Source of the DNA: a virus
Taxonomy: Duplodnaviria > Caudoviricetes
Strand: one strand, 5' to 3'
Length of the DNA: 64,000 nucleotides
Virus record (IMG/VR): IMGVR_UViG_3300010352_001202
Of the stretch, positions 1-64,000 are shown one piece after another. The position numbers were made by a program, and so were the translations under genes. Numbering within the stretch: position 1 is the stretch's first letter; each line of letters starts with the position of its first letter. Under the pieces are notes generated by a model. It made no database searches. It was not told the origin of the DNA and was given only the letters and a program-made list of their open reading frames with translations.

Positions 1-2
1 TT

Positions 3-272
3 ATTCTTAAGACATATCTTGCCTGGACAGAAGAACAGGTTGCAGAAAACGAACGTATGTGGAAAGAAGAGCGTAGCAGACTTACTAAGACATTCGCTCC
101 AGAGGCATCTGGTGGCGGTGGTGCTGCACCTGCAGGATTATCAGATGTTGGTATTACAAGTTCTGGCATTGATGATATGGCTCCGGAAGACGGTGATGTC
201 GAGGGACTCGGTCCCGACGGAGGACCCGGCGGCGGAGTTAGTGACACAGAAGTAGATAGCTTCGGTACTTGA
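3..272 (+). CDS. Portal protein (T4 gp20-like), 3' end only; gene begins before the window
   Basis: Open frame from position 3 reads ILKTYLAWTEEQVAENERMWKEE plus an acidic Gly/Pro tail, typical of gp20-like C-termini; lies upstream of gp21/22/23. Confidence 0.7.
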   Translation: MLKTYLAWTEEQVAENERMWKEERSRLTKTFAPEASGGGGAAPAGLSDVGITSSGIDDMAPEDGDVEGLGPDGGPGGGVSDTEVDSFGT

Positions 273-283
273 TAAATAAGACT

Positions 284-520
284 ATGAAAGCCAGAGATCT
301 ACTTGTTGAATTTTATGACCCAGCCGATGATAAGTTGGGACAAGCAAAAATGGATGACACCCGTCGCCCACGTTTAACTATGCTTCACATACAAAAATTA
401 AGAAAAGCAAGAGATGCTGAAAAGTACGAAACTGCTCAGCATCTTAATTTCTTACCAGATATGTATGGTGTATCGGCTCAGCCCGATGCAGGCGGCGCTG
501 GCGGCATGCCAGGCCTATAA
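284..520 (+). CDS. Small head-module hypothetical protein
   Basis: ORF (MKARDLL...) after a GATAAATA motif at 271, between portal and core genes. Confidence 0.6.
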   Translation: MKARDLLVEFYDPADDKLGQAKMDDTRRPRLTMLHIQKLRKARDAEKYETAQHLNFLPDMYGVSAQPDAGGAGGMPGL

Positions 521-694
521 AGTAGTTTTTTATTTCGAGTAAACCTCGACTAAATAATTGCTGCAAAATCAATTCTCTAAAAATGGCCTCTTTTATGGCC
601 ATTTCCACCTATAATCCCTCTCACCGGGTTAAATACCTAGAATACCACTAAAGTGGTAATTTTGGAACTTTAACTAATCAAGGAGAGATTGGGC

Positions 695-1723
695 ATGTCA
701 CAACAACAAAAGCTTGAAAAAGTTTTGGATCTGCTTTTAAGCGAGGATTCAGAACAGGCCAGCGAACTTCTCCATCAGATCATTGTAGAAAAAGCTCGTG
801 TAATTTATGAAGGCATTGTCGACGAAGAAGAAGTCGCCGATGACGAAAAAGACGAACTTGACGAATCCGATGAAGTTGGTGGCGAACCAAATAAAGACTT
901 CACTGATGAAATTGCAACAGACAAGGAAGAAGTAGATGCCGACGAACAAAACGACGGCGAAGCTGGATCCGACGAAGAGTCTGATGACGGCGACGAAGGA
1001 AGCGATGATGATGAAGGCGGCGAATTTGGAGCCGACGATGAAGGCGGAGAAGGTAGCACAGAAGATCGTATTGAAGATCTCGAGTCCCAACTTGCTGAAC
1101 TTCGTGCAGAATTCGACGCACTAATGGGCGAAGAAATGCAAGAACCTAACCACGCAGATCTAGGCGACGAGTTCGGCGGAGATGAAGTTGAGCCAGCAAT
1201 GGATGACGGAATGGACGACGGAATGGGTGGTCCAGATATGGGCGGCATGGGTGGTGAAGAAAAGGTTGTCGGCGAAGTAGTCGCAACTATGTTCGAGAAG
1301 AAGAAAGACAAGAAACTCGAAGTAGCACCACAGAAGAAAGATGCAAAGAAAGATAAGAAGGTAGACGAAGAAACTCAGTTTCTTAACAAGGTTGCTGACA
1401 CTGGTCAAAAGGGAACAGCCAAGCTTGTAGGAACAGGCAAGGGCATGACTCTTGGTGCTGAGCAAAACAAGTCACCTTACACCAACATCCCTGCACGCAA
1501 GGATTACGGTGGAAAGCCAACAAAAATCGGTGGTAACGGCGGAACAGGCGGCGAGTACGGCAAGTACAACGGCGACTCTGCAAAAGACGACACACCTACC
1601 GATAATGTAAAGGTTGAGCCAAAGAAGAATGGCGTAAAGGCTGATACTACTGCGAAATACACCGGCGGCAAGGCTGCAGGTCCAGGTTTCACAAAGTCTC
1701 CTCTAACAAAGAAGCCAGCTTAA
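695..1723 (+). CDS. Highly acidic prohead core/scaffold-like protein
   Basis: AGGAG SD at 681; D/E-rich N half with a coiled-coil (EDRIEDLESQLAELRAEF), K/G-rich C half; position between portal and protease. Confidence 0.6.
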   Translation: MSQQQKLEKVLDLLLSEDSEQASELLHQIIVEKARVIYEGIVDEEEVADDEKDELDESDEVGGEPNKDFTDEIATDKEEVDADEQNDGEAGSDEESDDGDEGSDDDEGGEFGADDEGGEGSTEDRIEDLESQLAELRAEFDALMGEEMQEPNHADLGDEFGGDEVEPAMDDGMDDGMGGPDMGGMGGEEKVVGEVVATMFEKKKDKKLEVAPQKKDAKKDKKVDEETQFLNKVADTGQKGTAKLVGTGKGMTLGAEQNKSPYTNIPARKDYGGKPTKIGGNGGTGGEYGKYNGDSAKDDTPTDNVKVEPKKNGVKADTTAKYTGGKAAGPGFTKSPLTKKPA

Positions 1724-1733
1724 GGATACAACG

Positions 1734-2375
1734 GTGAAAATGGCAAACAAACTGTACGAGTATTTGTCCTTCGACAAAGCACACGTAACACTTCTTGAAG
1801 AAGATAACAAGATGACAGGCGGTAAAGATCTCTGTATGAAAGGGATCTTTATCCAGGGTGACGTAAGGAACCAGAATCAGCGTGTTTATCCTGTTAGAGA
1901 AATTGCCCGCGCCGTTAACTCTATTACAGAAAAATTAGGCACAGGTCAATCAGTAATGGGTGAGCTCGACCATCCGGAAGAGCTTTCTATTAACCTTGAC
2001 CGTGTAAGTCACCTCATCACAGAAATGTGGATGGATGGTGCAGACGGATACGGAAAGTTGAAAATTGTACCAACTCCGATGGGACAAATAGTTCAGACAC
2101 TATTGAAGTCGGGCGCAAAGTTGGGAGTTTCTTCCCGTGGTTCTGGAAATGTAAATGACGATGGTACTGTTTCGGATTTTGAAATTATTACCGTCGACAT
2201 TGTTGCGCAACCAAGCGCACCAAATGCATATCCTAGAACGATATATGAAAGTCTTTTTAACATGAAGGGTGGCCATAGTTTAGTGAATACCGCAAGGGAA
2301 GCACTAACCGAAGCTGCCGCACAAAAACAGCTTGTTAAAGACCTTCAGAGATTTATCAAAGAGTTAAAAATTTAA
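1734..2375 (+). CDS. gp21: Prohead core protease (T4 gp21-like)
   Basis: Motifs GIFIQGDVRNQNQRVYP, GELDHP, GVSSRGSG, DIVAQPSAPNAYP. Confidence 0.93.
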   Translation: MKMANKLYEYLSFDKAHVTLLEEDNKMTGGKDLCMKGIFIQGDVRNQNQRVYPVREIARAVNSITEKLGTGQSVMGELDHPEELSINLDRVSHLITEMWMDGADGYGKLKIVPTPMGQIVQTLLKSGAKLGVSSRGSGNVNDDGTVSDFEIITVDIVAQPSAPNAYPRTIYESLFNMKGGHSLVNTAREALTEAAAQKQLVKDLQRFIKELKI

Positions 2376-2387
2376 GGGGAACTCAAG

Positions 2388-3506
2388 ATGGCAAAGAAAA
2401 TTGATGAGATCTTGAGCGAAAGCGTTGGACTGTCTGAAGATGTCCGCAACCAGATCGTTGGTTTGTGGGAATCGAGACTTACCGAAGCTCGTGAAGAAGT
2501 TGCTGCTACACTCCGTGAGGAATTTGCACGCAAGTTTGAACACGACAAGGGAGTCTTAGTTGAATCTATGGACCGTTTCTTAACAGACAAAGTCCGCGTT
2601 GAACTCGAAGAATTCGCCGAAGACAAGAGAAAACTTGTCGCAGAAAGAGTTGCTTACAAGAGCAAGCTCACTGAGCACACAGGAATGTTAAACAAATTCA
2701 TCACAGAAGCTGTAGCCAAGGAAATGAAAGAGTTCTATGCCGAAAAGAAGGCAATGAAGGAAAACTTTTCTAAACTAGAGAACTTCCTGTTGAAGCAACT
2801 TGCCGAAGAAATTCGCGAGTTCCGCATCGACAAGAAATCACTTGTTGAGCAGAAAGTCAAGATGGTTACAGAAGGAAAGCAAAAGCTACAAGAAACAAAG
2901 ACACAGTTTATCAAGCGTGCGGCTCAGATTATCGAGTCTAACATTGAGAAGACATTGCGCTCTGAAATTACTCAATTCAAGGATGACATCCGTGTTGCCC
3001 GTGAAAATGATTTCGGTCGTAAGATTTTTGAAAGCGTAGCAGCTGAATTCATGACTTCGTATTTAAACGAAGGCACAGAGCTTAAGAAGCTTCAAAAGGT
3101 TGTCGAATCTAAGAACAAGGAATTAGCAACACTTAACGAATCTGTTAAGAAGAGCAAGGGCCTTATGGAAGGTTTAGATAGCAAACTAAAAGCAACTCAA
3201 GACCTAGTCGAAAGACAGAAAGTCATGGGAGAGTTACTAGCCCCATTGTCTAAGGACAAGAAAGCTGTAATGAAAGAATTGCTTGAATCGGTACAGACAA
3301 AGAACTTGCAAGGTGCTTACAACAAGTATCTACCAAGCGTACTAAATGAAGCCACAGATCGTAAACCTGCTGCCGCAAAGCCACAGTTGAACGAGGCAAC
3401 ATTGTCTGCCAAGACAGGCGATAGAGCGAGAGTCGCTCAAGAAGAAGTATCGGAAGATACATCGGAACTAAATCATATTTTGTCCTTAGCCGGAATTAGA
3501 AAGTAA
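2388..3506 (+). CDS. gp22: Prohead scaffolding protein (T4 gp22-like)
   Basis: Long coiled-coil E/K-rich protein between protease and capsid, ending LSLAGIRK. Confidence 0.8.
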   Translation: MAKKIDEILSESVGLSEDVRNQIVGLWESRLTEAREEVAATLREEFARKFEHDKGVLVESMDRFLTDKVRVELEEFAEDKRKLVAERVAYKSKLTEHTGMLNKFITEAVAKEMKEFYAEKKAMKENFSKLENFLLKQLAEEIREFRIDKKSLVEQKVKMVTEGKQKLQETKTQFIKRAAQIIESNIEKTLRSEITQFKDDIRVARENDFGRKIFESVAAEFMTSYLNEGTELKKLQKVVESKNKELATLNESVKKSKGLMEGLDSKLKATQDLVERQKVMGELLAPLSKDKKAVMKELLESVQTKNLQGAYNKYLPSVLNEATDRKPAAAKPQLNEATLSAKTGDRARVAQEEVSEDTSELNHILSLAGIRK

Positions 3507-3521
3507 TTAGGAGAAACTACA

Positions 3522-4694
3522 ATGGCAACAAAGCTATTTGAATCAAACTGGGGCGCAACAAAAGAAGCCCTTCTAGAAGGCCTTAAGGGAACCCGTCGTC
3601 AAGCAATGGACGTTGTGTTTGAAAACACTCGTAAATACTTGGCAGAATCGGCTACCGCAGGTGCAACACAAGCTGGTAATATCGCAGTTCTTAACAAGGT
3701 AATGCTACCGTTGATCAGACGTGTCATGCCAACAGTTATTGCGAACGAAATCATGGGCGTACAGCCAATGACAGGTCCAGTTGGCCAAATCCACACTTTG
3801 CGTGTTCGTTACGCAAACACTGCTGCTGGTGTAACAGCAGGTACAGAAGCACTTGGTCCATTCGAAATTGCTAAGGCATATTCGGGTAACGAAGTTGCTG
3901 CCGATCCAGCTGCTGCTTCAACAGCACGTCTTGAAGGCGTACCAGGTAACAAGATGAGCATCCAAATCTTGAAAGAAACCGTCGAAGCTAAGACACGTAA
4001 GTTGTCGGCTCGTTGGACTTTCGAGGCTGCACAAGACGCTAATGCCATTCACGGTATTGATATCGAAGCAGAAATCATGCAAGCTCTTGCACAAGAAATC
4101 ACAGTTGAAATCGACCAAGAAATGTTATTCAAGCTAGGTGCTCTAGTACCTGTTGCTCCAACAACATTCAACCAAGCTGCCGTTTCTGGTACAGCTACAT
4201 ACGTTGGTGATGAAATGGCTGCTCTAGCAGTTATGATCAACCAGCAAGCTAACCTTATTGCTGCACGTACACGTCGTGGTGCTGCTAACTGGGCAGTTGT
4301 TTCGCCAACAGCGTTAACAATTCTTCAGTCTGCTACAACATCTTCGTTCGCACGTACAACAGAAGGTACATTCGAAGCACCTACAAACACAAAGTTTGTC
4401 GGTACATTGAATAGCACAATGCGCGTATATGTTAACCAGTATGCAAGCGATGGCGATCCAATCCTTATCGGTTACAAGGGACCTACAGAAACTGACGCAG
4501 CAGCTTACTACTGCCCATACATTCCATTGATGAGCGTTGGTCCTGTTATGGATCCACAGACATTCGAACCAGTCGTATCGTTCATGACACGTTACGGTTA
4601 CCTAGAATTGACAAATACAGCAAACAGCTTCGGTAACGCCGCAGACTATTTGAGCAAGGTTGGAATTGACAGCAGCACTTTGAAATTTTACTGA
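3522..4694 (+). CDS. gp23: Major capsid protein (T4 gp23-like)
   Basis: Motifs LIRRVMPTVIANEIMGVQPMTGPVGQIHTLR, VEAKTRKLSARWTFEAAQD, YYCPYIPL, FMTRYG. Confidence 0.96.
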   Translation: MATKLFESNWGATKEALLEGLKGTRRQAMDVVFENTRKYLAESATAGATQAGNIAVLNKVMLPLIRRVMPTVIANEIMGVQPMTGPVGQIHTLRVRYANTAAGVTAGTEALGPFEIAKAYSGNEVAADPAAASTARLEGVPGNKMSIQILKETVEAKTRKLSARWTFEAAQDANAIHGIDIEAEIMQALAQEITVEIDQEMLFKLGALVPVAPTTFNQAAVSGTATYVGDEMAALAVMINQQANLIAARTRRGAANWAVVSPTALTILQSATTSSFARTTEGTFEAPTNTKFVGTLNSTMRVYVNQYASDGDPILIGYKGPTETDAAAYYCPYIPLMSVGPVMDPQTFEPVVSFMTRYGYLELTNTANSFGNAADYLSKVGIDSSTLKFY

Positions 4695-4732
4695 TCTGCA
4701 CTGGATCGGTACTTTAAAGAGTACGCAGACAC

Positions 4733-4760
4733 AAAAAAGCCCCTTAATCGGGGCTTTTTT
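4733..4760. terminator. Bidirectional intrinsic terminator after capsid gene
   Basis: AAAAAAGCCCC-TTAATC-GGGGCTTTTTT. Confidence 0.85.
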
Positions 4761-5397
4761 CTTCTTTGCGTTTTTTGTGTATTTCTTGCATTAATATAGA
4801 TCTTGCTGCCTTCCGTTCTTCCGACCACGATTGCTTAGGTTTACCTTTACGATTTTCAGACATCATCTTTTTTGTTTCTTCAGAATGCGGCGTAAAATGT
4901 GTACCTACACCTTTTCTTCTTTCACTAATTGCTTTTTTATTTTCTTCTGTATGATGCTTTCCCCTAAAACCCGGAGTATTATAATTACCCCCCGGCCTAC
5001 CTTTTGTAGATTCACTAAGTTTTTTCTTAGATTCTGCTGACCATACTTTTCCTATATTAGGTCCAGGCCGACCCTTCATAAACTCGCTCTGGGCTTTACT
5101 AAATTCCTCTTTTAGAAGTTGGTAATCTCTGGCATATACCTTGTATTTTATTCCGTTTCTTTTTACATTGCACATCAACATAAAGGCCTTTGTCATTTGA
5201 GGGTTTCGGTGTATTTTCCACAGCAAATGGTGTGCCACAAAATGTTCTTTTGCGGTTAAAGAAACAATATTAGATTCAATATCGTCTCCTTTTAATGATA
5301 AAGGAACAATATGATGTTGTTCTACATAAATATCTTGGGATAATATCCTATGTTGTGCTTTTGATATTAGTTGATGGTAAACCTTAATATAGTTCAT
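4744..5397 (-). CDS. HNH homing endonuclease with NUMOD3-like repeats
   Basis: EQHHIVPLSLKGDD..NIVSLTAKEHFVAHHLL; repeats GKHHTEENKKAIS and HSEETKKMMS. Confidence 0.88.
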   Translation of the reverse strand: MNYIKVYHQLISKAQHRILSQDIYVEQHHIVPLSLKGDDIESNIVSLTAKEHFVAHHLLWKIHRNPQMTKAFMLMCNVKRNGIKYKVYARDYQLLKEEFSKAQSEFMKGRPGPNIGKVWSAESKKKLSESTKGRPGGNYNTPGFRGKHHTEENKKAISERRKGVGTHFTPHSEETKKMMSENRKGKPKQSWSEERKAARSILMQEIHKKRKEEKSPD

Positions 5398-5465
5398 AAT
5401 TAATATTTATCATAGTACAACATTGAAATTCTATTAATCCGACTCCAGGGTTAGTAAAAAATTCG

Positions 5466-5492
5466 GAGGGGGCCTTAGGGCTCCCTTTTTTT
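5466..5492 (+). terminator. Second intrinsic terminator (probable original capsid-gene terminator)
   Basis: GAGGGGGCC-TTAG-GGCTCCC followed by a T run. Confidence 0.65.
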
Positions 5493-5498
5493 ATTTCC

Positions 5499-5506
5499 GA
5501 TAAATA
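5499..5506 (+). promoter_or_regulatory. Putative phage late promoter GATAAATA (representative copy)
   Basis: Same octamer precedes many genes on both strands (271, 6718, 8190, 14696, 23477, 25187, 36070, 41912, 44019, 49410, 50076, 59346, 61276, 63963; minus strand 5404, 23437); resembles T4 late TATAAATA. Confidence 0.75.
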
Positions 5507-5524
5507 TACGAAACGGAGATTATA

Positions 5525-6688
5525 ATGGCAGTCAATATTAACAATATTACAATAGACGGACTTACTAAAATTTCAAAAGTACCTGAACCAGTAGGTACAT
5601 TAGAAGCAAGTTCATATTCAGTAACATCAGGTGACAGTGTAACATTAACATGGACATCGTCGGAAACTACTACAGTAACCGCAAGCGGTGCATGGAGCGG
5701 ATCTAAAGCATTAAACGGAAGTGTATCATCCGGGGCATTGACAAATGCAAGTAATACATTTGGACTTACATTTATAGGACCCGGTGGATCGACTTATGTT
5801 TCTGTAGAGGTAGCTGTAGTTACACCTGTTGTTGGTGAACAGGTATTTCCTACACCTACAACTACTACATGGGTAGTTCCTGCTGGTGTTACATCTATTT
5901 GTGTTGTTGCAGTGGGCGCCGGCGGTGGTGCTCAATCGGCAGGATCAGTTCACGGTACAGCATCGGGAGGCGGTGGTGCCCTTGCCTATGTAAATAATAT
6001 AGCTGTTACACCAGGCGAAACATTAAACTTATCTGTAGGTAATGGTCCATATTCAGTAACAAGTTCCTCTGCTAGTGTTGGAAATATTCCAGATGGTGGA
6101 CCCACTTGGCTAGCACGCGGAGCAACAAAGCTTGTTCACGCCGGCGGCGGTCACGGCGCTATAGGAACACCGTCGAGTGCATCAGCAGGCGGCGCCGGCG
6201 GATCAGTTATTGTTGGTTCTGGTGGAGCAGGCGGCGCCGGTACAGTTTCGTATTTTGCACGACTCGCCGGCGGCGGTGGCGCCGGCGGATATTCCGGCGC
6301 CGGTGGTTACGGCGGTGGAACATATAGTGCAAGTTCATCGACAGTTCAGGCAGCAGGATCGGGTCACGGTGGCGCCGCCGCCGGCGGTTCTACACATCAG
6401 ACTGCAAACGGTCATTCAGGTGGTGGCGGTGGCACAGGAATATACGGAATAGGTAGCAGTGGTTCTGCTGCAAGTTCTCCATATACAGGTCAGGGCGGCG
6501 CAGGTGGTTCCACGGCAAATAGTACAGGAACAGCCGGCACCACCGGCGGTGCATCTGTTGGTGGATACCCAGGTGGTGGCGCCGGAGCCCCTGTAAGTGA
6601 TAATTTATCAACTTATGGTAATGGTGCCAATGGTGCATTGAGAATTATTTGGGGACCTGGGAGATCATTCCCATCTAACGCAGCATAA
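5525..6688 (+). CDS. Glycine-rich virion/tail-fibre-associated protein
   Basis: WVVPAGVTSICVVAVGAGG start of a Gly-rich domain, C-terminal GALRIIWG.GRSFP; paralog of 32732..33412. Confidence 0.65.
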   Translation: MAVNINNITIDGLTKISKVPEPVGTLEASSYSVTSGDSVTLTWTSSETTTVTASGAWSGSKALNGSVSSGALTNASNTFGLTFIGPGGSTYVSVEVAVVTPVVGEQVFPTPTTTTWVVPAGVTSICVVAVGAGGGAQSAGSVHGTASGGGGALAYVNNIAVTPGETLNLSVGNGPYSVTSSSASVGNIPDGGPTWLARGATKLVHAGGGHGAIGTPSSASAGGAGGSVIVGSGGAGGAGTVSYFARLAGGGGAGGYSGAGGYGGGTYSASSSTVQAAGSGHGGAAAGGSTHQTANGHSGGGGGTGIYGIGSSGSAASSPYTGQGGAGGSTANSTGTAGTTGGASVGGYPGGGAGAPVSDNLSTYGNGANGALRIIWGPGRSFPSNAA

Positions 6689-6747
6689 ATCTGCCTACCT
6701 GCTATTTCTGTATTTGTGATAAATATACGAAATGGTAGGTAGACTCT

Positions 6748-7581
6748 ATGGCTCAGAAAATTAAATTACAAGACGGTAATATTGTTTACTCAGCGAGTGA
6801 TCCAGCTCACGCGGTAAACTTCGGTATCAATGGCCAATTAAATGTCACTAAGGAACTTAATGTCGGCGATGATCCGCTTGCTGATGGGATTATTACCACT
6901 CCTGTTGATCTTGATCTAAATATTATCACCGCAGGTACAGGTAAACTCAAGTTGGTTACTGACCTTACAGGTGCTATCCTTCTAAATAATGTTCAATGGC
7001 CCGATGGCACTGTAGTTCCTGTTCCCGGAATGTATATCGGCGTATCTGCACTCAATACTTTACAGTTTTATACATTTCCACCAGTTAGTGGCACAGTTAC
7101 CTCAGTAGGAGCTGTAGGAAATAATGGTATTACTATTGCCGGTTCTCCGATTACATCTTCGGGTACAATAACACTTGGATTAGGTGCTATTACACCTACC
7201 AGTATTTCTACAACAGGAAATATTGGTGCCGGTGGTATCATAACCTCGCTCAACTTTACTGGTTCAAGTTCCGGCACAAATACAGGCGATCAAACAATCA
7301 CTCTAACAGGCGATGTCACTGGTTCGGGCTCTGGCAGTTTTGTAACAACTCTGGCTAATACAGCGGTTGTTCCGGGCCCTTATACAAACGCAAACATCAC
7401 TGTTGATGCGCAAGGCAGAATTACAGCAGCAGCAAACGGCCCAGCGGTACCTACAATATTAAATGATCTTACAGATGTAACTATTACTTCGCTGGCTAAC
7501 CACGATGTATTAAGTTATGATTCCATTACATCACAATGGATTAATTTACCAGCGGATCTAATACCTGTTCAGAATATTTAA
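6748..7581 (+). CDS. Tail-fibre-like structural protein
   Basis: Fibre repeats SGTVTSV, TITLTGDVTGSG, ITVDAQGRITAA shared with neighbouring genes. Confidence 0.65.
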   Translation: MAQKIKLQDGNIVYSASDPAHAVNFGINGQLNVTKELNVGDDPLADGIITTPVDLDLNIITAGTGKLKLVTDLTGAILLNNVQWPDGTVVPVPGMYIGVSALNTLQFYTFPPVSGTVTSVGAVGNNGITIAGSPITSSGTITLGLGAITPTSISTTGNIGAGGIITSLNFTGSSSGTNTGDQTITLTGDVTGSGSGSFVTTLANTAVVPGPYTNANITVDAQGRITAAANGPAVPTILNDLTDVTITSLANHDVLSYDSITSQWINLPADLIPVQNI

Positions 7582-7590
7582 AGGATAACT

Positions 7591-8151
7591 ATGCCATTTC
7601 TGCATATAACAAATTTTAGTGCTACACCGACATCCGGGACTGTTCCACTTACAGTAAATTTCACTGATTTATCCTCTGGTCCACCGACAGCATGGTCGTG
7701 GGATTTCGGTGATCCAGCAAGTGGTGTATTGAATACAAGTACATTACAGAATCCGTCACATACATATTCGTCTGCCGGAACCTATACTGTTGCCCTAACT
7801 CCCACCGCACCCGCCGTATATGTAACACAGACACAAACAAATCTTATTACTGTATCAGCACCACCAAACACTGTATATACACTTACATCTGCCGATGCCG
7901 GAAAAGAAACAAGAGTAACAAACGCATCACCGGGAACCGATATTCATATTCCCACCAATGCGGCACATCCGGATATTTTAGTAGGAATGGTTTTTATTAT
8001 AACTAAAATCAGTTCCGGTACCGTTACACTTATAAATGATGGTGTTACTCTAAACACATCATTATCACCGTTGGTAATACCTGCCGTAGGAAATACCGTT
8101 CGTCTTGTCAAAGTCGCTACAGATGAGTGGGATATGCAATTCTGGTCATAA
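7591..8151 (+). CDS. PKD (Ig-like) domain virion protein
   Basis: FSATPTSGTVPLTVNFTD..SWDFGD..NPSHTYSSAGTYTV PKD signature. Confidence 0.8.
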   Translation: MPFLHITNFSATPTSGTVPLTVNFTDLSSGPPTAWSWDFGDPASGVLNTSTLQNPSHTYSSAGTYTVALTPTAPAVYVTQTQTNLITVSAPPNTVYTLTSADAGKETRVTNASPGTDIHIPTNAAHPDILVGMVFIITKISSGTVTLINDGVTLNTSLSPLVIPAVGNTVRLVKVATDEWDMQFWS

Positions 8152-8231
8152 TTGAATTAACTCGTCGGATTCTGATTTATCACATTTGTGATAAATAATG
8201 AAAAGACTGCGAAGGTTAACAGGAATCCAGC

Positions 8232-9413
8232 ATGGCAATTAAGGTTAGTACATTATTAGCGCACAACACGGATGTCGTACTCGATTCATCCCCATCGCTC
8301 GGTGGTCCCCTAGATACAAATAATTTTCCAATAGCAAATAGCGGAAACCCTGTAGTAATTTCGGGCAACGGTTACCCAATAACAACCGGTACTTCGGGAC
8401 AAGTTCTTACAACAGACGGCGCTGGGTTGCTATCATGGCAAAGTCCGGCAAGCGGATCTATAACTTTAGTAGGGGATGTCACTGGATCTGGTAATTCGCC
8501 GGTAACGACGACAATTTCTAATACAACAGTAATTCCCGGACCGTATGGCTCTTCGTCTTCGGTTGCTACGTTTACCGTAAATTCGCAAGGTCGTTTAACA
8601 ACTGCTTCTAATGCTCCAATTTCTATTACGCCGTCACAGGCTGGCTTAGGAAATGTAGCAAATCAATTACAGGTTATCAACGCCGGCGGAGCCCCGAGTA
8701 TTAGAGAAGGAACAGGTGTTCCCTCTGGGCCAGATACTACCGGTGCTCTTTATGTCGACCGCGGAGTCACTAACGGAGATGGAATTTATTATTACGACGG
8801 CTCATCATGGGTTGTCGTTGCTACAAAGCCCAATCTGTATGATGAACAAGTAAACGGGTTTATTGCGCCAACAGCAATGGCGCTTGATTCGGTTGCGCTA
8901 GGTTCAGGTGCTGAAACTCAGGCAGGAGCAAATAATTCTCTTGCTATTGGCTTACAATCATTGGCAAGAACACCGGGTGGTGTAGTTCAGGCCAGCGGTA
9001 GATTTTCAAATAACGGTGATGCTCAAGCGGGCCGATATTTACTTAGAACAAATACAATCAGTAATGTTCCGACAGAGTTATTCATTGACGGAACAGCAGG
9101 TAGCGTTCGTTTGGTTCTTCCAGATGACGCAACATGGACTTTTAGAATTACAGTTACAGCACACAGAACGGATTTACCAAACGGGCATGCAGGGTATACG
9201 GCAGCAGGGGTTATATATAGAGGCTCCGGTGTCGCGACTACTTCTATCCAGGGATCAGTCAATAAACAGGTGTTAGCGGAGTCAAATCCATCCTGGGATA
9301 TAAATATAAGTGCTGACCCTACCAACGGGTCGTTAAAGATAACTGCCACAGGCGAGACAGGCAAAATTATTCGATGGGTTGCTTTAGTTGAAACAGTCGA
9401 AATTACAAATTAA
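8232..9413 (+). CDS. Tail-fibre-like protein
   Basis: Fibre repeats; C-terminal domain (GDAQ..ELFIDG..IRWVA.VET.EITN) shared with the next two genes. Confidence 0.7.
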   Translation: MAIKVSTLLAHNTDVVLDSSPSLGGPLDTNNFPIANSGNPVVISGNGYPITTGTSGQVLTTDGAGLLSWQSPASGSITLVGDVTGSGNSPVTTTISNTTVIPGPYGSSSSVATFTVNSQGRLTTASNAPISITPSQAGLGNVANQLQVINAGGAPSIREGTGVPSGPDTTGALYVDRGVTNGDGIYYYDGSSWVVVATKPNLYDEQVNGFIAPTAMALDSVALGSGAETQAGANNSLAIGLQSLARTPGGVVQASGRFSNNGDAQAGRYLLRTNTISNVPTELFIDGTAGSVRLVLPDDATWTFRITVTAHRTDLPNGHAGYTAAGVIYRGSGVATTSIQGSVNKQVLAESNPSWDINISADPTNGSLKITATGETGKIIRWVALVETVEITN

Positions 9414-9427
9414 GGAAATAACAAAAA

Positions 9428-12082
9428 ATGGATTTTAATTTTGATACGGGCGAGATTTATGGTGGTCTTCAAACCCTCGATGTAACAGTTCTTCCACCAC
9501 TAGGCGGCCAAGCAGGTGTTTTGACAATTGTCGGTGATGGTGCCCTAACAGTTCCAGTAGGAACTCAATTACAACGCCCGGTGACACCAACAGCAGGTAT
9601 GTTCCGTTTCAACGATGACACAGACCTTCTAGAATACTATGATGGCACACAATGGAATCCATTGTCGACATCATCGAGTACAGTTTCTTCTGTAGCAGCG
9701 AACTCGAACTCGTCTGGTTTAACAATCACAGGTTCACCAATTACATCTGCTGGTACATTCCAATTTACACTTGATGCCGGCCTACAGGCACTTTCAGTTA
9801 AGTCATCTACAGGCATTATGGTTCAGACTGGTTCTGACACATACACATCTGTTTCGATTGACGGAACCGTAGGTAACATTTCGGTTACAAACAACGACGG
9901 TACAGGCGGCAATCCAACTATTAATCTTGCCTCTGTTGTACAGGGCAGTGGTGGCTCCTTTCTAAAATTCACACTCGATGGATTTGGCCGTGTAGTCCAG
10001 AACACCGCAGTAGTTCAGTCAGATATTACAACTCTTGTTGATAGCGTCTATGTAAACGTAGCCGGTGATACAATGACTGGTAACTTGAACATGGGTGGTA
10101 ACAGTATCACTAACGTTGCTGCTCCAGTTAACGGCGGCGATGTAACAAACAAGGATTATGTTGATGCTCTTGCCAACGGTCTTTCATGGAAGCAATCCGT
10201 TACAGCAGCAACAACAACAAACGGTGTTCTTGCTACAGATTTTGAAAACGGAGATACATTAGACGGTGTTACACTTGCAACCGGAATGCGTATTCTTATC
10301 AAGAACCAAACCTTACAAGAAAATAACGGCATTTATGTTGTTCAGGCATCTGGTGCTCCAGTTCGTGCCACAGACATGGACGCAACAACTCCTGTTAACG
10401 AAATTAACGGCGCTGCTGTATTTGTTGAACAAGGTACAGCCAATGCTGATACAGCATGGGTTCAGACTGCTAATGTTGTAACATTAGGAACAGATCCTAT
10501 TGTTTGGGCTCAATTCGCAGGTGCTGGTGCTTATACAGCAGGTAATGGTTTAACATTAACAGGTAATCAGTTCTCGTTAACATCCCCTGTTTCTGTTGCT
10601 AACGGCGGTACAGCACTTTCGTCGACACCATCAAACGGTCAAGTCCTAATTGGTAACGGAACAGGTTATACACTTTCGACACTAACTGACGGTACAGGTA
10701 TTAGCATCACAGAAGGTGCTGGTTCGATTACAATTTCTAATGATGGTGTTCTATCTGTTACTGGTACAACAAACCAGATTACAGCTTCACCAACAACAGG
10801 AAACGTTGTTCTAAGCTTGCCATCGACATTGATTGTCCCTGGTTCATTAGAAGTAACAACAACATTCCAGGTTGATACATTCACTCCAAATAGCATGTTG
10901 TATGTAACAACAGGTGGTGAAGTTGTTTCAACAGCAGCATTGACAGATGGTCAAATTCTAATCGGCGACACAGGATCAGTTCCTGTGGCTGGCACAATCA
11001 CTGGCGGAACAGGTATTACCGTAACAAACGGCGCCGGTACAATTACTATCGATGTTGATTCGACAGAACTTGTAACAAGTTTCAGCGCAGGCACAACAGG
11101 TCTAACACCAAACACACCTACAACAGGAGCAGTTACATTAGCAGGAACTCTTGCTACAACTAACGGTGGTACAGGCCTAACAACAATCGGAACAGCTAAC
11201 CAATTCTTAGCAGTTGATACAGCAGGCACAGCACTAGAATACAAGAGCATTTCGGCAGGTACAGGCATTTCTGTAACTCCTGGTGCTGGTGTTCTAACAA
11301 TTGCTAACACTGGTGTAACATCGGTTGCGTTGTCGCTTCCTGGTTCAGTATTCAATGTTACTGGTTCCCCAGTAACAACAACCGGAACACTAACTGGTGC
11401 GTTCACGACACAATCGGCTAATACAGTTTTCGCAGGCCCAACATCCGGTGGCGCAGCAACACCAACATTCCGCGCACTTGTTCTTGATGATCTTTCTACA
11501 GCACTTCAGTTGTATACAGAAAATCCAACAACACCTACATCTCCTGTAGCTTCCGGCAATAACGCCGTAGCTATCGGTAGTGGAGCTACTGCTACAGCAG
11601 CAGGAAGTTTTGCGGAAGGTGCCGGAACAGATGCTCGTATTTTTGGACAAAAGGCATACGCAAACGGTTCGTTTGCTACAGCCGGCGATGCTCAGCATGG
11701 TGTTTATGTTCTTAGAACACAAACAACAAACAACACCTTAACAGAAATGTTCTTAGACGGCCCTGGCGGAACACAGAGTATTGTTCTTCCTGACAACTCT
11801 TTATTTGTATTTGATATCTTTGTTGCAGGTCGCAGAACAGATGCTGTCGGCGGCGGCGCAGGTTATAGATTTGTTGGCGTTGCAAAGAAGGACACCACAT
11901 CGGGTTCGGTAACTTTTGTCGGTACACCATCGAAGACAATCATCGGCGAAACAAATACACCATGGGATGCCGCAGTCTCAGTTAATACTGCAAACGGTTC
12001 TATGCGTGTTCGTGTAACAGGCGAAACAGGCAAGAATATTAATTGGGTTGCTACAGTCCTAACCACAGAAGTTACAAACTAA
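9428..12082 (+). CDS. Long tail-fibre-like protein
   Basis: N-terminal PVGT..RP..GMFRFN motif, NKDYVD motif, RILIKNQT..ENNGIY motif, T/G-rich repeats. Confidence 0.75.
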   Translation: MDFNFDTGEIYGGLQTLDVTVLPPLGGQAGVLTIVGDGALTVPVGTQLQRPVTPTAGMFRFNDDTDLLEYYDGTQWNPLSTSSSTVSSVAANSNSSGLTITGSPITSAGTFQFTLDAGLQALSVKSSTGIMVQTGSDTYTSVSIDGTVGNISVTNNDGTGGNPTINLASVVQGSGGSFLKFTLDGFGRVVQNTAVVQSDITTLVDSVYVNVAGDTMTGNLNMGGNSITNVAAPVNGGDVTNKDYVDALANGLSWKQSVTAATTTNGVLATDFENGDTLDGVTLATGMRILIKNQTLQENNGIYVVQASGAPVRATDMDATTPVNEINGAAVFVEQGTANADTAWVQTANVVTLGTDPIVWAQFAGAGAYTAGNGLTLTGNQFSLTSPVSVANGGTALSSTPSNGQVLIGNGTGYTLSTLTDGTGISITEGAGSITISNDGVLSVTGTTNQITASPTTGNVVLSLPSTLIVPGSLEVTTTFQVDTFTPNSMLYVTTGGEVVSTAALTDGQILIGDTGSVPVAGTITGGTGITVTNGAGTITIDVDSTELVTSFSAGTTGLTPNTPTTGAVTLAGTLATTNGGTGLTTIGTANQFLAVDTAGTALEYKSISAGTGISVTPGAGVLTIANTGVTSVALSLPGSVFNVTGSPVTTTGTLTGAFTTQSANTVFAGPTSGGAATPTFRALVLDDLSTALQLYTENPTTPTSPVASGNNAVAIGSGATATAAGSFAEGAGTDARIFGQKAYANGSFATAGDAQHGVYVLRTQTTNNTLTEMFLDGPGGTQSIVLPDNSLFVFDIFVAGRRTDAVGGGAGYRFVGVAKKDTTSGSVTFVGTPSKTIIGETNTPWDAAVSVNTANGSMRVRVTGETGKNINWVATVLTTEVTN

Positions 12083-12097
12083 TAGGAAAATATAAAA

Positions 12098-14686
12098 ATG
12101 GATTTTGATTTTACAACGGAAACGATCACCCCTGAGCTTACCAATTTATTAACAATTGGTGGGACGGGGGGCTTTGAACTGCCTGTAGGTACAACCGCTG
12201 AAAGACCGGTCTCCGGTCTTTCAAATGGAGCTCTGCGTTACAACACTGATTTGAGCAATGTCGAGGGATATATTAACGGTTCGTGGACAACCATGGCCAC
12301 CGGTACTACTTCGATTACCTTAACAGGCGATGTTACTGGTTCGGGCGCAGGAACAATTCCTACAACTCTTGCAACTGTCAACTCTAACGTAGGAACTTTT
12401 GCGTCAGTAACAGTTAACGGAAAGGGGTTGGTTACCGCAGCAACAGCACTTTCAGGTGATGTTACCTCTTCTGGTGCCACAGTTACTCTTGCCACAGTTA
12501 ACTCTAACGTCGGACAATTTGCAGTTCAGACTGTAAATGCGAAAGGTTTAGTAACTGCTGCTACCACACTTGCAGCAACAGGTGATGCAACAGGTACATC
12601 ATCGGGCGCAGGAATTGCCTTAACACTTGCCACCGTAAACGGTTCGCCACAGACTGACACATTCCGCAAGATTACAGTCAACGGCAAGGGTCTGGTCACG
12701 GCCACATCGGCAGTAGCAACAGGTGACATTACAACAGCTCTTGGTTACACTCCAGTAAACAAAGCCGGTGATTCGATGTCCTCGGGTGCTAACCTAACAT
12801 TCGTAGGCGGAGGAACTGTAACAGGTTTACCTACACCGACAAACGGAACTGATGCTGCCAATAAGAATTATGTTGACTCGTCTATTGCTGGTCTTTCGTG
12901 GAAGCAATCTGTTCGCGCAGCAACAACTACAAACGGAACTTTTGCTACAGCATTTGCCAACGGTCAGACAATCGATGGCGTTACACTTGCTACAAATGAT
13001 CGTATTCTTATTAAGAATCAAACAACTCAGACAGAAAATGGTATCTATATTGTTCGGGCATCTGGTGCTCCAGTTCGTTCAACTGATGCTGATGTTGGTT
13101 CCGAATTAGTCGGTGCTACAGTTTATGTAGACCAGGGAACAACACAGGCAGATTCGGGTTGGACGCAGACAACCGCAGCACCAATTACAATTGGTTCGTC
13201 AAACATTGTTTGGGCTCAGTTCTCTGGATCGGGTTCCTATACAGCAGGCGCAGGTTTAACATTAACAGGTAATCAATTCTCGTTGACATCCCCTGTTGTT
13301 GCTACACTCGGCGGTACTGGTCAGACAACATACGCCATTGGTGATATCCTATACGCAAGCACAACATCGGCACTTTCAAGACTTGCCGATGTAGCTACAG
13401 GAAATGCTTTAATTTCTGGTGGTACAAATACAGCACCGAGCTGGGGTAAGATTGGTTTAACAACTCACGTAACAGGAACCCTACCTGTTGCTAACGGTGG
13501 TACAAATCTAACATCTATTGGTACAGCTAACCAAATTCTTGGTGTAAATACAGGCGCAACTGGTTTAGAATATAAGACAGTAACAGCAGGTACAGCAATT
13601 TCTGTTACACCAGCAGCAGGTTCGATTACCATTGCTAACACTGGTGTTACTTCTATTGCTGGAACAGCAAATCAGATAACAGCATCAGCAGCAACTGGCG
13701 CAGTTACATTATCTATGCCGGCAAACGTTACAATTGGTACAAGCTTAACAGTTTCGGGACTATCGGCAAACAGTTTCTTATATTCGGGAACAGCAGGTCT
13801 TCTAACAACAGCAACACCGACAAACGGTCAGCTATTAATTGGTTCCACCGGCGCAGCACCAGTAGCAGCAACATTAACTGCTGGTACAGGAATGAGCATC
13901 ACAAACGGTGCTGGTTCGATTACATTGAACAACACCGGTGTTACAAGCGTTGGTCTTTCGTTACCTGGCATTTTCACAGTCTCGGGTTCTCCAGTAACCA
14001 CAACAGGTACGCTGACTGCTACTCTAGCAAGCCAATCGGCAAACTTGGTGTTCGCATCGCCAAACGGTTCCGCTGGAACACCATCGTTTAGGGCTCTTGC
14101 TTATGCTGATCTTCCGATTGTTCTGTTCAAAGAAAATCCATCGAGTCCTGTTGCCCTTGTTGCTTCAGGTGCCAATTCTGTAGCAATTGGTTCGGGTGCC
14201 TCTTCAACAGGTGCTAATGCTATTGCCCACGGTGCCGGTTCTAGTTCTAACGTTGCCAACATCGTTACATTTGCTAACGGAAGTTTTGCTTCGGCAGGTG
14301 ATGCTCAATCGATTCGTGTTGTTTCTAGAAACTCGACAACAAATAACACAACAACAGAATTGTTTGTCGATGGTTCGGCACAGCGATTGGTTCTGCCAAA
14401 TAACTCTGCCTGGACATATAACATTCAGGTCGTTGGCCGTAGAACAGATGCTACTGGTGGTTATGCTATGTACAATTTTGTTGGTGGTATTGTTCGTGAT
14501 GCTACAGCAGCAACAACGACTATTCCAGCAAGTTCGAGAACAACTATCTTTGAAACTGATGGTGCTTGGAACTGTACAATTTCGGCAGATACAACAAACG
14601 GTTCGTTGAACATTAATGTAACAGGTCAGGCAGCAAAAACAATTCGTTGGGTAGCTACTATCGAACTCACACAAGTAACCAACTAA
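12098..14686 (+). CDS. Long tail-fibre-like protein, paralog of 9428..12082
   Basis: Same domain order and motifs (PVGTTAERP, NKNYVD, RILIKNQT..ENGIY, C-terminal IRWVA). Confidence 0.75.
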   Translation: MDFDFTTETITPELTNLLTIGGTGGFELPVGTTAERPVSGLSNGALRYNTDLSNVEGYINGSWTTMATGTTSITLTGDVTGSGAGTIPTTLATVNSNVGTFASVTVNGKGLVTAATALSGDVTSSGATVTLATVNSNVGQFAVQTVNAKGLVTAATTLAATGDATGTSSGAGIALTLATVNGSPQTDTFRKITVNGKGLVTATSAVATGDITTALGYTPVNKAGDSMSSGANLTFVGGGTVTGLPTPTNGTDAANKNYVDSSIAGLSWKQSVRAATTTNGTFATAFANGQTIDGVTLATNDRILIKNQTTQTENGIYIVRASGAPVRSTDADVGSELVGATVYVDQGTTQADSGWTQTTAAPITIGSSNIVWAQFSGSGSYTAGAGLTLTGNQFSLTSPVVATLGGTGQTTYAIGDILYASTTSALSRLADVATGNALISGGTNTAPSWGKIGLTTHVTGTLPVANGGTNLTSIGTANQILGVNTGATGLEYKTVTAGTAISVTPAAGSITIANTGVTSIAGTANQITASAATGAVTLSMPANVTIGTSLTVSGLSANSFLYSGTAGLLTTATPTNGQLLIGSTGAAPVAATLTAGTGMSITNGAGSITLNNTGVTSVGLSLPGIFTVSGSPVTTTGTLTATLASQSANLVFASPNGSAGTPSFRALAYADLPIVLFKENPSSPVALVASGANSVAIGSGASSTGANAIAHGAGSSSNVANIVTFANGSFASAGDAQSIRVVSRNSTTNNTTTELFVDGSAQRLVLPNNSAWTYNIQVVGRRTDATGGYAMYNFVGGIVRDATAATTTIPASSRTTIFETDGAWNCTISADTTNGSLNINVTGQAAKTIRWVATIELTQVTN

Positions 14687-14725
14687 TCTTACTTAGATAA
14701 ATAGTAGGTTATATAAGGGAATTTG

Positions 14726-15904
14726 ATGGACTTTGATACCACTCTCGAAACTATAACCCCCATAAAAACACCAGCATTAACTGTTGGTGGAACTGGGGGT
14801 TTAATTGCACCGGTAGGTACTACTGCTGAAAGGCCTGTCTCACCTACCAACGGGTTGTTACGGTACAATAGTACGACTTCTAATATAGAATTTTATGTAA
14901 ATAGCGCCTGGGTAAACTACCTTCCTGTTACTGTTACTTCACCTGTTATCACACAAGTTGTTACCTATGACGGCACAAAATGGGTTAACTCGAGCATTGT
15001 AGGATCGAATGCTTCGGGTACTATTGGCGTTTCGCCTTCGGGCGGCGGTACAGCATGGACCTTAGTCTCTGGCTCGCGATATACCGCAAATTTTGTGCAT
15101 AATTTAGGCACAACAAACGTGTCTGTAACTGTATGGGACACGTCAAATAATCAGATTGTTACACCGCAAAGTGTAACAACAACGAACGCTAATACCGTTG
15201 CTATTGTAGTTACAGGCAATACGAAAACTCTAAAGGTTGTTGTTATTGCTAATGGTGCTGCTATTGTAGCAGGCGGTTCTACTCCGTCTTCTGTTATCAC
15301 CGCATACGAAGGTGTAACAGTTTCTGCAGCGGCCACAAAATTAAATTTCCAAGGTCAGGCAGTCGGAGTTACAGATGCTGGATCGGGTACAACCAATATC
15401 ACTATAGGTTCGAGATTTACCTTCTTTGCCGCTTCTCTAGATACCCCGGTAAACGCAGATTTTGCTGTGAATGCCTTGGCAGTTATGATTACAGATCCGA
15501 CGTACAATTCTTTAAATGTGCGTGCGTTTAGTAATTCAACTGAACAGGGTGTAGCATATCTAGTTTCTATACCAGCTGGCGCAACAGCAATGACTGTAAA
15601 AATTCGTGGCAGAGCACAAACAGCACCGGGTGTTGCTTCGGTAGTTCAACCAAGAATTTATTACAGACTTTTGCCAAATAATACAGCAGTAGGCGCATGG
15701 TCAGCAGCACAAGAATTGGCAAATATTTCTATCCCCACAAACGCTAACTTTCAGTATGCTACTCAGACTATTCTGCTATCTACATTAGGATTAACTGCTG
15801 GTAATCTATATCAAATGGAATTGACACGACGCATTGCCGGTGTTACAGGAACAAACCTAGCAGCTAATTTCTTAATGGCTGAACTCACTGTGGAATTCGC
15901 ATAA
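14726..15904 (+). CDS. Tail-fibre-like structural protein
   Basis: Shares the MDF..PVGTTAERP..GLLRYN N-terminus. Confidence 0.65.
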   Translation: MDFDTTLETITPIKTPALTVGGTGGLIAPVGTTAERPVSPTNGLLRYNSTTSNIEFYVNSAWVNYLPVTVTSPVITQVVTYDGTKWVNSSIVGSNASGTIGVSPSGGGTAWTLVSGSRYTANFVHNLGTTNVSVTVWDTSNNQIVTPQSVTTTNANTVAIVVTGNTKTLKVVVIANGAAIVAGGSTPSSVITAYEGVTVSAAATKLNFQGQAVGVTDAGSGTTNITIGSRFTFFAASLDTPVNADFAVNALAVMITDPTYNSLNVRAFSNSTEQGVAYLVSIPAGATAMTVKIRGRAQTAPGVASVVQPRIYYRLLPNNTAVGAWSAAQELANISIPTNANFQYATQTILLSTLGLTAGNLYQMELTRRIAGVTGTNLAANFLMAELTVEFA

Positions 15905-16620
15905 TGGCAATTCAAATGACCGGCGTGACCAATAGGCATTTGTACACAACAAGTACAAATTTTTTAGCATCAACAGATCCATACTCTATTTCTGTATGGA
16001 TTAATGCTATATGGAATGGTGGCACACGTTTAAGTTATGTAGGAATGTATAACGGGGACCTTGTTGGTGGAACAACTACTGGATTACAGATTGGAACAAG
16101 CACTGGCGCCGGCGAAGTAACTTGCTGGACCTACGGCGGCGCACCTATGGTTGAGAGCGCCGCCGGCGCCATGACGCCTTTTAATAATACATGGGTAATG
16201 ATAACATATACATACGATGGTACAAATCATCGTGTATATAGAAACGAAGTATTACTTAATACAGATACAGTCGCCCAGAATCCAGGAACATTTACTCAGA
16301 TTTATATAAATGGATATCCGCCGACAGGCACAACAAACGAAACATCGACATATCAAATCGACTCCTATAATTACTACGGCAGAACATTAACGCAGCCAGA
16401 AATTCAGACAATTTATGAATCTCGTGGCAATAGACACGCCATTACATATACTCAGATCGCAGCATATGACTTTGATGAATTAGCACAAGGTTCGACAGTC
16501 ACTGGGGTAATTGATATCTCTGGTAACGGAAATACTATGATAAATACAGGAGCAGGTACTGCGATAACATATACCTATACCGGTACAGTAGCAAGTTCTA
16601 ATTTAAGGCCAGTTCAATAA
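15904..16620 (+). CDS. LamG/concanavalin A-like lectin domain protein
   Basis: YSISVWIN..WVMITYTYDGTNHRVYRN..RTLTQPEIQTIY pattern. Confidence 0.75.
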   Translation: MAIQMTGVTNRHLYTTSTNFLASTDPYSISVWINAIWNGGTRLSYVGMYNGDLVGGTTTGLQIGTSTGAGEVTCWTYGGAPMVESAAGAMTPFNNTWVMITYTYDGTNHRVYRNEVLLNTDTVAQNPGTFTQIYINGYPPTGTTNETSTYQIDSYNYYGRTLTQPEIQTIYESRGNRHAITYTQIAAYDFDELAQGSTVTGVIDISGNGNTMINTGAGTAITYTYTGTVASSNLRPVQ

Positions 16621-17372
16621 TGTCAGACGTTTTAGGTTCACTATCATTTCTAGATACACCAGATGTTAATGGTGTATTAGTTCTTACGGCTACTTCGGGC
16701 GTAAATTCTGTTTCTGGTACTGCAAATCAGATTGCGGTTACCGGTTCATTACCTTCGTATACTGTAGGGCTTGCGAGCGATCCAATTGTTCCGGGCCTAC
16801 AAAGAATGAGGCTCCCTTTAGGGGCAACAGCAGATCGTCCAACCGGTGGTGCAGGAGATATTCGCTACAATACAACATTAGGTTATATAGAAAACTATGT
16901 GGGTGCTTCTTGGTTACCTATGGGTCGTGTTTTACAAAAGGTTACAGGAACTATTCCTGCTGTAAATACTACGGCAGTTATTCCTAACGATAATACCGTA
17001 CCTACAAACACAGAAGGTGTTCAAATTTTTACAAATACATTTACACCATTATCTGCGACATCAACTGTTATTGTTTCCTACAGTGTTAGTGTCGGGGCAA
17101 GTTCTAATAACATTTCTGTAGCTACGTGTGTTTTCTCTGGGGCAACTAATCAAGGCGCCGCCGTTTCTCGCTGTGCTACAAGTACCGGCACAACAGGTGT
17201 TCTATATCCACTACCAATCACAGTTGCCTGGCAACCGGGTTCAACCGCTTCGATTACAATTTCGGCAAGAGTCGGACCTATGGCAGCATCTACATGTTAT
17301 GTTAATTCTCATGCTACAGCTTTCTTTGGTGGTGCTCTAGTTACCGATTACACAATTACAGAGGTTATCTAA
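16620..17372 (+). CDS. Tail-fibre-like structural protein
   Basis: LPLGATADRP..GDIRYN motif and a beta-rich C-terminal domain. Confidence 0.6.
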   Translation: MSDVLGSLSFLDTPDVNGVLVLTATSGVNSVSGTANQIAVTGSLPSYTVGLASDPIVPGLQRMRLPLGATADRPTGGAGDIRYNTTLGYIENYVGASWLPMGRVLQKVTGTIPAVNTTAVIPNDNTVPTNTEGVQIFTNTFTPLSATSTVIVSYSVSVGASSNNISVATCVFSGATNQGAAVSRCATSTGTTGVLYPLPITVAWQPGSTASITISARVGPMAASTCYVNSHATAFFGGALVTDYTITEVI

Positions 17373-17884
17373 TGTCACAGAAATATACATACATGGAAAT
17401 CATCGGGAGATTTTATCCTGATGTCGGCTGCCATTTAGAGGGCGAAGATAATGTGTATGAGGATATAGTCTATGACTATGGCAGTTCTATTCCTGCAAAA
17501 TTAGAACTTGAAACAAAGATGCTTGAGGCATTAAGGTCTGATTTGTGGGAAAATATCAAGGTAGAGCGCGAAAGGCGCAAAGATACGGGTGGTTATAAGG
17601 TGGGCAACTATTGGTATCATTCCGATACAACATCTCGTATTCAACAGGTTGCCCTTGTTATGCTCGGTGCCAACATGCCGAGTAATATTCTTTGGAAAAC
17701 AATGTCTGGTGCCTTCGTACCAATGACACCCACACTTGCTGCTCAAATTTTCCAAGCAGCTATGGTATCTGATACAATTATTTTTGCGACAGCAGAACAG
17801 AAACGAGCAGCCATGTTGGCAAGTGCTGACCCTGCTAACTACGATTATCTCTCAGGATGGCCTAAAATATACGGCGAGGAGTAG
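17372..17884 (+). CDS. Tail-fibre assembly-like protein (DUF4376-like)
   Basis: IKVERERRK.GG..V...WYHSD..SRIQ..WKTM..FVPM pattern. Confidence 0.6.
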   Translation: MSQKYTYMEIIGRFYPDVGCHLEGEDNVYEDIVYDYGSSIPAKLELETKMLEALRSDLWENIKVERERRKDTGGYKVGNYWYHSDTTSRIQQVALVMLGANMPSNILWKTMSGAFVPMTPTLAAQIFQAAMVSDTIIFATAEQKRAAMLASADPANYDYLSGWPKIYGEE

Positions 17885-17885
17885 T

Positions 17886-18506
17886 ATGAAAAAACTTTGG
17901 ACTTCATTTGTGGATTGGGTTGTAATTACAATTGGAAAGATACATTGGGGTTACAAAGATGGGTTAACGGTAAAGGAACTTTCAGAGGTTCGAAATTTAT
18001 TAATCCCGAATTACTATATCATCCTTACTCATAGAAAAAATCATTTATCGACTTTCTTTGTTGGTCTGGCAAGCTGGGTTCTTACCGGAAAATGGAGCTA
18101 TTGGGCTCATGCTTTAATGAACCTTGAAGATGAAGTTAAGTCAGACAACGATTTTCGATTGATTGAAGCAACAGGTAATGGCACACATTATTCACCGTTT
18201 GATCTGGTGTTTCGAGTCCACGGTGTTGTTCTTCTAAAGCCTAAGAATATGTCAGCAGAACATTGGACTAAGGTAATGGATAAGGCCAATACAGAATTGG
18301 GTAAGCCTTACGATTCGTTATTTGACCTAAGAAATGATCAGCGTTTGAGTTGTGTTGAATTAGTCAGATCAGCATTAATGGCAGAACCTGACTACGAAAA
18401 GAATTTTGCTAATTTCGAAGCAATGATAAAGTCAAGAAAAAATCTAACACCGGAAATGTTTTATGAGTGTGACGATTTTGAAATTGTATACGAGGTAAGA
18501 CACTGA
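17886..18506 (+). CDS. Permuted papain-like NlpC/P60 (YiiX/YebB-like) enzyme
   Basis: His before Cys: WAHALM..LIEA..LGKPYD..LSCVELV. Confidence 0.7.
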   Translation: MKKLWTSFVDWVVITIGKIHWGYKDGLTVKELSEVRNLLIPNYYIILTHRKNHLSTFFVGLASWVLTGKWSYWAHALMNLEDEVKSDNDFRLIEATGNGTHYSPFDLVFRVHGVVLLKPKNMSAEHWTKVMDKANTELGKPYDSLFDLRNDQRLSCVELVRSALMAEPDYEKNFANFEAMIKSRKNLTPEMFYECDDFEIVYEVRH

Positions 18507-18507
18507 T

Positions 18508-19053
18508 ATGGCAGCAATTAATTATGTTTCAGCCGCAGCAATGATGGATCCAAATGTTAGTTTCAGTTCATATGCCGATCCTACTGATTACGATTCTTTA
18601 GTATGGAACACTACTCAGATTCCAGAAATAGATTTAGAAAATCATTGGGTAATGTGTGAAAAGAAAAGGATTATAGATAAACTAACAGACGATATGATTG
18701 TAGCGGTGCAGGCAGGATTTACGTCCGATGTATTAGTTCCGGGAACATTCAGAAAATATGATACAAGTATACAAGGTCAAATAGGTATAATTGGCGCATA
18801 CATATACTCGATGAAAGGTATAGTTCATCCTACAGGTCGTACATTTAACCTTGCAAGCTATGATTTAGTATACGGATTGATAAGTGTAGACCAATATACA
18901 GCGAACCAACTTTCTACGTTACTCGATGTTTTTGCTACTTTTTCAGAAGGGTTGATGCAAAAACTTACTGATAAGATTATCCAAGTTCTTGCAATAAATG
19001 AAACAAATCCGCACGATTCGTTGGATTTGATTTATGCTGTTACCTGGAATTAA
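18508..19053 (+). CDS. Hypothetical protein, weakly tail-fibre-assembly-like
   Basis: Intact ORF in operon; GFTSDVL..YDTS..Q pattern; ends in VTW. Confidence 0.45.
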   Translation: MAAINYVSAAAMMDPNVSFSSYADPTDYDSLVWNTTQIPEIDLENHWVMCEKKRIIDKLTDDMIVAVQAGFTSDVLVPGTFRKYDTSIQGQIGIIGAYIYSMKGIVHPTGRTFNLASYDLVYGLISVDQYTANQLSTLLDVFATFSEGLMQKLTDKIIQVLAINETNPHDSLDLIYAVTWN

Positions 19054-19490
19054 TGCTGACTTAAGATAATATTTAGTTTGTCAATTGCCTTTGCATTACA
19101 GAAACTAATCTTAGCTCCTTGATGCATAGGCTTAGGCCATTGTCCCAAATCAATCCAACAATATCCACAGCTCTCGACATTGAGTTCGGGAACAAACTCT
19201 TCCTCGACAATACACACAAAGCTATAATATTTGAAATGTTTATCTTTACTTTGATAGACATCAAACGGATATATCTTTTCAATATCCGGTATAAACCCCA
19301 TTTCTTCTGTAAGTTCGCGAAGTAATGCTTCTTTGGGTTGTTCACCATCTTCCATCATTCCACCCCACAAAGACCAACACATTGAATGTGTTTTATGTGG
19401 TGCTCTGAGGTTTAGAAGAACTCTCTTAGTTTTGGTAGAAACAAATATTGTTCCTACACCGGTTTTGTTTTGAATGATGTTTGTGTCCAT
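19050..19490 (-). CDS. Nudix hydrolase
   Basis: Nudix box GGMMEDGEQPKEALLRELTEEMG. Confidence 0.9.
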   Translation of the reverse strand: MDTNIIQNKTGVGTIFVSTKTKRVLLNLRAPHKTHSMCWSLWGGMMEDGEQPKEALLRELTEEMGFIPDIEKIYPFDVYQSKDKHFKYYSFVCIVEEEFVPELNVESCGYCWIDLGQWPKPMHQGAKISFCNAKAIDKLNIILSQH

Positions 19491-19501
19491 AAATACTACT
19501 T

Positions 19502-20074
19502 ATGAACTATAGTGAACACTACAATCGCCTAATAGATAGAGCCAAAGTAAGGACTATTTTGCCCGACACCTATATTGAAATACATCATATTGTTCCTAAA
19601 TGTATGGGCGGAAATGATGATTCTGATAATCTCGTGAAGCTATTACCGGAAGAACATTTCGTAGCACATCAGTTACTGGTAAAGATATATCCAACAAATC
19701 CTAAGTTGGTATTTGCGGCAAAAATGATGTCGGTAAATAATTCTACCCAATGCAGGAATAATAAATTATACAAGTGGATAAGATTACGATTATCTTCTGT
19801 TATGTCAGCAATGGTTCGTACCGAAGAACATAAAAAGAACATATCTTTGTCCATGATAGGTAAATCATATACGAAAGGTATTCCGAAAACTGATTTACAT
19901 AAATTAAATATGTCAATAGCAAAGAAAAATAAACCTAAGAATAAAGAACACCGTAATAAACTATCTAGTATTCTAATGGAATTGCCTCCACTGGAATGCC
20001 CACATTGTGGCATTAAGGGTAAAAACGGCCCAATGCGTCGATGGCATTTCGATAATTGTAAGAATTACTCGTAA
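19502..20074 (+). CDS. HNH homing endonuclease
   Basis: EIHHIVPKCMGGNDDSDNLVKLLPEEHFVAHQLL; C-terminal CPHC..WHFDNCK. Confidence 0.88.
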   Translation: MNYSEHYNRLIDRAKVRTILPDTYIEIHHIVPKCMGGNDDSDNLVKLLPEEHFVAHQLLVKIYPTNPKLVFAAKMMSVNNSTQCRNNKLYKWIRLRLSSVMSAMVRTEEHKKNISLSMIGKSYTKGIPKTDLHKLNMSIAKKNKPKNKEHRNKLSSILMELPPLECPHCGIKGKNGPMRRWHFDNCKNYS

Positions 20075-21510
20075 TTGTTTATTGTCAATCCATCTGGCGC
20101 CTGAATAATATTGTCCACACGCCAGTAACCAGGAGCATATACACCATAATAGGTATATGTCCAATCTACACCATCAAAGGTGTATTGAGAACTATTAGAG
20201 TTGTTAACGACATAATTCTTACCTACAGCATTTCGTGAATCAAAAATTACTACCCAATCGATGCCGTTGAATTCGATAACATCGTTTGGATATGCAACCA
20301 CTGTATCGCCCCATGGGCTGGTAGGCACACCCGGCGGAATTGCAGGTTCTTCTCCTGCACTGTCATGTGATGTGAGCAAATATCGTTGGCCCGGCATAGC
20401 CACAGGTAAAACATTTCCAGGCCAAACTTCCTTGGGATCGATAATTGCTGCAATAGGCATTATTGTAGTTGGCGGAAGAGTATCAATATCGGGCGAGAAT
20501 AAAAGCACATTTTGCCTTGTCGGGTCTTGCTCAATATAGCCTATGATGTCAGAGTCTGTGACATCAATGTTAGGGTCTAGTTTTAGCCGAATACTGGTGA
20601 TATTAGGCGATATTTGCCCGTACTTTTGAAACAAGCTTTCCCAGCTAAGTGCCGGATCTACCTGTCCAAACTCATTTAGTAATGTAATTTCGTCACCACT
20701 GATTGCGCGTGCAACAGATATACGATAGTTACCCACGGTGGTAATAATCTGTATAGGTATACCATTGAAGCAATTTCTGAAATAGTCCTCTCTGTTTTGC
20801 AAACTTAGTTCAACTTCGTTTACATCAGCAACATTGAATACATTAGTAACAATTTCTGCAATGAGCCCGCTTCTCTTGAGTTTAGCAGGTGGATTGATCC
20901 AACCCTCTACCTTGAACTTGAAACTCATTACATCTCTTTCGTCGCCAGTAACAGTACCAATACTGCGATTAGACCATGTAAAATCTTCCATCCATACTTC
21001 AAAGATACTTGTCCAGTCTAGAATATTGCTATTCTGCTGTAGTTGAACTGATTTATTGAATATAACTGCAATCTGCTCGAAAATCTGTAGCTTGGTAGTT
21101 GTATTAGTTGTCCAAACATCAAGCTTGAAAGTAATATCGTAGGGTACAGGCATATATCTTTCAACATCTTGCCTTACACCGGGCCCCGAACCGTAAGATT
21201 GAGTTTCCTTATTGAACTCTCTTTCCACGGTGGAAACCTTCCCGACATATTGGGAATCTTGCCTACGCTTATCGTTCATTTTTATGCTATCAATATAAGC
21301 ACTAAAAATCGGTGATGGAATCATTGTATTTTCGCTTGCACCCTTAATGAGTTGTGCAACCATCCAAGATGGGTCTCCATACATAATTGGTATTCTTTGG
21401 ATTGTATAAAGTCCATTGGCATCTGGACCGTTTCTGACTTTGATATCAGAAAAGATTCGCATAAATTGTATTAGGTATCTGCGTACCTGACCGTCATAAA
21501 AAAAGTCGAT
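20065..21510 (-). CDS. Tail terminator / sheath-stabiliser protein (T4 gp15-like); frame extends upstream of the ATG to an ATC codon
   Basis: IDFFYDGQVRRYLIQFMRIFS..IPIMYG..PVPYDITFKLDVWT..QIFEQI; GAGG SD 8 nt before the ATC at 21510. Confidence 0.65.
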   Translation of the reverse strand: MDFFYDGQVRRYLIQFMRIFSDIKVRNGPDANGLYTIQRIPIMYGDPSWMVAQLIKGASENTMIPSPIFSAYIDSIKMNDKRRQDSQYVGKVSTVEREFNKETQSYGSGPGVRQDVERYMPVPYDITFKLDVWTTNTTTKLQIFEQIAVIFNKSVQLQQNSNILDWTSIFEVWMEDFTWSNRSIGTVTGDERDVMSFKFKVEGWINPPAKLKRSGLIAEIVTNVFNVADVNEVELSLQNREDYFRNCFNGIPIQIITTVGNYRISVARAISGDEITLLNEFGQVDPALSWESLFQKYGQISPNITSIRLKLDPNIDVTDSDIIGYIEQDPTRQNVLLFSPDIDTLPPTTIMPIAAIIDPKEVWPGNVLPVAMPGQRYLLTSHDSAGEEPAIPPGVPTSPWGDTVVAYPNDVIEFNGIDWVVIFDSRNAVGKNYVVNNSNSSQYTFDGVDWTYTYYGVYAPGYWRVDNIIQAPDGLTINNYE

Positions 21511-21528
21511 TTTGGATGCCTCTTTGTG

Positions 21529-22824
21529 TTATCCAGGTAAGCCGGAACCAGTGCCCGGACTTCCTGTGTTAGAACTATTGCCACGAAGTGCAGCACGCTC
21601 ATCGGCAATAGCAGAACGAGCAGCCTCAGATGCAGTGACCTTTGTTTTTCTTTCTGCGTATAAGTCAACCTTCTGTTTGACAACTTGCGACAATGCTTGT
21701 TTTTCTGGAATAATAGTTCCATCAGAAAGAACAGTATCGACATTGTTATCAATGAATGTATCCAATACACGGTTGTATGCAGTCCAGGCTTTCAACACAT
21801 CTACCTCTATAAGTTTGAAGCAAGTACCTTGCTTCTGAAATAATCTTTCAGGATAATAATCTATTCTTAGATAGTATTGTCCATCTGTCATGCCCGGTGG
21901 AAATGTTACACCTGCACCTACTAAAGGTCCAGAAGGTACTAAATTCTGTTGATTATCTGTTGATAAATTAGGAGGCGCACCGTCGCCGCTAAAGTAGTTA
22001 CTTCCGATTACTGGATAACCCTTTTCATCTAGATAAATGTATAGGTTGGCACTTTCGAAAAACTTAGGATCGAAGAATGCATTTTGTTCAGCCTCGGCAA
22101 CAATTTCGTCTGTAATTTTGATAATCTTACAGAATAGGTCTAGTGAATTCTTAATGTTCGGGTTACATCCTAGTCCGGGGTTGCCTTGTGCATCTGCTGT
22201 ATCGGTAAATCCTTCCGGCATTACTCCGATACCCTGTCCTACACCACCTGCTGTCTGCCCCGTTGAAGCTTGATCGATAATCTGCGTAAACTCAGTAGAA
22301 GCAGTCATTTGCTTTGCCCTGATTAGCCAAATGTGAGGAAACCATTTCTGGCCATAACCACCTGCAGCATATAGAGCATCTAGCACAACATAATATTTAT
22401 TGATACCTACGGCATTGTCGAAAATAGGTATATCGCGCATACTAGGAAATTCTAATACATCACCGGCAATAAGTTTTCTACCTAAGGCGTCGACCATATC
22501 ATTGTAGTGAAACTGAATGCGGATAGTATCAGAACTAAGAAAAATACCAAACTGGGATAAGTCATAGTTAACATCTTGCGGAACATGGTGCCCTCTAAGT
22601 TCGATCACATCTGGATTATATTTTCGATTGTTATTGGTAAGGAACAATACATCTTGAATAGTTGTAAGCGATGTATCTGTATTACCCTGCGAATCGGTAG
22701 TAGGACCTTCATACATATGTACAAGAACACCGTCCCCAGCAATCCTAAAATTTTCACCAATGGTACGATCGACGAAATTATAATCGTCTCCACGGACAGG
22801 ATTCCAGAGACTTATGCGTGGCAT
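21529..22824 (-). CDS. Neck protein (T4 gp14-like)
   Basis: [36 protein letters not shown]; adjacent to the gp15-like gene. Confidence 0.6.
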
Positions 22825-23417
22825 TTTGCATCTCCTACAATTTTGTAATCGGGAAATCCCGCCGATCTGCACCTATATCTTACTGTTTCGTTTTGAATGC
22901 CGAGCATTTTTGATGCCTCTGTAATTGAGTTATATCTGATACCATAGATCTCAACGATCAGTCTGATCTTCTGGGTCATCGCAGCAAGATTATTCAACTC
23001 ACCAATAGTTCTATTTCTATTGCTTAGTTCCGGCCTCTTTTTTCCGATTCGGGCAATACTCATTTTTATGCGTGTATCTTCTTTCAATATTTTTCCTGTA
23101 TTGAGCTTAGATAAGTGTAGTTTCTTGTATTCGTCCATTAACGGGCTATCGCCACCCTCGGTTTTATTTAAAAGAATACCGGTACCTAAATCTTTTCTTC
23201 CCCACCATCTAATATATCTTCTTTCCAGTGCCAGCGCGCCTACCTCTGTGAGTGCGGTTTCGAGAAATATAATTCTTGATTTATCGGGAATAGCAAATGT
23301 GTGTTTCGAAAATGCCCTATTACCGGTTCCTTTGCCGATATAGTAGGGTGTACCTGCGCGAGCAGTTCTGCTATCTTTATCTCTTATATATGCATAGACA
23401 TAAAACCTATTTAACAT
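22812..23417 (-). CDS. GIY-YIG homing endonuclease
   Basis: [27 protein letters not shown]; C-terminal [16 protein letters not shown]. Confidence 0.88.
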
Positions 23418-23545
23418 ACCGCGCCCTCGTTTTTAGTATTTATCACTAAGATGGTATTGAATTATTTTGTGATGATGATAAATACATTCGAGCACAGACT
23501 AATACTAAACTATTAGACAGGTAAATAGCCTGAACAGGAGAGCTT

Positions 23546-24385
23546 ATGTCAGTAACAATTAATGCTAAAGGTACTAGCACATCTTCCTTTAAGATTGGCA
23601 AAAACGGTACCGTAATCGATCAGAATGCAATTATTACCCCACCTGCCGCAACTGATGTCACTTTTGATATCGACTCCGGGCAATTTATGGTGGTTAACGG
23701 TGCCTCCGGTTCTGCATTAATCACAACCTCTTCTTCACAAGATCTTCACATTAATCCTGCTGTCGGTGGCGGTCAATACCTTGTATTGAATGCAAATCGC
23801 TGGCCCGCAGCGGATGGCACAACAGGGCAGATTCTAGTTACCAACGGGTCTGGTGTACTTTCCTGGTCAACTGTTTCCGGTTCTGGTACAGTAACATCTG
23901 TCGGAGTGTCGACATCGGGTGTTGGCATTTCTGTTAGCGGTTCTCCTGTCACCACCAGCGGCACCATTACTCTTACTTCAAACGCAACATCTTCAAATAC
24001 AGCATCGACTATTGTTGCAAGAGATGCATCTGGCAACTTTACGGCAGGTACCATTACCGCAACATTGTTTAATGCCACTTCCACAAAGAAAGTTAAGAAG
24101 TCTATTAAAAACTTAAATAAGACATATCTAGCAAACTTCGGCAAACTAAAACCACGAGAGTACGATAGAAAAGATTATGTATCTCATGAGTTTGGTTTTA
24201 TTGCAGAAGAAATGGCATTGGTATATCCAGAGATTGTCGGATTAGATTCTCTAGGTAAACCAAACGGTATTGATTACGGAAAGCTTACAACAATCCTAAC
24301 AGCAAAAGTTCAGGAACAACAGAAAACTATTGATAGTCTGCAAACGCAGGTTACTGAGATTAGAGCACTATTAGGCAAGAAATAA
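23546..24385 (+). CDS. Tail fibre with C-terminal intramolecular chaperone (peptidase S74-like) domain
   Basis: STKKVKKSIKNL..GFIAEEM..YPEIV..IDYGKL followed by a coiled coil. Confidence 0.75.
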   Translation: MSVTINAKGTSTSSFKIGKNGTVIDQNAIITPPAATDVTFDIDSGQFMVVNGASGSALITTSSSQDLHINPAVGGGQYLVLNANRWPAADGTTGQILVTNGSGVLSWSTVSGSGTVTSVGVSTSGVGISVSGSPVTTSGTITLTSNATSSNTASTIVARDASGNFTAGTITATLFNATSTKKVKKSIKNLNKTYLANFGKLKPREYDRKDYVSHEFGFIAEEMALVYPEIVGLDSLGKPNGIDYGKLTTILTAKVQEQQKTIDSLQTQVTEIRALLGKK

Positions 24386-25177
24386 ATGGCAGCAAATATA
24401 CTAGCAAGCGGAATTGATTTAGATTCTGTATTTGCACAGCATGTTTCTGCAGACGCTGCGCATTTAACAGGATATCAAATCTCCGGTGCCGATATTTACA
24501 ACAGGTATGATCCTTTATCATCGCCTGCACAGGTAAATCTCGGTTCTAGAATTCCGGCTATTAGTATTCATACTTCGTCATCGGGGTGGTCTTCTGGTAC
24601 CGATCTTGCTTCTATATTCTGCGGGCATCCAAGTAGATATTCGTTAACAACACCGTCAGGCGGCAGCAAGAATTCTGGCGGCGGATGGACCTCTCCAAAG
24701 ACATGGACACATACCCTTACGGCAACCTTTGCTAGTGCATCTGCACTAACTGATTATTTCTACTATGGCGGTAGAATACAAATTTCAGGAAATCAGGGTT
24801 CTGGTACAATTGCTGACGCAGCCTTAGCGAATATGTTTGTTGATATGGGTACAATTATTATTTACGATCAGGGACATTATCAGACTGGTGCAGGTGGTAC
24901 ACTAACAAATTCGGGAACAGGTGGTGCCAATATAGGAACCACACCTGTAGCGTTATATAACACAACCGATGGTTCGCCTTACTTGGGTAGCACATACTCG
25001 ATTAGTATGGTAGCAAATGCAGCCGCAGGATCCGCAACAGTAATAACAATTACGACAATACTAGATATTATTACTGCCGGAGTTACAGATACATATTCGG
25101 GAACATATACATCGAATATACAACAAAGAAATTACCCTACTATGGCAGTGCCGACTTTCGGCGGATCTATGGTATGA
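24386..25177 (+). CDS. Virion structural protein (hypothetical)
   Basis: Intact ORF in tail operon, S/T/G-rich. Confidence 0.5.
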   Translation: MAANILASGIDLDSVFAQHVSADAAHLTGYQISGADIYNRYDPLSSPAQVNLGSRIPAISIHTSSSGWSSGTDLASIFCGHPSRYSLTTPSGGSKNSGGGWTSPKTWTHTLTATFASASALTDYFYYGGRIQISGNQGSGTIADAALANMFVDMGTIIIYDQGHYQTGAGGTLTNSGTGGANIGTTPVALYNTTDGSPYLGSTYSISMVANAAAGSATVITITTILDIITAGVTDTYSGTYTSNIQQRNYPTMAVPTFGGSMV

Positions 25178-25217
25178 TATATAGATGATAAATATAGAAC
25201 TTAGGTAGGATTAGATT

Positions 25218-27161
25218 ATGTCAATTAAAATTTCAGGCGTACAAATGGGGAGCCTAACAGGTGGTCCATCTGCTATAAACCTCTCTGACCTGCATGATGT
25301 CAGTATTACATCTCCTGCCACCGGCCAATATCTAAGATATAATGGCGCAATCTCTGAATGGCAAAATGCATACATTGATAGTGATGTTTTTGGTTATCTT
25401 GATTCTGCATTATCCGGAACACAAGGTGTAACAATTACAACAGTTTCGGGTCCTAACACTATTGCAATCGGACTAGGTGCTATTACACCGTCGTCTGTAA
25501 CTTCAAGCGGCACCGTTACTGGTACCAATCTTTCCGGCACAAATACAGGCGATCAGACAATTACGCTAACAGGCGATGTTACCGGATCGGGTACAGCAAC
25601 ATTCAGCACAACTTTAGCGACTGTTAATTCAAGTCCGCAAACAGATACATTTAGAAGAATTACCGTAAACGGTAAGGGATTAGTAACAGCAACATCGTCG
25701 GTAACATCGTCGGATATTACAACAGCCCTTACCTACACGCCAGTTGATAAAGCCGGTGATACAATGTCCGGCTATCTAATATTGAATGCAGATCCTGCCA
25801 GTTCGCTTGGCGCAGCAACAAAGCAATATGTTGATTCAGAAGTTGCAGCAGTGGCATCTGGTGTCAATGTTCACGCTGCCTGCGAAACTTCGACTACGGC
25901 AGCTCTTCCAACATGCACATATAATAACGGTTCGTCGGGAGTAGGAGCAACATTAACAGCAAATTCAAACGGTGCATTAGGCACTGTAGGTGGTTATGGC
26001 GGCCTTACTGTTTCTGCTCGTCTTCTAGTTAAGAATCAGGCAGCAACACTTCAAAACGGTATCTATGTTGTTACACAGTTAGGCGATGGTTCTAATCCCT
26101 GGATTCTAACAAGAGCAACAGACTTTGACGGTTCGCCAACAAGTGAAATTTCTGCAGGCGACATGACTTATGTTCAGGAAGGTACATTAGGTGGAACACA
26201 ATGGGTCGAAACAGCAATTGGAACGGGATCACCAGGTGATTACATTATTGTTGGAACAGATCCAATTGTATTTTCACAGTTTTCTGGAGCAGGTGTTTAT
26301 ACAGCAGGCTCCGGAATTGATATTACAACAAATGTTATTTCTAATACTGGTGTTCTAAGTATTGTTGCAGGTTCGGGTATTGGAATTTCTGGTGGAACAG
26401 GTAACGTAACAATCACTGCAACAGGTGGCGGCGGAACAGTAACTTCTGTGAATATTACTCCACCGTCTGCAGGTATCGGAGCATCAGGTGGCCCAATTAC
26501 AGGTTCGGGTTCAATAACATTATCTCTAACAAACGATTTGGCCGCAGTTGAAGGATTATCTACGAACGGCCTTACTGTTCGTTCAGCCACAGATACATGG
26601 ATTACAAGAAATATTGCAGTCAGCGGTACTGGTTTATCAGTTACCGATCCCGACGGTATTCTTGGAAACCCAACAGTAACGAGTAATGCAACTAGTGCAA
26701 ACACAGCATCCACTATTGTTGCGAGAGACGGTTCGGGAAATTTCACAGCGGGCACAATTACCGCTTCTCTAACAGGCGCTGCAAGCTTAAATGTACTGAA
26801 AGCTGGCGATACAATGTCGGGTGCGCTAAACGAAGCACCTGTAACAACTATTGCATCTGGCTCGACTGTAAATCTTGCAACAGCCACATCTAATACAGTG
26901 ACTGTTACCGGGACTAGCACAATAAATAGCTTCGGTACAATAGCAAGTGGCGCCCGTAGGGCACTGATTTTCTCGGGAGTTTGTACAGTAACAAATTCTG
27001 CAAATATTATTAATGTTACCGGAGCAAATATTGTTACGGCAGCAAATCAAACACTAGAATATGTTTCGTTAGGTTCCGGTGTCTGGCAACAAATTGGATC
27101 AGCTTCATCGGGCGGCAGTGTTAGCCTAGACGATGCTTTAATCTATTCACTTACATTTTGA
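25218..27161 (+). CDS. Tail-fibre-like protein
   Basis: ATKQYVD, RLLVKNQ..QNGIYVV..WILTRATDFD motifs; modules shared with the 6748, 12098 and 23546 genes. Confidence 0.75.
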   Translation: MSIKISGVQMGSLTGGPSAINLSDLHDVSITSPATGQYLRYNGAISEWQNAYIDSDVFGYLDSALSGTQGVTITTVSGPNTIAIGLGAITPSSVTSSGTVTGTNLSGTNTGDQTITLTGDVTGSGTATFSTTLATVNSSPQTDTFRRITVNGKGLVTATSSVTSSDITTALTYTPVDKAGDTMSGYLILNADPASSLGAATKQYVDSEVAAVASGVNVHAACETSTTAALPTCTYNNGSSGVGATLTANSNGALGTVGGYGGLTVSARLLVKNQAATLQNGIYVVTQLGDGSNPWILTRATDFDGSPTSEISAGDMTYVQEGTLGGTQWVETAIGTGSPGDYIIVGTDPIVFSQFSGAGVYTAGSGIDITTNVISNTGVLSIVAGSGIGISGGTGNVTITATGGGGTVTSVNITPPSAGIGASGGPITGSGSITLSLTNDLAAVEGLSTNGLTVRSATDTWITRNIAVSGTGLSVTDPDGILGNPTVTSNATSANTASTIVARDGSGNFTAGTITASLTGAASLNVLKAGDTMSGALNEAPVTTIASGSTVNLATATSNTVTVTGTSTINSFGTIASGARRALIFSGVCTVTNSANIINVTGANIVTAANQTLEYVSLGSGVWQQIGSASSGGSVSLDDALIYSLTF

Positions 27162-27170
27162 GGTAAAATA

Positions 27171-30100
27171 ATGTCATCTTCATTCAAAAGAACATACTAC
27201 AAGCCAACAACAACAGGAATGGATGTTGCATATACAGTACCTTCTGTTTCGTCAGCTATCCTGCTCAGTGCTATTGTCACACCAACTAATAACGAAGATA
27301 AGACAGTATCGTTAGGTGTTGCGCCAACAGGTTCATCTGACATTAACTGGGTAAGCAGAAATATTCCTGTCTATAACGGTTCGTCTATTAACCTTTCGCC
27401 CGATAGAATGGCACTAAACACAGGTGATAGAATTATTGTAAATGCCAACACAGATTTGATGCAATTTATCCAATCTGTTTCTGATTTGCCTATTGCTAAT
27501 CCAACATCAATTGCAGTGAATTCCGGCGGAACAGTAATTGTTATTGGTGGAACAGATGGTCTTGCAATGTCATCAGATGGTGGATTATCGTTTAATAAGG
27601 TATCGTCAGTTGCACCTGTAAATACTGGCTTTAACTTGTTGAAGTATTTTGCAAGTAAATTTATTTATTTTGTTAGTTCGTCACTTATTTACACATCAAC
27701 CGATGGCGTAACATGGACCGCAAATACCAGTGGAGTTGCAACAAACCAGATTTATCCGACTTCGCAGGTTACAGGTAATGGTTCGAGATTAGTAGGCATC
27801 AACAATGGCGCATTGTACCAGTCGACAGATGGTACAACATGGACATCTATTTCTACAAATGGATATCCTACGAATATGAAGACAATTACCGATGTTAACA
27901 TTAATTATGTTTACTATAATGCCTCGATAAGTGGTTTCTATGCATGTGGCGATAACGGTACTGTTTTCCGCTGTGGAACTACGCCCGGTGCCAATACATG
28001 GACACAAGTACCAACAGGCGTACTAGAAAACTTAAACGGAATGTATTTTGGTAGCAGTACATTAGTTGTAGTCGGTGATAACGGAAGACTCATTACTACA
28101 TCGACATATACAGATGCAGGAGTATTTGCTGTAGCCGCAGCTAGCGTAACAGGCACAACAGAAAACTTAAGAGGAATCACATTTAACGGATCTTATTGGA
28201 TAGTATGCGGAACAAATGGAACTATTCTTACTTCTACCTCTCCAACAACCTCATGGACATCAAGAACATCGGGTGTTTCGGTAACATTAAATGCGGTAAC
28301 ATTTTCTGCATCTAATAATGGTATTATTGTTGGCGATACAGGCACTATTTTATATGAAATAGGAACAGCAGGTGCAACATGGAATTCACAATCATCTGGT
28401 ACTTCCAATAATCTTAACAGTGTTATGTTTTCTGGTAGTTTAAATTCATATGTCGCCGTAGGAAATGCAGGAACTGTTATATCAAGTCCCAATGCAACAG
28501 CGTGGACTTCGAGAACATCTGGTACCTCCAACAATCTTTATTCTGTTAATCAGGGTTCTGCGACTTTTGGAATATTAATGGCCGGCGCTGCCGGGACACT
28601 GCTCGGCGTCGAACAAAGATCTGGTTTGTACAATTTTACAACATTTAGATCGGGCACAACATCGACTATAAAATCTATTTTTGCTGTAGGAAATGCAGGA
28701 ACTTATGCAGCATATGTTGGCGCCAATGGCCTATTTGGAATGTCAACTACGGAATTTACTTCTTCCCAGCTACTTACAGGTGCTTACATTGCATCCGACC
28801 TAGTCAGCGGTACATCTACAAAATTCAATGCCATTGCCATGGCAACAACTGGTTCTAATATTGTTGCAGTTGGAGATAGTGGTATTATTTACACTTCGGC
28901 ATCTAGCACTTTAACAACATGGACATCAAGGACATCTGGTGTAGGTGTAAACCTTAATGGAGTGGTACAGAACAGTGCTGGTGTTTGGGTTGTAGTAGGT
29001 GATACAGGCACTATTCTAACAAGTTCTACATTAACAACATGGACTTCACAGACATCGAGCACATCAAACAACCTAAACGGTGTTTGCCTCGGCCCGGGTA
29101 CGCCAAGTTTTATTGCTGTAGGTAACGGCGGTGTTGTTAGAACAGGTGATGCAACTGGCGTGACATGGACTTCACAGACAAATGCCGATACAGCAAATCT
29201 AAGAGCTATTGCTTTTAATTCAGCAAACACAAACTGGGTTGCAGTCGGCGATGGTGGCAGAGCATTACTTGGCACAACTTCGGGAACTACCTGGGCTGTT
29301 CAAACATCTAACACATCTAACAACTTAAGAAGTATTTCTTGGACACCGACCTTTAACTATACTGCTGTGGGTGATGCTGGTACTGTTATTTCTGGTGTCG
29401 CAGGCGGTACATCATGGACCGTAAGAAATTCTGGAACGGCTGAAAATCTATTTACTTGTTTGTCACTCAACTCAGGCGTTGCAGGTCTTTCAGTACTTAC
29501 CACCGTCGGCGCAGCAGCATTTGGTGATAATGGATGCATGATAACATCAAATACACCGACATCTGCTAACTTTGTAACCAGAAAAATAGCGGTAACAGGT
29601 GCATTATATGGAAGCACAGATACAGGAACAGTAACTCTTGCCGTAGGTGCAAGTGGAAAAATTTATTCATTCTCTGTTGTTAACGGTGGATTCCAAGAAA
29701 TTTTTGTATTAAGGCCGAACGACATACCGGCGATTGCGGGTGGTACAAACTTTGCAGTAGCACCAGGCCCGTTTTCGACAATGTATACTTCGGGAACCAC
29801 TGCTGCAACAAACAGATGGAATACTTTATTCCCGACATCTGGCTTTGCTGAGATGAACCTAAGGAAAGCAATTTACAATGGTACCTCATGGATGATGGTG
29901 GGTAATAACGGAAGTGCAATGACCCTGTCAAGCAATACACAGACTGGTACTCCTACTATGCTTACCACACAGACAAATACAAATCTTCGAAGCGGTATCT
30001 ACAATACAAGTAGTGTAATACATATTCTTGTTGGAGAAGATGGCGGAATATTCACATCGACCTCGTCAGTTAGTACAATGATTATTACAAAGAGAACATC

Positions 30101-32042
30101 GGGAACTACACAGGATTTAAATGATATTGCGTTTAGGGGATACTTAAATGTTGTTGTGGGAAATGGTGGTACAATATTAACTTCGAGCAATGCCGGCGTT
30201 ACATGGACTTCACAAACATCTGGAACAAGTGAAAATCTATTAGGTGTTGCATACAACGGCACATTAGATATTTTCATTGCTGTTGGAGCCAATGGTACCA
30301 TTCTTACAGGCAATACTACAGGCACAACATGGACTTCGAGAACATCGGGCACATCAAAGAATCTTAACGGTGTGTTTTTTGCTAACGGCAACATTCCTGT
30401 TGCTGTCGGCGACACAGGCACAATTCTAGTTTCTACAGCAGCATCTCTTGGCGCTACATGGACTTCCATCACACCTGTAGTTGATCATGATTTGCTCGGC
30501 GGATGCACATTACCGTCATCTACACAGAATTATATTGTCGGTAAGGGTTATACAATTATTGATGCAACAGTTACCACAGCACCTGTTATTAGATCTTCAT
30601 ATACACCGAACTGTTCGATTACGGCTGGATGCCCAAATCCGGTGGCAACTGCAAGACCTGTCTTTGTGGGAACCAATGGAATGATTTTCTACGGCATGGG
30701 TCGTCAGGGATCGAGTATGTTTACTCCACGCTTTAGTGGAACATATTCTAATTTAAACGATATTTGTACAACAGCTATTAGTTCAAATGCCATGCTTGCC
30801 TGCGGTGATTCGGGAACTGTTATTCAGTGTTCTGCTGCATCTATTGGATATGTACCGTGGTCTTATATCACTTCAAACACGACAGATAATTTATACGGTA
30901 TTGGAACCGGTGTAACAAATACATGTTGCTCCGTCGGTGCTGGCGGTCGTGTTGTCTATGGATCGCCCAATGTTAATTCTTCCTGGACTGTAGCGTCTAC
31001 AACCAACACAACAAATAGATTAAATTCTGTTTCGACTTTTACATCTAACTGGTGTGCGGTAGGTGCCAATGGTACAATTATTACATCAAATTCTGAACCG
31101 ACACCTGCTTCATGGACATTACAAACCACCGGCACTACAGAAACATTTAATTCTGTAAGACTCGATACCACTAATACTGTGTTTATAGCTGTCGGGACAA
31201 ACGGAATTATCAAAACATCAGCGAATGCTTCTCCATCGACCTGGTCCACAAGAGCTTCTGGTGTTACAACAGAGCTAACAGATATTGGATTCCTTAGTGC
31301 AGGTAGCAGTACGAGTATTGTTGTTGGAAAGGCCGGTACATATTTAACAAGTTCTAATCTTTTAACATGGACGGCAGTGTCCTCTGGCACAACAAATGAC
31401 CTTGTAACGGTTGTTTCTGTAGGAAGTAGCTTACCAATATATGTTGATTCGATAGGATCGATTTATGGAAAAGATACATCTGCAGGAGTAACAGCTACAT
31501 TATTGGCAGCACCGAGAGCGGTTACATCTCAAATTTCATTATCTAATGCAACATTACTTTCGTACCTTACACCAATCGGCCTTACTTCGTACAATGTCTA
31601 TTTAGGGCTATCGGGCAAAACTATTGCTTTGAAATCACAAACATCGACGACAGCAGTCACAGATATTACTTCTGTTGGCGATAGTTCAAATACAATTTTC
31701 TTTGTTGCACAAACAACAGGAAATGTAAGATCTACCAGCGATTTCGTAACCATGACAGATCTTGGATATGCAGGAAAGGCAACAAAATCATTAGGTAATA
31801 GAGTTATTTCCGGCACCGATGGTGTAATTAGCGTGCCGCAATCAACCGTTGTTGCATCGGCACTGACAGCAAATGTTGTACCGTTCGGGCCGACATTAAC
31901 TTCGGCAGCGAATTTTGATAGATACAGTAATACATCGTTGGGATTCGATTCCAGCGGTAATCTGTGGAAAATAGATGATACCACATCCGCCGTGCCGAGA
32001 GGTGGATTGCAACTTGTTGTATCGACAACGGAGATTGTATAA
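27171..32042 (+). CDS. Large beta-propeller repeat protein (BNR/Ycf48-like repeats), probable receptor-binding or virion protein
   Basis: Many ~43-aa repeats of VAVG..GTIL.S....WTSRTSGT..NL..V. Confidence 0.75.
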   Translation: MSSSFKRTYYKPTTTGMDVAYTVPSVSSAILLSAIVTPTNNEDKTVSLGVAPTGSSDINWVSRNIPVYNGSSINLSPDRMALNTGDRIIVNANTDLMQFIQSVSDLPIANPTSIAVNSGGTVIVIGGTDGLAMSSDGGLSFNKVSSVAPVNTGFNLLKYFASKFIYFVSSSLIYTSTDGVTWTANTSGVATNQIYPTSQVTGNGSRLVGINNGALYQSTDGTTWTSISTNGYPTNMKTITDVNINYVYYNASISGFYACGDNGTVFRCGTTPGANTWTQVPTGVLENLNGMYFGSSTLVVVGDNGRLITTSTYTDAGVFAVAAASVTGTTENLRGITFNGSYWIVCGTNGTILTSTSPTTSWTSRTSGVSVTLNAVTFSASNNGIIVGDTGTILYEIGTAGATWNSQSSGTSNNLNSVMFSGSLNSYVAVGNAGTVISSPNATAWTSRTSGTSNNLYSVNQGSATFGILMAGAAGTLLGVEQRSGLYNFTTFRSGTTSTIKSIFAVGNAGTYAAYVGANGLFGMSTTEFTSSQLLTGAYIASDLVSGTSTKFNAIAMATTGSNIVAVGDSGIIYTSASSTLTTWTSRTSGVGVNLNGVVQNSAGVWVVVGDTGTILTSSTLTTWTSQTSSTSNNLNGVCLGPGTPSFIAVGNGGVVRTGDATGVTWTSQTNADTANLRAIAFNSANTNWVAVGDGGRALLGTTSGTTWAVQTSNTSNNLRSISWTPTFNYTAVGDAGTVISGVAGGTSWTVRNSGTAENLFTCLSLNSGVAGLSVLTTVGAAAFGDNGCMITSNTPTSANFVTRKIAVTGALYGSTDTGTVTLAVGASGKIYSFSVVNGGFQEIFVLRPNDIPAIAGGTNFAVAPGPFSTMYTSGTTAATNRWNTLFPTSGFAEMNLRKAIYNGTSWMMVGNNGSAMTLSSNTQTGTPTMLTTQTNTNLRSGIYNTSSVIHILVGEDGGIFTSTSSVSTMIITKRTSGTTQDLNDIAFRGYLNVVVGNGGTILTSSNAGVTWTSQTSGTSENLLGVAYNGTLDIFIAVGANGTILTGNTTGTTWTSRTSGTSKNLNGVFFANGNIPVAVGDTGTILVSTAASLGATWTSITPVVDHDLLGGCTLPSSTQNYIVGKGYTIIDATVTTAPVIRSSYTPNCSITAGCPNPVATARPVFVGTNGMIFYGMGRQGSSMFTPRFSGTYSNLNDICTTAISSNAMLACGDSGTVIQCSAASIGYVPWSYITSNTTDNLYGIGTGVTNTCCSVGAGGRVVYGSPNVNSSWTVASTTNTTNRLNSVSTFTSNWCAVGANGTIITSNSEPTPASWTLQTTGTTETFNSVRLDTTNTVFIAVGTNGIIKTSANASPSTWSTRASGVTTELTDIGFLSAGSSTSIVVGKAGTYLTSSNLLTWTAVSSGTTNDLVTVVSVGSSLPIYVDSIGSIYGKDTSAGVTATLLAAPRAVTSQISLSNATLLSYLTPIGLTSYNVYLGLSGKTIALKSQTSTTAVTDITSVGDSSNTIFFVAQTTGNVRSTSDFVTMTDLGYAGKATKSLGNRVISGTDGVISVPQSTVVASALTANVVPFGPTLTSAANFDRYSNTSLGFDSSGNLWKIDDTTSAVPRGGLQLVVSTTEIV

Positions 32043-32722
32043 TGCTTAACTTAAAAGGCGTAGGTAATGGGACACTATCATATGTAGTGACCCAACAGCC
32101 GGGTAGTTCTATTTCTCTTGTATCACTTGATAACATAGGATTAGTCGGCGGAAATTCTTTATCGAATAATCTGTTGGCAGGTAATGCAACGATTACTGCT
32201 GGCTCCGCTGTGAATACAGGTGCAACTGCTGGAAGTGTAACTCTTACAGCAGGTGCAGCAACTGGCACGAGTTCCACAGCCGGTGCTATTGTATTATCCG
32301 CAGGAGCAGGATCGGGGTCAAATAATGCAGGTAAGATTGAATTTCGCCCAGGAGTAGCAGCTTCAGCAGTTCACGGCTCGTCGGACTTTTACAAGTCTTA
32401 TACTGAAGAAATGGTAACAATATCTTCAGCAGCCGCAACTACAGTGAATTGCCGCCTCGGTAATAATTTTGCATTTACACTTACTGCAAACACTGGATTA
32501 TCTGTTCAGAATGTTCCGGTAACCGGAAGACTGTATAATATGACATTGTTCATTACACAGGGAGCAACTCCGTTTTCGATTACATGGCCTGTAGCGGTAA
32601 AATGGCCCGGAGCTATTGCTCCAACCTTATCTTCTACTTCTGGTAAAATTGACATTATTACATTAGTAACATATGATGGCGGAGTAAATTGGTTTGGATT
32701 CATTGGTGGACAAAACTATTAA
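32042..32722 (+). CDS. Tail-fibre distal-like protein
   Basis: TLFITQG..ITWP..VKWPG..APTLS..GKIDII..YDGG.NW C-terminal domain. Confidence 0.6.
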   Translation: MLNLKGVGNGTLSYVVTQQPGSSISLVSLDNIGLVGGNSLSNNLLAGNATITAGSAVNTGATAGSVTLTAGAATGTSSTAGAIVLSAGAGSGSNNAGKIEFRPGVAASAVHGSSDFYKSYTEEMVTISSAAATTVNCRLGNNFAFTLTANTGLSVQNVPVTGRLYNMTLFITQGATPFSITWPVAVKWPGAIAPTLSSTSGKIDIITLVTYDGGVNWFGFIGGQNY

Positions 32723-32731
32723 GGATATCTT

Positions 32732-33412
32732 ATGTTTGGCGTAAGAGCAATGAATTATTTCAAATCTGCCTCACCGGGTGAGCAGGTATACACCACAGAA
32801 GGGACTTTTAGTTGGATTGCACCAGCAGGTGTTACATCTGTGTGTGTTGTAGCTGTAGGTCGCGGTGGATCAAACAACGGTGGTGGCCTGGGGTGGAAAA
32901 ATAGCATATCAGTGGTGCCTGGCGGATCCTACACAGTTGTTGTTGGTGCCAGCACATACTTTATAAGTAGTGCCTTGGTAGCGGGATTTAATACTGGTGG
33001 ATTTGCAGGCGACGGCGGTGGCTCCGGCGGCAGCAACGGCGGCGGCCCTGAAGGTGGTTACGGTGGCGCCGGTGGATATACGGGCAACGGCGGCGCCGGC
33101 GGTAATAACACAGGTAATTCGGGCAGCAATGGCACAGGCGGCGGCGGAGGCGGCGGCGGCTCGGGCGATACTGGACAATCCGGTGGCGGCGGCGGTGGCG
33201 TGGGATTATTGGGTCAAGGCGCAAACGGCTCGGCGGGCAGCGGTGGAAATATAGGCAGCGACGGCAGTCCGGGTGGTGGCGGTTCTGGTGGATCCAACGG
33301 AAGTTTTTCAGGCGGTGGCAATTATGGCGGTGGTGGCCAATTCACAAACGGATCTGGAGCTCTTCGTATAATATGGGGAACTGGCCGTTCTTTTCCAAAT
33401 AATGCAGCTTAA
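32732..33412 (+). CDS. Glycine-rich virion protein, paralog of 5525..6688
   Basis: GEQVY..WIAPAGVTSVCVVAVG..GALRIIWGTGRSFPNNAA. Confidence 0.65.
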   Translation: MFGVRAMNYFKSASPGEQVYTTEGTFSWIAPAGVTSVCVVAVGRGGSNNGGGLGWKNSISVVPGGSYTVVVGASTYFISSALVAGFNTGGFAGDGGGSGGSNGGGPEGGYGGAGGYTGNGGAGGNNTGNSGSNGTGGGGGGGGSGDTGQSGGGGGGVGLLGQGANGSAGSGGNIGSDGSPGGGGSGGSNGSFSGGGNYGGGGQFTNGSGALRIIWGTGRSFPNNAA

Positions 33413-33421
33413 AAGGTAAAC

Positions 33422-34231
33422 ATGAAATACATTGATACAAATACACTAGCAGTTTTGACTGTTTATGATATTCAGTTACTATATCCTACAACTTCTTTTC
33501 CAGAAGGTACACCGGATTTAAACTATCTTGGATATCCTTACTATGCAGAAGTTGTTCAACCTACATATGATTCGATAACGCAAGGTGTACAAGAAATTAC
33601 TCCTGTTCTCGCCGAAGACGGAATTTGGTATCAAACATGGGAAGTTTATGCATTAACCCAAGAAGAAATTGATGCAAACACAGCAGCAGCAAATGCAGCA
33701 CTTCGGAAATCTATTACAGATGATGTAATGAAGAGTTTAGATGATTTTGCAGCAACAAGAAATTACTCAAGTATCTTTGCCACATGTACATATGCAACAT
33801 CTATTATTCCTAAGTTTCAGCAAGAAGCTGTATGCTGTGTAACGCTCCGCGATAATACTTGGGTAGCATGTTATCAAATCCTTGCAGAAGTGCAGGCAGG
33901 TACAAGACCTGTTCCATCTGGGTATGCAGATATTGCAGCAGACTTACCAGTTCTAGAATGGCCTCCTGTGGCTGACTTTAGTGCTTCTGTTACATCTGGA
34001 GTTGCGCCACTTGAAGTTACATTCACAAGCCTATCTACTGATGCACGAACATATGCATGGGACTTCAATAACGATACAACTGTTGACGATACTATTGCTA
34101 ATCCGGTATATACGTTTGATACAGCAGGAACGTACACTGTTCGTCTAGCAGTTTCTAACTCAATGGGTACATCGGAAGAAATCAAGACTGCATATATTGT
34201 AGTTTCGGAACCTCCTCCGCCAGGACCATAA
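33422..34231 (+). CDS. Tail-fibre assembly-like protein with C-terminal PKD domain
   Basis: LDDFAATRNY..RDNTW pattern followed by ADFSASVTSGVAPLEVTF..WDFNND..AGTYTV. Confidence 0.7.
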   Translation: MKYIDTNTLAVLTVYDIQLLYPTTSFPEGTPDLNYLGYPYYAEVVQPTYDSITQGVQEITPVLAEDGIWYQTWEVYALTQEEIDANTAAANAALRKSITDDVMKSLDDFAATRNYSSIFATCTYATSIIPKFQQEAVCCVTLRDNTWVACYQILAEVQAGTRPVPSGYADIAADLPVLEWPPVADFSASVTSGVAPLEVTFTSLSTDARTYAWDFNNDTTVDDTIANPVYTFDTAGTYTVRLAVSNSMGTSEEIKTAYIVVSEPPPPGP

Positions 34232-34239
34232 TTGGATAG

Positions 34240-34660
34240 TCGACAATAGGTCGGCATACATATATAGTAAGGCCAATGACGCAGCGTATGGCTTATGTAG
34301 AATGAAGGGTATGCCGTAGGCACCCGCCCTCTACGCATTTTTTAACATAGTCTTATATGGGTCGCAACTGGTGAATAGGTCACACAGAGTAGGCTCCAGT
34401 CTATAAGATTCCCTGGACATCTCATGGATAGCAAGGTGTAACAGTTTATGTTACCATCCTCTGAGAACCGCCACCCGGTGCATGTGGTGATGGACCGCTC
34501 GTTTTATGGTGATAGGTAGTAGGACGCGAACCCTTTAGAAAGCTTCCCGTTATCCGAGGGTTGACACCTAACTAAAACGATGTTACATTAGTCAATGATG
34601 CACAAGCTTGCATAGTTGTATATAGGAGAGGCCAGTGCCACTGACCAATCACTACAATAA
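34240..34660. ncRNA. Candidate large structured ncRNA, unidentified
   Basis: About 420 nt with no credible ORF and nested helices (34349-57/34402-10, 34343-49/34447-53, 34500-06/34573-79). Confidence 0.4.
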
Positions 34661-34673
34661 AGAATTTGGCGAT

Positions 34674-34702
34674 TTGACACCGATCTAAAAAGGTGCTAGA
34701 AT
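34674..34702 (+). promoter_or_regulatory. Sigma70-type promoter P1 of the tRNA operon
   Basis: TTGACA-17 nt-TAGAAT. Confidence 0.8.
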
Positions 34703-34860
34703 CGCAGATGATAAATAACTTTGTCGCAAGCAATATATTTGTCTATTAGAAGATAACTTGAATGACTTGACAGATTAACTATAACTTGTTAAACTTGCGG
34801 CAAGGTAGTAAAAAGAACTGTTTATGCAGTGTTTTTTACGCAGATGATAAATAACTTTGT
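34703..34860 (+). repeat. 22-nt direct repeat CGCAGATGATAAATAACTTTGT containing the late-promoter motif
   Basis: Exact copies at 34703-34724 and 34839-34860. Confidence 0.9.
34767..34795 (+). promoter_or_regulatory. Sigma70-type promoter P2 of the tRNA operon
   Basis: TTGACA-17 nt-TAAACT. Confidence 0.75.
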
Positions 34861-34914
34861 GAAGACGGGTGTCTTCGCACAAATGAACTTAACTTTGGAT
34901 TTTTGGATATAAAA

Positions 34915-35064
34915 ATGTTTGCTAACTTGAAACAACTGAACGCGATGCATATGGTGGCTTTAGCCTCCAAGCGCCTCTGCGCCGGTTATTGGGTCGGGTT
35001 TAGTACAAATAATGAACAAGATCCTATTAAGATGGCTTCCTTCTATAAGGAGTCTAGAACCTAA
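34915..35064 (+). CDS. Putative 49-aa attenuator leader peptide
   Basis: MFANLKQLNAMHMVALASKRLCAGYWVGFSTNNEQDPIKMASFYKESRT*; 3' end overlaps the antiterminator strand; weak GGA SD. Confidence 0.65.
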   Translation: MFANLKQLNAMHMVALASKRLCAGYWVGFSTNNEQDPIKMASFYKESRT

Positions 35065-35118
35065 CAAGTCTAGAAACTTTACAAAAGGAAGCCGCTAGGA
35101 AACTAAGCGGCTTTTTTG
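35034..35118 (+). terminator. Alternative antiterminator / intrinsic terminator (attenuator)
   Basis: GGCTTCCTT (35034-42) pairs with AAGGAAGCC (35085-93), which overlaps terminator AAGCCGC-TAGGAAACTAA-GCGGCTT-TTTT. Confidence 0.8.
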
Positions 35119-35438
35119 TTGGCCCCAACAGAGTTGGGAACCAATGTTAGTGGTAGGATAGTGTGAAGATACAGGAAACGAGTTCCTGGGCCTGCACTGT
35201 AAAAAACATGGGTCGAAAGGGCGTGTTCGGGGTATAAAATCCGTGGCGGTAACGCGGAGAGTCAGAACCGGATCGTAAAGTGCATATCCACTTCAGGCGC
35301 TAACTACCGCTGAATGATCTGTTGTGTACTTTACGATAAGCATTGATCTGAGATGGGCTGAAACGCCGCAGACAGTGCTTACAAGAATATATGCATTGTT
35401 GTTACAGTCTGTATAAATATTTACAGAGGACAACAGCA

Positions 35439-35858
35439 ATGATAAAATGTGAAACATGTAGTAATGAAACTTCTAATCAGCGATTCTGTTCTTTGCGTTG
35501 TACTGTTGTATGGAATAATAAACATTCTATGACAGAAGAAACACAACGAAGTAGAGGAAAGAAAAATAGTCAAGGTACAAAAATACCGAACAATCTTTTA
35601 GATATGTCGAGTAGGACAGTTACTAAATTGATTAGAAGAATGAATATAGGTTGTAGTGTATGTGGCTGGAAAGATGCCTTATGTGATATTCATCACATAG
35701 TTCCCAAAAGAAAAGGCGGAACCAACGATAATAGCAACCTAACAATACTTTGCCCAAACCATCATAGACTCATACACGAAGGTGCAGAGTTACCAATAAA
35801 GTCAGTTACTGATCATATTGGAGAGGAATGGAGAAAGCATTACTACGCACATGAATAA
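35439..35858 (+). CDS. HNH endonuclease
   Basis: CSVCGW..DIHHIVPKRKGGTNDNSNLTILCPNHH; GAGGA SD; TATAAATA upstream. Confidence 0.88.
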   Translation: MIKCETCSNETSNQRFCSLRCTVVWNNKHSMTEETQRSRGKKNSQGTKIPNNLLDMSSRTVTKLIRRMNIGCSVCGWKDALCDIHHIVPKRKGGTNDNSNLTILCPNHHRLIHEGAELPIKSVTDHIGEEWRKHYYAHE

Positions 35859-35859
35859 T

Positions 35860-35945
35860 GGGTGTGCCGGGGAGTTGGAGATCCTCACCTGTCTGTAAAA
35901 CAGGCGCCACAGGCTGAATAGGTTCGAATCCTATAACACCCACCA
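35860..35945 (+). tRNA. tRNA-Tyr(GTA)
   Basis: CCTGT-CTGTAAA-ACAGG, long variable arm, GGTTCGAATCC, ACCA. Confidence 0.9.
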
Positions 35946-35952
35946 AGTTTAT

Positions 35953-36040
35953 GGGCTTTTAGGGAAGCGGACAAACTCACCTGCGATGTGAATGCAGGCA
36001 CCTAATGGTTTCGGTAGTTCAAATCTATCAGGGCCCACCA
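35953..36040 (+). tRNA. Atypical tRNA: GTG anticodon on a type II (Tyr-like) body
   Basis: CCTGCG-ATGTGAA-TGCAGG, long variable arm, A73-CCA, no G-1/C73. Confidence 0.6.
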
Positions 36041-36082
36041 AGTTTCGGGATAGACGGAGGGCTAAAAGAGATAAATAAGTGT

Positions 36083-36727
36083 ATGAGCACCTACTATCTC
36101 TATGTAAAAATTCATAATGTCACTGGACTAAGATATCTCGGTCAGACTAAACAAGATCCGCTGAAATATGTAGGATCGGGCATAGATTGGCTAGAACATA
36201 TCAAATGTTATGGATCGGACTTAAAGACAGAAATTATTCTTGAATCTAAATCAAAGAGCGATATTGATAATGCCGGGAGATACTATAGTAACTTCTGGAA
36301 AATTACAACATCTGCAGACGATTTTGGTAATAGAATTTGGGCAAATAGGATAAATGAAACAGGTGGTGGAGGCATTGGTGGTCGGGGAAGATTACCGGGC
36401 TTTTCACATTCCGAAGAAACCAAAGAAAAACTTAGACAAGCAAATAAATCATTTGTAATGTCCGAGGATCGTAGAAGACATTTATCTGAGATCAATACTG
36501 GAAAAACTCATACGGTAGAGACCAAGCAAAAAATTTCTAATGCCAGAAAAGGCAAACCAAGAAGTGCCGAGACTAAAGCAAAAATTTCAGAGTCATTGAA
36601 AAATAGAGTCCCAAGTAGCGCCGCCGCCCCTCAAAAGGCAGGCATTGGTTTTAACGCGAAGTATGGTTTGTTAAAACTCGCCCTTTCGAGACGCAACTAT
36701 CGTACGGTAGTCCTGAATTTAATGTAA
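36083..36727 (+). CDS. GIY-YIG homing endonuclease with NUMOD3 repeats
   Basis: YYLYVKIHNVTGLRYLGQT..YVGSG; HSEETKEKLR, GKTHTVETKQKIS, RSAETKAKIS. Confidence 0.88.
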   Translation: MSTYYLYVKIHNVTGLRYLGQTKQDPLKYVGSGIDWLEHIKCYGSDLKTEIILESKSKSDIDNAGRYYSNFWKITTSADDFGNRIWANRINETGGGGIGGRGRLPGFSHSEETKEKLRQANKSFVMSEDRRRHLSEINTGKTHTVETKQKISNARKGKPRSAETKAKISESLKNRVPSSAAAPQKAGIGFNAKYGLLKLALSRRNYRTVVLNLM

Positions 36728-36783
36728 GTATATGCCCCCGCGGAAGCAGGTGGGCGGAGATGAAAGTTCTCCAATCCTATAAT

Positions 36784-36858
36784 GGGGGCAGCAGAGGGCT
36801 GCGGAGTTGCCTTGCAAGCATCTTGTCTAGAGGGGTTCGATACCCCCGGCCTCCACCA
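36784..36858 (+). tRNA. tRNA-Ala(TGC), reduced D arm
   Basis: Loop CTTGCAA, G3-U70, ACCA. Confidence 0.8.
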
Positions 36859-36864
36859 TTTTCT

Positions 36865-36924
36865 AAAGTGTTCATTCAGCAATCCACAAAAATCAACTTT
36901 TAATTGAAAATAAAACGAACACTG
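36865..36924 (+). ncRNA. CAGCAA module 1 carrying a bare anticodon stem-loop (UUU, Lys-like)
   Basis: AGTGTTC/GAACACT stem, CAGCAA 36877-82, TCAA-CTTTTAA-TTGA. Confidence 0.75.
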
Positions 36925-36934
36925 ATTTATTCAT

Positions 36935-37010
36935 GGCGCAGTAGCATAGCGAATTATGCACCTCCCTGTCTAGGAGGCCGACGAGGGTTTGAGTCCCTTC
37001 TGCGTCGCCA
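36935..37010 (+). tRNA. tRNA-Asp(GTC)
   Basis: CCTCC-CTGTCTA-GGAGG, GCCA end. Confidence 0.85.
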
Positions 37011-37113
37011 GTTATGTGAAGAGTATCGAGCTTACCCTCATAAATACTTTTCACAGTTTAGGTAAGGTATAACGTTGCTTATAACAACTCTACGATACCC
37101 AAACACCTTCTTT

Positions 37114-37170
37114 AAAGAGAACCTACAGCAACTAAAAATTTACTGTAAATGAAACCAAATGTGTTCTCTG
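37114..37170 (+). ncRNA. CAGCAA module 2 carrying a bare anticodon stem-loop (GUA, Tyr-like)
   Basis: AGAGAAC/GTTCTCT stem, CAGCAA 37126-31, TTTA-CTGTAAA-TGAA. Confidence 0.75.
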
Positions 37171-37205
37171 TTTTGAATTTGTAAATATTTGTGTTACAAT
37201 GTGCT

Positions 37206-37619
37206 ATGGCACTCATCAAATGTACTCATTGCGGAAATGATAAAAGAACTTATGGCACAAGTGCTAATTTGTTTTGTTCACGGCAATGCGCTAACGATTT
37301 CCAATATGAACAGCGTGTAGCTGAATGGAAATTATCGGGAGAAAGTACAAGAATTAGCGGCACGCCAGGCTGGTTACGCAGATATTTTTTTGAGAAGCAA
37401 AATGGTAAATGCGCCGGATGTTTGAATGATACCTGGCGAGAACAACCCATAACTCTTGAATTAGAACATAAAGATGGTAACAGTGACCATAATAAGGAAG
37501 AGAATTTAGAACTTCTTTGTCCAAATTGTCACAGTCAGTCATCGACTTATAAAGCAAAGAATAAGGGTAATGGAAGACATTATCGAAGACAGCTTTATAA
37601 GGAAGGTAAAAGTTTTTAG
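37206..37619 (+). CDS. HNH endonuclease
   Basis: CAGC..LELEHKDGNSDHNKEENLELLCPNCHSQ. Confidence 0.88.
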   Translation: MALIKCTHCGNDKRTYGTSANLFCSRQCANDFQYEQRVAEWKLSGESTRISGTPGWLRRYFFEKQNGKCAGCLNDTWREQPITLELEHKDGNSDHNKEENLELLCPNCHSQSSTYKAKNKGNGRHYRRQLYKEGKSF

Positions 37620-37692
37620 CTCTGTTAGTTTAGTGATAGAATGCTGGTTTTGTAGTCCAGATGCGGGAGTTTGATTCTCTCACGGAGCACCA
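37619..37692 (+). tRNA. tRNA-Thr(TGT)
   Basis: Loop TTTGTAG, acceptor GCTCTGT/ACGGAGC, ACCA. Confidence 0.8.
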
Positions 37693-37753
37693 CAAAAAGC
37701 TTGATTGATGTATATAAGATCCTGATTCGACACTACGGATATCAAGCACATTT

Positions 37754-37827
37754 CAGGGTATAATGAAATGGTATCATCCCACCTTTGGAGCGTGGAAGCG
37801 GTAGTTCGATTCTACCTACCCTGACCA
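37754..37827 (+). tRNA. tRNA-Pro(TGG)
   Basis: Loop TTTGGAG, C1-G72, ACCA. Confidence 0.85.
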
Positions 37828-37833
37828 GAATTA

Positions 37834-37907
37834 CAGAGTATAATGAAATGGTATCATCCCACCTTCGGAGCGTGGAAGCCCAAGTTCGATTCTTGGTACT
37901 CTGACCA
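37834..37907 (+). tRNA. tRNA-Pro(CGG), tandem paralog of the preceding gene
   Basis: Loop TTCGGAG; near-identical D and anticodon arms. Confidence 0.85.
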
Positions 37908-38013
37908 ATATAACACATAACAGAAAGCACAATATGGAATTTTTAGCATTCAACTTAATCATGATTATGATAATGTTATCAGCAAGTCTTGCTGAACAAC
38001 TTATCTAAGACAT

Positions 38014-38087
38014 GGCTCTGTAGCTCAATGGTAGAGCACGCGACTGATAATCGCGCGACGAAGGTCCGATTCCTTACGGAGCCACCA
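38014..38087 (+). tRNA. tRNA-Ile(GAT)
   Basis: CGCGA-CTGATAA-TCGCG, ACCA. Confidence 0.9.
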
Positions 38088-38093
38088 TACAAT

Positions 38094-38168
38094 GTCCTGT
38101 TCCACTTCGGGTGAGGTGACCTGCCCTTCAAGCAGAGAAGATGGGTTCGACTCCCATACAGGATGCCA
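38094..38168 (+). tRNA. tRNA-Glu(TTC) with C33
   Basis: CTGC-CCTTCAA-GCAG, GCCA end. Confidence 0.75.
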
Positions 38169-38175
38169 AGTTTAC

Positions 38176-38251
38176 GGGTTTGTAACTCAAATGGCTAGAG
38201 TCCTGCCTCTTAAGCAGCGAGATCCCGGTTCGATGCCGGGCGAACCCACCA
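38176..38251 (+). tRNA. tRNA-Lys(CTT)
   Basis: Loop CTCTTAA, ACCA. Confidence 0.85.
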
Positions 38252-38410
38252 AACAACGGTCCGGACAGAGATCCCTAGGATATATTTCCTCTAGACCACC
38301 ATCAAACCGCTTCCACTTGTTTTCTATTGACATATATAAGCCTAGCGGGCCAATTTTGACCTTTCCACATCACTAAATTATATAAGGATAAAAAAAGGTC
38401 TCTTCAAAAT

Positions 38411-38527
38411 GTCGCTGTAGTGTAAAGGTAGCACAACTAAAAAGGTGATCCTGGCAAGGATACATACAGCAATCTACATTCCATTACAAGGAGTAGGTCC
38501 GGTGTTCGATTCCCGCCGGCGGCACCA
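38411..38527 (+). tRNA. tRNA-Val(TAC)-like gene interrupted between D arm and anticodon arm by a 42-nt CAGCAA module (module 3)
   Basis: Acceptor GTCGCTG/CGGCGGC-ACCA, D arm to 38435, insert 38436-38477, ATTCC-ATTACAA-GGAGT, T loop TTCGATT. Confidence 0.75.
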
Positions 38528-38556
38528 TTGACAAGGTTGAGACTGCATGTAATACT
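38528..38556 (+). promoter_or_regulatory. Possible sigma70 promoter for the vWA gene
   Basis: TTGACA followed 16-17 nt later by TAATACT. Confidence 0.5.
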
Positions 38557-38589
38557 TAGTGCTCAACTTACACACCCTGAAAGGTACAC

Positions 38590-39609
38590 ATGAAGAACTA
38601 CATTGGTATTAGTCGTGACCATAGCGGCTCCATGAGCATGATTGCTAATGCAGCAGCCCGCGATTACAACGACAACATCGCTTCCATTAAGGAAGAAGCC
38701 GGCTCGTTCAACATTGACACTATTGTAAGTGTCATTAAGTGTGGAACTGGTCGCCCTGCGCAAAACCGCTGGGATGTTCAGAATTCGAATGTTACGGCGC
38801 TGAAGCCGCTGACTTCGTACATTGCAGACGGTAACTGCACTCCGCTGTTCGACAGCGTGATGATGCTTATCGACCAAATGGAAAGCGTCCCTGACGCAGC
38901 TGATCCTGAAGTTTCGTTCATGGTTATGGTCGTTACTGACGGCCAGGACAATGCTTCAAACACCAAGGGTCCGCAACTGGCGCAACGCATCAAGTCGCTT
39001 CAGGCAACTGATCGTTGGACTTTCGTCTTCCGTGTTCCGAAGGGCGACAAGGCTCCTCTGGTTCGAATGGGTCTCCCGGCAGGTAACATCCTGGAATGGG
39101 AACAAACCGAACGCGGTGTTCAGCAAGCAACTGTTGCTACCAAGTCGGCTATGCGTGGTTTCTACGCTGCTCGCTCCACTGGTGCAACCAGCACTGACAA
39201 GTTCTACGCCGACATGAGCACTACCACCTTGAATGAAGTGAAGGCCGCCCTGGTTGATATTTCCAAGGAAGTGGATGTGTATGTGGTTGATACGAAGAAC
39301 GACGGTGTCTAAATCAAGGACTTTGTGCTTGCGCAAGGTGTTACCTTTACCAAGGGCTGCGCGTTCTATGAACTGAGCAAGACCGAAACTGTGCAAGAAT
39401 ACAAGCAGATCGCCATCCGTGACAAGATTACGGGCGCTGTCTACAGCGGTTTCGCAGCACGAGATTTGCTTGGTTTGCCGCACTACGGTGAAGTAAAACT
39501 TGCTCCGGGCCAGCACGGTCAGTACAACATCTTCGTCCAGTCGACCTCCATCAACCGCAAGTTGGTGAAGGGCACGAATGTGATGATTTGGACTGCTGTA
39601 ACGGTCTAA
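38590..39609 (+). pseudogene. vWA-domain protein with a single in-frame TAA (39310-39312); pseudogene, sequencing error or readthrough
   Basis: MIDAS motif DHSGSM, TPLFD, VVTDGQDNAS; frame continues past TAA (IKDFVLAQ..AFYELSKTE..) with the same codon style. Confidence 0.7.
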
Positions 39610-39769
39610 GAAACATTAGAGTATGAGATGTATTATAACCATATCCACTACTCTACAGAACATAAGATAGATAACCGGGCCTTGATCATGCAAATCTGTT
39701 GTAAAACAGTAGGTTATCCGTAAGTCGCGGAAGTCAGGACGCCGCGTTATAAATGCGTGGCACGAATAT

Positions 39770-39844
39770 GCGGGTGTGGTGTCAGTGGTAGCATCATAGT
39801 CTTCCAAACTAAAGGTGCGGGTTCGATTCCCGCCATCCGCTCCA
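39770..39844 (+). tRNA. tRNA-Gly(TCC)
   Basis: Loop CTTCCAA, U73-CCA. Confidence 0.9.
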
Positions 39845-39860
39845 AATAGAAAGTATCAAA

Positions 39861-40187
39861 ATGTTTAACTGGTTCAAGTTTAAGCCCAAAGAAGATTGGC
39901 GTCTTGTTAAGACTATTGTCGATGATGTATCTCGCAATAGTGGTAAAGAAAAAGGTAAATTCTATTACCATCTGTTTGAATCTAGTCGTGGAAATAGGCG
40001 CGTAGAGTTTGCTTCTACATTTAGCGATCTGGATAAGGAAGCTTTAGAAAAAGCCGGAAAGCATTTTGACACATATCAAGATATGATTTATCGTTGGGAG
40101 CATGGTCGTGTAGATCCTAACATTCCGCGATATGATCAGATCCCCGAAGAAGAGACAGTAAATGTCCTAAAGGGCAAGATTTCGTAA
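39861..40187 (+). CDS. Hypothetical protein
   Basis: 108-aa ORF between RNA genes. Confidence 0.6.
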   Translation: MFNWFKFKPKEDWRLVKTIVDDVSRNSGKEKGKFYYHLFESSRGNRRVEFASTFSDLDKEALEKAGKHFDTYQDMIYRWEHGRVDPNIPRYDQIPEEETVNVLKGKIS

Positions 40188-40209
40188 TTGTGTGAGGCCT
40201 CACACAAAT

Positions 40210-40297
40210 ATTCGCGTAGTTTAAACGAAAACACCTGCTATTAGGGCATTCAGTTGTTCCAGCAGTAGATATGGGGTTTGGACCCATAGCGACTCTA
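40210..40297 (+). tRNA. Degenerate tRNA-like element with enlarged anticodon arm
   Basis: D-like arm GTTT-AAACG-AAAAC, CTGCT/AGCAG stem closing a 21-nt loop, ATGGG/CCCAT arm, no CCA. Confidence 0.35.
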
Positions 40298-40332
40298 TAA
40301 TCGAAGATCGCTTATTAAATGACAACGATAGA

Positions 40333-40551
40333 GTGACATTTAAGATGCATGATCCTCATAGTAACACTGTTAGAAGATCTTATAATTCAGATAACATAGA
40401 TTTAATTGCGTTATATATTCCCGAACTAAAAGAAATAGCTTTAATTCCTATAGACAAGTTTACCACAAATGATGCGGTTGTTAGAGTTAAGGAATTAGTA
40501 GTAAAAAGAAAAAATGCAGCAATATTGTTTTCGGACTTTATTGTATGGTAA
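40333..40551 (+). pseudogene. C-terminal fragment of a PD-(D/E)XK homing-type endonuclease
   Basis: RRSYNSDNIDLIALYIPELKEIALIP resembles the C half of this family; N half absent. Confidence 0.5.
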
Positions 40552-40556
40552 GTTAT

Positions 40557-40631
40557 GCCCGGTTAGCTCAATGATAGAGCAATTGCTTGATAGGCGATAG
40601 GTTGTAGGTTTGACTCCTACACTGGGTACCA
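40557..40631 (+). tRNA. tRNA-Ile(GAT), second copy
   Basis: ATTGC-TTGATAG-GCGAT, ACCA. Confidence 0.8.
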
Positions 40632-40637
40632 AACAAT

Positions 40638-40709
40638 AGTGTATCTCCGTGCGGACTTCAATCCTTGTTGCGGAACGAAGACTAGGTTAGAAACCTATAT
40701 ACACTGCCA
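40638..40709 (+). ncRNA. D-armless tRNA-like RNA with GGA-CTTCAA-TCC hairpin
   Basis: AGTGTAT/ATACACT acceptor + GCCA, TAGG-TTAGAAA-CCTA T-like arm. Confidence 0.5.
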
Positions 40710-40715
40710 GAGTAT

Positions 40716-40781
40716 TGATGTATCCAGTGGCTGTAGGCTTCGACTAGGAGCATAGACTAGGTTCGATTCCTATATACATCA
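40716..40781 (+). ncRNA. tRNA-like RNA (acceptor + T arm), paralog of the preceding element
   Basis: TGATGTAT/ATACATCA helix, AGACTAGGTTCGATTCCTAT. Confidence 0.5.
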
Positions 40782-40792
40782 GACAAAACAAT

Positions 40793-40871
40793 TCCGCAGA
40801 AACCGAGCAAGGTGCATGGTCTTGACTGTTAATCAATGGTTAGAGTGGTTCGATTCCACTGTGCGGAGCCA
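40793..40871 (+). tRNA. tRNA-Asn(GTT)
   Basis: TTGA-CTGTTAA-TCAA, GCCA end. Confidence 0.88.
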
Positions 40872-40880
40872 GATTTTTAT

Positions 40881-40953
40881 ATGTTTATGGTGCAGTGGCA
40901 GCACTCCCTCCTTCCCAGAGGGCGACCGGGGTTCGAATCCCTGTAAACTTCTA
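40881..40953 (+). tRNA. Degenerate tRNA-Gly(TCC)-like gene without CCA
   Basis: CCCTC-CTTCCCA-GAGGG and GGTTCGAATCC; weak acceptor stem. Confidence 0.5.
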
Positions 40954-41052
40954 TAAAACAAATGTAGAGTATTGTGTGGCCACACAATACCTAAGCAGGA
41001 GTATAGCAAGTTCCAAGGGGGAATCGTTTGCATCCTACTCCGAATCTATTAT

Positions 41053-41126
41053 GAGTCATAAGTGTTACGGTAGCACATCAGTCTCCAAAACTGAGGGCCG
41101 GGGTTCGACTCCCTGACGACTCGCCA
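41053..41126 (+). tRNA. tRNA-Trp(CCA)
   Basis: TCAGT-CTCCAAA-ACTGA, G73-CCA; U11-A24. Confidence 0.9.
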
Positions 41127-41176
41127 ACAATCCGACTTTAGCTGATGTGGTCATAGCGCCTGTCATAAATATAATT

Positions 41177-41833
41177 ATGAACTATCGGCAATTTAGTAAT
41201 AAATGGATATGTAATCTTTGTGAGCGATCGTTCTCTAGCAGACAGGCCACTACATCTCATATCTACAGGGCACATACCGAGCCCGGCGTCTCGCTTGGCG
41301 GCCATAAAAAAGGCAAACCCGCATGGAACAAAGGGCTTTCTAAGGAAACAGATGCAAGGGTGGCCGAAAATGCTATTGCGGTTTCCTTAGCAACTAAGGG
41401 TCGTCCGGGACATCCGCAAACAGAGGAATCCAAAAGAAAGATAAGTCTATCTAAGTCTATCAATAATAAGGGCGGCAGATGTAAATGGTTTGAGATTGCC
41501 GGCCAGAAAGTTCAGGGGACTTGGGAACGAGATATTACACTAAAGTTTGAAGAACTTAATATCAAATGGCAGAAGCTAAAAACAAATCAACATACATTTG
41601 ATTATGTAATGGATTCTAAAACAAGATGTTATACACCGGATTTTTATCTTCCGCAATACGGCATATACCTAGAAATAAAAGGTCGCTGGTGGGGTAGAGA
41701 TAGAGAAAAAATGGATATTGTTATGAAAACATATCCTGATAAAAAGATTGTTATTATAGAAAAACAAGATTATGAAAAGATTTTGCGAGGTGAGCTAGTG
41801 TGGTCATTCCAGCGGCTGCCTGAAGAGCAGTAG
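41177..41833 (+). CDS. PD-(D/E)XK homing endonuclease with C2H2 finger and NUMOD3-like motif
   Basis: CNLC..H..AH; AWNKGLSK; YTPDFYLP..YLEIKG. Confidence 0.82.
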   Translation: MNYRQFSNKWICNLCERSFSSRQATTSHIYRAHTEPGVSLGGHKKGKPAWNKGLSKETDARVAENAIAVSLATKGRPGHPQTEESKRKISLSKSINNKGGRCKWFEIAGQKVQGTWERDITLKFEELNIKWQKLKTNQHTFDYVMDSKTRCYTPDFYLPQYGIYLEIKGRWWGRDREKMDIVMKTYPDKKIVIIEKQDYEKILRGELVWSFQRLPEEQ

Positions 41834-41863
41834 AACCAGGTTCGATTCCTGGACCTCGCACCA
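41785..41863 (+). tRNA. tRNA-Phe(GAA), overlapping the endonuclease 3' end
   Basis: GCTGC-CTGAAGA-GCAGT, ACCA. Confidence 0.85.
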
Positions 41864-41943
41864 ACATATTGTTCGATTCCTGGAGGTCGGGCCAGGTTTA
41901 CTCTTCCTCGAGATAAATAAAAGTATAATCTCGGAGAGAAAAC

Positions 41944-42864
41944 ATGAACATTATCAAAAGTGTTTCTATCATTTTAGTTTCAGTAGTTGCGTTAGCTGGT
42001 TGTGCTTCAACACATGATTACCAGATGTATGCGCAAGGACAGGCACAAATCGAAGCAGCAAAGTATGCTGCCGAAGCAGCTCGCTTCAAGGCAATGTCAG
42101 ATATTGCAGCAAGCGGCGATCCAACAGCAAAGGTGGCAGCAGTAGTTGCCCTAGCAATGACAGGCAATGGTTCTGGCGGTAATTCGGGTAATGCAGCTCA
42201 ACTAAGAGCCCCCGAAGCACCTGGACAAACAGCACTTGCGTGGGCAAGCATCTTTGTTCCTGCATTGACACAAGGCTATAGCATCTATTCCAACACAAGA
42301 CTTGGAATGGCACAGAGCAACAACAATGCTCGCGTAGCAGAAAGCACAAACGGTGCATTCCTTGGAATGGCTGGACAAATTCAATCAACAGCAACAAGTG
42401 GTAACGCCGCTCTTGCACAGTTAGGAACATCGAGCAATACTGCTATTACAGCGGTTGCTGGTGCAGGAACACAGGCGCTAACTTCGCTTGCAACTTCGAG
42501 CAACCAGTCGCTTGTATCGCTATCAAGCTTAATTCAAGCACCGCAACCTAATGTAAGTTATACATTGAGCGGTACTGGTGTTCTAGGTAACGGAACATAT
42601 ACAACCACAGCTAACTCGTTAGGTGGCAATGGTGTAATTGGTTCTGGTTCATATAGCACACAACAGAATCCAGTACTGAGCGGAACTGGTGTTATTGGTA
42701 GTGGAACACATAATCCATCTACAGTAACAACACCTGCTCCTGTAGTTATTACTCCTGTTGTAACAACACCACCTGTTGTTATTACACCAGTAAACAATGT
42801 TACTCCAGTAGTTATTACTCCTGTGGTTGTAACACCGCCAGCAGCGGCTGCATCAGCACCGTAA
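41944..42864 (+). CDS. Lipoprotein with low-complexity P/V/T tail
   Basis: Signal peptide with lipobox LAGC; LSGTGVIG repeats; PVVITP repeats. Confidence 0.75.
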   Translation: MNIIKSVSIILVSVVALAGCASTHDYQMYAQGQAQIEAAKYAAEAARFKAMSDIAASGDPTAKVAAVVALAMTGNGSGGNSGNAAQLRAPEAPGQTALAWASIFVPALTQGYSIYSNTRLGMAQSNNNARVAESTNGAFLGMAGQIQSTATSGNAALAQLGTSSNTAITAVAGAGTQALTSLATSSNQSLVSLSSLIQAPQPNVSYTLSGTGVLGNGTYTTTANSLGGNGVIGSGSYSTQQNPVLSGTGVIGSGTHNPSTVTTPAPVVITPVVTTPPVVITPVNNVTPVVITPVVVTPPAAAASAP

Positions 42865-42916
42865 GTTGGTTTAGTATTTTCACATAGTAGGTGCTCTTGC
42901 ACCTACTTTCATTTAT

Positions 42917-42993
42917 GCCCCCGTACGCTAATTGGTAGTGCGGATTGATTTAGAATCAGTTGGTTGGGAGTTCGAATCTGCCCGGGGGTACCA
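42917..42993 (+). tRNA. tRNA-Leu(TAG), short variable loop
   Basis: ATTGA-TTTAGAA-TCAGT, ACCA. Confidence 0.82.
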
Positions 42994-42997
42994 AGTT

Positions 42998-43102
42998 TAA
43001 GGGATGGTTGCAGCAAACAAAAATTACTCTTACCATAATCAAGAGGCCGGCCCGCTGGGGGTGTGTCGTGGGTTCGAGTCCCGGCTTAGACACCTCATCC
43101 CG
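42998..43102 (+). ncRNA. CAGCAA module 4 carrying a CAU-loop hairpin and a T-arm-like hairpin
   Basis: GGGATG/CATCCC stem, CAGCAA 43011-16, CTCTT-ACCATAATC-AAGAG, GGG-TTCGAGT-CCC. Confidence 0.65.
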
Positions 43103-43116
43103 ATTTTATTTGACCG

Positions 43117-43235
43117 TTAGGTTCGTTTCAGCAAACAATATAATTCATCTTCAAAATGAAAGATCTGGGTTCGAATCCCAGCAGTAGGGTTGGTCACTAC
43201 TGTCGTCTAATGGATAGGATATAAATACGAACCTG
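43117..43235 (+). tRNA. CAGCAA module 5 enclosing a circularly permuted tRNA with UCA anticodon
   Basis: AGGTTCG/CGAACCT stem; 3' half 43144-89 (TTCAT-CTTCAAA-ATGAA, CTGGG-TTCGAAT-CCCAG, CAGTAGG-G) precedes 5' half 43196-221 (ACTACTG-TC-GTCT-AATGGATA-GGAT-A). Confidence 0.8.
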
Positions 43236-43248
43236 TTTTTAATTCAAT

Positions 43249-43322
43249 GGTGTTAGTAGTGTAGTGGTAGCAAGCTTGTCTGTGAAACAAGAAGCGAGGG
43301 TTCGATTCCCCCTTTCACCCCA
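43249..43322 (+). tRNA. tRNA-His(GTG)
   Basis: CTTGT-CTGTGAA-ACAAG, G-1/C73, CCA. Confidence 0.88.
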
Positions 43323-43329
43323 ATAGTTT

Positions 43330-43419
43330 GGTTGTTTAGCTCAGACGAGAGCACGGAAGAAACCTCTTAACAATGTTGGTCTCCGGGGTCGCAGAAGTAA
43401 TGCCCTGCAACAGCCACCA
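43330..43419 (+). tRNA. Atypical tRNA-like RNA with extended anticodon arm and abnormal T loop
   Basis: GGTTGTT/AACAGCC-ACCA acceptor, TAGCTCAGACGAGAGC D arm. Confidence 0.5.
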
Positions 43420-43426
43420 AATCGAT

Positions 43427-43526
43427 ACCGTCGTCATTATCCGGAGCAAATCCTTCCGGGTTCTAAATGAACAAGGCGCCTAGATGCTGGCGTATATTAC
43501 AGGTTAGATTCCTGTCGGCGATGCCA
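43427..43526 (+). tRNA. Atypical tRNA-like RNA with enlarged D region
   Basis: Acceptor ACCGTCG/CGGCGAT-GCCA, ACAGG-TTAGATT-CCTGT T arm, GCGCC/GGCGT arm. Confidence 0.45.
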
Positions 43527-43666
43527 GTTGCTTTCCTGTAGTGGCTGTCTTATAATAAATACAGATATATAACTATGCGAGCGTCCTTCCGCTTATCTAC
43601 AATGCTCTAAGGTGCCGCAGCGGAAATGCGGTGAAAATTTGTCGTTATTTCTATCTAAAGAACAAT

Positions 43667-43743
43667 GTGCGTGTGACCCGAATTGGCGAGGGAACAGATT
43701 GCAACCCTGTTATATGTAGGTTCAAGTCCTATCACGCACTCCA
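43667..43743 (+). tRNA. tRNA-Cys(GCA)
   Basis: Loop TTGCAAC, U73-CCA. Confidence 0.88.
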
Positions 43744-43753
43744 AAATTTGATA

Positions 43754-43920
43754 CATTCTACAACGGGTTGCAGAGAGTGCAACATTATCAAACCGCTGTG
43801 GAGGCGTTGGCAGCCCACTATACTCGGAGAGCCATATTCGAGTGTTTAGTCCTTTAATGGATGAGGCCCTCGGCACCCTGTCGGTCTGGTGGAGGCAGGA
43901 TAGAAGCTAACTGTAGAATG
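43754..43920 (+). ncRNA. Candidate structured ncRNA, unidentified
   Basis: Closed by CATTCTACA/TGTAGAATG with several internal hairpins; sits between tRNAs. Confidence 0.45.
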
Positions 43921-43931
43921 AACTATTCAAT

Positions 43932-44008
43932 GCCCCCGTACGCTAATTGGTAGTGCGGTCTGATTCAAAATCATATGGTTGTAGGTTCGAATCCAACCGG
44001 GGGTACCA
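43932..44008 (+). tRNA. tRNA-Leu(CAA), short variable loop
   Basis: Loop TTCAAAA; body nearly identical to the 42917 gene. Confidence 0.8.
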
Positions 44009-44030
44009 AAAATATTACGATAAATATAGG

Positions 44031-44723
44031 ATGATCCTAAATTTAGCAAACGGTAATCTAAGCACGGTATTAGACTTTTCTATACCTACCACACTTCCCG
44101 AAGTAGGAAGTATTAACAACATATCTGTATTTTCGTCCGGCGGACTTGATTCGGGTGCATTGTTATGTTTGATAATGTCGGAACTTAAGGCAACAGGTCA
44201 GCTCGACACATTACCGGTAACCTGCTACACAGGTATAAAATACGACGGTGCAACATATTATGCATCGCGTCTGGTATCAAAGATAGCAGAACATTTTTCG
44301 TGTAACATTATTCATAACAACAATGTCGAAAACGATGTTGTAGAGACAGGCCGATTCAGATTTATTGCATCAACTGAACCCAATACCGTTGTGTATGCAG
44401 GTATCAGTCGAATGGTGCCAGAATCGGTAAAAGAATTTAAGAATAAGCTAAAGGTAAAGTATCCAAACGAATTTGGAAAATACAAGTTTCCTTTTTTGAA
44501 TATGGCAAAGCCACAGATACTAGATATCTATTATAAGCTTGGTTGTGAAGACATTATACAATACACGCATTCGTGTGTAAATTTAGCTGTAAGTAAATGC
44601 AATAATTGCTATTCATGCGAAGAGCGAGCCTGGGCATTTACAGAGTTAATGAAATCTGATACAGGGACTGTGCCACCGGATGTAGTAGACATATCCTACA
44701 ACGGCACTTGGCAAGTTTCGTAA
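44031..44723 (+). CDS. QueC-like N-type ATP pyrophosphatase
   Basis: PP-loop SGGLDS; PFLNMAK.QI; THSC..CNNCYSCEER zinc site. Confidence 0.75.
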   Translation: MILNLANGNLSTVLDFSIPTTLPEVGSINNISVFSSGGLDSGALLCLIMSELKATGQLDTLPVTCYTGIKYDGATYYASRLVSKIAEHFSCNIIHNNNVENDVVETGRFRFIASTEPNTVVYAGISRMVPESVKEFKNKLKVKYPNEFGKYKFPFLNMAKPQILDIYYKLGCEDIIQYTHSCVNLAVSKCNNCYSCEERAWAFTELMKSDTGTVPPDVVDISYNGTWQVS

Positions 44724-44726
44724 CAT

Positions 44727-44822
44727 GGGATCTGTGTCCTGCTCGGCCCTAGGCGCATATGCTGAGAAAGGCTTGGAGTAAGCCGTATAGGCCGGCGGGT
44801 TCGAACCCCGTAGGTTCCACCA
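44727..44822 (+). tRNA. Atypical tRNA-like RNA with Ala acceptor identity
   Basis: GGGATCT/AGGTTCC-ACCA (G3-U70, A73), normal T arm, CTGAGAA followed by an extra hairpin in the anticodon region. Confidence 0.55.
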
Positions 44823-44830
44823 AAGTCAAT

Positions 44831-44873
44831 GGGCCCATAGAAGTCACTATTCTATACACCTTTAGGTCCACCA
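44831..44873 (+). ncRNA. 43-nt minihelix-like RNA with Ala identity and CCA
   Basis: GGGCCCA/TAGGTCC-ACCA enclosing a single hairpin. Confidence 0.5.
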
Positions 44874-44879
44874 AATATC

Positions 44880-44952
44880 GGGCCGCAAAATGCTTGCAAA
44901 CTAAAACTTTTCGGCAGAATTACACCAGGGTCGCGCCCTGGGCGGTCCACCA
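44880..44952 (+). tRNA. Degenerate tRNA-Ala-like RNA
   Basis: GGGCCGC/GCGGTCC-ACCA (G3-U70), CCAGG/CCTGG arm, CTTGCAA but no D arm. Confidence 0.5.
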
Positions 44953-44995
44953 ATAATAGTCTGCGTATGATAAGCAAAGAACAGACCTACTTTAC

Positions 44996-45071
44996 GCCGA
45001 TGTAGCTCAGTGGGTAGAGCGGCAGCCTGAAAAGTTGCGCGTCACTGGTTCGATTCCAGTCTTCGGCACCA
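44996..45071 (+). tRNA. tRNA-Phe(GAA)
   Basis: GCAGC-CTGAAAA-GTTGC, canonical body, ACCA. Confidence 0.93.
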
Positions 45072-45097
45072 ATCACTAAGACATAGTCTTATAAAAC

Positions 45098-45168
45098 GCA
45101 ATAGTAGCTTCAAGGGTAGAGCGCAACCGCAAAGGCGAGGTTATAGGTTCGAGTCCTGTCTATTGTAG
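45098..45168 (+). tRNA. Degenerate tRNA-like gene with collapsed anticodon arm, no CCA
   Basis: GCAATAG/CTATTGT acceptor, D arm and GGTTCGAGTCC present. Confidence 0.45.
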
Positions 45169-45177
45169 AAAATTTAT

Positions 45178-45254
45178 GCCCGGAGAGCGCAGCTGGCGAA
45201 GCCATCCTCCTTACAAGTGGAAATTGTAGAGTTCGATTCTCTATCCGGGTACCA
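45178..45254 (+). tRNA. tRNA-Val(TAC)
   Basis: Loop CTTACAA, ACCA. Confidence 0.85.
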
Positions 45255-45258
45255 TATT

Positions 45259-45351
45259 GGGTGATGATGCAGAGCGGCCTCTGTCCCTGTCTTGAAAACA
45301 GATGTATCGATGATGAGTCGGTAGGCGATCGACACGACCCCTCACCCGCCA
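45259..45351 (+). tRNA. tRNA-Ser(TGA)
   Basis: CTGT-CTTGAAA-ACAG, long variable arm, G73-CCA; divergent T arm. Confidence 0.75.
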
Positions 45352-45361
45352 TAAATATAAT

Positions 45362-45703
45362 ATGTTCAGCGTATTTTTCAAACTTTATAACCGTCCTGGC
45401 ACAAATGTTCCTGTAGGATTTCGTACAGGCCATACCGATATACCGTATAAAGTTTTGTTCAGGACGAAGGGCATAACGGTTGATAGAATCTTTATACCTG
45501 CTAGTGCTATAATAGAGTACAGCGGCATGTATCAAGGAGATATTAAGCCGGGATCAGAAGAATGTAGATTTCAAATGGGCAATCCGGACTACCAATATAA
45601 GTTGTATTTGGTAGCAGATAACATGTCAGAAGCCCAAGCAGCACATTTTTCAAAAACATTATCGGAGAAGCTTAGTTCTTCTCAATTATTCATGCGTGCT
45701 TAG
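45362..45703 (+). CDS. Hypothetical protein
   Basis: 113-aa ORF preceded by CATAAATA; stop lies inside the next tRNA. Confidence 0.55.
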   Translation: MFSVFFKLYNRPGTNVPVGFRTGHTDIPYKVLFRTKGITVDRIFIPASAIIEYSGMYQGDIKPGSEECRFQMGNPDYQYKLYLVADNMSEAQAAHFSKTLSEKLSSSQLFMRA

Positions 45704-45767
45704 TTAAATGGTATAATTATTGGTTGCCATCCAGTAGTCAGGAGTTCGATTCTCCTAGCCCGCACCA
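45694..45767 (+). tRNA. tRNA-Gly(GCC)
   Basis: ATTGG-TTGCCAT-CCAGT, ACCA. Confidence 0.82.
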
Positions 45768-45774
45768 AGTTTCT

Positions 45775-45832
45775 AAAGGTTACATTCAGCAAACAAAACT
45801 AACTTTCAATTGGTGAAAAAAACTGTAACCTG
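45775..45832 (+). ncRNA. CAGCAA module 6 carrying a bare anticodon stem-loop (UUC, Glu-like)
   Basis: AGGTTAC/GTAACCT stem, CAGCAA 45787-92, ACTAA-CTTTCAA-TTGGT. Confidence 0.75.
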
Positions 45833-45838
45833 AATTAT

Positions 45839-45914
45839 CGCGTAGTGGCAGAGCGGCTAGAGCGCCTCCCTCATAAGGATGAATACACTGGTTCGAATCC
45901 AGTCTACGCGACCA
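45839..45914 (+). tRNA. tRNA-Met(CAT)
   Basis: Loop CTCATAA, CGCGTAG/CTACGCG-ACCA. Confidence 0.85.
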
Positions 45915-46004
45915 CAGAATTATTGACTCTCAGTGTTTATACTTAGTAAAATTGTGCGGTCGCAGCAATTTTGCTAAATACTTATACAACACACTGGGAA
46001 AATC

Positions 46005-46178
46005 ATGTTAAAGCAAATTATTGAATTCATTAGAGACATTTTCAGATCACAAAGTATGTACGATAGCCTCGATGCATACATTACTGCTCATAATCCGCAG
46101 AACGCCGGCGATGTGGATCGCCTAGAAAAAGAATTCTATCAGCGCCGTTCGATTTCGGCATTTGAAAAATACTATTAA
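46005..46178 (+). CDS. Small protein, possibly DUF3563-like
   Basis: MLKQIIEF..LDAYITAHNPQNAGDVDRLEKEF (57 aa; below the ORF-track cutoff). Confidence 0.55.
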   Translation: MLKQIIEFIRDIFRSQSMYDSLDAYITAHNPQNAGDVDRLEKEFYQRRSISAFEKYY

Positions 46179-46250
46179 TCTCACCGCTAATGGATTAGCG
46201 CCGTCGCTACGAACGATGGCTAGGGGGTTCGAATCCCTCCGGTGGGTCCA
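46178..46250 (+). tRNA. tRNA-Arg(ACG), compact 5' region
   Basis: CCGTCG-CTACGAA-CGATGG, GGTTCGAATCC, CCA. Confidence 0.75.
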
Positions 46251-46255
46251 TTTAT

Positions 46256-46332
46256 ATCTCCATCGTCTAGTGGCTATAGGACGCTTGCCCCTCAAGCAGG
46301 AAAGTCGGGTTCGAATCCCGATGGGGATGCCA
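46256..46332 (+). tRNA. tRNA-Glu(CTC) with C33
   Basis: CTTGC-CCCTCAA-GCAGG, GCCA end. Confidence 0.8.
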
Positions 46333-46339
46333 AATCAGT

Positions 46340-46420
46340 TGGGAGTAAAGTCCGAAGTGGCCCGAGGCGTCTGCCTTTGAAGCAGAAATTTAGCTGGTTC
46401 GAGTCCAGCACTCCCTGCCA
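46340..46420 (+). tRNA. tRNA-Gln(TTG)
   Basis: TCTGC-CTTTGAA-GCAGA, GCCA end. Confidence 0.85.
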
Positions 46421-46428
46421 ATTACAAT

Positions 46429-46503
46429 GTGCCTATCGTCTATCGGTTTAGGACGACACCCTTTCACGGTGTAAAGCGGGGTTCGATTCCTTCTTGGGAT
46501 TAC
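46429..46503 (+). tRNA. tRNA-Glu(TTC) with degenerate 3' end (probable pseudogene)
   Basis: ACACC-CTTTCAC-GGTGT, but acceptor 3' strand mismatched and no CCA. Confidence 0.55.
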
Positions 46504-46510
46504 AGAATAT

Positions 46511-46602
46511 GGATGGCGGGCAGTGCGGCAAATGCAACACCCTGCTAAGGTGTAGGCTTGTGATGAACAGGCCGCTGGGTTCGACTCCCAGGCCATCCTC
46601 CA
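46511..46602 (+). tRNA. tRNA-Ser(GCT)
   Basis: ACACC-CTGCTAA-GGTGT, long variable arm, CCA. Confidence 0.88.
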
Positions 46603-46608
46603 GAGATT

Positions 46609-46929
46609 ATGATAGAATTTACAATAGACAAAGTATATCTAACGTCGTTGACAGTTAGGACTGAATATAAATCAAAGTTTGAGAACACCGAAGAAGGTCT
46701 TGTCGAAGCTTTGAAATATGCCGGTACCTGTTTTATGACAAGTTCAATTGATCATCCTGAGTTTACTAAACTTAGGGAACAGTTGGGCGCCGAGGGATAC
46801 ATTAGCATTCAGCGCGGTTGGTGGAACGGCGATGCTGTTCTTAAACCTTTTAAACTAAACGGTAAGAAGTTTAAGAAAGGTAATCAATTTCCGTCAGCTT
46901 GTGCTATTAAGTGGGTTCTGGAGCATTAA
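46609..46929 (+). CDS. Hypothetical protein
   Basis: 106-aa ORF, first of three coupled ORFs. Confidence 0.6.
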   Translation: MIEFTIDKVYLTSLTVRTEYKSKFENTEEGLVEALKYAGTCFMTSSIDHPEFTKLREQLGAEGYISIQRGWWNGDAVLKPFKLNGKKFKKGNQFPSACAIKWVLEH

Positions 46930-47097
46930 ATGACAAGTAGAACTATCGATATTCATTGTGAAGCATGTAGAAAATATCTATTTTCGCTTCAGCCCAATGA
47001 TAGTAAAGGTCTAGCAAAGGATTATTACTGTAAGGCTAAGACTTGCCAGATGCAGGCAACTGTAGATAAGCTAAAGAAAGAACCAGATGTCAAATGA
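46930..47097 (+). CDS. Small Cys-rich hypothetical protein
   Basis: MTSRTIDIHCEAC..YYCKAKTC; abuts both neighbours. Confidence 0.5.
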   Translation: MTSRTIDIHCEACRKYLFSLQPNDSKGLAKDYYCKAKTCQMQATVDKLKKEPDVK

Positions 47098-47398
47098 TAC
47101 AGCGGACAAGATAAAGAATTATGTCGATCACATTGATGATCACATAGCAATGGCGCTTAACCTAGCACAACAGATGCAGGCAGTGGTCCTAGAGACCGAA
47201 GGCGACAGTGATTTGAACCGTAAATTGGCGTTTTACCTAATCCCGAACCTAACACATTGGGTCGCGGGAGCCCAGGCGGGCAATATGAAGGATTTAAAGG
47301 AAACATTAGCAAGGCGACTTGCTACTCAGGAGAGCAATATGTTACAATCGCAGCAAGGCGAAGGACACGACGTCCTAACTAAACCTTCGAAAACCTGA
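47087..47398 (+). CDS. Hypothetical protein
   Basis: 103-aa helical ORF. Confidence 0.6.
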   Translation: MSNDTADKIKNYVDHIDDHIAMALNLAQQMQAVVLETEGDSDLNRKLAFYLIPNLTHWVAGAQAGNMKDLKETLARRLATQESNMLQSQQGEGHDVLTKPSKT

Positions 47399-47402
47399 CA
47401 AG

Positions 47403-47476
47403 GGGCTCGAAGCTTTAAGGTGAAGCATCGGACTTTTAATCCGATGAAGAGGGGTCAGTACCCTCCGGGCCTACCA
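47403..47476 (+). tRNA. tRNA-Lys(TTT), abnormal T loop
   Basis: TCGGA-CTTTTAA-TCCGA, ACCA. Confidence 0.8.
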
Positions 47477-47486
47477 ATTTTACATT

Positions 47487-47560
47487 GGGGGCATGACGTA
47501 GTGGTAGCGTCTCTGGCTTTTACCCAGATGGCCACAGTTCGATTCTGTGTGCCCCTACCA
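47487..47560 (+). tRNA. tRNA-Lys(TTT), second divergent copy
   Basis: TCTGG-CTTTTAC-CCAGA, ACCA. Confidence 0.82.
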
Positions 47561-47568
47561 AAATTTAT

Positions 47569-47994
47569 ATGTATAAGAATAGTAAGAAACAAGGCGATGC
47601 CGGATTAGGACAAGCAATAGCATATTTCACTAAACTGGGATATGAAGTTGCAATTCCGCTAACCGACAGTGCCGATTGGGATCTTATTGTTGAGATTGAT
47701 AGTGCGTTGAAGAAGATACAGGTCAAGACAAGTTCTCAAATAAGAGAAGGCGTCGAGATTTTTCAGGCCGATGTTAAGGGTGGAAATAAAACTTCTTCAA
47801 CAAAGAAGAGTATACAGGAACAAGATTGGGATTTAATATTTCTTCATCATCTTGTTACTGGAAAGCAGGCTCTTATTCCCAAAACTGCATTGACCACAAA
47901 AGGTCAAATTAATCTTGGGAATAAGTATCAGCAGTATTTCATTGGGGATGTAGTCCTGTATGGAGCAGGGGGAGACTGTAAATCTCTTGCCTAA
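47569..47994 (+). CDS. PD-(D/E)XK homing-type endonuclease
   Basis: KQGDAG..YEVAIPLTD..WDLIVE..KIQVKT; 3' end runs into the tRNA-Tyr gene. Confidence 0.82.
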   Translation: MYKNSKKQGDAGLGQAIAYFTKLGYEVAIPLTDSADWDLIVEIDSALKKIQVKTSSQIREGVEIFQADVKGGNKTSSTKKSIQEQDWDLIFLHHLVTGKQALIPKTALTTKGQINLGNKYQQYFIGDVVLYGAGGDCKSLA

Positions 47995-48029
47995 CGGCCC
48001 AGTTGGTTCGATTCCAGCTATCCCCACCA
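47944..48029 (+). tRNA. tRNA-Tyr(GTA), second copy
   Basis: GGAGA-CTGTAAA-TCTCT, long variable arm, ACCA. Confidence 0.85.
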
Positions 48030-48036
48030 AGTTTCT

Positions 48037-48101
48037 AAAGAGTGCTTCCAGCAAACACAAAAATTTCAAAACCATTATCTTTGAAAAGAAAAAGCATTCT
48101 G
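48037..48101 (+). ncRNA. CAGCAA module 7 carrying a CAU-loop hairpin
   Basis: AGAGTGC/GCATTCT stem, CAGCAA 48049-54, TTTCAAA-ACCATTATC-TTTGAAA. Confidence 0.7.
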
Positions 48102-48109
48102 AATATATT

Positions 48110-48283
48110 ATGGACGACGAACTAAAACAACTTGTCAAAGAATTCTTCCGTATCTTAGATATTGTAGAAGAAACAGACGAAGGTAGAGAGTTTCGTCCTA
48201 CCAACATTTATTCATCTAGGGCATTAGATGGAGCAAAGCTCAATACAGTGCTTTCTAAGATGAAAGAAATTGTAAAGGATTAA
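48110..48283 (+). CDS. Small hypothetical protein
   Basis: MDDELKQLVKEFFRILD..; coupled to the next gene. Confidence 0.55.
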   Translation: MDDELKQLVKEFFRILDIVEETDEGREFRPTNIYSSRALDGAKLNTVLSKMKEIVKD

Positions 48284-48285
48284 TC

Positions 48286-48669
48286 ATGGCACACAAGATA
48301 GCAATCATAACATCGAGAGATTTCTATTCAGGCGATTACGACGAAACTCATTCAAGTATCATCGAGAGCATCACTGAATGGGAAGAAGTAACCGACGACG
48401 AATATAAGACACTGCAATTTGCAGCACCGCGTCTAGGATTTACTATGCTCGAACAGCCGACTGAGCCAAAGAAATTCATTGCTAAGACCATCGCCGACTA
48501 TAAGGCTATTGCTAAGGCAGAAGCAGAGCGTGCAGCAGCCGACAAGCTAGCACGAGAGGAAGCAGCTCTTCAGCGCAAGTTTAAGAAAGAATTAAAGGAC
48601 AAGGCATCTAAGGAAAAGATGCTAGCAAAGCTTTCAGCAGAGCTTGGTGTCCAAATAGTTAAAGTCTAA
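48286..48669 (+). CDS. Hypothetical protein with C-terminal coiled coil
   Basis: 127-aa ORF with AAGGA SD. Confidence 0.6.
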   Translation: MAHKIAIITSRDFYSGDYDETHSSIIESITEWEEVTDDEYKTLQFAAPRLGFTMLEQPTEPKKFIAKTIADYKAIAKAEAERAAADKLAREEAALQRKFKKELKDKASKEKMLAKLSAELGVQIVKV

Positions 48670-48747
48670 GAAGCCAATCCGAGGGTTGGTGGTATGTCCG
48701 CGACTGTGAATCAAAGGGCCTGCTACATTATTAGACTATTTTGATTT

Positions 48748-49146
48748 TGATGTATAGGGTCATATGCAGCCTCGGGGCACCGAACTAGCTATTCGGAAAG
48801 CAATCGTTGCAAATTATGGAAAACCTTAGCCCGGCTAATCAACTACTGTGTTATTTGGGGGCATCTTGAATAACGCACGAGTTTCCAGGTGGAGTACACA
48901 TAATGCCAGCTGTCGGAGTGTACGAAAGTTGATTATACATCATTTTGAATCTTTGATATAGAGTGGGGCAGAGTGTAATAGCTGCTGCATAAGATACCCA
49001 TTACAGGAAGTCTACACGACATGAGAGTACGGAGGTAGCATCTTTCGTAACATGAGTCCAGGGTAGATAAGACCACTGCTATGGTCCTACCAAGGTAGAT
49101 TCTATATCATACCCGCATAAAATCCGGCCGGCACTTATGCGGTTTT
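48748..49146 (+). ncRNA. Two adjacent candidate structured ncRNAs plus a terminal hairpin
   Basis: TGATGTATA/TATACATCA (48748/48942) and TGATATAGAGT/ATTCTATATCA (48954/49109) closing helices; CCGCATAA/TTATGCGG-TTTT. Confidence 0.5.
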
Positions 49147-49152
49147 AACATT

Positions 49153-49229
49153 GCCCCTGTACGCTAATTGGTAGTGCGGACAGACTTAAAATCTGTTGGT
49201 TCCCGGTTCGAATCCGGGGAGGGGTACCA
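49153..49229 (+). tRNA. tRNA-Leu(TAA), short variable loop
   Basis: ACAGA-CTTAAAA-TCTGT, ACCA. Confidence 0.85.
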
Positions 49230-49237
49230 AATTTTCT

Positions 49238-49323
49238 AAAGAATTCTTCCAGCAACATCCTATGGATAAAATTGGTTCAACTCCAATACGCGCCTGTAAC
49301 AGGGCGGGTTTAAAAGAATTCTG
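49238..49323 (+). ncRNA. CAGCAA module 8 carrying a T-arm-like and a CTGTAAC-containing hairpin
   Basis: AGAATTC/GAATTCT stem, CAGCAA 49250-55, ATTGG-TTCAACT-CCAAT. Confidence 0.7.
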
Positions 49324-49333
49324 TTTTTACAAT

Positions 49334-49409
49334 TGGGGATTCGCCAAGTGGTTAAGGCACCGGTCTTTGAAATCGGTATACGCAGGTTCGATCCCTGCAT
49401 CCCCTGCCA
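49334..49409 (+). tRNA. tRNA-Gln(TTG), second copy
   Basis: CCGGT-CTTTGAA-ATCGG, GCCA end. Confidence 0.92.
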
Positions 49410-49423
49410 GATAAATATGTTTT

Positions 49424-50008
49424 ATGAACATATTAGATAATCATAGTCCGTATTATCTTACCTTTCAACATCAACAGTTTGACGAAATAGTTAGGCTTGC
49501 ATCTTCTACTGAAGTTAATAACTGGGACAGGGTTACACCCTTTACTCACGAGTTGTTACCTGCAGATATTGCCGACAAAATAATTTCAATGGTTCCAAAA
49601 TCAGAAGAACTGAAATTAATAAAGGGTCGCGCATCACTTTTTATTTCTAAGCCCGGGCTTTATTACAGAGCCCACAAGGATGGTTTGAGACTGAGATTTG
49701 GTATAAACTATCCTATTGTGATTAAAGATGCGTGCTGCGTAACCCGGTGGTATGACGATAGTGTGTCGCAACATTATGATACTAATTTATTGAAGAATGC
49801 ATCGAGGGAGTTGGAAGGATTTGACCCAGCAAAACATACTCCTGTTCATGAAATAAGTATGAAAGACAATGCAGTGGTATTGTTTAATACAGAAATATAT
49901 CACGACTGGTCGAACCAGAACTCAAATAATATTAGGGTAATTATGGCGCTAAGATCCTCTGACCCTAATATTACATATGATATGGCAAAAGAAATTCTAT
50001 TCGGCTAA
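49424..50008 (+). CDS. Putative 2OG-Fe(II) oxygenase / cupin-fold protein
   Basis: HxD (AHKDG), INYPI, distal FNTEIYHDW and R. Confidence 0.6.
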   Translation: MNILDNHSPYYLTFQHQQFDEIVRLASSTEVNNWDRVTPFTHELLPADIADKIISMVPKSEELKLIKGRASLFISKPGLYYRAHKDGLRLRFGINYPIVIKDACCVTRWYDDSVSQHYDTNLLKNASRELEGFDPAKHTPVHEISMKDNAVVLFNTEIYHDWSNQNSNNIRVIMALRSSDPNITYDMAKEILFG

Positions 50009-50024
50009 CATAAAAATTCCATGC

Positions 50025-50057
50025 AGCTCATTGCTTTCGGGCAATGGGCTTTTTTTG
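50025..50057 (+). terminator. Intrinsic terminator at the end of the tRNA region
   Basis: AGCTCATTGC-TTTCGG-GCAATGGGCT-TTTTTT. Confidence 0.8.
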
Positions 50058-50091
50058 TGACTTGAAAAAATCCGAGATAAATATGCATATT

Positions 50092-50547
50092 ATGACAAAT
50101 AAGATTTCGTTTATAGATTTTGAAACTATATTGCCTATTTGGAGAAATAAACTTTGGCCAGACAGAACATCCGTCATCGAAAGTCATAGTGCAATGATGA
50201 TCACTCCCGGAATATACGATGCAGGTAATTTTAATTTACCTATATGGTATTATGGCTTTTACTTAGATGATATGTTGGTCGGTGTGAACAGCGTGCATGA
50301 ATGCACCGATGGGCTAATAAGGAGTCGTGGATTCTGGGTCGACGACAATTATCGTGGCAGGGGAATAGGTACACAATTGCTTGCAAGCATCGTAAATGAC
50401 ATAAAAATGCACAAATTTAAAGGCATATGGTCATATCCCCGTAAGCAGGCGTGGTCAGTGTATGAGCGTGTAGGTTTTAGATCTATTTCCGACTGGGAAG
50501 AAAGTGAGACAGGCACGAATATGTATTGTTACATGGATTTACAATGA
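50092..50547 (+). CDS. GNAT acetyltransferase
   Basis: WVDDNYRGRGIGTQLL acetyl-CoA motif; YERVGF. Confidence 0.85.
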   Translation: MTNKISFIDFETILPIWRNKLWPDRTSVIESHSAMMITPGIYDAGNFNLPIWYYGFYLDDMLVGVNSVHECTDGLIRSRGFWVDDNYRGRGIGTQLLASIVNDIKMHKFKGIWSYPRKQAWSVYERVGFRSISDWEESETGTNMYCYMDLQ

Positions 50548-52085
50548 CAGTTGATGTTTTAATTTTCACAGATTGTGCTTCGCGGGCATTTTTAAGAACA
50601 GCAGGTGCATATACGATCGCGACTGTGTTGAGAAAGAATGGCTACACCGTACAGGTTGTAGATTATTTCTTATTATCCGGTTTAGAAAGAGCTCTGGCAA
50701 CGATTGATAAATTTGTAGGCGAGAACACTCTATTTGTTGGATTTGCAACCACATTTATGAATTTAAGTGGGGTGCATTTATCCGAGTCTGCAAAAAATGA
50801 TAAAATGTTTTCATATCATGGATATGAGCGAACTGCATTCGTATTAGGTACAGCAGCATTATCGACTCGTGTACCTGTTTCTGATAATGAGATGGACCAG
50901 ATAAGAGACAGAATCAAACTAAGAAATCCTAAAACAAAGCTGGTAATGGGCGGCACGAAAGCAGACAACAGAAGTCAGCCACAAATAGATACATTTATAC
51001 TCGGGTATGCCGATAACTCAGTTATTGAGTATACGAAATTCCTTGAGGGGAAAAATCCTTTCTTTAGATACACATTAAATGAACATCATCAAATGATTGT
51101 TGACCACGACCTCGATGCATCTGGTTATGATTTTGTTCACTCAACTATCGAATATGACGAGAGCGATCTAATTAAACATAATGAGGTATTGTCATTAGAA
51201 ATTGCACGCGGTTGCATTTTCAAATGCAAGTTTTGCAATTTTAGATTAACGGGAAAAAAGAAAAACGATTACATTAAAGATAAAGAGGTAATTTATTCTG
51301 AATTAATGAATAATTATGAAAGATTTGGCACAACAAAATATTCCTTTGCTGATGATACATATAATGAATCAGTACAGAAGTTAGAACACTTTGCTGAGGT
51401 ATTTCAGAAGTTGCCCTTTAAACTAGAATTTGTTGCCTACCTAAGGCACGACCTTATTTGGCGTTATCCGGAGATGGCTGATATTCTTAGACAGAGCGGA
51501 CTAAAGGTGGCGATGTTTGGAATCGAAACACTAAATCACGAAGCCGGTAAGATTATTGGTAAAGGATTGCCACCAGAGAAAACAACCGAGTTGTTGCATT
51601 GGTTGCGCAAAGAAAAGGGTTGGGCCGGTAATATCTTAATGAATTCGGGATTTATTGTTGGACTACCTACCGAGACGGAAGATACAGTAAATAAATGGAC
51701 AGAAGAGCTTATGGATTTTAATTATCCGTTAGATTCTTTTCTAATAAATCCTCTAGGCATAACTCCGCGTTCTCCTAAATTATCAAAATCCGAATTTGAT
51801 ATAAATTACAAAGATTACGGATATTATTTTGATCCGAAGGTATCTGTGGGATGGATAAACGAACATTGGAGAATCGAGGATGTAAGAAGATTGTGTACAG
51901 TCATTGACAAATATGCTACAGAAATAGGTCGAATTAAATTATACGGATTTAGCACAATGACACTTCATAACTATGGCTATACATGGGATGATATACACAA
52001 TTCTGTATCAGCCAATTATACAAACTCCATTTTCTACGAAACTGTAAAGCAGGCAGATTCATACTATAAAGAATTATTAAAATGA
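50544..52085 (+). CDS. Radical SAM enzyme with N-terminal B12-binding-like domain
   Basis: EIARGCIFKCKFC; DDTYN; GIETLN; GFIVGLPTET. Confidence 0.88.
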   Translation: MTVDVLIFTDCASRAFLRTAGAYTIATVLRKNGYTVQVVDYFLLSGLERALATIDKFVGENTLFVGFATTFMNLSGVHLSESAKNDKMFSYHGYERTAFVLGTAALSTRVPVSDNEMDQIRDRIKLRNPKTKLVMGGTKADNRSQPQIDTFILGYADNSVIEYTKFLEGKNPFFRYTLNEHHQMIVDHDLDASGYDFVHSTIEYDESDLIKHNEVLSLEIARGCIFKCKFCNFRLTGKKKNDYIKDKEVIYSELMNNYERFGTTKYSFADDTYNESVQKLEHFAEVFQKLPFKLEFVAYLRHDLIWRYPEMADILRQSGLKVAMFGIETLNHEAGKIIGKGLPPEKTTELLHWLRKEKGWAGNILMNSGFIVGLPTETEDTVNKWTEELMDFNYPLDSFLINPLGITPRSPKLSKSEFDINYKDYGYYFDPKVSVGWINEHWRIEDVRRLCTVIDKYATEIGRIKLYGFSTMTLHNYGYTWDDIHNSVSANYTNSIFYETVKQADSYYKELLK

Positions 52086-52603
52086 AAGAAGACTCAATTC
52101 TTACTCACCTTGGCAGGGTGCTAACGCAGCAAGAAGTAACTGATGCTATGACTTATATCAAGTCTAACCGATTACTTTTTGTCAATCGTCCTTACATGTG
52201 TGATGAACAGGTAGGTGGATATCCTCTTGCATATGTATGCCAAAAATCACAAGAACTTGATAGTATTATCAAGGCATTAGAACAGGCATTGTTATCAACA
52301 AGTCATTTAGACAATACACGAATTATCGAGCGTGGCATCGGTATTTCGCCTGAGGATTTATCTTTTGATAATGTTGTTGATAGTAAAGAGATAGCACTGC
52401 TATCTAAACAGGTAAGAATCCCGCTATCGGGGATTTCAAAAATTAATGATGAACTGTTGGGACTAGGGCTTGCTTATATTGTTGATACTGTAAGCGGGTA
52501 TAGTTTCTCAGCGAGTAAAGATTCAACTCATTTGGTATTTAACTTCCTCAGTAACGATGAAGTAAGAAAACCGTGGGAACTATGGAAGAATAGAGAATTA
52601 TGA
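52082..52603 (+). CDS. Hypothetical protein
   Basis: Translationally coupled between the two radical SAM genes. Confidence 0.55.
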   Translation: MKEDSILTHLGRVLTQQEVTDAMTYIKSNRLLFVNRPYMCDEQVGGYPLAYVCQKSQELDSIIKALEQALLSTSHLDNTRIIERGIGISPEDLSFDNVVDSKEIALLSKQVRIPLSGISKINDELLGLGLAYIVDTVSGYSFSASKDSTHLVFNFLSNDEVRKPWELWKNREL

Positions 52604-54138
52604 CTGTAGATGTAATTATATTTTCTGATTGCTCTTCTGAAGCATCTATTAGATATGCAGGCGCATATACAATAGCATCTTCATTGCGCGAGGCCGGCTT
52701 CACTGTTCAGGTAGTTGATTATTTTCTGCTTACGGGATTAGAAAAAGCATATAAGATTATTGATAAATTTCTGGGTGAGAATACATTGTTTGTCGGGTTT
52801 TCTACAACATTTATGAATGTCTCGTGGGAGCATAAAAAGGCACACCAGACAGATCCGTCGATGTTTAGATTTGACAATTTTACACAGATGCAATTGGGTG
52901 CATCAACCCATAACGGTTATTCATACGGTGTGCCGATATCCGAAGATGAAATGCTTCAGATTCAGCAGTATATCAAGAATAAGAATTCTAAGACAAAACT
53001 TGTTCTCGGCGGAACAAAAGCAGATTTTACTTATCAGAAATATATTGATACATTTATCCTGGGATACGCAGATAAATCGGCAGTCGAATATGCAAAATTT
53101 CTACAAGGAAAAAATCCGTTCTTTAGGTATAGAATAAATGATAAATTGCAAATGGTCGTTGATTATGACATTGATGCCAAGTCTCACGATTTTGTCAATT
53201 CTCGTATTGAGTATGACTCTAGCGACCTTGCACGCCCAGACGAACCTTTGCCGATTGAAATTTCAAGAGGATGTATTTTTAAATGTAAATTCTGTAATTT
53301 TAGAATGATTGGCAAGAAGAAAAACGATTACATTAAAGACAAGGAAGTAATATATTCTGCGCTAATGAGTAACTATGAAAAGTTCGGTACAACAAAGTAT
53401 TCTATCACTGACGATACATGGAATGAATCTGTCGGTAAGCTCGAGATGTTTGCGGAAGTATGCCAACGATTGCCTTTTAAGATAGAATATGTTTCTTATC
53501 TAAGGCTTGACTTAATATGGCGTTATCCGGAGATGGCCGACCTCCTGAGAGAGACAGGGCTTAAAGCAACAGCATTTGGAATCGAAACACTAAATCACGA
53601 AGCTGGTAAAATTATCGGCAAGGGATTGCATCCAGAGAAAGTCAGGGAAACACTTCATACTCTTAGAGATAGCAAAGGTTGGAGAAATAATATTCTAATG
53701 TTCTCTGGATTCATCGTTGGCCTGCCTACAGAAACAAGAGACACTGTAAATAAGTGGGTAGAAGAATTAATGGACTTTAATTATCCGTTAGATGCATTTC
53801 AGTTAAATGCTTTATTTTTAGGAAACAATAAACATAAATCCGAATTTGATTTGAATTATAAGGATTATGGTTATTGGTATGATAAGAAAGTTTCTACTGG
53901 CTGGATCAATGAGCATTGGCGTGTGGAAGATGCGGGCGAGTTATCTTCAAATATGCACAATTATGGACTTAGCATTGGCCGACTAAAAGCAAATGGATTC
54001 TATTCTATGATTATGCAAAATTACGGATTTACATGGGAAGATGTACACAACACATCAATGGTCGGATATGGATCTTTATTTCAGAAGACTCTTACACATG
54101 CCAACACATACCATGAGAGATTGTTGAACGAAGTATGA
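52600..54138 (+). CDS. Radical SAM enzyme, paralog of 50544..52085
   Basis: EISRGCIFKCKFC and long identical peptides (GKKKNDYIKDKEVIYS, GIETLNHEAGKIIGKGL). Confidence 0.88.
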   Translation: MTVDVIIFSDCSSEASIRYAGAYTIASSLREAGFTVQVVDYFLLTGLEKAYKIIDKFLGENTLFVGFSTTFMNVSWEHKKAHQTDPSMFRFDNFTQMQLGASTHNGYSYGVPISEDEMLQIQQYIKNKNSKTKLVLGGTKADFTYQKYIDTFILGYADKSAVEYAKFLQGKNPFFRYRINDKLQMVVDYDIDAKSHDFVNSRIEYDSSDLARPDEPLPIEISRGCIFKCKFCNFRMIGKKKNDYIKDKEVIYSALMSNYEKFGTTKYSITDDTWNESVGKLEMFAEVCQRLPFKIEYVSYLRLDLIWRYPEMADLLRETGLKATAFGIETLNHEAGKIIGKGLHPEKVRETLHTLRDSKGWRNNILMFSGFIVGLPTETRDTVNKWVEELMDFNYPLDAFQLNALFLGNNKHKSEFDLNYKDYGYWYDKKVSTGWINEHWRVEDAGELSSNMHNYGLSIGRLKANGFYSMIMQNYGFTWEDVHNTSMVGYGSLFQKTLTHANTYHERLLNEV

Positions 54139-54968
54139 ATTACACCTTTAGTCCGTTCTCGGTTGATTACGGAAATATCGCAGAACCTGTGCTAGATTTT
54201 AAATCGGAATGCGTGAGGGCTGTACAATTAGCTCAGTCTAAAAATAAGTATAATTTTCCGTTAGTTGTTATGATGAGCGGTGGTATAGATAGTGAATTGA
54301 TAGCACAATCATTGTTAATAGCCGGTGTTGAATTTAAGTGTGTTATTGGTAAACTAATGACACGGTTATCGGATAACGATATAGTATTCAATGAGCACGA
54401 TTATCAATATGCTGTTAGATGGTGTAATGCAAATAACATAGAAGTGATCTATTGCGAAATAGATATATTCAAAGAAAATAGACTGCTGTGCGATTATGCA
54501 CTATACTCAAAGGGGTTTTCGCCACAGTATGCTTGCCACATGTTTATTATGAAGTGGTGTTCGGATAATGGTTATTTTTTCTTAGCTGGTAACGGTGAGA
54601 TGGACTTAGTTCTAAAAGATAATGAATATTACATGCTTGACGAACAGAGAGAATTCACATTGGCTAATTTCTGCAAACTATACAACCTGAGCGGTGTGTG
54701 GCAGTTCTGGAAGCAGGATGGCAGAGTAATTTCGTCATTTTTGAAATTACCTACCGTGGCCGCTCTTATGGAGAAGAAAGTAGAATCTATCTTATCTTAT
54801 AAGCATGAATGCTTTAGTGATGCATTTGTATTTGAAGGTAGAAAAAAGGCCACAGGGTTTGAAAGAATACAAGAATGGGATTATATTCATAGGACCGAAC
54901 TGAAACAAGTAAACGGCCACTTAGACGAAAAGTATTATACACCCGTTTCGCAATTTATAAAGGTATGA
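54135..54968 (+). CDS. N-type ATP pyrophosphatase (asparagine-synthase-like) protein
   Basis: VMMSGGIDSE PP-loop; C-terminal RKKATGFE. Confidence 0.7.
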   Translation: MNYTFSPFSVDYGNIAEPVLDFKSECVRAVQLAQSKNKYNFPLVVMMSGGIDSELIAQSLLIAGVEFKCVIGKLMTRLSDNDIVFNEHDYQYAVRWCNANNIEVIYCEIDIFKENRLLCDYALYSKGFSPQYACHMFIMKWCSDNGYFFLAGNGEMDLVLKDNEYYMLDEQREFTLANFCKLYNLSGVWQFWKQDGRVISSFLKLPTVAALMEKKVESILSYKHECFSDAFVFEGRKKATGFERIQEWDYIHRTELKQVNGHLDEKYYTPVSQFIKV

Positions 54969-54969
54969 T

Positions 54970-55551
54970 ATGTTAGCTAATCTTTTTGCATTCGGAAACA
55001 GAAAATATATAAACAATGCGGTAGTTACTGCGGATATCCTATCTTATATTACATCTACATACGGCGATGTAAAGAATTTCAGGTTGCATTTTAGAAAACC
55101 TTTTTTCACACAAGGAAATCTTGTTGTGGCTCCGTATAAGCTCGATGGGCATTTTGTAGGACAATTTGAAATTGATTATGTTCCTATGTACTTTGCATAT
55201 TCGCCCACCGACATTCCTTTAGAGACAAAAGAAGTATCTGTAGATGATGTGCAGGCAGATATAAATATTTTCAGCATGTGTTATTTTGTTGCTGAAAACT
55301 GCCACCAGGCTGTATTGCGTGCATTTGAAAAAAACTATGGTCCGCGAACGGCAGATGATAAATCTATATTCGTAATATACGAAATTCCGAACACATCAGT
55401 GTTCACAAAATTAATACAGGAAAAAAGAATACCAAACCTTACAATTTCTGAACCAGAAATAACTGCTGAACGAAAGTTTAAATTATCTGTATCAGTAGAT
55501 GGAGAATTGTTAGGTTATAGATATAATACAGTAAAGAAGTTTATCTTATGA
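54970..55551 (+). CDS. Hypothetical protein, paralog of 57903..58484
   Basis: MLAN.F..G.R.Y.NNAVV..FRKPF..QG shared. Confidence 0.65.
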   Translation: MLANLFAFGNRKYINNAVVTADILSYITSTYGDVKNFRLHFRKPFFTQGNLVVAPYKLDGHFVGQFEIDYVPMYFAYSPTDIPLETKEVSVDDVQADINIFSMCYFVAENCHQAVLRAFEKNYGPRTADDKSIFVIYEIPNTSVFTKLIQEKRIPNLTISEPEITAERKFKLSVSVDGELLGYRYNTVKKFIL

Positions 55552-56408
55552 AATATTGGGGCGAAAAAGCAGATACACACATTCGCCTGTGTGACACAAA
55601 TGTTTATCAGGGTTATCCCTGTGTCTCGGGAAAAGTTAACGAACACGGATATGTAGACGCACCGTTAGGTAAGAGTGATGTGCTTTATATGGGAACATGC
55701 GATATAATGTCTTCTGTTCCCGTTCCCGAACAGAGATGGGTGGCATTATTGCATAACAAGAAATATTCTAGTTTGCCGTTTATGACTATCGGTTCATCGG
55801 CTGCAGGATTGCCATCTATGGTTCGTAGGCTGCATTCATATGTGTCTAATTATGGTGCTCCTAAGAAACTATTCTTAACTGTTGCTAGATTTGAAGGTTA
55901 CGAATATGTAAACAAATCCGGCAAATGCTACAATGTGAATAGCAGAGTTGGCACCCCTCAATTTCTGAAGAGAAGAGAAATGCTTTCGGATGAGGAATTC
56001 AGCACTTGGCTTCTGCAGGTAAGCAATTACAAAAGGTTGTACAATATTCAGAATAATCAATACATTCTGGAAGAACGGTTTGCATTTATCGAAACCCTAT
56101 GTAAAGCCTATGGCATAGAAATGCAGTGGACCTTTAATTTATCTGATGCGTGTATTGTTGCTATGCATAGAAATATATCTATATTTGAAAATATTTCTTC
56201 CTTTATGAAAGATGCATTTGTTGGATTAGTAAACATAGAAGACGACATGCCCGACAGATCCATGGGATTAAAAACTCATAATAATATCTTCAATATGTTT
56301 ATGAATCCATGCAGCTGGAATTTCAAGCAGCTTGCAGAACAGGCCGAAAATAACTTTAAATGGCTAGAAGAAAAATACCCTGGCAACTTAATAAAGAATG
56401 AGGACTAA
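55548..56408 (+). CDS. Hypothetical protein (possibly SGNH-like), paralog of 58481..59341
   Basis: GTCD, MVRRL, RFEGYEYVNKSGK, NNQYILEERF shared. Confidence 0.6.
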   Translation: MKYWGEKADTHIRLCDTNVYQGYPCVSGKVNEHGYVDAPLGKSDVLYMGTCDIMSSVPVPEQRWVALLHNKKYSSLPFMTIGSSAAGLPSMVRRLHSYVSNYGAPKKLFLTVARFEGYEYVNKSGKCYNVNSRVGTPQFLKRREMLSDEEFSTWLLQVSNYKRLYNIQNNQYILEERFAFIETLCKAYGIEMQWTFNLSDACIVAMHRNISIFENISSFMKDAFVGLVNIEDDMPDRSMGLKTHNNIFNMFMNPCSWNFKQLAEQAENNFKWLEEKYPGNLIKNED

Positions 56409-56410
56409 TA

Positions 56411-57376
56411 ATGATCCACAGAAATTATTATACCTGTGGTTTCAACGCAAATTCGAGTCAATGTATTCGAACTGATATATCGGATAAGTGGAGTATAAAT
56501 TTTGATACTAAGGTTATAGAGAAAAGACCTCTAAAAACATTTCGAGAAGAGGTATTACATTCTTGCGAATTAATATATGAAGAGTTCGGCAAATACACAC
56601 CGAAACTAAATTTGTACTTTAGCGGCGGCATGGATTCCGAATGCATGCTTCGTAGTTTTGTAGAATTAGGTATACCTGTAAATCCTATAGTTATTACTCA
56701 TTATTACAGTCCGTTTGCTGACGAAACATTAAATGCTATGCGAGTATGCAACGAACTTTCGGTTAAACCGTTAATCTTTGATTTGAATCTTAGGGAATTA
56801 TACAGTAATAAGAAATTGTATGAGTTAGGTATAAAGTATCAATCGCCAAGACTAGGCATGTTAGAATTATTACATGTTATGGAACAAATTTCTGAACCTA
56901 GTGTATTAGCCGACGATATACAGATGCTTCACATTTCGTCAGATAAGAATTTACTGAATATAAATGAAACTGATTTTTTAGAGTGGATGTATGAAATACG
57001 GGAGGACGAGGACGGTGTTTTCTACAGGTATGAATGTATTACCGGAATACCGACAATTTCTGACTTCTTTAGGTATACACCGCAATCTTGGGCTTCGATG
57101 ATTCTCACCGAAGATATAAAGGACATTATCTTCAATTATAGAGGAAAGGCTTCTGCAACATCGACAAAAAATACAATGATGGCCCGAGAATTTAATGTAC
57201 TGTGGAGGCAAAAGACGGGTGTATTTTTCTCCCCTCAGCATTGGGAAATCAGAAACAGAATTAAGCATGATTTAGAAAATGAGTTATATCCATTTTCAAC
57301 AGCATTAATTACATACGAAAAGTTATTACAATTATTAGGATATCATTATGCTCTGCAGAATACTAACACAAAGTGA
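56411..57376 (+). CDS. N-type ATP pyrophosphatase-like protein, distant paralog of 54135..54968
   Basis: LYFSGGMDSE PP-loop; C-terminal RQKTG. Confidence 0.68.
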   Translation: MIHRNYYTCGFNANSSQCIRTDISDKWSINFDTKVIEKRPLKTFREEVLHSCELIYEEFGKYTPKLNLYFSGGMDSECMLRSFVELGIPVNPIVITHYYSPFADETLNAMRVCNELSVKPLIFDLNLRELYSNKKLYELGIKYQSPRLGMLELLHVMEQISEPSVLADDIQMLHISSDKNLLNINETDFLEWMYEIREDEDGVFYRYECITGIPTISDFFRYTPQSWASMILTEDIKDIIFNYRGKASATSTKNTMMAREFNVLWRQKTGVFFSPQHWEIRNRIKHDLENELYPFSTALITYEKLLQLLGYHYALQNTNTK

Positions 57377-57893
57377 TTACATGGTGTGCAGGGAATTGTA
57401 TGATAAATTCACTGATGCAGATCCACTGCGTCCACCGATTCCCACATTGAATCGGTATTACTTTGGCGACGACGAACCCCTATCTATGGTAATCGGTGCA
57501 TTCGATGAGTACGGAGTATTATCTGTTTGTGTTTTTGTTATATTTTCTAAACACGATCGTTCTATATCTATTCGTTATGTAATGAAGCATCCGTTTGCCG
57601 ATAAGAGCATGGTAGTTGGCGTCCTTGAATTTGTTGCCAATATGTCAAGAAATAGTAATTACTGTAAGATGTATATAAGTTACTTCAACAACCGCGCAGC
57701 AGCATGGGAGAGACTATTAAGAAATTCGGAAATTTTTAATAGATATACCGCCGTGGTCGAGGAAGTAATACCTGCTTCACGCAAGTCTTCTTTTACTAGG
57801 TACTGGACAGAAATGCAGGGTTGTAAAATTTCTCTAGAGCCAATGACAATTAAGATGTATTCATTAAAACAAGAGTTTAGACCTATTCTATAA
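57348..57893 (+). CDS. Hypothetical protein, possibly GNAT fold
   Basis: Coupled ORF; VIGAFDEYGVL beta pattern. Confidence 0.45.
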   Translation: MLCRILTQSDYMVCRELYDKFTDADPLRPPIPTLNRYYFGDDEPLSMVIGAFDEYGVLSVCVFVIFSKHDRSISIRYVMKHPFADKSMVVGVLEFVANMSRNSNYCKMYISYFNNRAAAWERLLRNSEIFNRYTAVVEEVIPASRKSSFTRYWTEMQGCKISLEPMTIKMYSLKQEFRPIL

Positions 57894-57902
57894 AGGATTA
57901 TT

Positions 57903-58484
57903 ATGTTAGCAAATTTCTTCTCAATCGGAGATAGAAACTATCTCAACAATGCAGTTGTTATCTCCGATGCATTAACTATTATTAGCAAGACATTCGGGAA
58001 TGTAGCTGATTTTAAGATACAATTTAGAAAGCCATTTCTTTCGCAGGGCGAGTTTAAGCTTAGTACAGAAAAACTCGATGGCCATATTACAGGACAGTTT
58101 AAGAAGAACGATATGGTGTTTTTCTTTGCATATACACCTACAGATATTTCCTTAGAAGTTAAGGATGCAAACGGTGACGCAGTAAAGAATGATGTTACGC
58201 CGTTTAATGTATGCTATCATGTAACTGATGTATGCCGTGGCGCAATTGAAGAAGGATTTGAAAAGGTTTACGGGCCAATGACAACAAAGGATAAAGTTAT
58301 CTTTGTTATGTTTGAAATTCCATGTACAGCAGTGTTCAACAACATTATTATTGACGGTGCAATGCCTCCTATGACTATTACTCCTGCAGAGCAGACAGGA
58401 GATAGGAGATTCAAGGTGTCTGTTTATGTTGGCGGAAAATTATTGGGACATAGGCACAGCACAGTAAAGGAATTTATTGTATGA
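57903..58484 (+). CDS. Hypothetical protein, paralog of 54970..55551
   Basis: Collinear similarity over the full length. Confidence 0.65.
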   Translation: MLANFFSIGDRNYLNNAVVISDALTIISKTFGNVADFKIQFRKPFLSQGEFKLSTEKLDGHITGQFKKNDMVFFFAYTPTDISLEVKDANGDAVKNDVTPFNVCYHVTDVCRGAIEEGFEKVYGPMTTKDKVIFVMFEIPCTAVFNNIIIDGAMPPMTITPAEQTGDRRFKVSVYVGGKLLGHRHSTVKEFIV

Positions 58485-59341
58485 AAAAATACTGGGGAGA
58501 AACGGAAGATAGCCACTTAAGATTATGGACCTCTGATGTCTATCTCCAATATGCGCCTGTAAAACATACCATAACAGAAGAAGGGTATCGTGGAGATAAG
58601 TTACAATCAACAGATGCATTGTTTTTAGGAACATGTGATGTAATGTCAAGCCTTCCCGATAGTAATCTTAGATGGTCTGCATTAGTTCATAAGGAGAAAT
58701 TCTCAGATCAACCATTTATACCGCTGGGTACTGTTGGTTCTGGATTGCACGCAATGGTACGGCGTTTGTATTCATTTATACAAAATCACGGCGCCCCGAA
58801 ATATGTATACATGACTGTTCCGAGATTTGATGGATATGAATATGTAAACAAATCAGGCAAGACATACAGCGTTAGTTCAAGAAAAGGAACAGCAAAGTTC
58901 CTAAAATATGCTAACCTAATAAACGAAGAAGATCTTAGTATATGGTTATCTCAGATTGAAGCAAACAAGAATTTAGAGAATATACATAACAACCAGTATG
59001 TACTTGAAGAAAGATTTTCATTTATAGAACTGTTGTGCAAGGCGCACAACATAGAACTAAAATGGAGCTTCAATCCCAGCGATGCTGGCATCGTATTGCT
59101 GCATAGAAATCTAGCTATATTTGAGCATCTTTCTCCGTTTATGAAAGATTCGTTTGCCGGCTTGGTCGAAATCAAGGATCAGGAAAAAGATAGATCAATT
59201 GGTATAGAAACCCACCGTGCTATCTATCAGCAATTTATTAATCCGGAATCGTGGAATTATGCTACACTTCGAACCAGGGCAGAATATAATCTCGAATGGT
59301 TAAAAACTCGTTACGGTGATAACCTTATCAATAGGGAATAA
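58481..59341 (+). CDS. Hypothetical protein, paralog of 55548..56408
   Basis: Same length (286 aa) and shared motifs. Confidence 0.65.
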   Translation: MKKYWGETEDSHLRLWTSDVYLQYAPVKHTITEEGYRGDKLQSTDALFLGTCDVMSSLPDSNLRWSALVHKEKFSDQPFIPLGTVGSGLHAMVRRLYSFIQNHGAPKYVYMTVPRFDGYEYVNKSGKTYSVSSRKGTAKFLKYANLINEEDLSIWLSQIEANKNLENIHNNQYVLEERFSFIELLCKAHNIELKWSFNPSDAGIVLLHRNLAIFEHLSPFMKDSFAGLVEIKDQEKDRSIGIETHRAIYQQFINPESWNYATLRTRAEYNLEWLKTRYGDNLINRE

Positions 59342-59376
59342 TAACGATAAATACCCATACATAGGAGATATTGAGT

Positions 59377-59784
59377 ATGGGATTTATAACATTATTGATG
59401 GGTAATAAAAACCTGATATTAGTCGGGTTGTTACTAGCGGCTTTTGCTGGAACAGGCATTTATGTAAAAGTCCTGAAACATAATATCGAAAGTTGCCAAC
59501 AAGAAAAGGCACTGATCTCGGCAAAACTAGAAGTTTCGCAAGAGGCTGTAAAAAACCTGCAGGCAGCCATTACTGAACAGAATACCGCGATTGATAAGTT
59601 TAAGTCCGCAGCGGACGAAAGAGTAAAAGCAAATCAAGTAGAGCTAAACAAAGCTCAGAATACAGCAAATGCATTCAAGCAGCAGGCAACTGATATAATG
59701 AAGTTTGTTCCACAGCCCGGTGTTCCTAAATGTGATTCTGCAAACTCCCTAATCAATATGGAGATCAAAAATGCTAAAAAGTAA
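59377..59784 (+). CDS. Inner-membrane spanin (Rz-like)
   Basis: N-terminal TM helix, long coiled coil, Cys near C-terminus, overlapped by a lipoprotein gene. Confidence 0.75.
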   Translation: MGFITLLMGNKNLILVGLLLAAFAGTGIYVKVLKHNIESCQQEKALISAKLEVSQEAVKNLQAAITEQNTAIDKFKSAADERVKANQVELNKAQNTANAFKQQATDIMKFVPQPGVPKCDSANSLINMEIKNAKK

Positions 59785-60049
59785 TCTATTGGCATTATCC
59801 TTGGCTGTGCTATTATCTGCATGCGCATCGGGACCTGCACCTGTAATGGCTCCACTTATTCAAAAAGTTGAAGTTCCTATTGCTGTTCCTTGTAAAGTAG
59901 CCGTTCCTAAGTTACCGTCTTTCAATTTTGATGAACTAAATATTGATCAGGATATTTACGAAAAGGTACGCGCATTGCTTGTAGATAGGAAGTTACATCT
60001 CGGATATGAGGTTGAACTTTTGGCAGCATTAAATTCCTGTATAAAATAA
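59771..60049 (+). CDS. Outer-membrane spanin lipoprotein (Rz1-like)
   Basis: Lipobox LSAC, Pro-rich segment, KVRALL..YEVELLAALNSC. Confidence 0.78.
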   Translation: MLKSNLLALSLAVLLSACASGPAPVMAPLIQKVEVPIAVPCKVAVPKLPSFNFDELNIDQDIYEKVRALLVDRKLHLGYEVELLAALNSCIK

Positions 60050-60057
60050 AATCTATT

Positions 60058-60629
60058 ATGCTTGTAAAGATAATAACTGTTGTAGATAATGATAAGCTTT
60101 TAGCAGCATTAGAAGAAATTTCGATTATTAGCTGGGAAACTATTGTTGATGAAAGAGCCAGAGATATATTTACTACCAGTAGAAGTATTTCTCTTAGAAC
60201 ACATAAAATTACCGGTGCACCACCTAAAACAATCGATGAATCATCTAGGATTTTAGATTGCACCGATATTGTAGTTAATAAGCAGAAATATGTACAATGC
60301 TATAATTAGCCGAATGGGCATATAAACAGGTAGGCGGGATATCACTAGGACGGGTAATGATTGTAAATCTGCTACCCAACGGATATGTTTCTTCGCATAT
60401 CGATCCCGGCAGTTATTTTGCAAAATATTCAAGATTTCATATACCGTTAATAACAAATGAGCAAGTTGTATTTTCTCGATACGAAGATACAGAAAAAGAA
60501 CATATGCCGTATGGGCATCTTTGCCAACTTAATAACTTGGATATGCATATGGTAAGAAACAACAGTGATCAGCCAAGGATTCATATTATTGCTGACATTG
60601 AAGTACCGGGCGGTAACTCTATATTCTGA
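60058..60629 (+). pseudogene. Asp/Asn beta-hydroxylase-like 2OG-Fe(II) oxygenase split by a 1-nt frameshift near 60306
   Basis: Adding one base joins ..VQCYN to LAEWAYKQVGGISLGRVMIVNL..HID..RFHIPL..H.VRN..RIHII. Confidence 0.7.
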
Positions 60630-60797
60630 ATCCTTGCGATGTGTAGCCATTTGTAGTAAAGTAGCGATCTGAGGTGTTATCAGACCAATTTACGGTGGTA
60701 GCGCACTAGGTAGTAAGGGCTGCATCCCTGCTGCAAACAAACGCAGGTAAAGCGGTAGGTCGGCTTGCCGGTAACATCTCAACTAAATTTACGATTT

Positions 60798-61046
60798 TGA
60801 TTACTTGGACAATCGCTGCTGTAATGGTAGAGGAAGTTCGGGTCTGCAAAGAGCAGGGTTTGTCGCTCTGTGGGAGAATATCTAATTATCGGCTGCCATA
60901 AAGAAAAGGATGATATGGCCCCAGGTGTTGACCGGCGAAAGCCCATGTCTCACCCTGCCCGATAGCCGCAACTATTCGTTTGTACCACAACGACTCCGCA
61001 GTAACACAAACAGTTCTCGCTGACGCTGCTCGCCGAGGGAATGGTT
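60798..61046 (+). ncRNA. 3'-truncated RNase P RNA-like copy
   Basis: GGACAATCGCTG..GAGGAAGTTCGGGTCT 5' signature; shares GTGGGAGA and AACACAAACAG with the second copy; no 3' P4 strand. Confidence 0.65.
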
Positions 61047-61048
61047 AT

Positions 61049-61246
61049 TTTGGTGTCCGATCTAACGCTGGCAACAGAGGAAGTTCAGGACTTGCGCCGA
61101 GTGCGAGTGGGAGACCTTGGTCGTTATTACCACCGTGATATAGCAAGCAACACAAACAGAACCTGGGAACATTCGGCCTATAGGTTCGGGTTGTGGCAAA
61201 GATGAATGTTAGAGTTGAAACAGAATCCTGGCTATGAGACACCAAA
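61049..61246 (+). ncRNA. rnpB: Compact RNase P RNA (about 198 nt)
   Basis: P1 TTTGGTGTC/GACACCAAA; P2 TCTAAC/GTTAGA; P4 GAGGAAGTTCAGGA with ACAGAATCCTGGCTA; AGATGAATG junction. Confidence 0.85.
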
Positions 61247-61288
61247 TTTTTTATACGGGTTGTAGCACTATATTAGATAAATAGTATT

Positions 61289-61897
61289 ATGTTCAAACCC
61301 ACATACCTATACATAAAAACTCATAATGTTACCGGATTGAAATATTTTGGTAAAACTGTAGGTGATCCCTTTAGATATAAAGGATCGGGTGTAAGATGGC
61401 TGAATCATCTATCTGTACACGGCAATAAGGTGACCACTGAAATAATCGGGCATTATGAAGTATTAGAAGAATGTAATAAGGCAGCATTAGAGTTTAGTGA
61501 AAAATACAATATAGTAAAGAGTGACGAATGGGCCAACCTTATTGTCGAAGACGGTCTGATGGGAGGATTCACTGAAGATCACGGTAAGAAGATAAAAGAA
61601 ATATGGAAAAATCTTACCGAAGAAGAAAAAGACATAAGAAGGCAAAAAGCCAACCCCTGGAATAATAAAACAGAAGAAGAGATAAGTCGATATAAAAAGA
61701 ATCTTCAAGATTCTATGATTGATATGTATCAATCGATTGCCGGTAAAGAATTATTAGAACATAAGAAAAAAGTAGGAAAATCTTTATTAAAGAATGGAAA
61801 AAGAATGCTATCCGATGAAGCACGACAAAGAATGAAAGAATCGGCGTATAGGACAAACGAATTAAGACGAATAAAGAAGGAGAAAGATAATGCGTAG
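61289..61897 (+). CDS. GIY-YIG homing endonuclease
   Basis: YLYIKTHNVTGLKYFGKT..YKGSGVRW..WANLIVEDG. Confidence 0.88.
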   Translation: MFKPTYLYIKTHNVTGLKYFGKTVGDPFRYKGSGVRWLNHLSVHGNKVTTEIIGHYEVLEECNKAALEFSEKYNIVKSDEWANLIVEDGLMGGFTEDHGKKIKEIWKNLTEEEKDIRRQKANPWNNKTEEEISRYKKNLQDSMIDMYQSIAGKELLEHKKKVGKSLLKNGKRMLSDEARQRMKESAYRTNELRRIKKEKDNA

Positions 61898-62558
61898 AAT
61901 TTTAGAAATCCGCGCAGCAGAAGGCGGAGAAGATAGCAAGCTATTTACGGTAGATCTTGCACAAGCATACCAACGCCATTTTGATCGAGTCGGCTGACTT
62001 AATCGAATAGTAAAGAATGTCCCTGGCGAACTTTATATAGAAGTTGAAGGGCAAAGTTTACACCATCTAGAAAACGAGGCCGGCGGCCATCGCATACAAA
62101 GAGTCCCTCCAACAGAGCGTAAGGGCAGAGTTCATACTAGCACCGTAACGGTTGCAGTCATTGATCCCGAATTACAGGTCAAAGAATACAAAGATTCAGA
62201 CTTTAGGATAGAATGGTATAGTGGTACAGGTGCAGGCGGGCAACACAGAAACAAACATCAAAATTCGTGTCGAATCACTTATACGCCCACAGGCCAAACT
62301 GCTACTGCCCAGTGTCGTTCTCGACAAAATAGCCTAGAACAGGCTAAAGCAGCATTAATAGAACAGTTAAAAAGCGAGGATCACAGACAGAAGAAATTTA
62401 GTCTCGATTCTGAAAGAAAACAGCAAGTTGGTTCTGGAATGCGCGGCGACAAGATTAGGACATATCGTTTTCAAGATGATGTAGTAAAAGATCACCTTAC
62501 AGGAAAAAGTGGTAGCGTAAAGCAGGTTTTACGCGGATACTTTGACTTAATGTGGTAG
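61890..62558 (+). CDS. RF1-type class I peptide chain release factor lacking domain 1, with in-frame TGA at codon 36 (61995-61997)
   Basis: LEIRAAEGGEDS..YQRHFDRVG*LNRI..EAGGHRIQRVPPTERKGRVHTSTVTVAV..GAGGQHRNK..RGDKIRTYRF; missed by the ORF track. Confidence 0.9.
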
Positions 62559-62568
62559 GAGAAAAATA

Positions 62569-62997
62569 TTGCCAAAAAGTAAAGGAATAAGAGAATCATA
62601 TCGATTTGCTCGGGAGGCCGCTCGTATCGCGGGAAATAAATTCTATATCGGTCAAATCTGTAAGAAACATCCGGAATTGTTAGGCCAACGGCAGGTTAAT
62701 AATTGTATCTGTATTGAGTGTAGAAAAGAATATTCAAGACTGCAAAGTACTGGATTTTCGGTAGAATTATTTAATTTGGTATTAAAGCAACAAGAAAATA
62801 GTTGTGCTATATGCAGAGATAAATTTGATAATACTGATGCACACGCAGACCATAATCATGTAACTAAGCAACCACGCGGAATACTGTGCCGAAAATGTAA
62901 TTTAATGATAGGGTTTGCACGAGATAATCCGGAAATTTTACAAAATGCTATAGAATATCTTGCTAAACCAGACCTAATTTTTGGTTGTGATAAATAA
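62569..62997 (+). CDS. Endonuclease VII-like HNH nuclease
   Basis: QENSCAIC..HADHNHVTKQPRGILCRKCNLMIG..DN. Confidence 0.85.
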   Translation: MPKSKGIRESYRFAREAARIAGNKFYIGQICKKHPELLGQRQVNNCICIECRKEYSRLQSTGFSVELFNLVLKQQENSCAICRDKFDNTDAHADHNHVTKQPRGILCRKCNLMIGFARDNPEILQNAIEYLAKPDLIFGCDK

Positions 62998-63029
62998 AAA
63001 TATATATTATAGTTTTAGTTATTGTTGTA

Positions 63030-63350
63030 ATACGGACTGATTCAAAGGATTCAAGACGCGGGTTCGATTCCCGCCGGCTCCACCATTAAGCACATTTGCC
63101 GAATGTTCTTAATAATGGGGCCGACCAGGTTTCGATTGGGTCGCGGAGAGGATGATACGCAACACGCCAGGCGATCGGCGTTAATGAAGCAAAACTCTGT
63201 AAATGCAAACGCAAATACATTCGAGACAGTAGCCCTTGACCTTTCAGCTCTTGCTGACAGCGATATGGCTCTTGCTGCTTAATACCCAGCATACTCCGGG
63301 GCTGGTTAGCCTTGTAACCCAATAACCTTATAGGGACTTCGGTCCCTATA
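63030..63350 (+). ncRNA. ssrA: Two-piece (circularly permuted) tmRNA
   Basis: Acceptor piece ends GACGCGGGTTCGATTCCCGCCGGCTCCACCA (63085); hairpin spacer; coding piece starts GGGGCCGA (63117); tag ANANTFETVALDLSALADSDMALAA* (63205-63282). Confidence 0.92.
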
Positions 63351-63371
63351 ATTATGACTTTTATTTCAAGG

Positions 63372-63400
63372 TTGACATTTCAAGAATAATGTCATATACT
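63372..63400 (+). promoter_or_regulatory. Sigma70-type promoter for the OMP gene
   Basis: TTGACA-17 nt-TATACT. Confidence 0.8.
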
Positions 63401-63460
63401 AGATAAACTTTATAAATAAAAGTTCCGCTCAAGATGGGCGGATTACAAGAGGAAAATAAT

Positions 63461-63901
63461 ATGAAGAAATTAGCAATTATTGCGATCTTAGCAGCCGTGA
63501 CAGGTGTTGCTTCCGCTGCCGATGTTGGCTTGCATATTGGTCGTGGCGCTGGTGCAAACGGTGCCGGTGTTGTTGTTGGCCAAAACTTTGGTAAGCTTGG
63601 CGTAGAAGCCGCATTTGACCGTACTGTTGACGGAACAGTGAATGTTAACCGTTATAGCGTAGTCGGTTCGTATCCTGTGGCCACATTTGCAAATGTTACA
63701 TTTGCAGCTAAGGCTGGCGCAGCATTTACAGACCCGGCAGTCGGTGTAAACGGATATTCAGCAGTGGTAGGAGTAGGTGTATCCTATCCTGTAACCAAGA
63801 CTGTTAGCCTGGTTGCCGATTATGCTTATCAGCGCGGACAAGATCGCGTTAGTTTTGCAGACGGTAATTATGTTAGCGCAGGACTGAAATATTCATTCTA
63901 A
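63461..63901 (+). CDS. Small outer-membrane beta-barrel protein (OmpA/Ail/Lom-like)
   Basis: Signal peptide MKKLAII..ASA, alternating beta strands, C-terminal GLKYSF BAM signal. Confidence 0.85.
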   Translation: MKKLAIIAILAAVTGVASAADVGLHIGRGAGANGAGVVVGQNFGKLGVEAAFDRTVDGTVNVNRYSVVGSYPVATFANVTFAAKAGAAFTDPAVGVNGYSAVVGVGVSYPVTKTVSLVADYAYQRGQDRVSFADGNYVSAGLKYSF

Positions 63902-63917
63902 TTTTTGAATGAATTAC

Positions 63918-63940
63918 AAAGGGCCGCAAGGCCCTTTTCT
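63918..63940 (+). terminator. Intrinsic terminator
   Basis: AAAGGGCC-GCAA-GGCCCTTTT. Confidence 0.85.
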
Positions 63941-64000
63941 GCTGAGTACAGTCTCACAACGAGATAAATACTTTTGTCACACAATGTGACGCCTAACTGA

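What the first reader, a model, noticed from the sequence alone, without database searches (positions are those of the whole stretch)
43117..43235. Circularly permuted tRNA gene with a UCA (opal-reading) anticodon
Seen: order is anticodon arm (TTCAT-CTTCAAA-ATGAA), variable loop, perfect T arm, acceptor 3' strand CAGTAGG-G, 6-nt linker, acceptor 5' strand ACTACTG, D arm, all clamped by the CAGCAA module. Joining 43221 to 43144 and opening the linker gives a cloverleaf (1-72 mismatch, no encoded CCA). Known: permuted tRNA genes are described in some algae and an archaeon and mature via a circular intermediate; I know of none in phages. Standard tRNA finders would miss it. Inference: a conditionally matured UGA suppressor that could switch on the UGA-interrupted release factor at 61890, or an unprocessed mimic.
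Basis: partly seen in the sequence, partly recalled or inferred. Interest (0 to 1): 0.9.

Follow-up and report, generated by a model that had tools for sequence, protein, structure and literature searches.

The report
Phage tRNA-shaped Y-like RNA, not suppressor
A giant phage carries a small RNA gene that holds every part of a tRNA in rotated order, clamped by a conserved "handle"; comparison with related phages suggests it is a tRNA look-alike displayed on a Ro60-like protein, not a working stop-codon-reading tRNA.

Summary
At 43119-43234 (+) the order is closing stem, CAGCAA, anticodon-type arm (loop CUUCAAA), 4-nt variable loop, T arm, acceptor 3' strand, 7-nt cap loop, acceptor 5' strand, D arm, closing stem. 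The rotated sequence is a canonical, tRNA-Glu-like cloverleaf.

The suppressor reading is not supported:
- Nine distinct orthologs keep the scaffold, but the anticodon-type loop varies (UCA, GUA, UGA, CAA, AUU).
- No CCA is encoded, although 26 of 29 canonical tRNAs here encode it.
- Pair 1:72 is unpaired in every ortholog.
- Nucleotide 1 and the cap loop may pair with a leader 5-mer.
- The UGA-interrupted RF1-like gene keeps its UGA in a relative whose ortholog RNA carries GUA.

The closing stem plus CAGCAA is a covarying handle shared by at least 7 other small RNAs in this tRNA array. In the closest complete relative, and in two cultured phages, the same handle sits next to a DUF2828 protein. 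I modelled that protein, and its best structural matches are Ro60.

Best reading: a YrlA-like tRNA mimic from a CAGCAA-handle branch that Rfam's YrlA model does not detect. I found no paper describing that branch. Earlier notes of this scan reported the handle family on other DNA. Expression and protein binding are untested.

The parts
43111..43115 (+). Leader 5-mer TGACC, candidate pseudoknot partner of the last four cap-loop bases plus nucleotide 1 (GGTCA, 43192-43196)
   Evidence: A fully complementary 5-mer lies 6-8 nt upstream of the closing stem in all 8 distinct orthologs examined. Two pairs change on both sides (CGACT/GGTCG in L015, TGACT/AGTCA in L021). This is suggestive only. The motif also overlaps a weak -35-like TTGACC.
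43119..43126 (+). Closing stem, 5' strand (AGGTTCGT)
   Evidence: Pairs with 43227-43234. The stem covaries across paralogs (6 of 7 pairs change on both sides) and across orthologs.
43127..43143 (+). Handle TT-CAGCAA (43127-43134) and A-rich linker ACAATATAA (43135-43143)
   Evidence: TT+CAGCAA is 97% identical among 9 orthologs, while the linker is only 50% identical. The same motif occurs in 7 other small RNAs of the array.
43144..43160 (+). Anticodon-type stem-loop TTCAT-CUUCAAA-ATGAA (7-nt loop, U33, A37, triplet UCA)
   Evidence: Three of the 5 stem pairs show compensatory changes. Five different loops occur among 9 orthologs. This is one of the two least conserved parts (loop 56%, stem 64% identity, against 50% for the 5' linker).
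43161..43181 (+). Variable loop AGAT (position 47 absent) and T arm CTGGG-TTCGAAT-CCCAG
   Evidence: The Rfam tRNA model matches locally. A15:U48, G18/G19:U55/C56, T54:A58 and G53:C61 can all form (read from the sequence).
43182..43202 (+). Acceptor-type hairpin: CAGTAGG, cap loop GTTGGTC, ACTACTG (6 bp plus a conserved 1:72 non-pair; no CCA)
   Evidence: Pair 73-85 of the alignment covaries. Pair 1:72 is unpaired in all 9 orthologs. The cap loop is 89% conserved.
43203..43221 (+). U8-C9, D arm GTCT-AATGGATA-GGAT, and A26. This is tRNA-Glu-like (U11-A24, U13.G22 with A46, no position 47).
   Evidence: The best match among the phage's own tRNAs is tRNA-Glu(ctc), 53 of 72 positions. The strict 5'-half test is passed only here.
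43222..43235 (+). Linker TAAAT, closing stem 3' strand ACGAACCT (43227-43234), and the conserved G (43235)

Best explanation
The element is a small non-coding RNA of the Y-RNA kind, not a decoding tRNA.

Proposed working:
- Its 5' and 3' ends pair into an 8-bp stem, followed directly by single-stranded UU-CAGCAA. I call this module the handle. It is shared by a family of small RNAs in phage tRNA arrays and most likely docks a phage Ro60-like ring protein (Pfam DUF2828+DUF7788).
- Flexible A-rich linkers join the handle to the cargo.
- The cargo here is a complete tRNA-Glu-shaped body. Its acceptor end is closed by a conserved 7-nt cap, possibly locked to the leader by a 5-bp pseudoknot.
- Its anticodon-type arm is the fast-changing part between related phages.
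- The RNP would present a tRNA look-alike to tRNA-binding proteins. I think it most likely titrates or tethers a host tRNA-targeting factor such as an anticodon nuclease, or an RNA repair or modification enzyme.

Shown here: the architecture, the family membership, conservation and covariation, the variable loop, and the Ro60-like fold and adjacency in relatives.

Inferred: expression, protein binding, that the cap stays closed, and the decoy or tether role.
For: Orthologs
- Orthologs occur in at least 8 other phage or metagenome contigs, scoring 115-142 bits with model R2.
- Handle, acceptor stem, cap and D arm are 85-97% identical. The anticodon-type loop is 56% identical, with five different loops.
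- The anticodon-type stem shows compensatory changes in 3 of 5 pairs.

Handle family
- Seven short members gave a closing stem with compensatory changes in 6 of 7 pairs.
- Model R1 then found untrained members at 30-56 bits.
- In the array, members lie on the + strand only.

Permuted tRNA-type cargo elsewhere
- Other members with the same handle carry permuted tRNA bodies with GUA, GUU and other loops.

Link to a Ro60-like protein
- The closest complete relative, G001 (385 kb), has a 469-aa DUF2828+DUF7788 gene. Handle RNAs lie directly upstream of it and an RNA ligase gene lies about 3 kb upstream.
- My model of that protein (pLDDT 68.6) has Ro60 structures as its 13 best PDB matches, E 1e-9 to 5e-5, over the full length.
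- The protein family is present in 711 cultured phage records.
- In Mycobacterium phage Krypton555 and Escherichia phage EC6, CAGCAA-handle RNAs follow the gene directly, including a permuted tRNA-like one.

Literature
- YrlA Y RNAs have the same order: stem, V, T arm, acceptor hairpin, D arm, stem (PMC4201824).
- The Felix-O1-like phage Bas63 protein gp130 is reported as Ro60-like and as countering the Ppl defence. Its authors suggest Y RNAs among the neighbouring tRNA genes (10.1101/2024.10.10.617714).
Against: - No expression, end-mapping or binding data exist.
- The 99 kb held for this phage contains no DUF2828 or TROVE gene. The link rests on relatives and on an unchecked first-reader note.
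- In G001 the ortholog lies about 40 kb from the Ro60-like gene.
- Three of ten contigs with such RNAs gave no DUF2828 match, two of them 99-100% complete.
- My search patterns fixed the T arm and part of the D arm, so their invariance is partly an effect of how the orthologs were found.
- The pseudoknot rests on two compensatory events.
- Some distant members encode CCA inside the cap loop, and M. smegmatis YrlA is opened by RNase P and receives CCA (PMC4201824). A closed cap is therefore not certain.
Confidence: 0.68

Rival explanations
1. A true circularly permuted tRNA gene. The handle would be removed or tolerated, the cap opened by RNase P and 3' trimming, and CCA added by the host. The product would decode UGA and allow synthesis of the RF1-like protein, whose gene has an in-frame UGA.
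For: - The cloverleaf is canonical, with all tertiary positions present.
- The UCA loop has U33 and A37.
- The RF1-like gene 61890-62558 has TGA at a conserved Trp position. That TGA is conserved in G001 at 77% protein identity, so it is probably programmed.
- No canonical tRNA(UCA) was found in the 99 kb held.
- An RNA ligase gene lies near the Ro60-like gene in G001.
- M. smegmatis YrlA is cut by RNase P and receives CCA (PMC4201824).
Against: - The loop triplet differs among orthologs: GUA, UGA, CAA and AUU.
- G001 keeps the in-frame TGA but has GUA in its ortholog.
- CCA is absent here, yet encoded in 26 of 29 canonical tRNAs.
- No CCA-adding enzyme gene was found in G000, G001 or G002.
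- Pair 1:72 is never formed.
- TGA ends 31 of 112 long ORFs, so a strong suppressor would be harmful.
- The junction has no bulge-helix-bulge motif, and the same handle carries bare hairpins that cannot be tRNAs.
- The body is Glu-type, while the UGA sits at a Trp position.
Confidence: 0.05
2. A tRNA-like processing signal. The element would serve only as an RNase P or RNase E/Z landmark for cutting the long tRNA-array transcript, with no function as a stable RNA.
For: - It lies inside a dense tRNA array, between tRNA-Leu and tRNA-His.
- The flanks are conserved (TTCTAA-AG...CT-G-ATT).
- It has tRNA-shaped features that RNase P recognises.
Against: - The covarying closing stem and invariant CAGCAA are not needed for RNase P.
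- The same handle occurs next to Ro60-like genes in phages that lack large arrays at that spot (Krypton555).
- The anticodon-type arm is maintained by compensatory change although RNase P ignores it.
Confidence: 0.08
3. The handle is an excisable, intron-like module. A phage endonuclease would cut at the handle and the RNA ligase would join 26 to 27. That would yield a circular or normal tRNA both from permuted copies (this one) and from unpermuted copies (38411-38527).
For: - Two opposite circular permutations of the same design occur in one array. Here the handle is outside. At 38411-38527 a handle hairpin plus CAGCAA is inserted between the D arm and the anticodon arm of a tRNA-Val-like gene with encoded CCA. 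ARAGORN calls that gene tRNA-Val once about 42 nt are deleted.
- An RNA ligase gene neighbours the Ro60-like gene in G001.
Against: - Members carrying only an anticodon-type hairpin would give no useful product.
- No endonuclease candidate was identified.
- The long unstructured linkers differ in length between orthologs, which fits a tether better than a precise splice site.
Confidence: 0.05
4. A decaying remnant of two tandem tRNA-Glu genes that lost their outer halves and has no function.
For: - The order 3' half, short spacer, 5' half is what tandem duplicates give. Tandem tRNA pairs with 6-10 nt spacers exist in this array.
- One pattern hit (L011) was such a tRNA dimer.
Against: - The element is conserved in at least 9 distinct sequences from different samples.
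- Compensatory changes occur in four helices, and the cap loop and handle are conserved.
Confidence: 0.02

Closest known systems
YrlA-type bacterial and phage Y RNAs bound by Ro60/Rsr (Chen et al. 2014, PMC4201824; Rfam RF02553)
   Same: - The 5' and 3' ends pair into a stem next to a short single-stranded protein-binding motif.
- The interior is a tRNA-like domain in permuted order: stem-loop, T arm, capped acceptor hairpin, D arm.
- The same tertiary-pair positions are kept.
- They are found in phages.
   Different: - The motif is CAGCAA, not GNCGAAN0-1G.
- The Rfam YrlA model does not score it (no hit at E<=10; best 14 bits elsewhere in G000 against a 69-bit cut-off).
- The partner is a DUF2828+DUF7788 protein that Pfam TROVE does not detect.
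- Here a 5-bp, 7-nt-loop anticodon-type arm abuts position 26 exactly, so the whole cloverleaf is present and the handle is an extra fifth helix.
- The gene lies in a tRNA array, tens of kb from the protein gene in the closest complete relative.
M. smegmatis YrlA (RNase P cleavage of the acceptor cap and CCA addition, PMC4201824)
   Same: A capped acceptor hairpin that could be opened to give a two-piece, tRNA-ended RNA.
   Different: Here 1:72 is never paired, and the cap may be tied up in a pseudoknot. Cleavage is untested.
Circularly permuted tRNA genes of Cyanidioschyzon merolae, other algae and Thermofilum pendens (my own knowledge; reviews PMC4090602, PMC3400036)
   Same: The 3' half is encoded upstream of the 5' half, and the rotated sequence is a canonical tRNA.
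   Different: - Those use a bulge-helix-bulge junction, a splicing endonuclease and a circular intermediate, and they supply essential isoacceptors.
- Here there is no BHB and no known endonuclease.
- The anticodon varies among orthologs.
- No CCA is encoded in a genome that otherwise encodes it.
Permuted (two-piece) tmRNA
   Same: A tRNA-like domain encoded in permuted order. One is present in this window at 62993-63373.
   Different: tmRNA has a matured, aminoacylated acceptor end and a coding part. Nothing comparable is evident here.
Dictyostelium Class I RNAs (Rfam RF01414)
   Same: Both have a short 5'/3' stem, then (C)UUACAGCAA, an A-rich interior and a CUG tail. The short handle RNAs of this window score 31.6 and 23.7 bits (E 4e-4 and 0.04). 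The target scores 22.4 bits.
   Different: All scores are below the 41.5-bit gathering score. Those are eukaryotic RNAs with no tRNA-like cargo. Any relationship is unknown.
Bas63 gp130, a Ro60-like protein of a Felix-O1-like coliphage that counters the Ppl defence (preprint 10.1101/2024.10.10.617714)
   Same: The gene sits directly upstream of a tRNA array, and the authors suggest that some of the 'tRNAs' are Y RNAs. Felixounavirus homologs are 42% identical to the G001 protein. EC6 has CAGCAA-handle RNAs right after its gene.
   Different: No RNA partner was defined in that work. That gp130 belongs to the same family is inferred from genus and gene position, not checked on the Bas63 record.

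Membership tests
Circularly permuted tRNA gene (algal/archaeal type) | The 3' half lies upstream of the 5' half, and the rotated sequence folds as a canonical cloverleaf | tested here: met
   plus the tertiary positions read.
Circularly permuted tRNA gene (algal/archaeal type) | The precursor ends form a bulge-helix-bulge motif for the splicing endonuclease | tested here: not met
   The junction is an 8-bp stem with 17-nt and 5-nt single-stranded joiners and no BHB.
Circularly permuted tRNA gene (algal/archaeal type) | A circular intermediate and a mature, CCA-ended, aminoacylated tRNA | not testable with these tools
   No RNA data were obtainable.
Opal suppressor tRNA | A UCA triplet in a 7-nt loop with U33 and a purine at 37 | tested here: met
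   Loop CUUCAAA at 43149-43155.
Opal suppressor tRNA | The anticodon is conserved in orthologs | tested here: not met
   There are five loops among 9 orthologs. UCA occurs only in the window and its 92%-identical relative L002, with an ambiguous register in L021.
Opal suppressor tRNA | An acceptor end fit for charging (paired 1:72, CCA) | tested here: not met
   1:72 is unpaired in all orthologs. No CCA is encoded, against 26 of 29 canonical tRNAs. No phage CCA-adding enzyme was found.
Opal suppressor tRNA | The genome shows UGA reassignment | tested here: not met
   TGA ends 31 of 112 long ORFs. The only clear in-frame TGA is in the RF1-like gene.
YrlA Y RNA (RF02553) | A terminal stem enclosing a T arm, capped acceptor hairpin and D arm | tested here: met
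YrlA Y RNA (RF02553) | The GNCGAAN0-1G motif near the 5' end | tested here: not met
   UU-CAGCAA is found instead. The motif definition is from PMC4201824.
YrlA Y RNA (RF02553) | Scores at or above the Rfam gathering score (69 bits) | tested here: not met
   No hit at E<=10 over 42900-43700. The best hit in G000 is 14.2 bits, elsewhere.
YrlA Y RNA (RF02553) | Encoded beside a TROVE-domain Ro60 | tested here: not met
   No TROVE match in G000. Relatives carry a DUF2828 protein with a Ro60-like predicted fold instead.
CAGCAA-handle RNAs that accompany DUF2828 Ro60-like proteins (no publication found) | A covarying 6-9 bp terminal stem with CAGCAA 1-4 nt after its 5' strand, A-rich linkers and a variable cargo | tested here: met
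CAGCAA-handle RNAs that accompany DUF2828 Ro60-like proteins (no publication found) | A DUF2828 gene in the same genome | tested here: inconclusive
   Absent from the 99 kb held, which is 26% of the genome. Present in the three closest relatives G001, G002 and G006. A first-reader note places one beyond the window's end, unchecked.
CAGCAA-handle RNAs that accompany DUF2828 Ro60-like proteins (no publication found) | The protein binds the handle | not testable with these tools
   Needs EMSA, RIP or a structure.

The most novel reading that the evidence does not exclude
The phage Ro60-like particle displays a full tRNA body whose anticodon arm is a swappable, fast-evolving cassette. Sister RNAs display bare anticodon arms of Lys, Tyr, Glu, Val, His and Ile type. 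Together they would form a library of tRNA decoys or baits aimed at host anticodon nucleases or other tRNA-directed defences. The cassette would change as the targets change, and the UCA version would be one such bait (for example a tRNA-Sec or mutated tRNA-Trp look-alike).
Probability: 0.3. Interest if true: 0.8.

Novelty: new variant of a known kind. Interest (0 to 1): 0.6.

Why it matters
What the tRNA-like domain of bacterial Y RNAs is for remains unknown. This branch offers three new leads.

- The handle and the tRNA body are nearly fixed, while the anticodon-type arm is replaced between close relatives and kept folded by compensatory change. That points to the anticodon arm as the specificity element.
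- The same handle carries anything from a bare anticodon hairpin to a whole tRNA, in either circular permutation. It therefore behaves as a modular docking tag.
- The protein family is present in 711 cultured phage records, including Felix-O1-like coliphages and mycobacteriophages. Binding, processing and anti-defence tests can be done in laboratory strains.

There is also a practical lesson for annotation. Rotated tRNA-like genes in phage arrays should not be read as suppressor tRNAs from the loop triplet alone.

Tried and rejected
- blastn of the region against cultured phages found no match.
- An exact 23-mer scan of viral contigs found nothing, because the nearest relative differs in the acceptor strand.
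- Single-sequence folds of the target and of two neighbouring elements (43001 and 38411) had insignificant z-scores, so they were not used as evidence.
- ARAGORN acceptance of the rotated sequence proved lenient (10-11% of controls pass). I replaced it with a strict test.
- Model R1 cannot span the long cargo and matches the target only partly (14.5 bits), so I built a second model, R2.
- MAFFT would not put the leader 5-mer in register. The pseudoknot was therefore counted by script, not with the pair-counting tool.
- Whole-genome recoding of TGA, TAG or TAA is rejected. Opening any one stop lengthens ORFs about equally, and TGA is a common stop.
- Searches of G000 for DUF2828 and TROVE found nothing. 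A search for a CCA-adding enzyme in G000, G001 and G002 also found nothing.
- One pattern hit (L011) was an ordinary tRNA dimer, and another (L014) is the other permutation type. Both were left out of the ortholog set.

Full report
SETTING
The window is part of an IMG/VR virus record (G000, 99 kb, estimated 26% complete, so a phage of roughly 380 kb). Positions 35.8-49.4 kb hold an array of 29 tRNA genes found by ARAGORN, plus a few more found only by Rfam. Homing-endonuclease genes and a QueC-like gene are interspersed among them. A permuted tmRNA lies at 62993-63373. Neither tRNA finder reports anything at 43117-43235.

THE OBSERVATION
Joining 43196-43221 to 43144-43189 gives a 72-nt sequence that ARAGORN draws as a cloverleaf with anticodon UCA. 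The Rfam tRNA model matches the anticodon arm plus T arm locally at 23.9 bits.

ARAGORN is lenient here. About 10% of constructs with a shuffled or random 5' half still pass. I therefore used a strict test of the 5' half: at least 6 of 7 acceptor pairs, U8, a 4-bp D stem, and A14, GG and A21. Only the true site passes among 127,940 positions of the window, against 9 in 1.28 million shuffled positions.

The body is of tRNA-Glu type. Its best match among the phage's own tRNAs is tRNA-Glu(ctc), 53 of 72 positions. It also keeps the U11-A24 pair, the U13.G22 pair with A46, and the missing position 47, which are known identity features of E. coli tRNA-Glu (my own knowledge). U8:A14, A15:U48, G18/G19 with the T loop, T54:A58 and G53:C61 can all form.

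THE CLAMP IS A FAMILY-WIDE HANDLE
A scan for a perfect stem followed by CAGCAA finds eight such units on the + strand of the array and none on the - strand there. They lie at 36867, 37116, 43001, 43119, 45777, 48039 and 49240, plus an inverted arrangement at 38411.

Seven short members from this window and two related contigs align with conserved flanks and an invariant CAGCAA. Six of the 7 closing-stem pairs change on both sides. The members were chosen for pairing, so the covariation is informative but the 100% pairing is not.

A covariance model of these members (R1) then found members it was not trained on, at 30-56 bits. Cargoes range from a bare 5-bp, 7-nt-loop hairpin (loops CUUUUAA, CUGUAAA, CUUUCAA) through a T-loop/D-loop 'elbow' (49240) to the full tRNA body of the target.

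ORTHOLOGS
The two flanking protein genes led to contig L002 (76-77% protein identity). It carries the same element at the same place, about 92% identical.

Pattern scans of viral and metagenome contigs, followed by a second model (R2), gave 13 matches at 115-142 bits, which are nine distinct sequences. Across them, 93% of cells pair. Compensatory changes occur in the closing stem, the acceptor stem and three of the five pairs of the anticodon-type stem. Pair 1:72 is unpaired in all nine.

Mean pairwise identity by part:
- UU-CAGCAA: 97%
- D arm: 95%
- cap loop: 89%
- acceptor and closing stems: 85%
- anticodon-type stem: 64%
- anticodon-type loop: 56%

The T arm and part of the D arm were fixed by my search patterns, so their invariance carries little weight.

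The loops are CUUCAAA (window, L002), CUGUAAA (three contigs), UUUGAAC (one lineage), UUCAACA and UUAUUCA. U33 is kept throughout. The hairpin is therefore maintained as an anticodon-type arm, but its triplet is not conserved.

More distant members with the same handle carry other permuted tRNA bodies with GUA, GUU and other loops, several per genome. Orthologous bare-hairpin members also swap loops, for example CUUUUAA here against CUUGUAA in G001 under the same closing stem.

A POSSIBLE PSEUDOKNOT
In all eight distinct orthologs examined, a 5-mer lying 6-8 nt upstream of the closing stem (TGACC here, 43111-43115) is fully complementary to the last four cap-loop bases plus nucleotide 1 (GGTCA). 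L015 has CGACU with GGUCG, and L021 has UGACU with AGUCA, so two pairs change on both sides.

This would explain why 1:72 never pairs and why the cap is conserved. It would also lay the closing stem alongside the acceptor stem. The sample is small, and TTGACC is also a weak -35-like hexamer, so I rate this as suggestive.

THE PROTEIN PARTNER
Notes from earlier stages of this scan pointed to a DUF2828 protein. I treated them as leads.

- G000 has no DUF2828 or TROVE match.
- The three closest relatives (G001, G002, G006) each encode a DUF2828 protein of about 470 aa. Among ten contigs with such RNAs, four matched above Pfam's cut-off, one more did so only when adjacent hits were summed, two gave weak sub-threshold hits and three had none.
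- In G001 (385 kb, complete) the 469-aa gene (DUF2828+DUF7788) has handle RNAs directly upstream: R1 hits at L037:3607-3719 and 2318-2362, and an R2 hit at 3428-3548. An RNA ligase gene lies about 3 kb upstream.
- An AlphaFold model built from five homologs (pLDDT 68.6, pTM 0.60) has Ro60 structures as its 13 best PDB matches. These are Thermus phage phiLo, Xenopus, Deinococcus and human Ro60, with E 1e-9 to 5e-5 and TM about 0.5 over the full length.
- The family is present in 711 cultured phage records.
- In Mycobacterium phage Krypton555 the gene annotated 'Ro-like RNA binding protein' is followed at once by three CAGCAA-handle RNAs. One has a permuted tRNA-like cargo (R2 45.9 bits), and one carries a bare hairpin.
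- In Escherichia phage EC6 the gene is followed by handle RNAs at the head of its tRNA array.

COMPARISON WITH WHAT IS KNOWN
YrlA Y RNAs have the same plan: a terminal stem with a short motif, then a stem-loop, T arm, capped acceptor hairpin and D arm. They were reported in 254 bacteria and 22 phages, and M. smegmatis YrlA is cut by RNase P and receives CCA (PMC4201824).

The present RNA differs in four ways:
- The motif is CAGCAA, not GNCGAA.
- It is invisible to Rfam's YrlA model.
- The partner is not detected by Pfam TROVE.
- The extra hairpin abuts position 26 exactly, so a whole cloverleaf is present.

A preprint on Bas63 calls its gp130 Ro60-like, shows that it counters the Ppl defence, and guesses that some neighbouring 'tRNAs' are Y RNAs (10.1101/2024.10.10.617714). 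A review of jumbo phages mentions TROVE proteins with a tRNA-like partner (PMC7824862). I found no paper that describes the CAGCAA handle, or a permuted tRNA in a phage.

The short members also resemble Dictyostelium Class I RNAs in Rfam, at 31.6 bits and E 4e-4, below the gathering score.

THE SUPPRESSOR IDEA
The RF1-like gene (PPT and GGQ motifs) does have an in-frame TGA where RF1 has a conserved Trp (the alignment with E. coli RF1 is from memory). The TGA is kept in the G001 ortholog at 77% protein identity, so it looks programmed.

Several results count against the target being its decoder:
- G001's copy of the target carries GUA, and the 60 kb of G001 that I scanned holds no tRNA(UCA). 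It does hold a tRNA(CUA).
- TGA ends 31 of 112 long ORFs in G000.
- The target lacks the CCA that 26 of 29 canonical tRNAs here encode.
- No CCA-adding enzyme gene is present in G000, G001 or G002.

A simpler candidate decoder is the phage's own tRNA-Trp(CCA) at 41053-41126. It has a U11-A24 pair, the pair created by the classic Hirsh UGA-suppressor mutation of E. coli tRNA-Trp (my own knowledge, untested here). I put the suppressor reading at about 5%.

VERDICT
The structure is real, conserved and unusual. It is best read as a tRNA mimic on a Y-RNA-like handle for a phage Ro60-like protein. That makes it a new variant of the YrlA kind, in a branch that this scan has met before on other DNA but that I could not find in the literature.

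Shown: the architecture, the family, the covariation, the variable loop, and the Ro60-like fold and adjacency in relatives. Not shown: expression, processing, binding and function.

Noticed in passing
window 38411-38527 (+): This is a tRNA-Val(UAC)-like gene with encoded CCA. It carries an insert of about 42 nt (hairpin ATCCT-GGCA-AGGAT, then CAGCAA) exactly between the D arm and the anticodon arm, which is the opposite circular permutation of the target's design. ARAGORN misses it as it stands but calls tRNA-Val once 38436-38477 is deleted. L014 holds a similar case with a GUC loop.
   Followed up: partly
window 43001-43101 (+), directly upstream of the target: This is another handle RNA (GGGATGG ... 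TCATCCC, CAGCAA). Its cargo holds a T-arm-like hairpin enclosed by a 5-bp stem. The L002 ortholog keeps that stem by a compensatory change (GTGTC/GACAC against GTGAC/GTCAC) but has a quite different first hairpin.
   Followed up: partly
window 36867-36923, 37116-37169, 45777-45831, 48039-48100, 49240-49322 (+): These are short handle RNAs. Their only cargo is an anticodon-type hairpin (CUUUUAA, CUGUAAA, CUUUCAA) or a D-loop/T-loop 'elbow'. Orthologs in other phages keep the closing stem but change the loop triplet, for example UUU to UGU and GUA to GUG.
   Followed up: partly
window 61890-62558 (+); L035:1495-2169 (-): This is a domain-1-less RF1-type release factor gene (PPT, GGQ) with an in-frame TGA at a conserved Trp position. 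The TGA is conserved in phage G001 at 77% protein identity, although the base after it differs (C here, A there).
   Followed up: partly
window 41053-41126 (+): The phage tRNA-Trp(CCA) has a U11-A24 pair and G73. U11-A24 is the pair created by the Hirsh UGA-suppressor mutation of E. coli tRNA-Trp, so this tRNA is a candidate reader of the release-factor UGA (sequence; the link is from my own knowledge).
   Followed up: no
window 43322-43660 (+); L002:5833-6180: A non-coding stretch of about 330 nt lies between tRNA-His and tRNA-Cys and is conserved in L002. It starts like a tRNA 5' half (GGTTGTT-TA-GCTC...) and ends with a T-arm-like hairpin followed by GCCA. It has no Rfam match and its nature is unknown.
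   Followed up: no
window 36868-36924 and 37117-37170 (+): The short handle RNAs match Rfam's Dictyostelium Class I RNA model over its full length (31.6 and 23.7 bits, E 4e-4 and 0.04, below the 41.5-bit cut-off). The plan is the same: stem, UU(A)CAGCAA, A-rich interior, CUG.
   Followed up: partly
L037:19388-19464 (-) in G001: The closest complete relative carries a well-scoring tRNA with anticodon CUA, which is amber-reading (Rfam 65 bits). None is seen in the 99 kb held for this phage.
   Followed up: no
window 35391-41833 (+): The tRNA array is interrupted by HNH, NUMOD3 and endonuclease-I-type genes. A QueC-like gene (43947-44723) and radical-SAM genes follow it.
   Followed up: no

Follow-up and report, generated by a model that had tools for sequence, protein, structure and literature searches.

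A predicted RF1-type release factor gene with a conserved in-frame UGA at codon 36 in a family of giant phages

How can a phage make a release factor whose gene is interrupted, after 35 codons, by a stop codon that the factor itself should not read? The question is raised by a gene in a 64,000-nucleotide stretch of DNA (hereafter the window; IMG/VR record IMGVR_UViG_3300010352_001202), whose source is a giant phage from activated sludge. The predicted product is of RF1 type and, being so, should not read its own UGA. The features discussed below are collected in Table 1.

Table 1. Features in and around the release factor (RF) gene; coordinates are those of the window unless another sequence is named
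Feature	Coordinates	Strand	Remarks
Phage tRNA-Trp(CCA)	41053-41126	+	Candidate near-cognate UGA reader
RNase P RNA-like element	61049-61250	+	Bacterial class A, 42.7 bits (gathering 100), E 6e-12; sub-threshold
GIY-YIG-like ORF (YLYIKTHNVTGLKYFGKT N-terminus)	61289-61897	+	Upstream of RF gene; no Pfam or PHROG match
Shine-Dalgarno AAGGAG	61877-61882	+	7 nt ahead of the ATG; read from sequence
RF1-type gene (predicted)	61890-62558	+	222-codon frame, ATG at 61890, TAG at 62556-62558
Codons 1-35 (EIRAAEGGEDSKLF...)	61890-61994	+	Strand beta-1 and helix alpha-5, RF domain 2
In-frame UGA gate, codon 36	61995-61997	+	Aligned with conserved Trp of RF1
3' context of gate, codons 37-42	61998-62015	+	Gene-wide minimum of synonymous diversity
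Codons 37-222 and TAG	61998-62558	+	Remainder of domain 2, domain 3, domain 4
PPT	62106-62114	+	Domain 2; frame shared with ATG
GGQ, codons 116-118	62235-62243	+	Domain 3; frame shared with ATG
Endonuclease VII ORF	62569-62997	+	Downstream of RF gene; PF02945, 3.9e-18
Permuted two-piece tmRNA	62971-63373	+	413 nt 3' of RF gene; RF01850 127.6 bits, RF04321 132.4 bits
tRNA(CUA)	G001:255570-255644	-	Also L123 (G002) and L121 (G005)
prfB-style cassette	L085:1478-1494		GGAGG, 3-nt spacer (GGU), CUU UGA C; ORF resumes in +1 frame

A short release factor gene with one internal stop

A single stop, in the context GGC TGA CTT, interrupts the 222-codon frame. The initial annotation had described this frame as carrying PPT and GGQ motifs, lacking domain 1, having TGA at codon 36 with both sides in one frame, and ending in TAG, and all of this was recovered from the sequence and from Pfam and NCBIfam matches. 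When the TGA is read as a residue, Pfam finds PCRF (PF03462, 1.4e-22, profile positions 103-194 of 194) followed by RF-1 (PF00472, 9.8e-17), an architecture that, with its intact GGQ, is that of a class I release factor. The NCBIfam model prfA scores 181 bits and prfB 103 bits. Positions 107-332 of 347 of prfA are aligned, and because the alignment begins at prfA position 107/115, domain 1 is absent. The protein is not a full-length RF1, as 181 bits lies below the prfA cut-off of 400 and its 222 residues compare with about 360.

A phmmer search of PDB sequences aligned the protein with residues 88-314 of Thermotoga maritima RF1 (2fvo/1rq0; E 4e-37). In this alignment the TGA coincides exactly with the W of ...YAERKGW..., which confirms its earlier placement at a conserved RF1 Trp; the decoding segment RIQRVPPTERKGRVHTS pairs with RVQRVPVTESGGRIHTS, and the GGQ is intact. 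Residues typical of RF1 decoding are present (PxT, a Gln three residues before it and His-Thr after it), and the PPT is invariant among 27 relatives. An AlphaFold2 model (27 relatives) has a mean pLDDT of 83.7 and is closer to ribosome-bound RF1 (TM 0.79) than to the closed free form (0.46). The parts that read the codon are kept: the GG-E motif of helix alpha-5, the Q of RIQRVPPT, the PPT and the H-T. We conclude that this jumbo phage encodes a predicted class I release factor of RF1 type that lacks domain 1. From motifs only, we infer that it would release at UAA and UAG, not at UGA. Among GenBank phages there was no near-identical DNA and no close protein relative (identity at most 40%).

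A role in ribosome rescue had also been proposed for this protein, which resembles PrfH and ArfB as a short GGQ protein without RF domain 1. It differs from both in retaining the complete RF1 codon-recognition domain, including the PPT. The PrfH model TIGR03072 gives 40.5 bits where 166.65 would be required, its match being confined to the GGQ domain, no ArfB match was obtained for the whole protein, which has a domain 2, and no RtcB gene adjoins the RF gene in the window. Since the whole stop-codon-reading apparatus is kept, unlike in ArfB and PrfH, the protein looks like a stop-codon-dependent terminator and not a stop-independent rescue factor, and the rescue role is not supported.

The start of the RF gene overlaps the 3' end of the upstream GIY-YIG-like ORF by 8 nt. 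A sequence scan found no in-frame ATG, GTG or TTG from the TGA to 62439. Because there is no canonical start for these 147 codons, the distal part cannot be a separate gene.

Conservation of the UGA and its surroundings

A scan of IMG/VR yielded 256 related stretches, from which the best 80 loci (59-82% protein identity) were kept. TGA stands at codon 36 in 80/80 of these best 80, with 0 other internal stops. A second IMG/VR scan, with a distant protein as seed, added 28 further loci and TGA at codon 36 in 28/28. Thus all 108 other loci examined (~59-82% protein identity to the window gene) carry TGA and none TGG, an agreement far greater than chance would give, which settles in favour of the initial annotation whether homologous genes share the codon. 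With the window gene, the comparison set rises to 109 genes; 100 of the sequences are unique, and they form 55 clusters that share less than 80% nucleotide identity. In 109/109 genes the gate codon is UGA, never UAA or UAG.

In the window clade synonymous sites are saturated (pS about 0.76-0.77), with a pN of 0.14 over codons 2-35 and of 0.19 over codons 37-222. Saturated pS with low pN on both sides of the TGA indicates that both parts are translated in one frame. Because purifying selection acts on both sides and TGG is one transition away, the TGA is held by selection. A conserved in-frame stop followed by in-frame sequence under purifying selection is the pattern of readthrough, and it bears out the earlier view that full-length protein requires decoding of the retained UGA. 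A pseudogene or a sequencing error would need only that one transition, TGG to TGA at a Trp codon. This explanation is refuted by the TGA in 108/108 relatives at such divergence with purifying selection on both sides, and by the TGA in a 250-nt contig of an independent wastewater run, which spans 61924-62173 and differs at five positions, all of them outside the TGA; we regard the probability of such an artefact as negligible. Two activated-sludge sequencing runs, which may be the source of the record, contain the DNA, and no RNA run was among those listed. Judging from the retention of the TGA in all 108 related phage genes examined, the codon is a built-in control, not damage or error. Gene callers cut short or miss the gated RF genes, and many database representatives start only past the stop; for annotation this means that short RF genes with an internal UGA are liable to be missed or truncated.

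The surroundings of the UGA are also constrained. The preceding codon is GGY. The +4 base is A in 84% of the 55 cluster representatives and otherwise C or G; U occurs in 0/55 gates vs 32/97 (33%) of the true TGA stops of G000 and the complete relative G001 (Fisher p = 1e-7), a difference partly confounded by the choice of amino acid at codon 37. Position +9 is always a pyrimidine, and +10 is C in 96-98% of sequences. Over codons 36-42 the ratio of observed to expected synonymous diversity is 0.17-0.62 per codon, compared with a gene mean of 0.78, and the minimum after smoothing over 7 codons, 0.36, lies at codon 39. This context is consistent with a leaky, weakly terminating stop.

RNA structure varied among the clades. 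For the window and its close relatives, a downstream hairpin was no better than in shuffled sequences (z -0.6 to +1.3), and the window clade gave no consensus structure (RNAalifold -0.21 kcal/mol). The main clade (the large TRLI clade) has an interrupted 8-bp hairpin with 90.6% paired, without significant covariation, as 38-104 of 500 shuffles reach the covariation and both-sides-changed measures. Some clades can fold a hairpin beginning 7-12 nt past the UGA, as insertion of selenocysteine through a SECIS-like hairpin would require. At the homologous position stands Trp or some other hydrophobic residue, never Cys; G001 has no tRNA-Sec; the hairpins show neither conservation in the window clade nor covariation in the main clade; and the model places the site in a structural beta-sheet, not at a redox site. 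The combination that marks a selenoprotein (UGA with SECIS, tRNA-Sec, Cys in homologues) was not found here, and we consider selenocysteine barely credible.

A local hairpin of the window, 61980-62007, includes the UGA (101-nt fold, z -2.3) and is not conserved. It would suit a bypassing event like that of T4 gene 60, in which peptidyl-tRNA-Gly leaves GGC35 and lands on a downstream Gly codon: a Gly codon directly before a stop recalls GGA-UAG, from which take-off occurs in gene 60, and pS is reduced over codons 37-46. Against this, besides the lack of conservation of the hairpin, codons 35 and 46 are incompatible with one tRNA-Gly in 25/74 sequences. Window-clade pN/pS for codons 37-46 is 0.40, similar to the adjacent segment, which argues that the stretch is translated, and the strand that would be skipped is modelled confidently as part of the domain-2 sheet. 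A jump from Gly35 to Gly46 was rejected on codon incompatibility and pN/pS, and we hold bypassing in general to be highly improbable.

Genetic code, candidate decoders and neighbouring genes

If the UGA at codon 36 is decoded, what would read it? TGA terminates 15 of the 59 long ORFs in the window, including at ATGA overlaps, and closes the major head protein gene (3522-4694, phrog_138), in agreement with the earlier remark that UGA is a real stop elsewhere in this DNA. The corresponding counts are 16/66 in the window's 99-kb record and 81/246 in G001, a complete relative of 369,145 bp whose RF gene is 80% identical to that of the window. No other window gene requires TGA or TAG as sense. A search of the whole genome for further gated genes had too little sensitivity to be informative, since even the RF gene escaped it. 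The genome uses the standard genetic code. At 25218-27161 (+) a 647-aa tail fibre/structural-like ORF ends in TGA, with an ATG in the same frame 6 nt on; a 1623-aa ORF (27171-32042, +) follows in that frame, and the two are probably adjacent genes, a fusion made by readthrough being less likely.

The 99-kb record holds 30 tRNAs and a tmRNA, with tRNA-Trp(CCA) among them. ARAGORN run on the whole genome of G001 found a tmRNA and 47 tRNAs, of which one is Trp(CCA) and a single one is tRNA(CUA). A tRNA with a UCA anticodon or a tRNA-Sec was found neither in the 99-kb record nor in complete G001, nor in the tRNA regions of G002 and G005. The earlier suggestion of a phage UCA suppressor tRNA finds no support in the 99-kb record or in G001. 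These results bear on a dedicated decoder, for which the candidates are a tRNA(UCA) that suppresses opal stops and genetic code 4 adopted late. TGA-recoded Jade phages do carry RF1 beside a UCA tRNA (bioRxiv 10.1101/2021.08.26.457843), and the record to which the window belongs has a completeness of only 26%. Complete G001 has no such tRNA, however; TGA stops a third of its long ORFs as well as the major head gene of the window, and no second window gene needs TGA as sense. We consider a dedicated decoder very unlikely.

The phage tRNA-Trp has U11-A24 in its D-stem, which is not universal among relatives. U11-A24 is the arrangement that results from the Hirsh G24A suppressor mutation of E. coli tRNA-Trp (PMC13092985). 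No suppressor-like feature of the phage tRNA (A24, A9C, a 4-bp anticodon stem) was consistent across relatives.

In each of the three complete jumbo relatives examined there is a single amber suppressor tRNA, which has a CUA anticodon and which ARAGORN labels Pyl; in G001 it lies ~5.5 kb past the tmRNA that succeeds the RF gene. Relatives with this tRNA still stop at TAG (30 of 246 long ORFs in G001), and none was found in the window's 99-kb fragment. At UAG, tRNA(CUA) and an RF1-type factor would be competitors. An RF2-like phage partner was not found: each of five complete relatives has one RF-domain gene, which argues against a reciprocal partner of RF2 type.

The RF gene sits in a translation island; tRNAs of the window lie at 35.8-49.4 kb, and in 56 of the best 80 of 256 loci tRNAs occur within 3 kb of the RF gene. 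The tmRNA of the window is of beta-proteobacterial type, and its position after the RF gene is a conserved linkage in the window clade. Its predicted tag is unusually long (ANANTFETVALDLSALADSDMALAA), the tags of relatives being shorter (ANDSFYTEALAA, AANDAVFALAA). Upstream of the RF gene, an ORF-free, GC-richer stretch (60650-61288) contains the RNase P RNA-like element of ~202 nt, in which the universal core motifs are kept (GAGGAAGUUCAGG, AGCAA, CGGGU, AGAUGAAUG, ACAGAAUCC) and the specificity domain is absent. G001 has a weaker match in synteny, immediately upstream of its RF gene (L230, G001:264188-264298, -), and there was none in G002, G003 or G005. Possibly the phage encodes here, next to its tRNA and tmRNA genes, a minimal RNase P RNA.

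Both nucleases that flank the RF gene are likely to be of homing type, and relatives show other insertions beside it, such as a NUMOD3 protein in L003. In the main clade a DSP-type phosphatase (PF22785/PF00782) precedes the RF gene, forming a neighbour cluster in 53 loci (e.g., L015:1962-2456 and L035:3533-3994), and at some loci an AAA_33 P-loop kinase follows the RF gene. Such RNA-repair-like neighbours recall the pairing of PrfH with RtcB. Further upstream in the window, 60357-60629 (+) encodes a 90-aa ORF with only the C-terminal half of an Asp/Asn beta-hydroxylase domain (PF05118, 80-157 of 157).

A possible link to RF2 and comparison with known systems

Other phages have stops in comparable places. 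Domain-1-less RF1-type genes of AT-rich huge phages (635-735 kb) carry early in-frame TGA codons: at codon 52 in LR756502, at codons 39 and 52 in LR756501, and at codons 46 and 54 in LR745206, with an ...SI-TGA site common to the three (L082, L083 and L084, respectively). Their neighbour genes are identical under code 11 and code 4, and the few neighbouring ORFs hold no TGA. In LR745208 (L085), a GC-rich, 485-kb uncultured phage, the domain-1-less gene is again prfA-like (175 vs 107 bits), and the sequence at the site homologous to window codon 36/37 is ...GGA GGG GUC UUU GAC..., a prfB-style cassette. This is, by its sequence elements, an RF2-sensing prfB cassette inside an RF1-type gene. The PxT loop of the LR745208 protein is shortened (RVQRTSNGRIHSS). 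Uninterrupted short homologues (35-50% identity), known from protein sequences alone, have W, L, I, F or A at the gate position; an IMG/VR search seeded with one of them (P0003) returned only the TGA family. Since uninterrupted homologues exist, the gate is clade-specific and not obligatory for the protein family.

We think it likely that the RF1-type factor of the window is made through programmed in-frame readthrough of the UGA at codon 36. Three points here are what we infer: that the UGA is decoded by readthrough, that Trp is inserted there, and that the gate serves to sense RF2. Most ribosomes would stop at codon 36 through host RF2 and release a 35-residue peptide, while a fraction would decode the UGA by a near-cognate tRNA, most likely host or phage Trp-tRNA(CCA), and complete the 222-residue factor. 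Near-cognate decoding in frame appears to be the only simple route to the protein, and Trp is the residue expected. The output of the gate would then reflect competition between RF2 and tRNA-Trp only; the gate would be blind to its own product, because an RF1-type (PPT) factor does not read UGA. Under this scheme the factor would be kept scarce, and its output would rise when termination at UGA slows.

Control of prfB by UGA is established (PMC5009743). As an RF1-type factor should not read UGA and sister lineages have a prfB device, the gate probably couples output to RF2 activity. The initial annotation had gone further and described a switch thrown by RF2 shortage. Dependence on RF2 is plausible, supported by the prfB cassette in the distant phage RF1-type gene; the shortage switch would be a further step, at present conjectural. 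It speaks against RF2 sensing that the RF1-type factor cannot replace RF2 at UGA and could help only at UAA.

The gate may also serve to hold a potentially toxic factor scarce. One could suppose that the UGA is purely an attenuator, cutting the yield of a toxic RF roughly 100-fold with no sensing selected. In favour of this, bacteria suffer when release factors are overexpressed (PMC12421855), a conserved stimulatory structure is missing from the window clade, and RF1 is no substitute for RF2 at UGA. A weak ribosome-binding site or promoter would serve equally, however, and would drift, whereas UGA specifically in 109/109 genes, together with the prfB cassette of the distant relative, points to the RF2-specific codon as the selected feature. 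We therefore judge pure attenuation unlikely.

If programmed readthrough is accepted, a wider role can be put forward tentatively, as one that we find somewhat doubtful. The gene could act as a cross-wired termination sensor, in which the output of a UGA-blind RF1-type factor tracks failure of host RF2, the gate of the sister lineage being a prfB-like CUU-UGA-C frameshift. The factor would then take over termination at UAA and UAG and, with the tmRNA, the tRNA set and the amber suppressor of relatives, could form a virus-owned stop-codon module that sustains phage translation as host termination decays. The configuration, an RF1-type factor gated by an RF2-specific codon, is unexpected, and it is fixed in a large family of giant phages. 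If confirmed, the gate would offer a compact natural readout of RF2 activity and a clear case in a bacterial system of obligatory programmed readthrough early in a gene, and it would indicate that phages watch over the termination capacity of their hosts and buffer it.

The closest known system is the +1 frameshift of prfB, which depends on an SD-like element and CUU UGA C. Both are class I RF genes with an early in-frame UGA whose decoding depends, or would depend, on RF2, and LR745208 has the prfB cassette at the homologous site. Unlike prfB, the window ORF (GTC GGC TGA CTT) continues in frame 0, so that readthrough and not frameshifting would apply, and the SD-like element and the CUU slippery codon of the frameshift site are absent. 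As the RF1-type product would not read UGA, this would not be autoregulation but the sensing of another factor. Readthrough of an in-frame stop as control of an RF gene was proposed before prfB was sequenced and was never found in bacteria (PMC5009743). Atkins et al. 2016 noted that an in-frame UGA with a same-frame ORF is absent from RF2 genes, and that an RF1 counterpart was unknown (PMC5009743). Prince et al. 2025 found no programmed recoding of prfA among 12,753 bacterial genomes (PMC12421855). The published studies of huge and recoded phages that we searched do refer to RF1 and RF2 genes of phages and describe no gate of this kind in them.

Viral termination factors that depend on stop-codon recoding have a precedent. 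An amoeba giant virus, as far as its citation in PMC5009743 describes it, has a release factor gene requiring readthrough and frameshifting; that factor is of eukaryotic eRF1 type, with other family and signals, and is evolutionarily unrelated to the window gene. Jade phages likewise have RF1 among their translation genes (Borges et al., bioRxiv 2021.08.26.457843). Their RF1 genes are described as written in the standard code and serve a genome-wide switch of TGA to Trp with a UCA tRNA (bioRxiv 2021.08.26.457843). The window genome, in contrast, keeps TGA as a stop, no UCA tRNA was found, and the TGA is confined to the RF1 gene.

Programmed readthrough of UGA by near-cognate tRNA-Trp is known, for example, from the coat/A1 extension of Q-beta. 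The proposed event would share with it a leaky UGA, a normal tRNA, a low set frequency and a bacterial host with the standard code. The classical cases add a C-terminal extension to a functional protein, whereas this stop comes as early as codon 36 of 222 and the terminated product would have 35 residues, so that only the readthrough product could be the enzyme.
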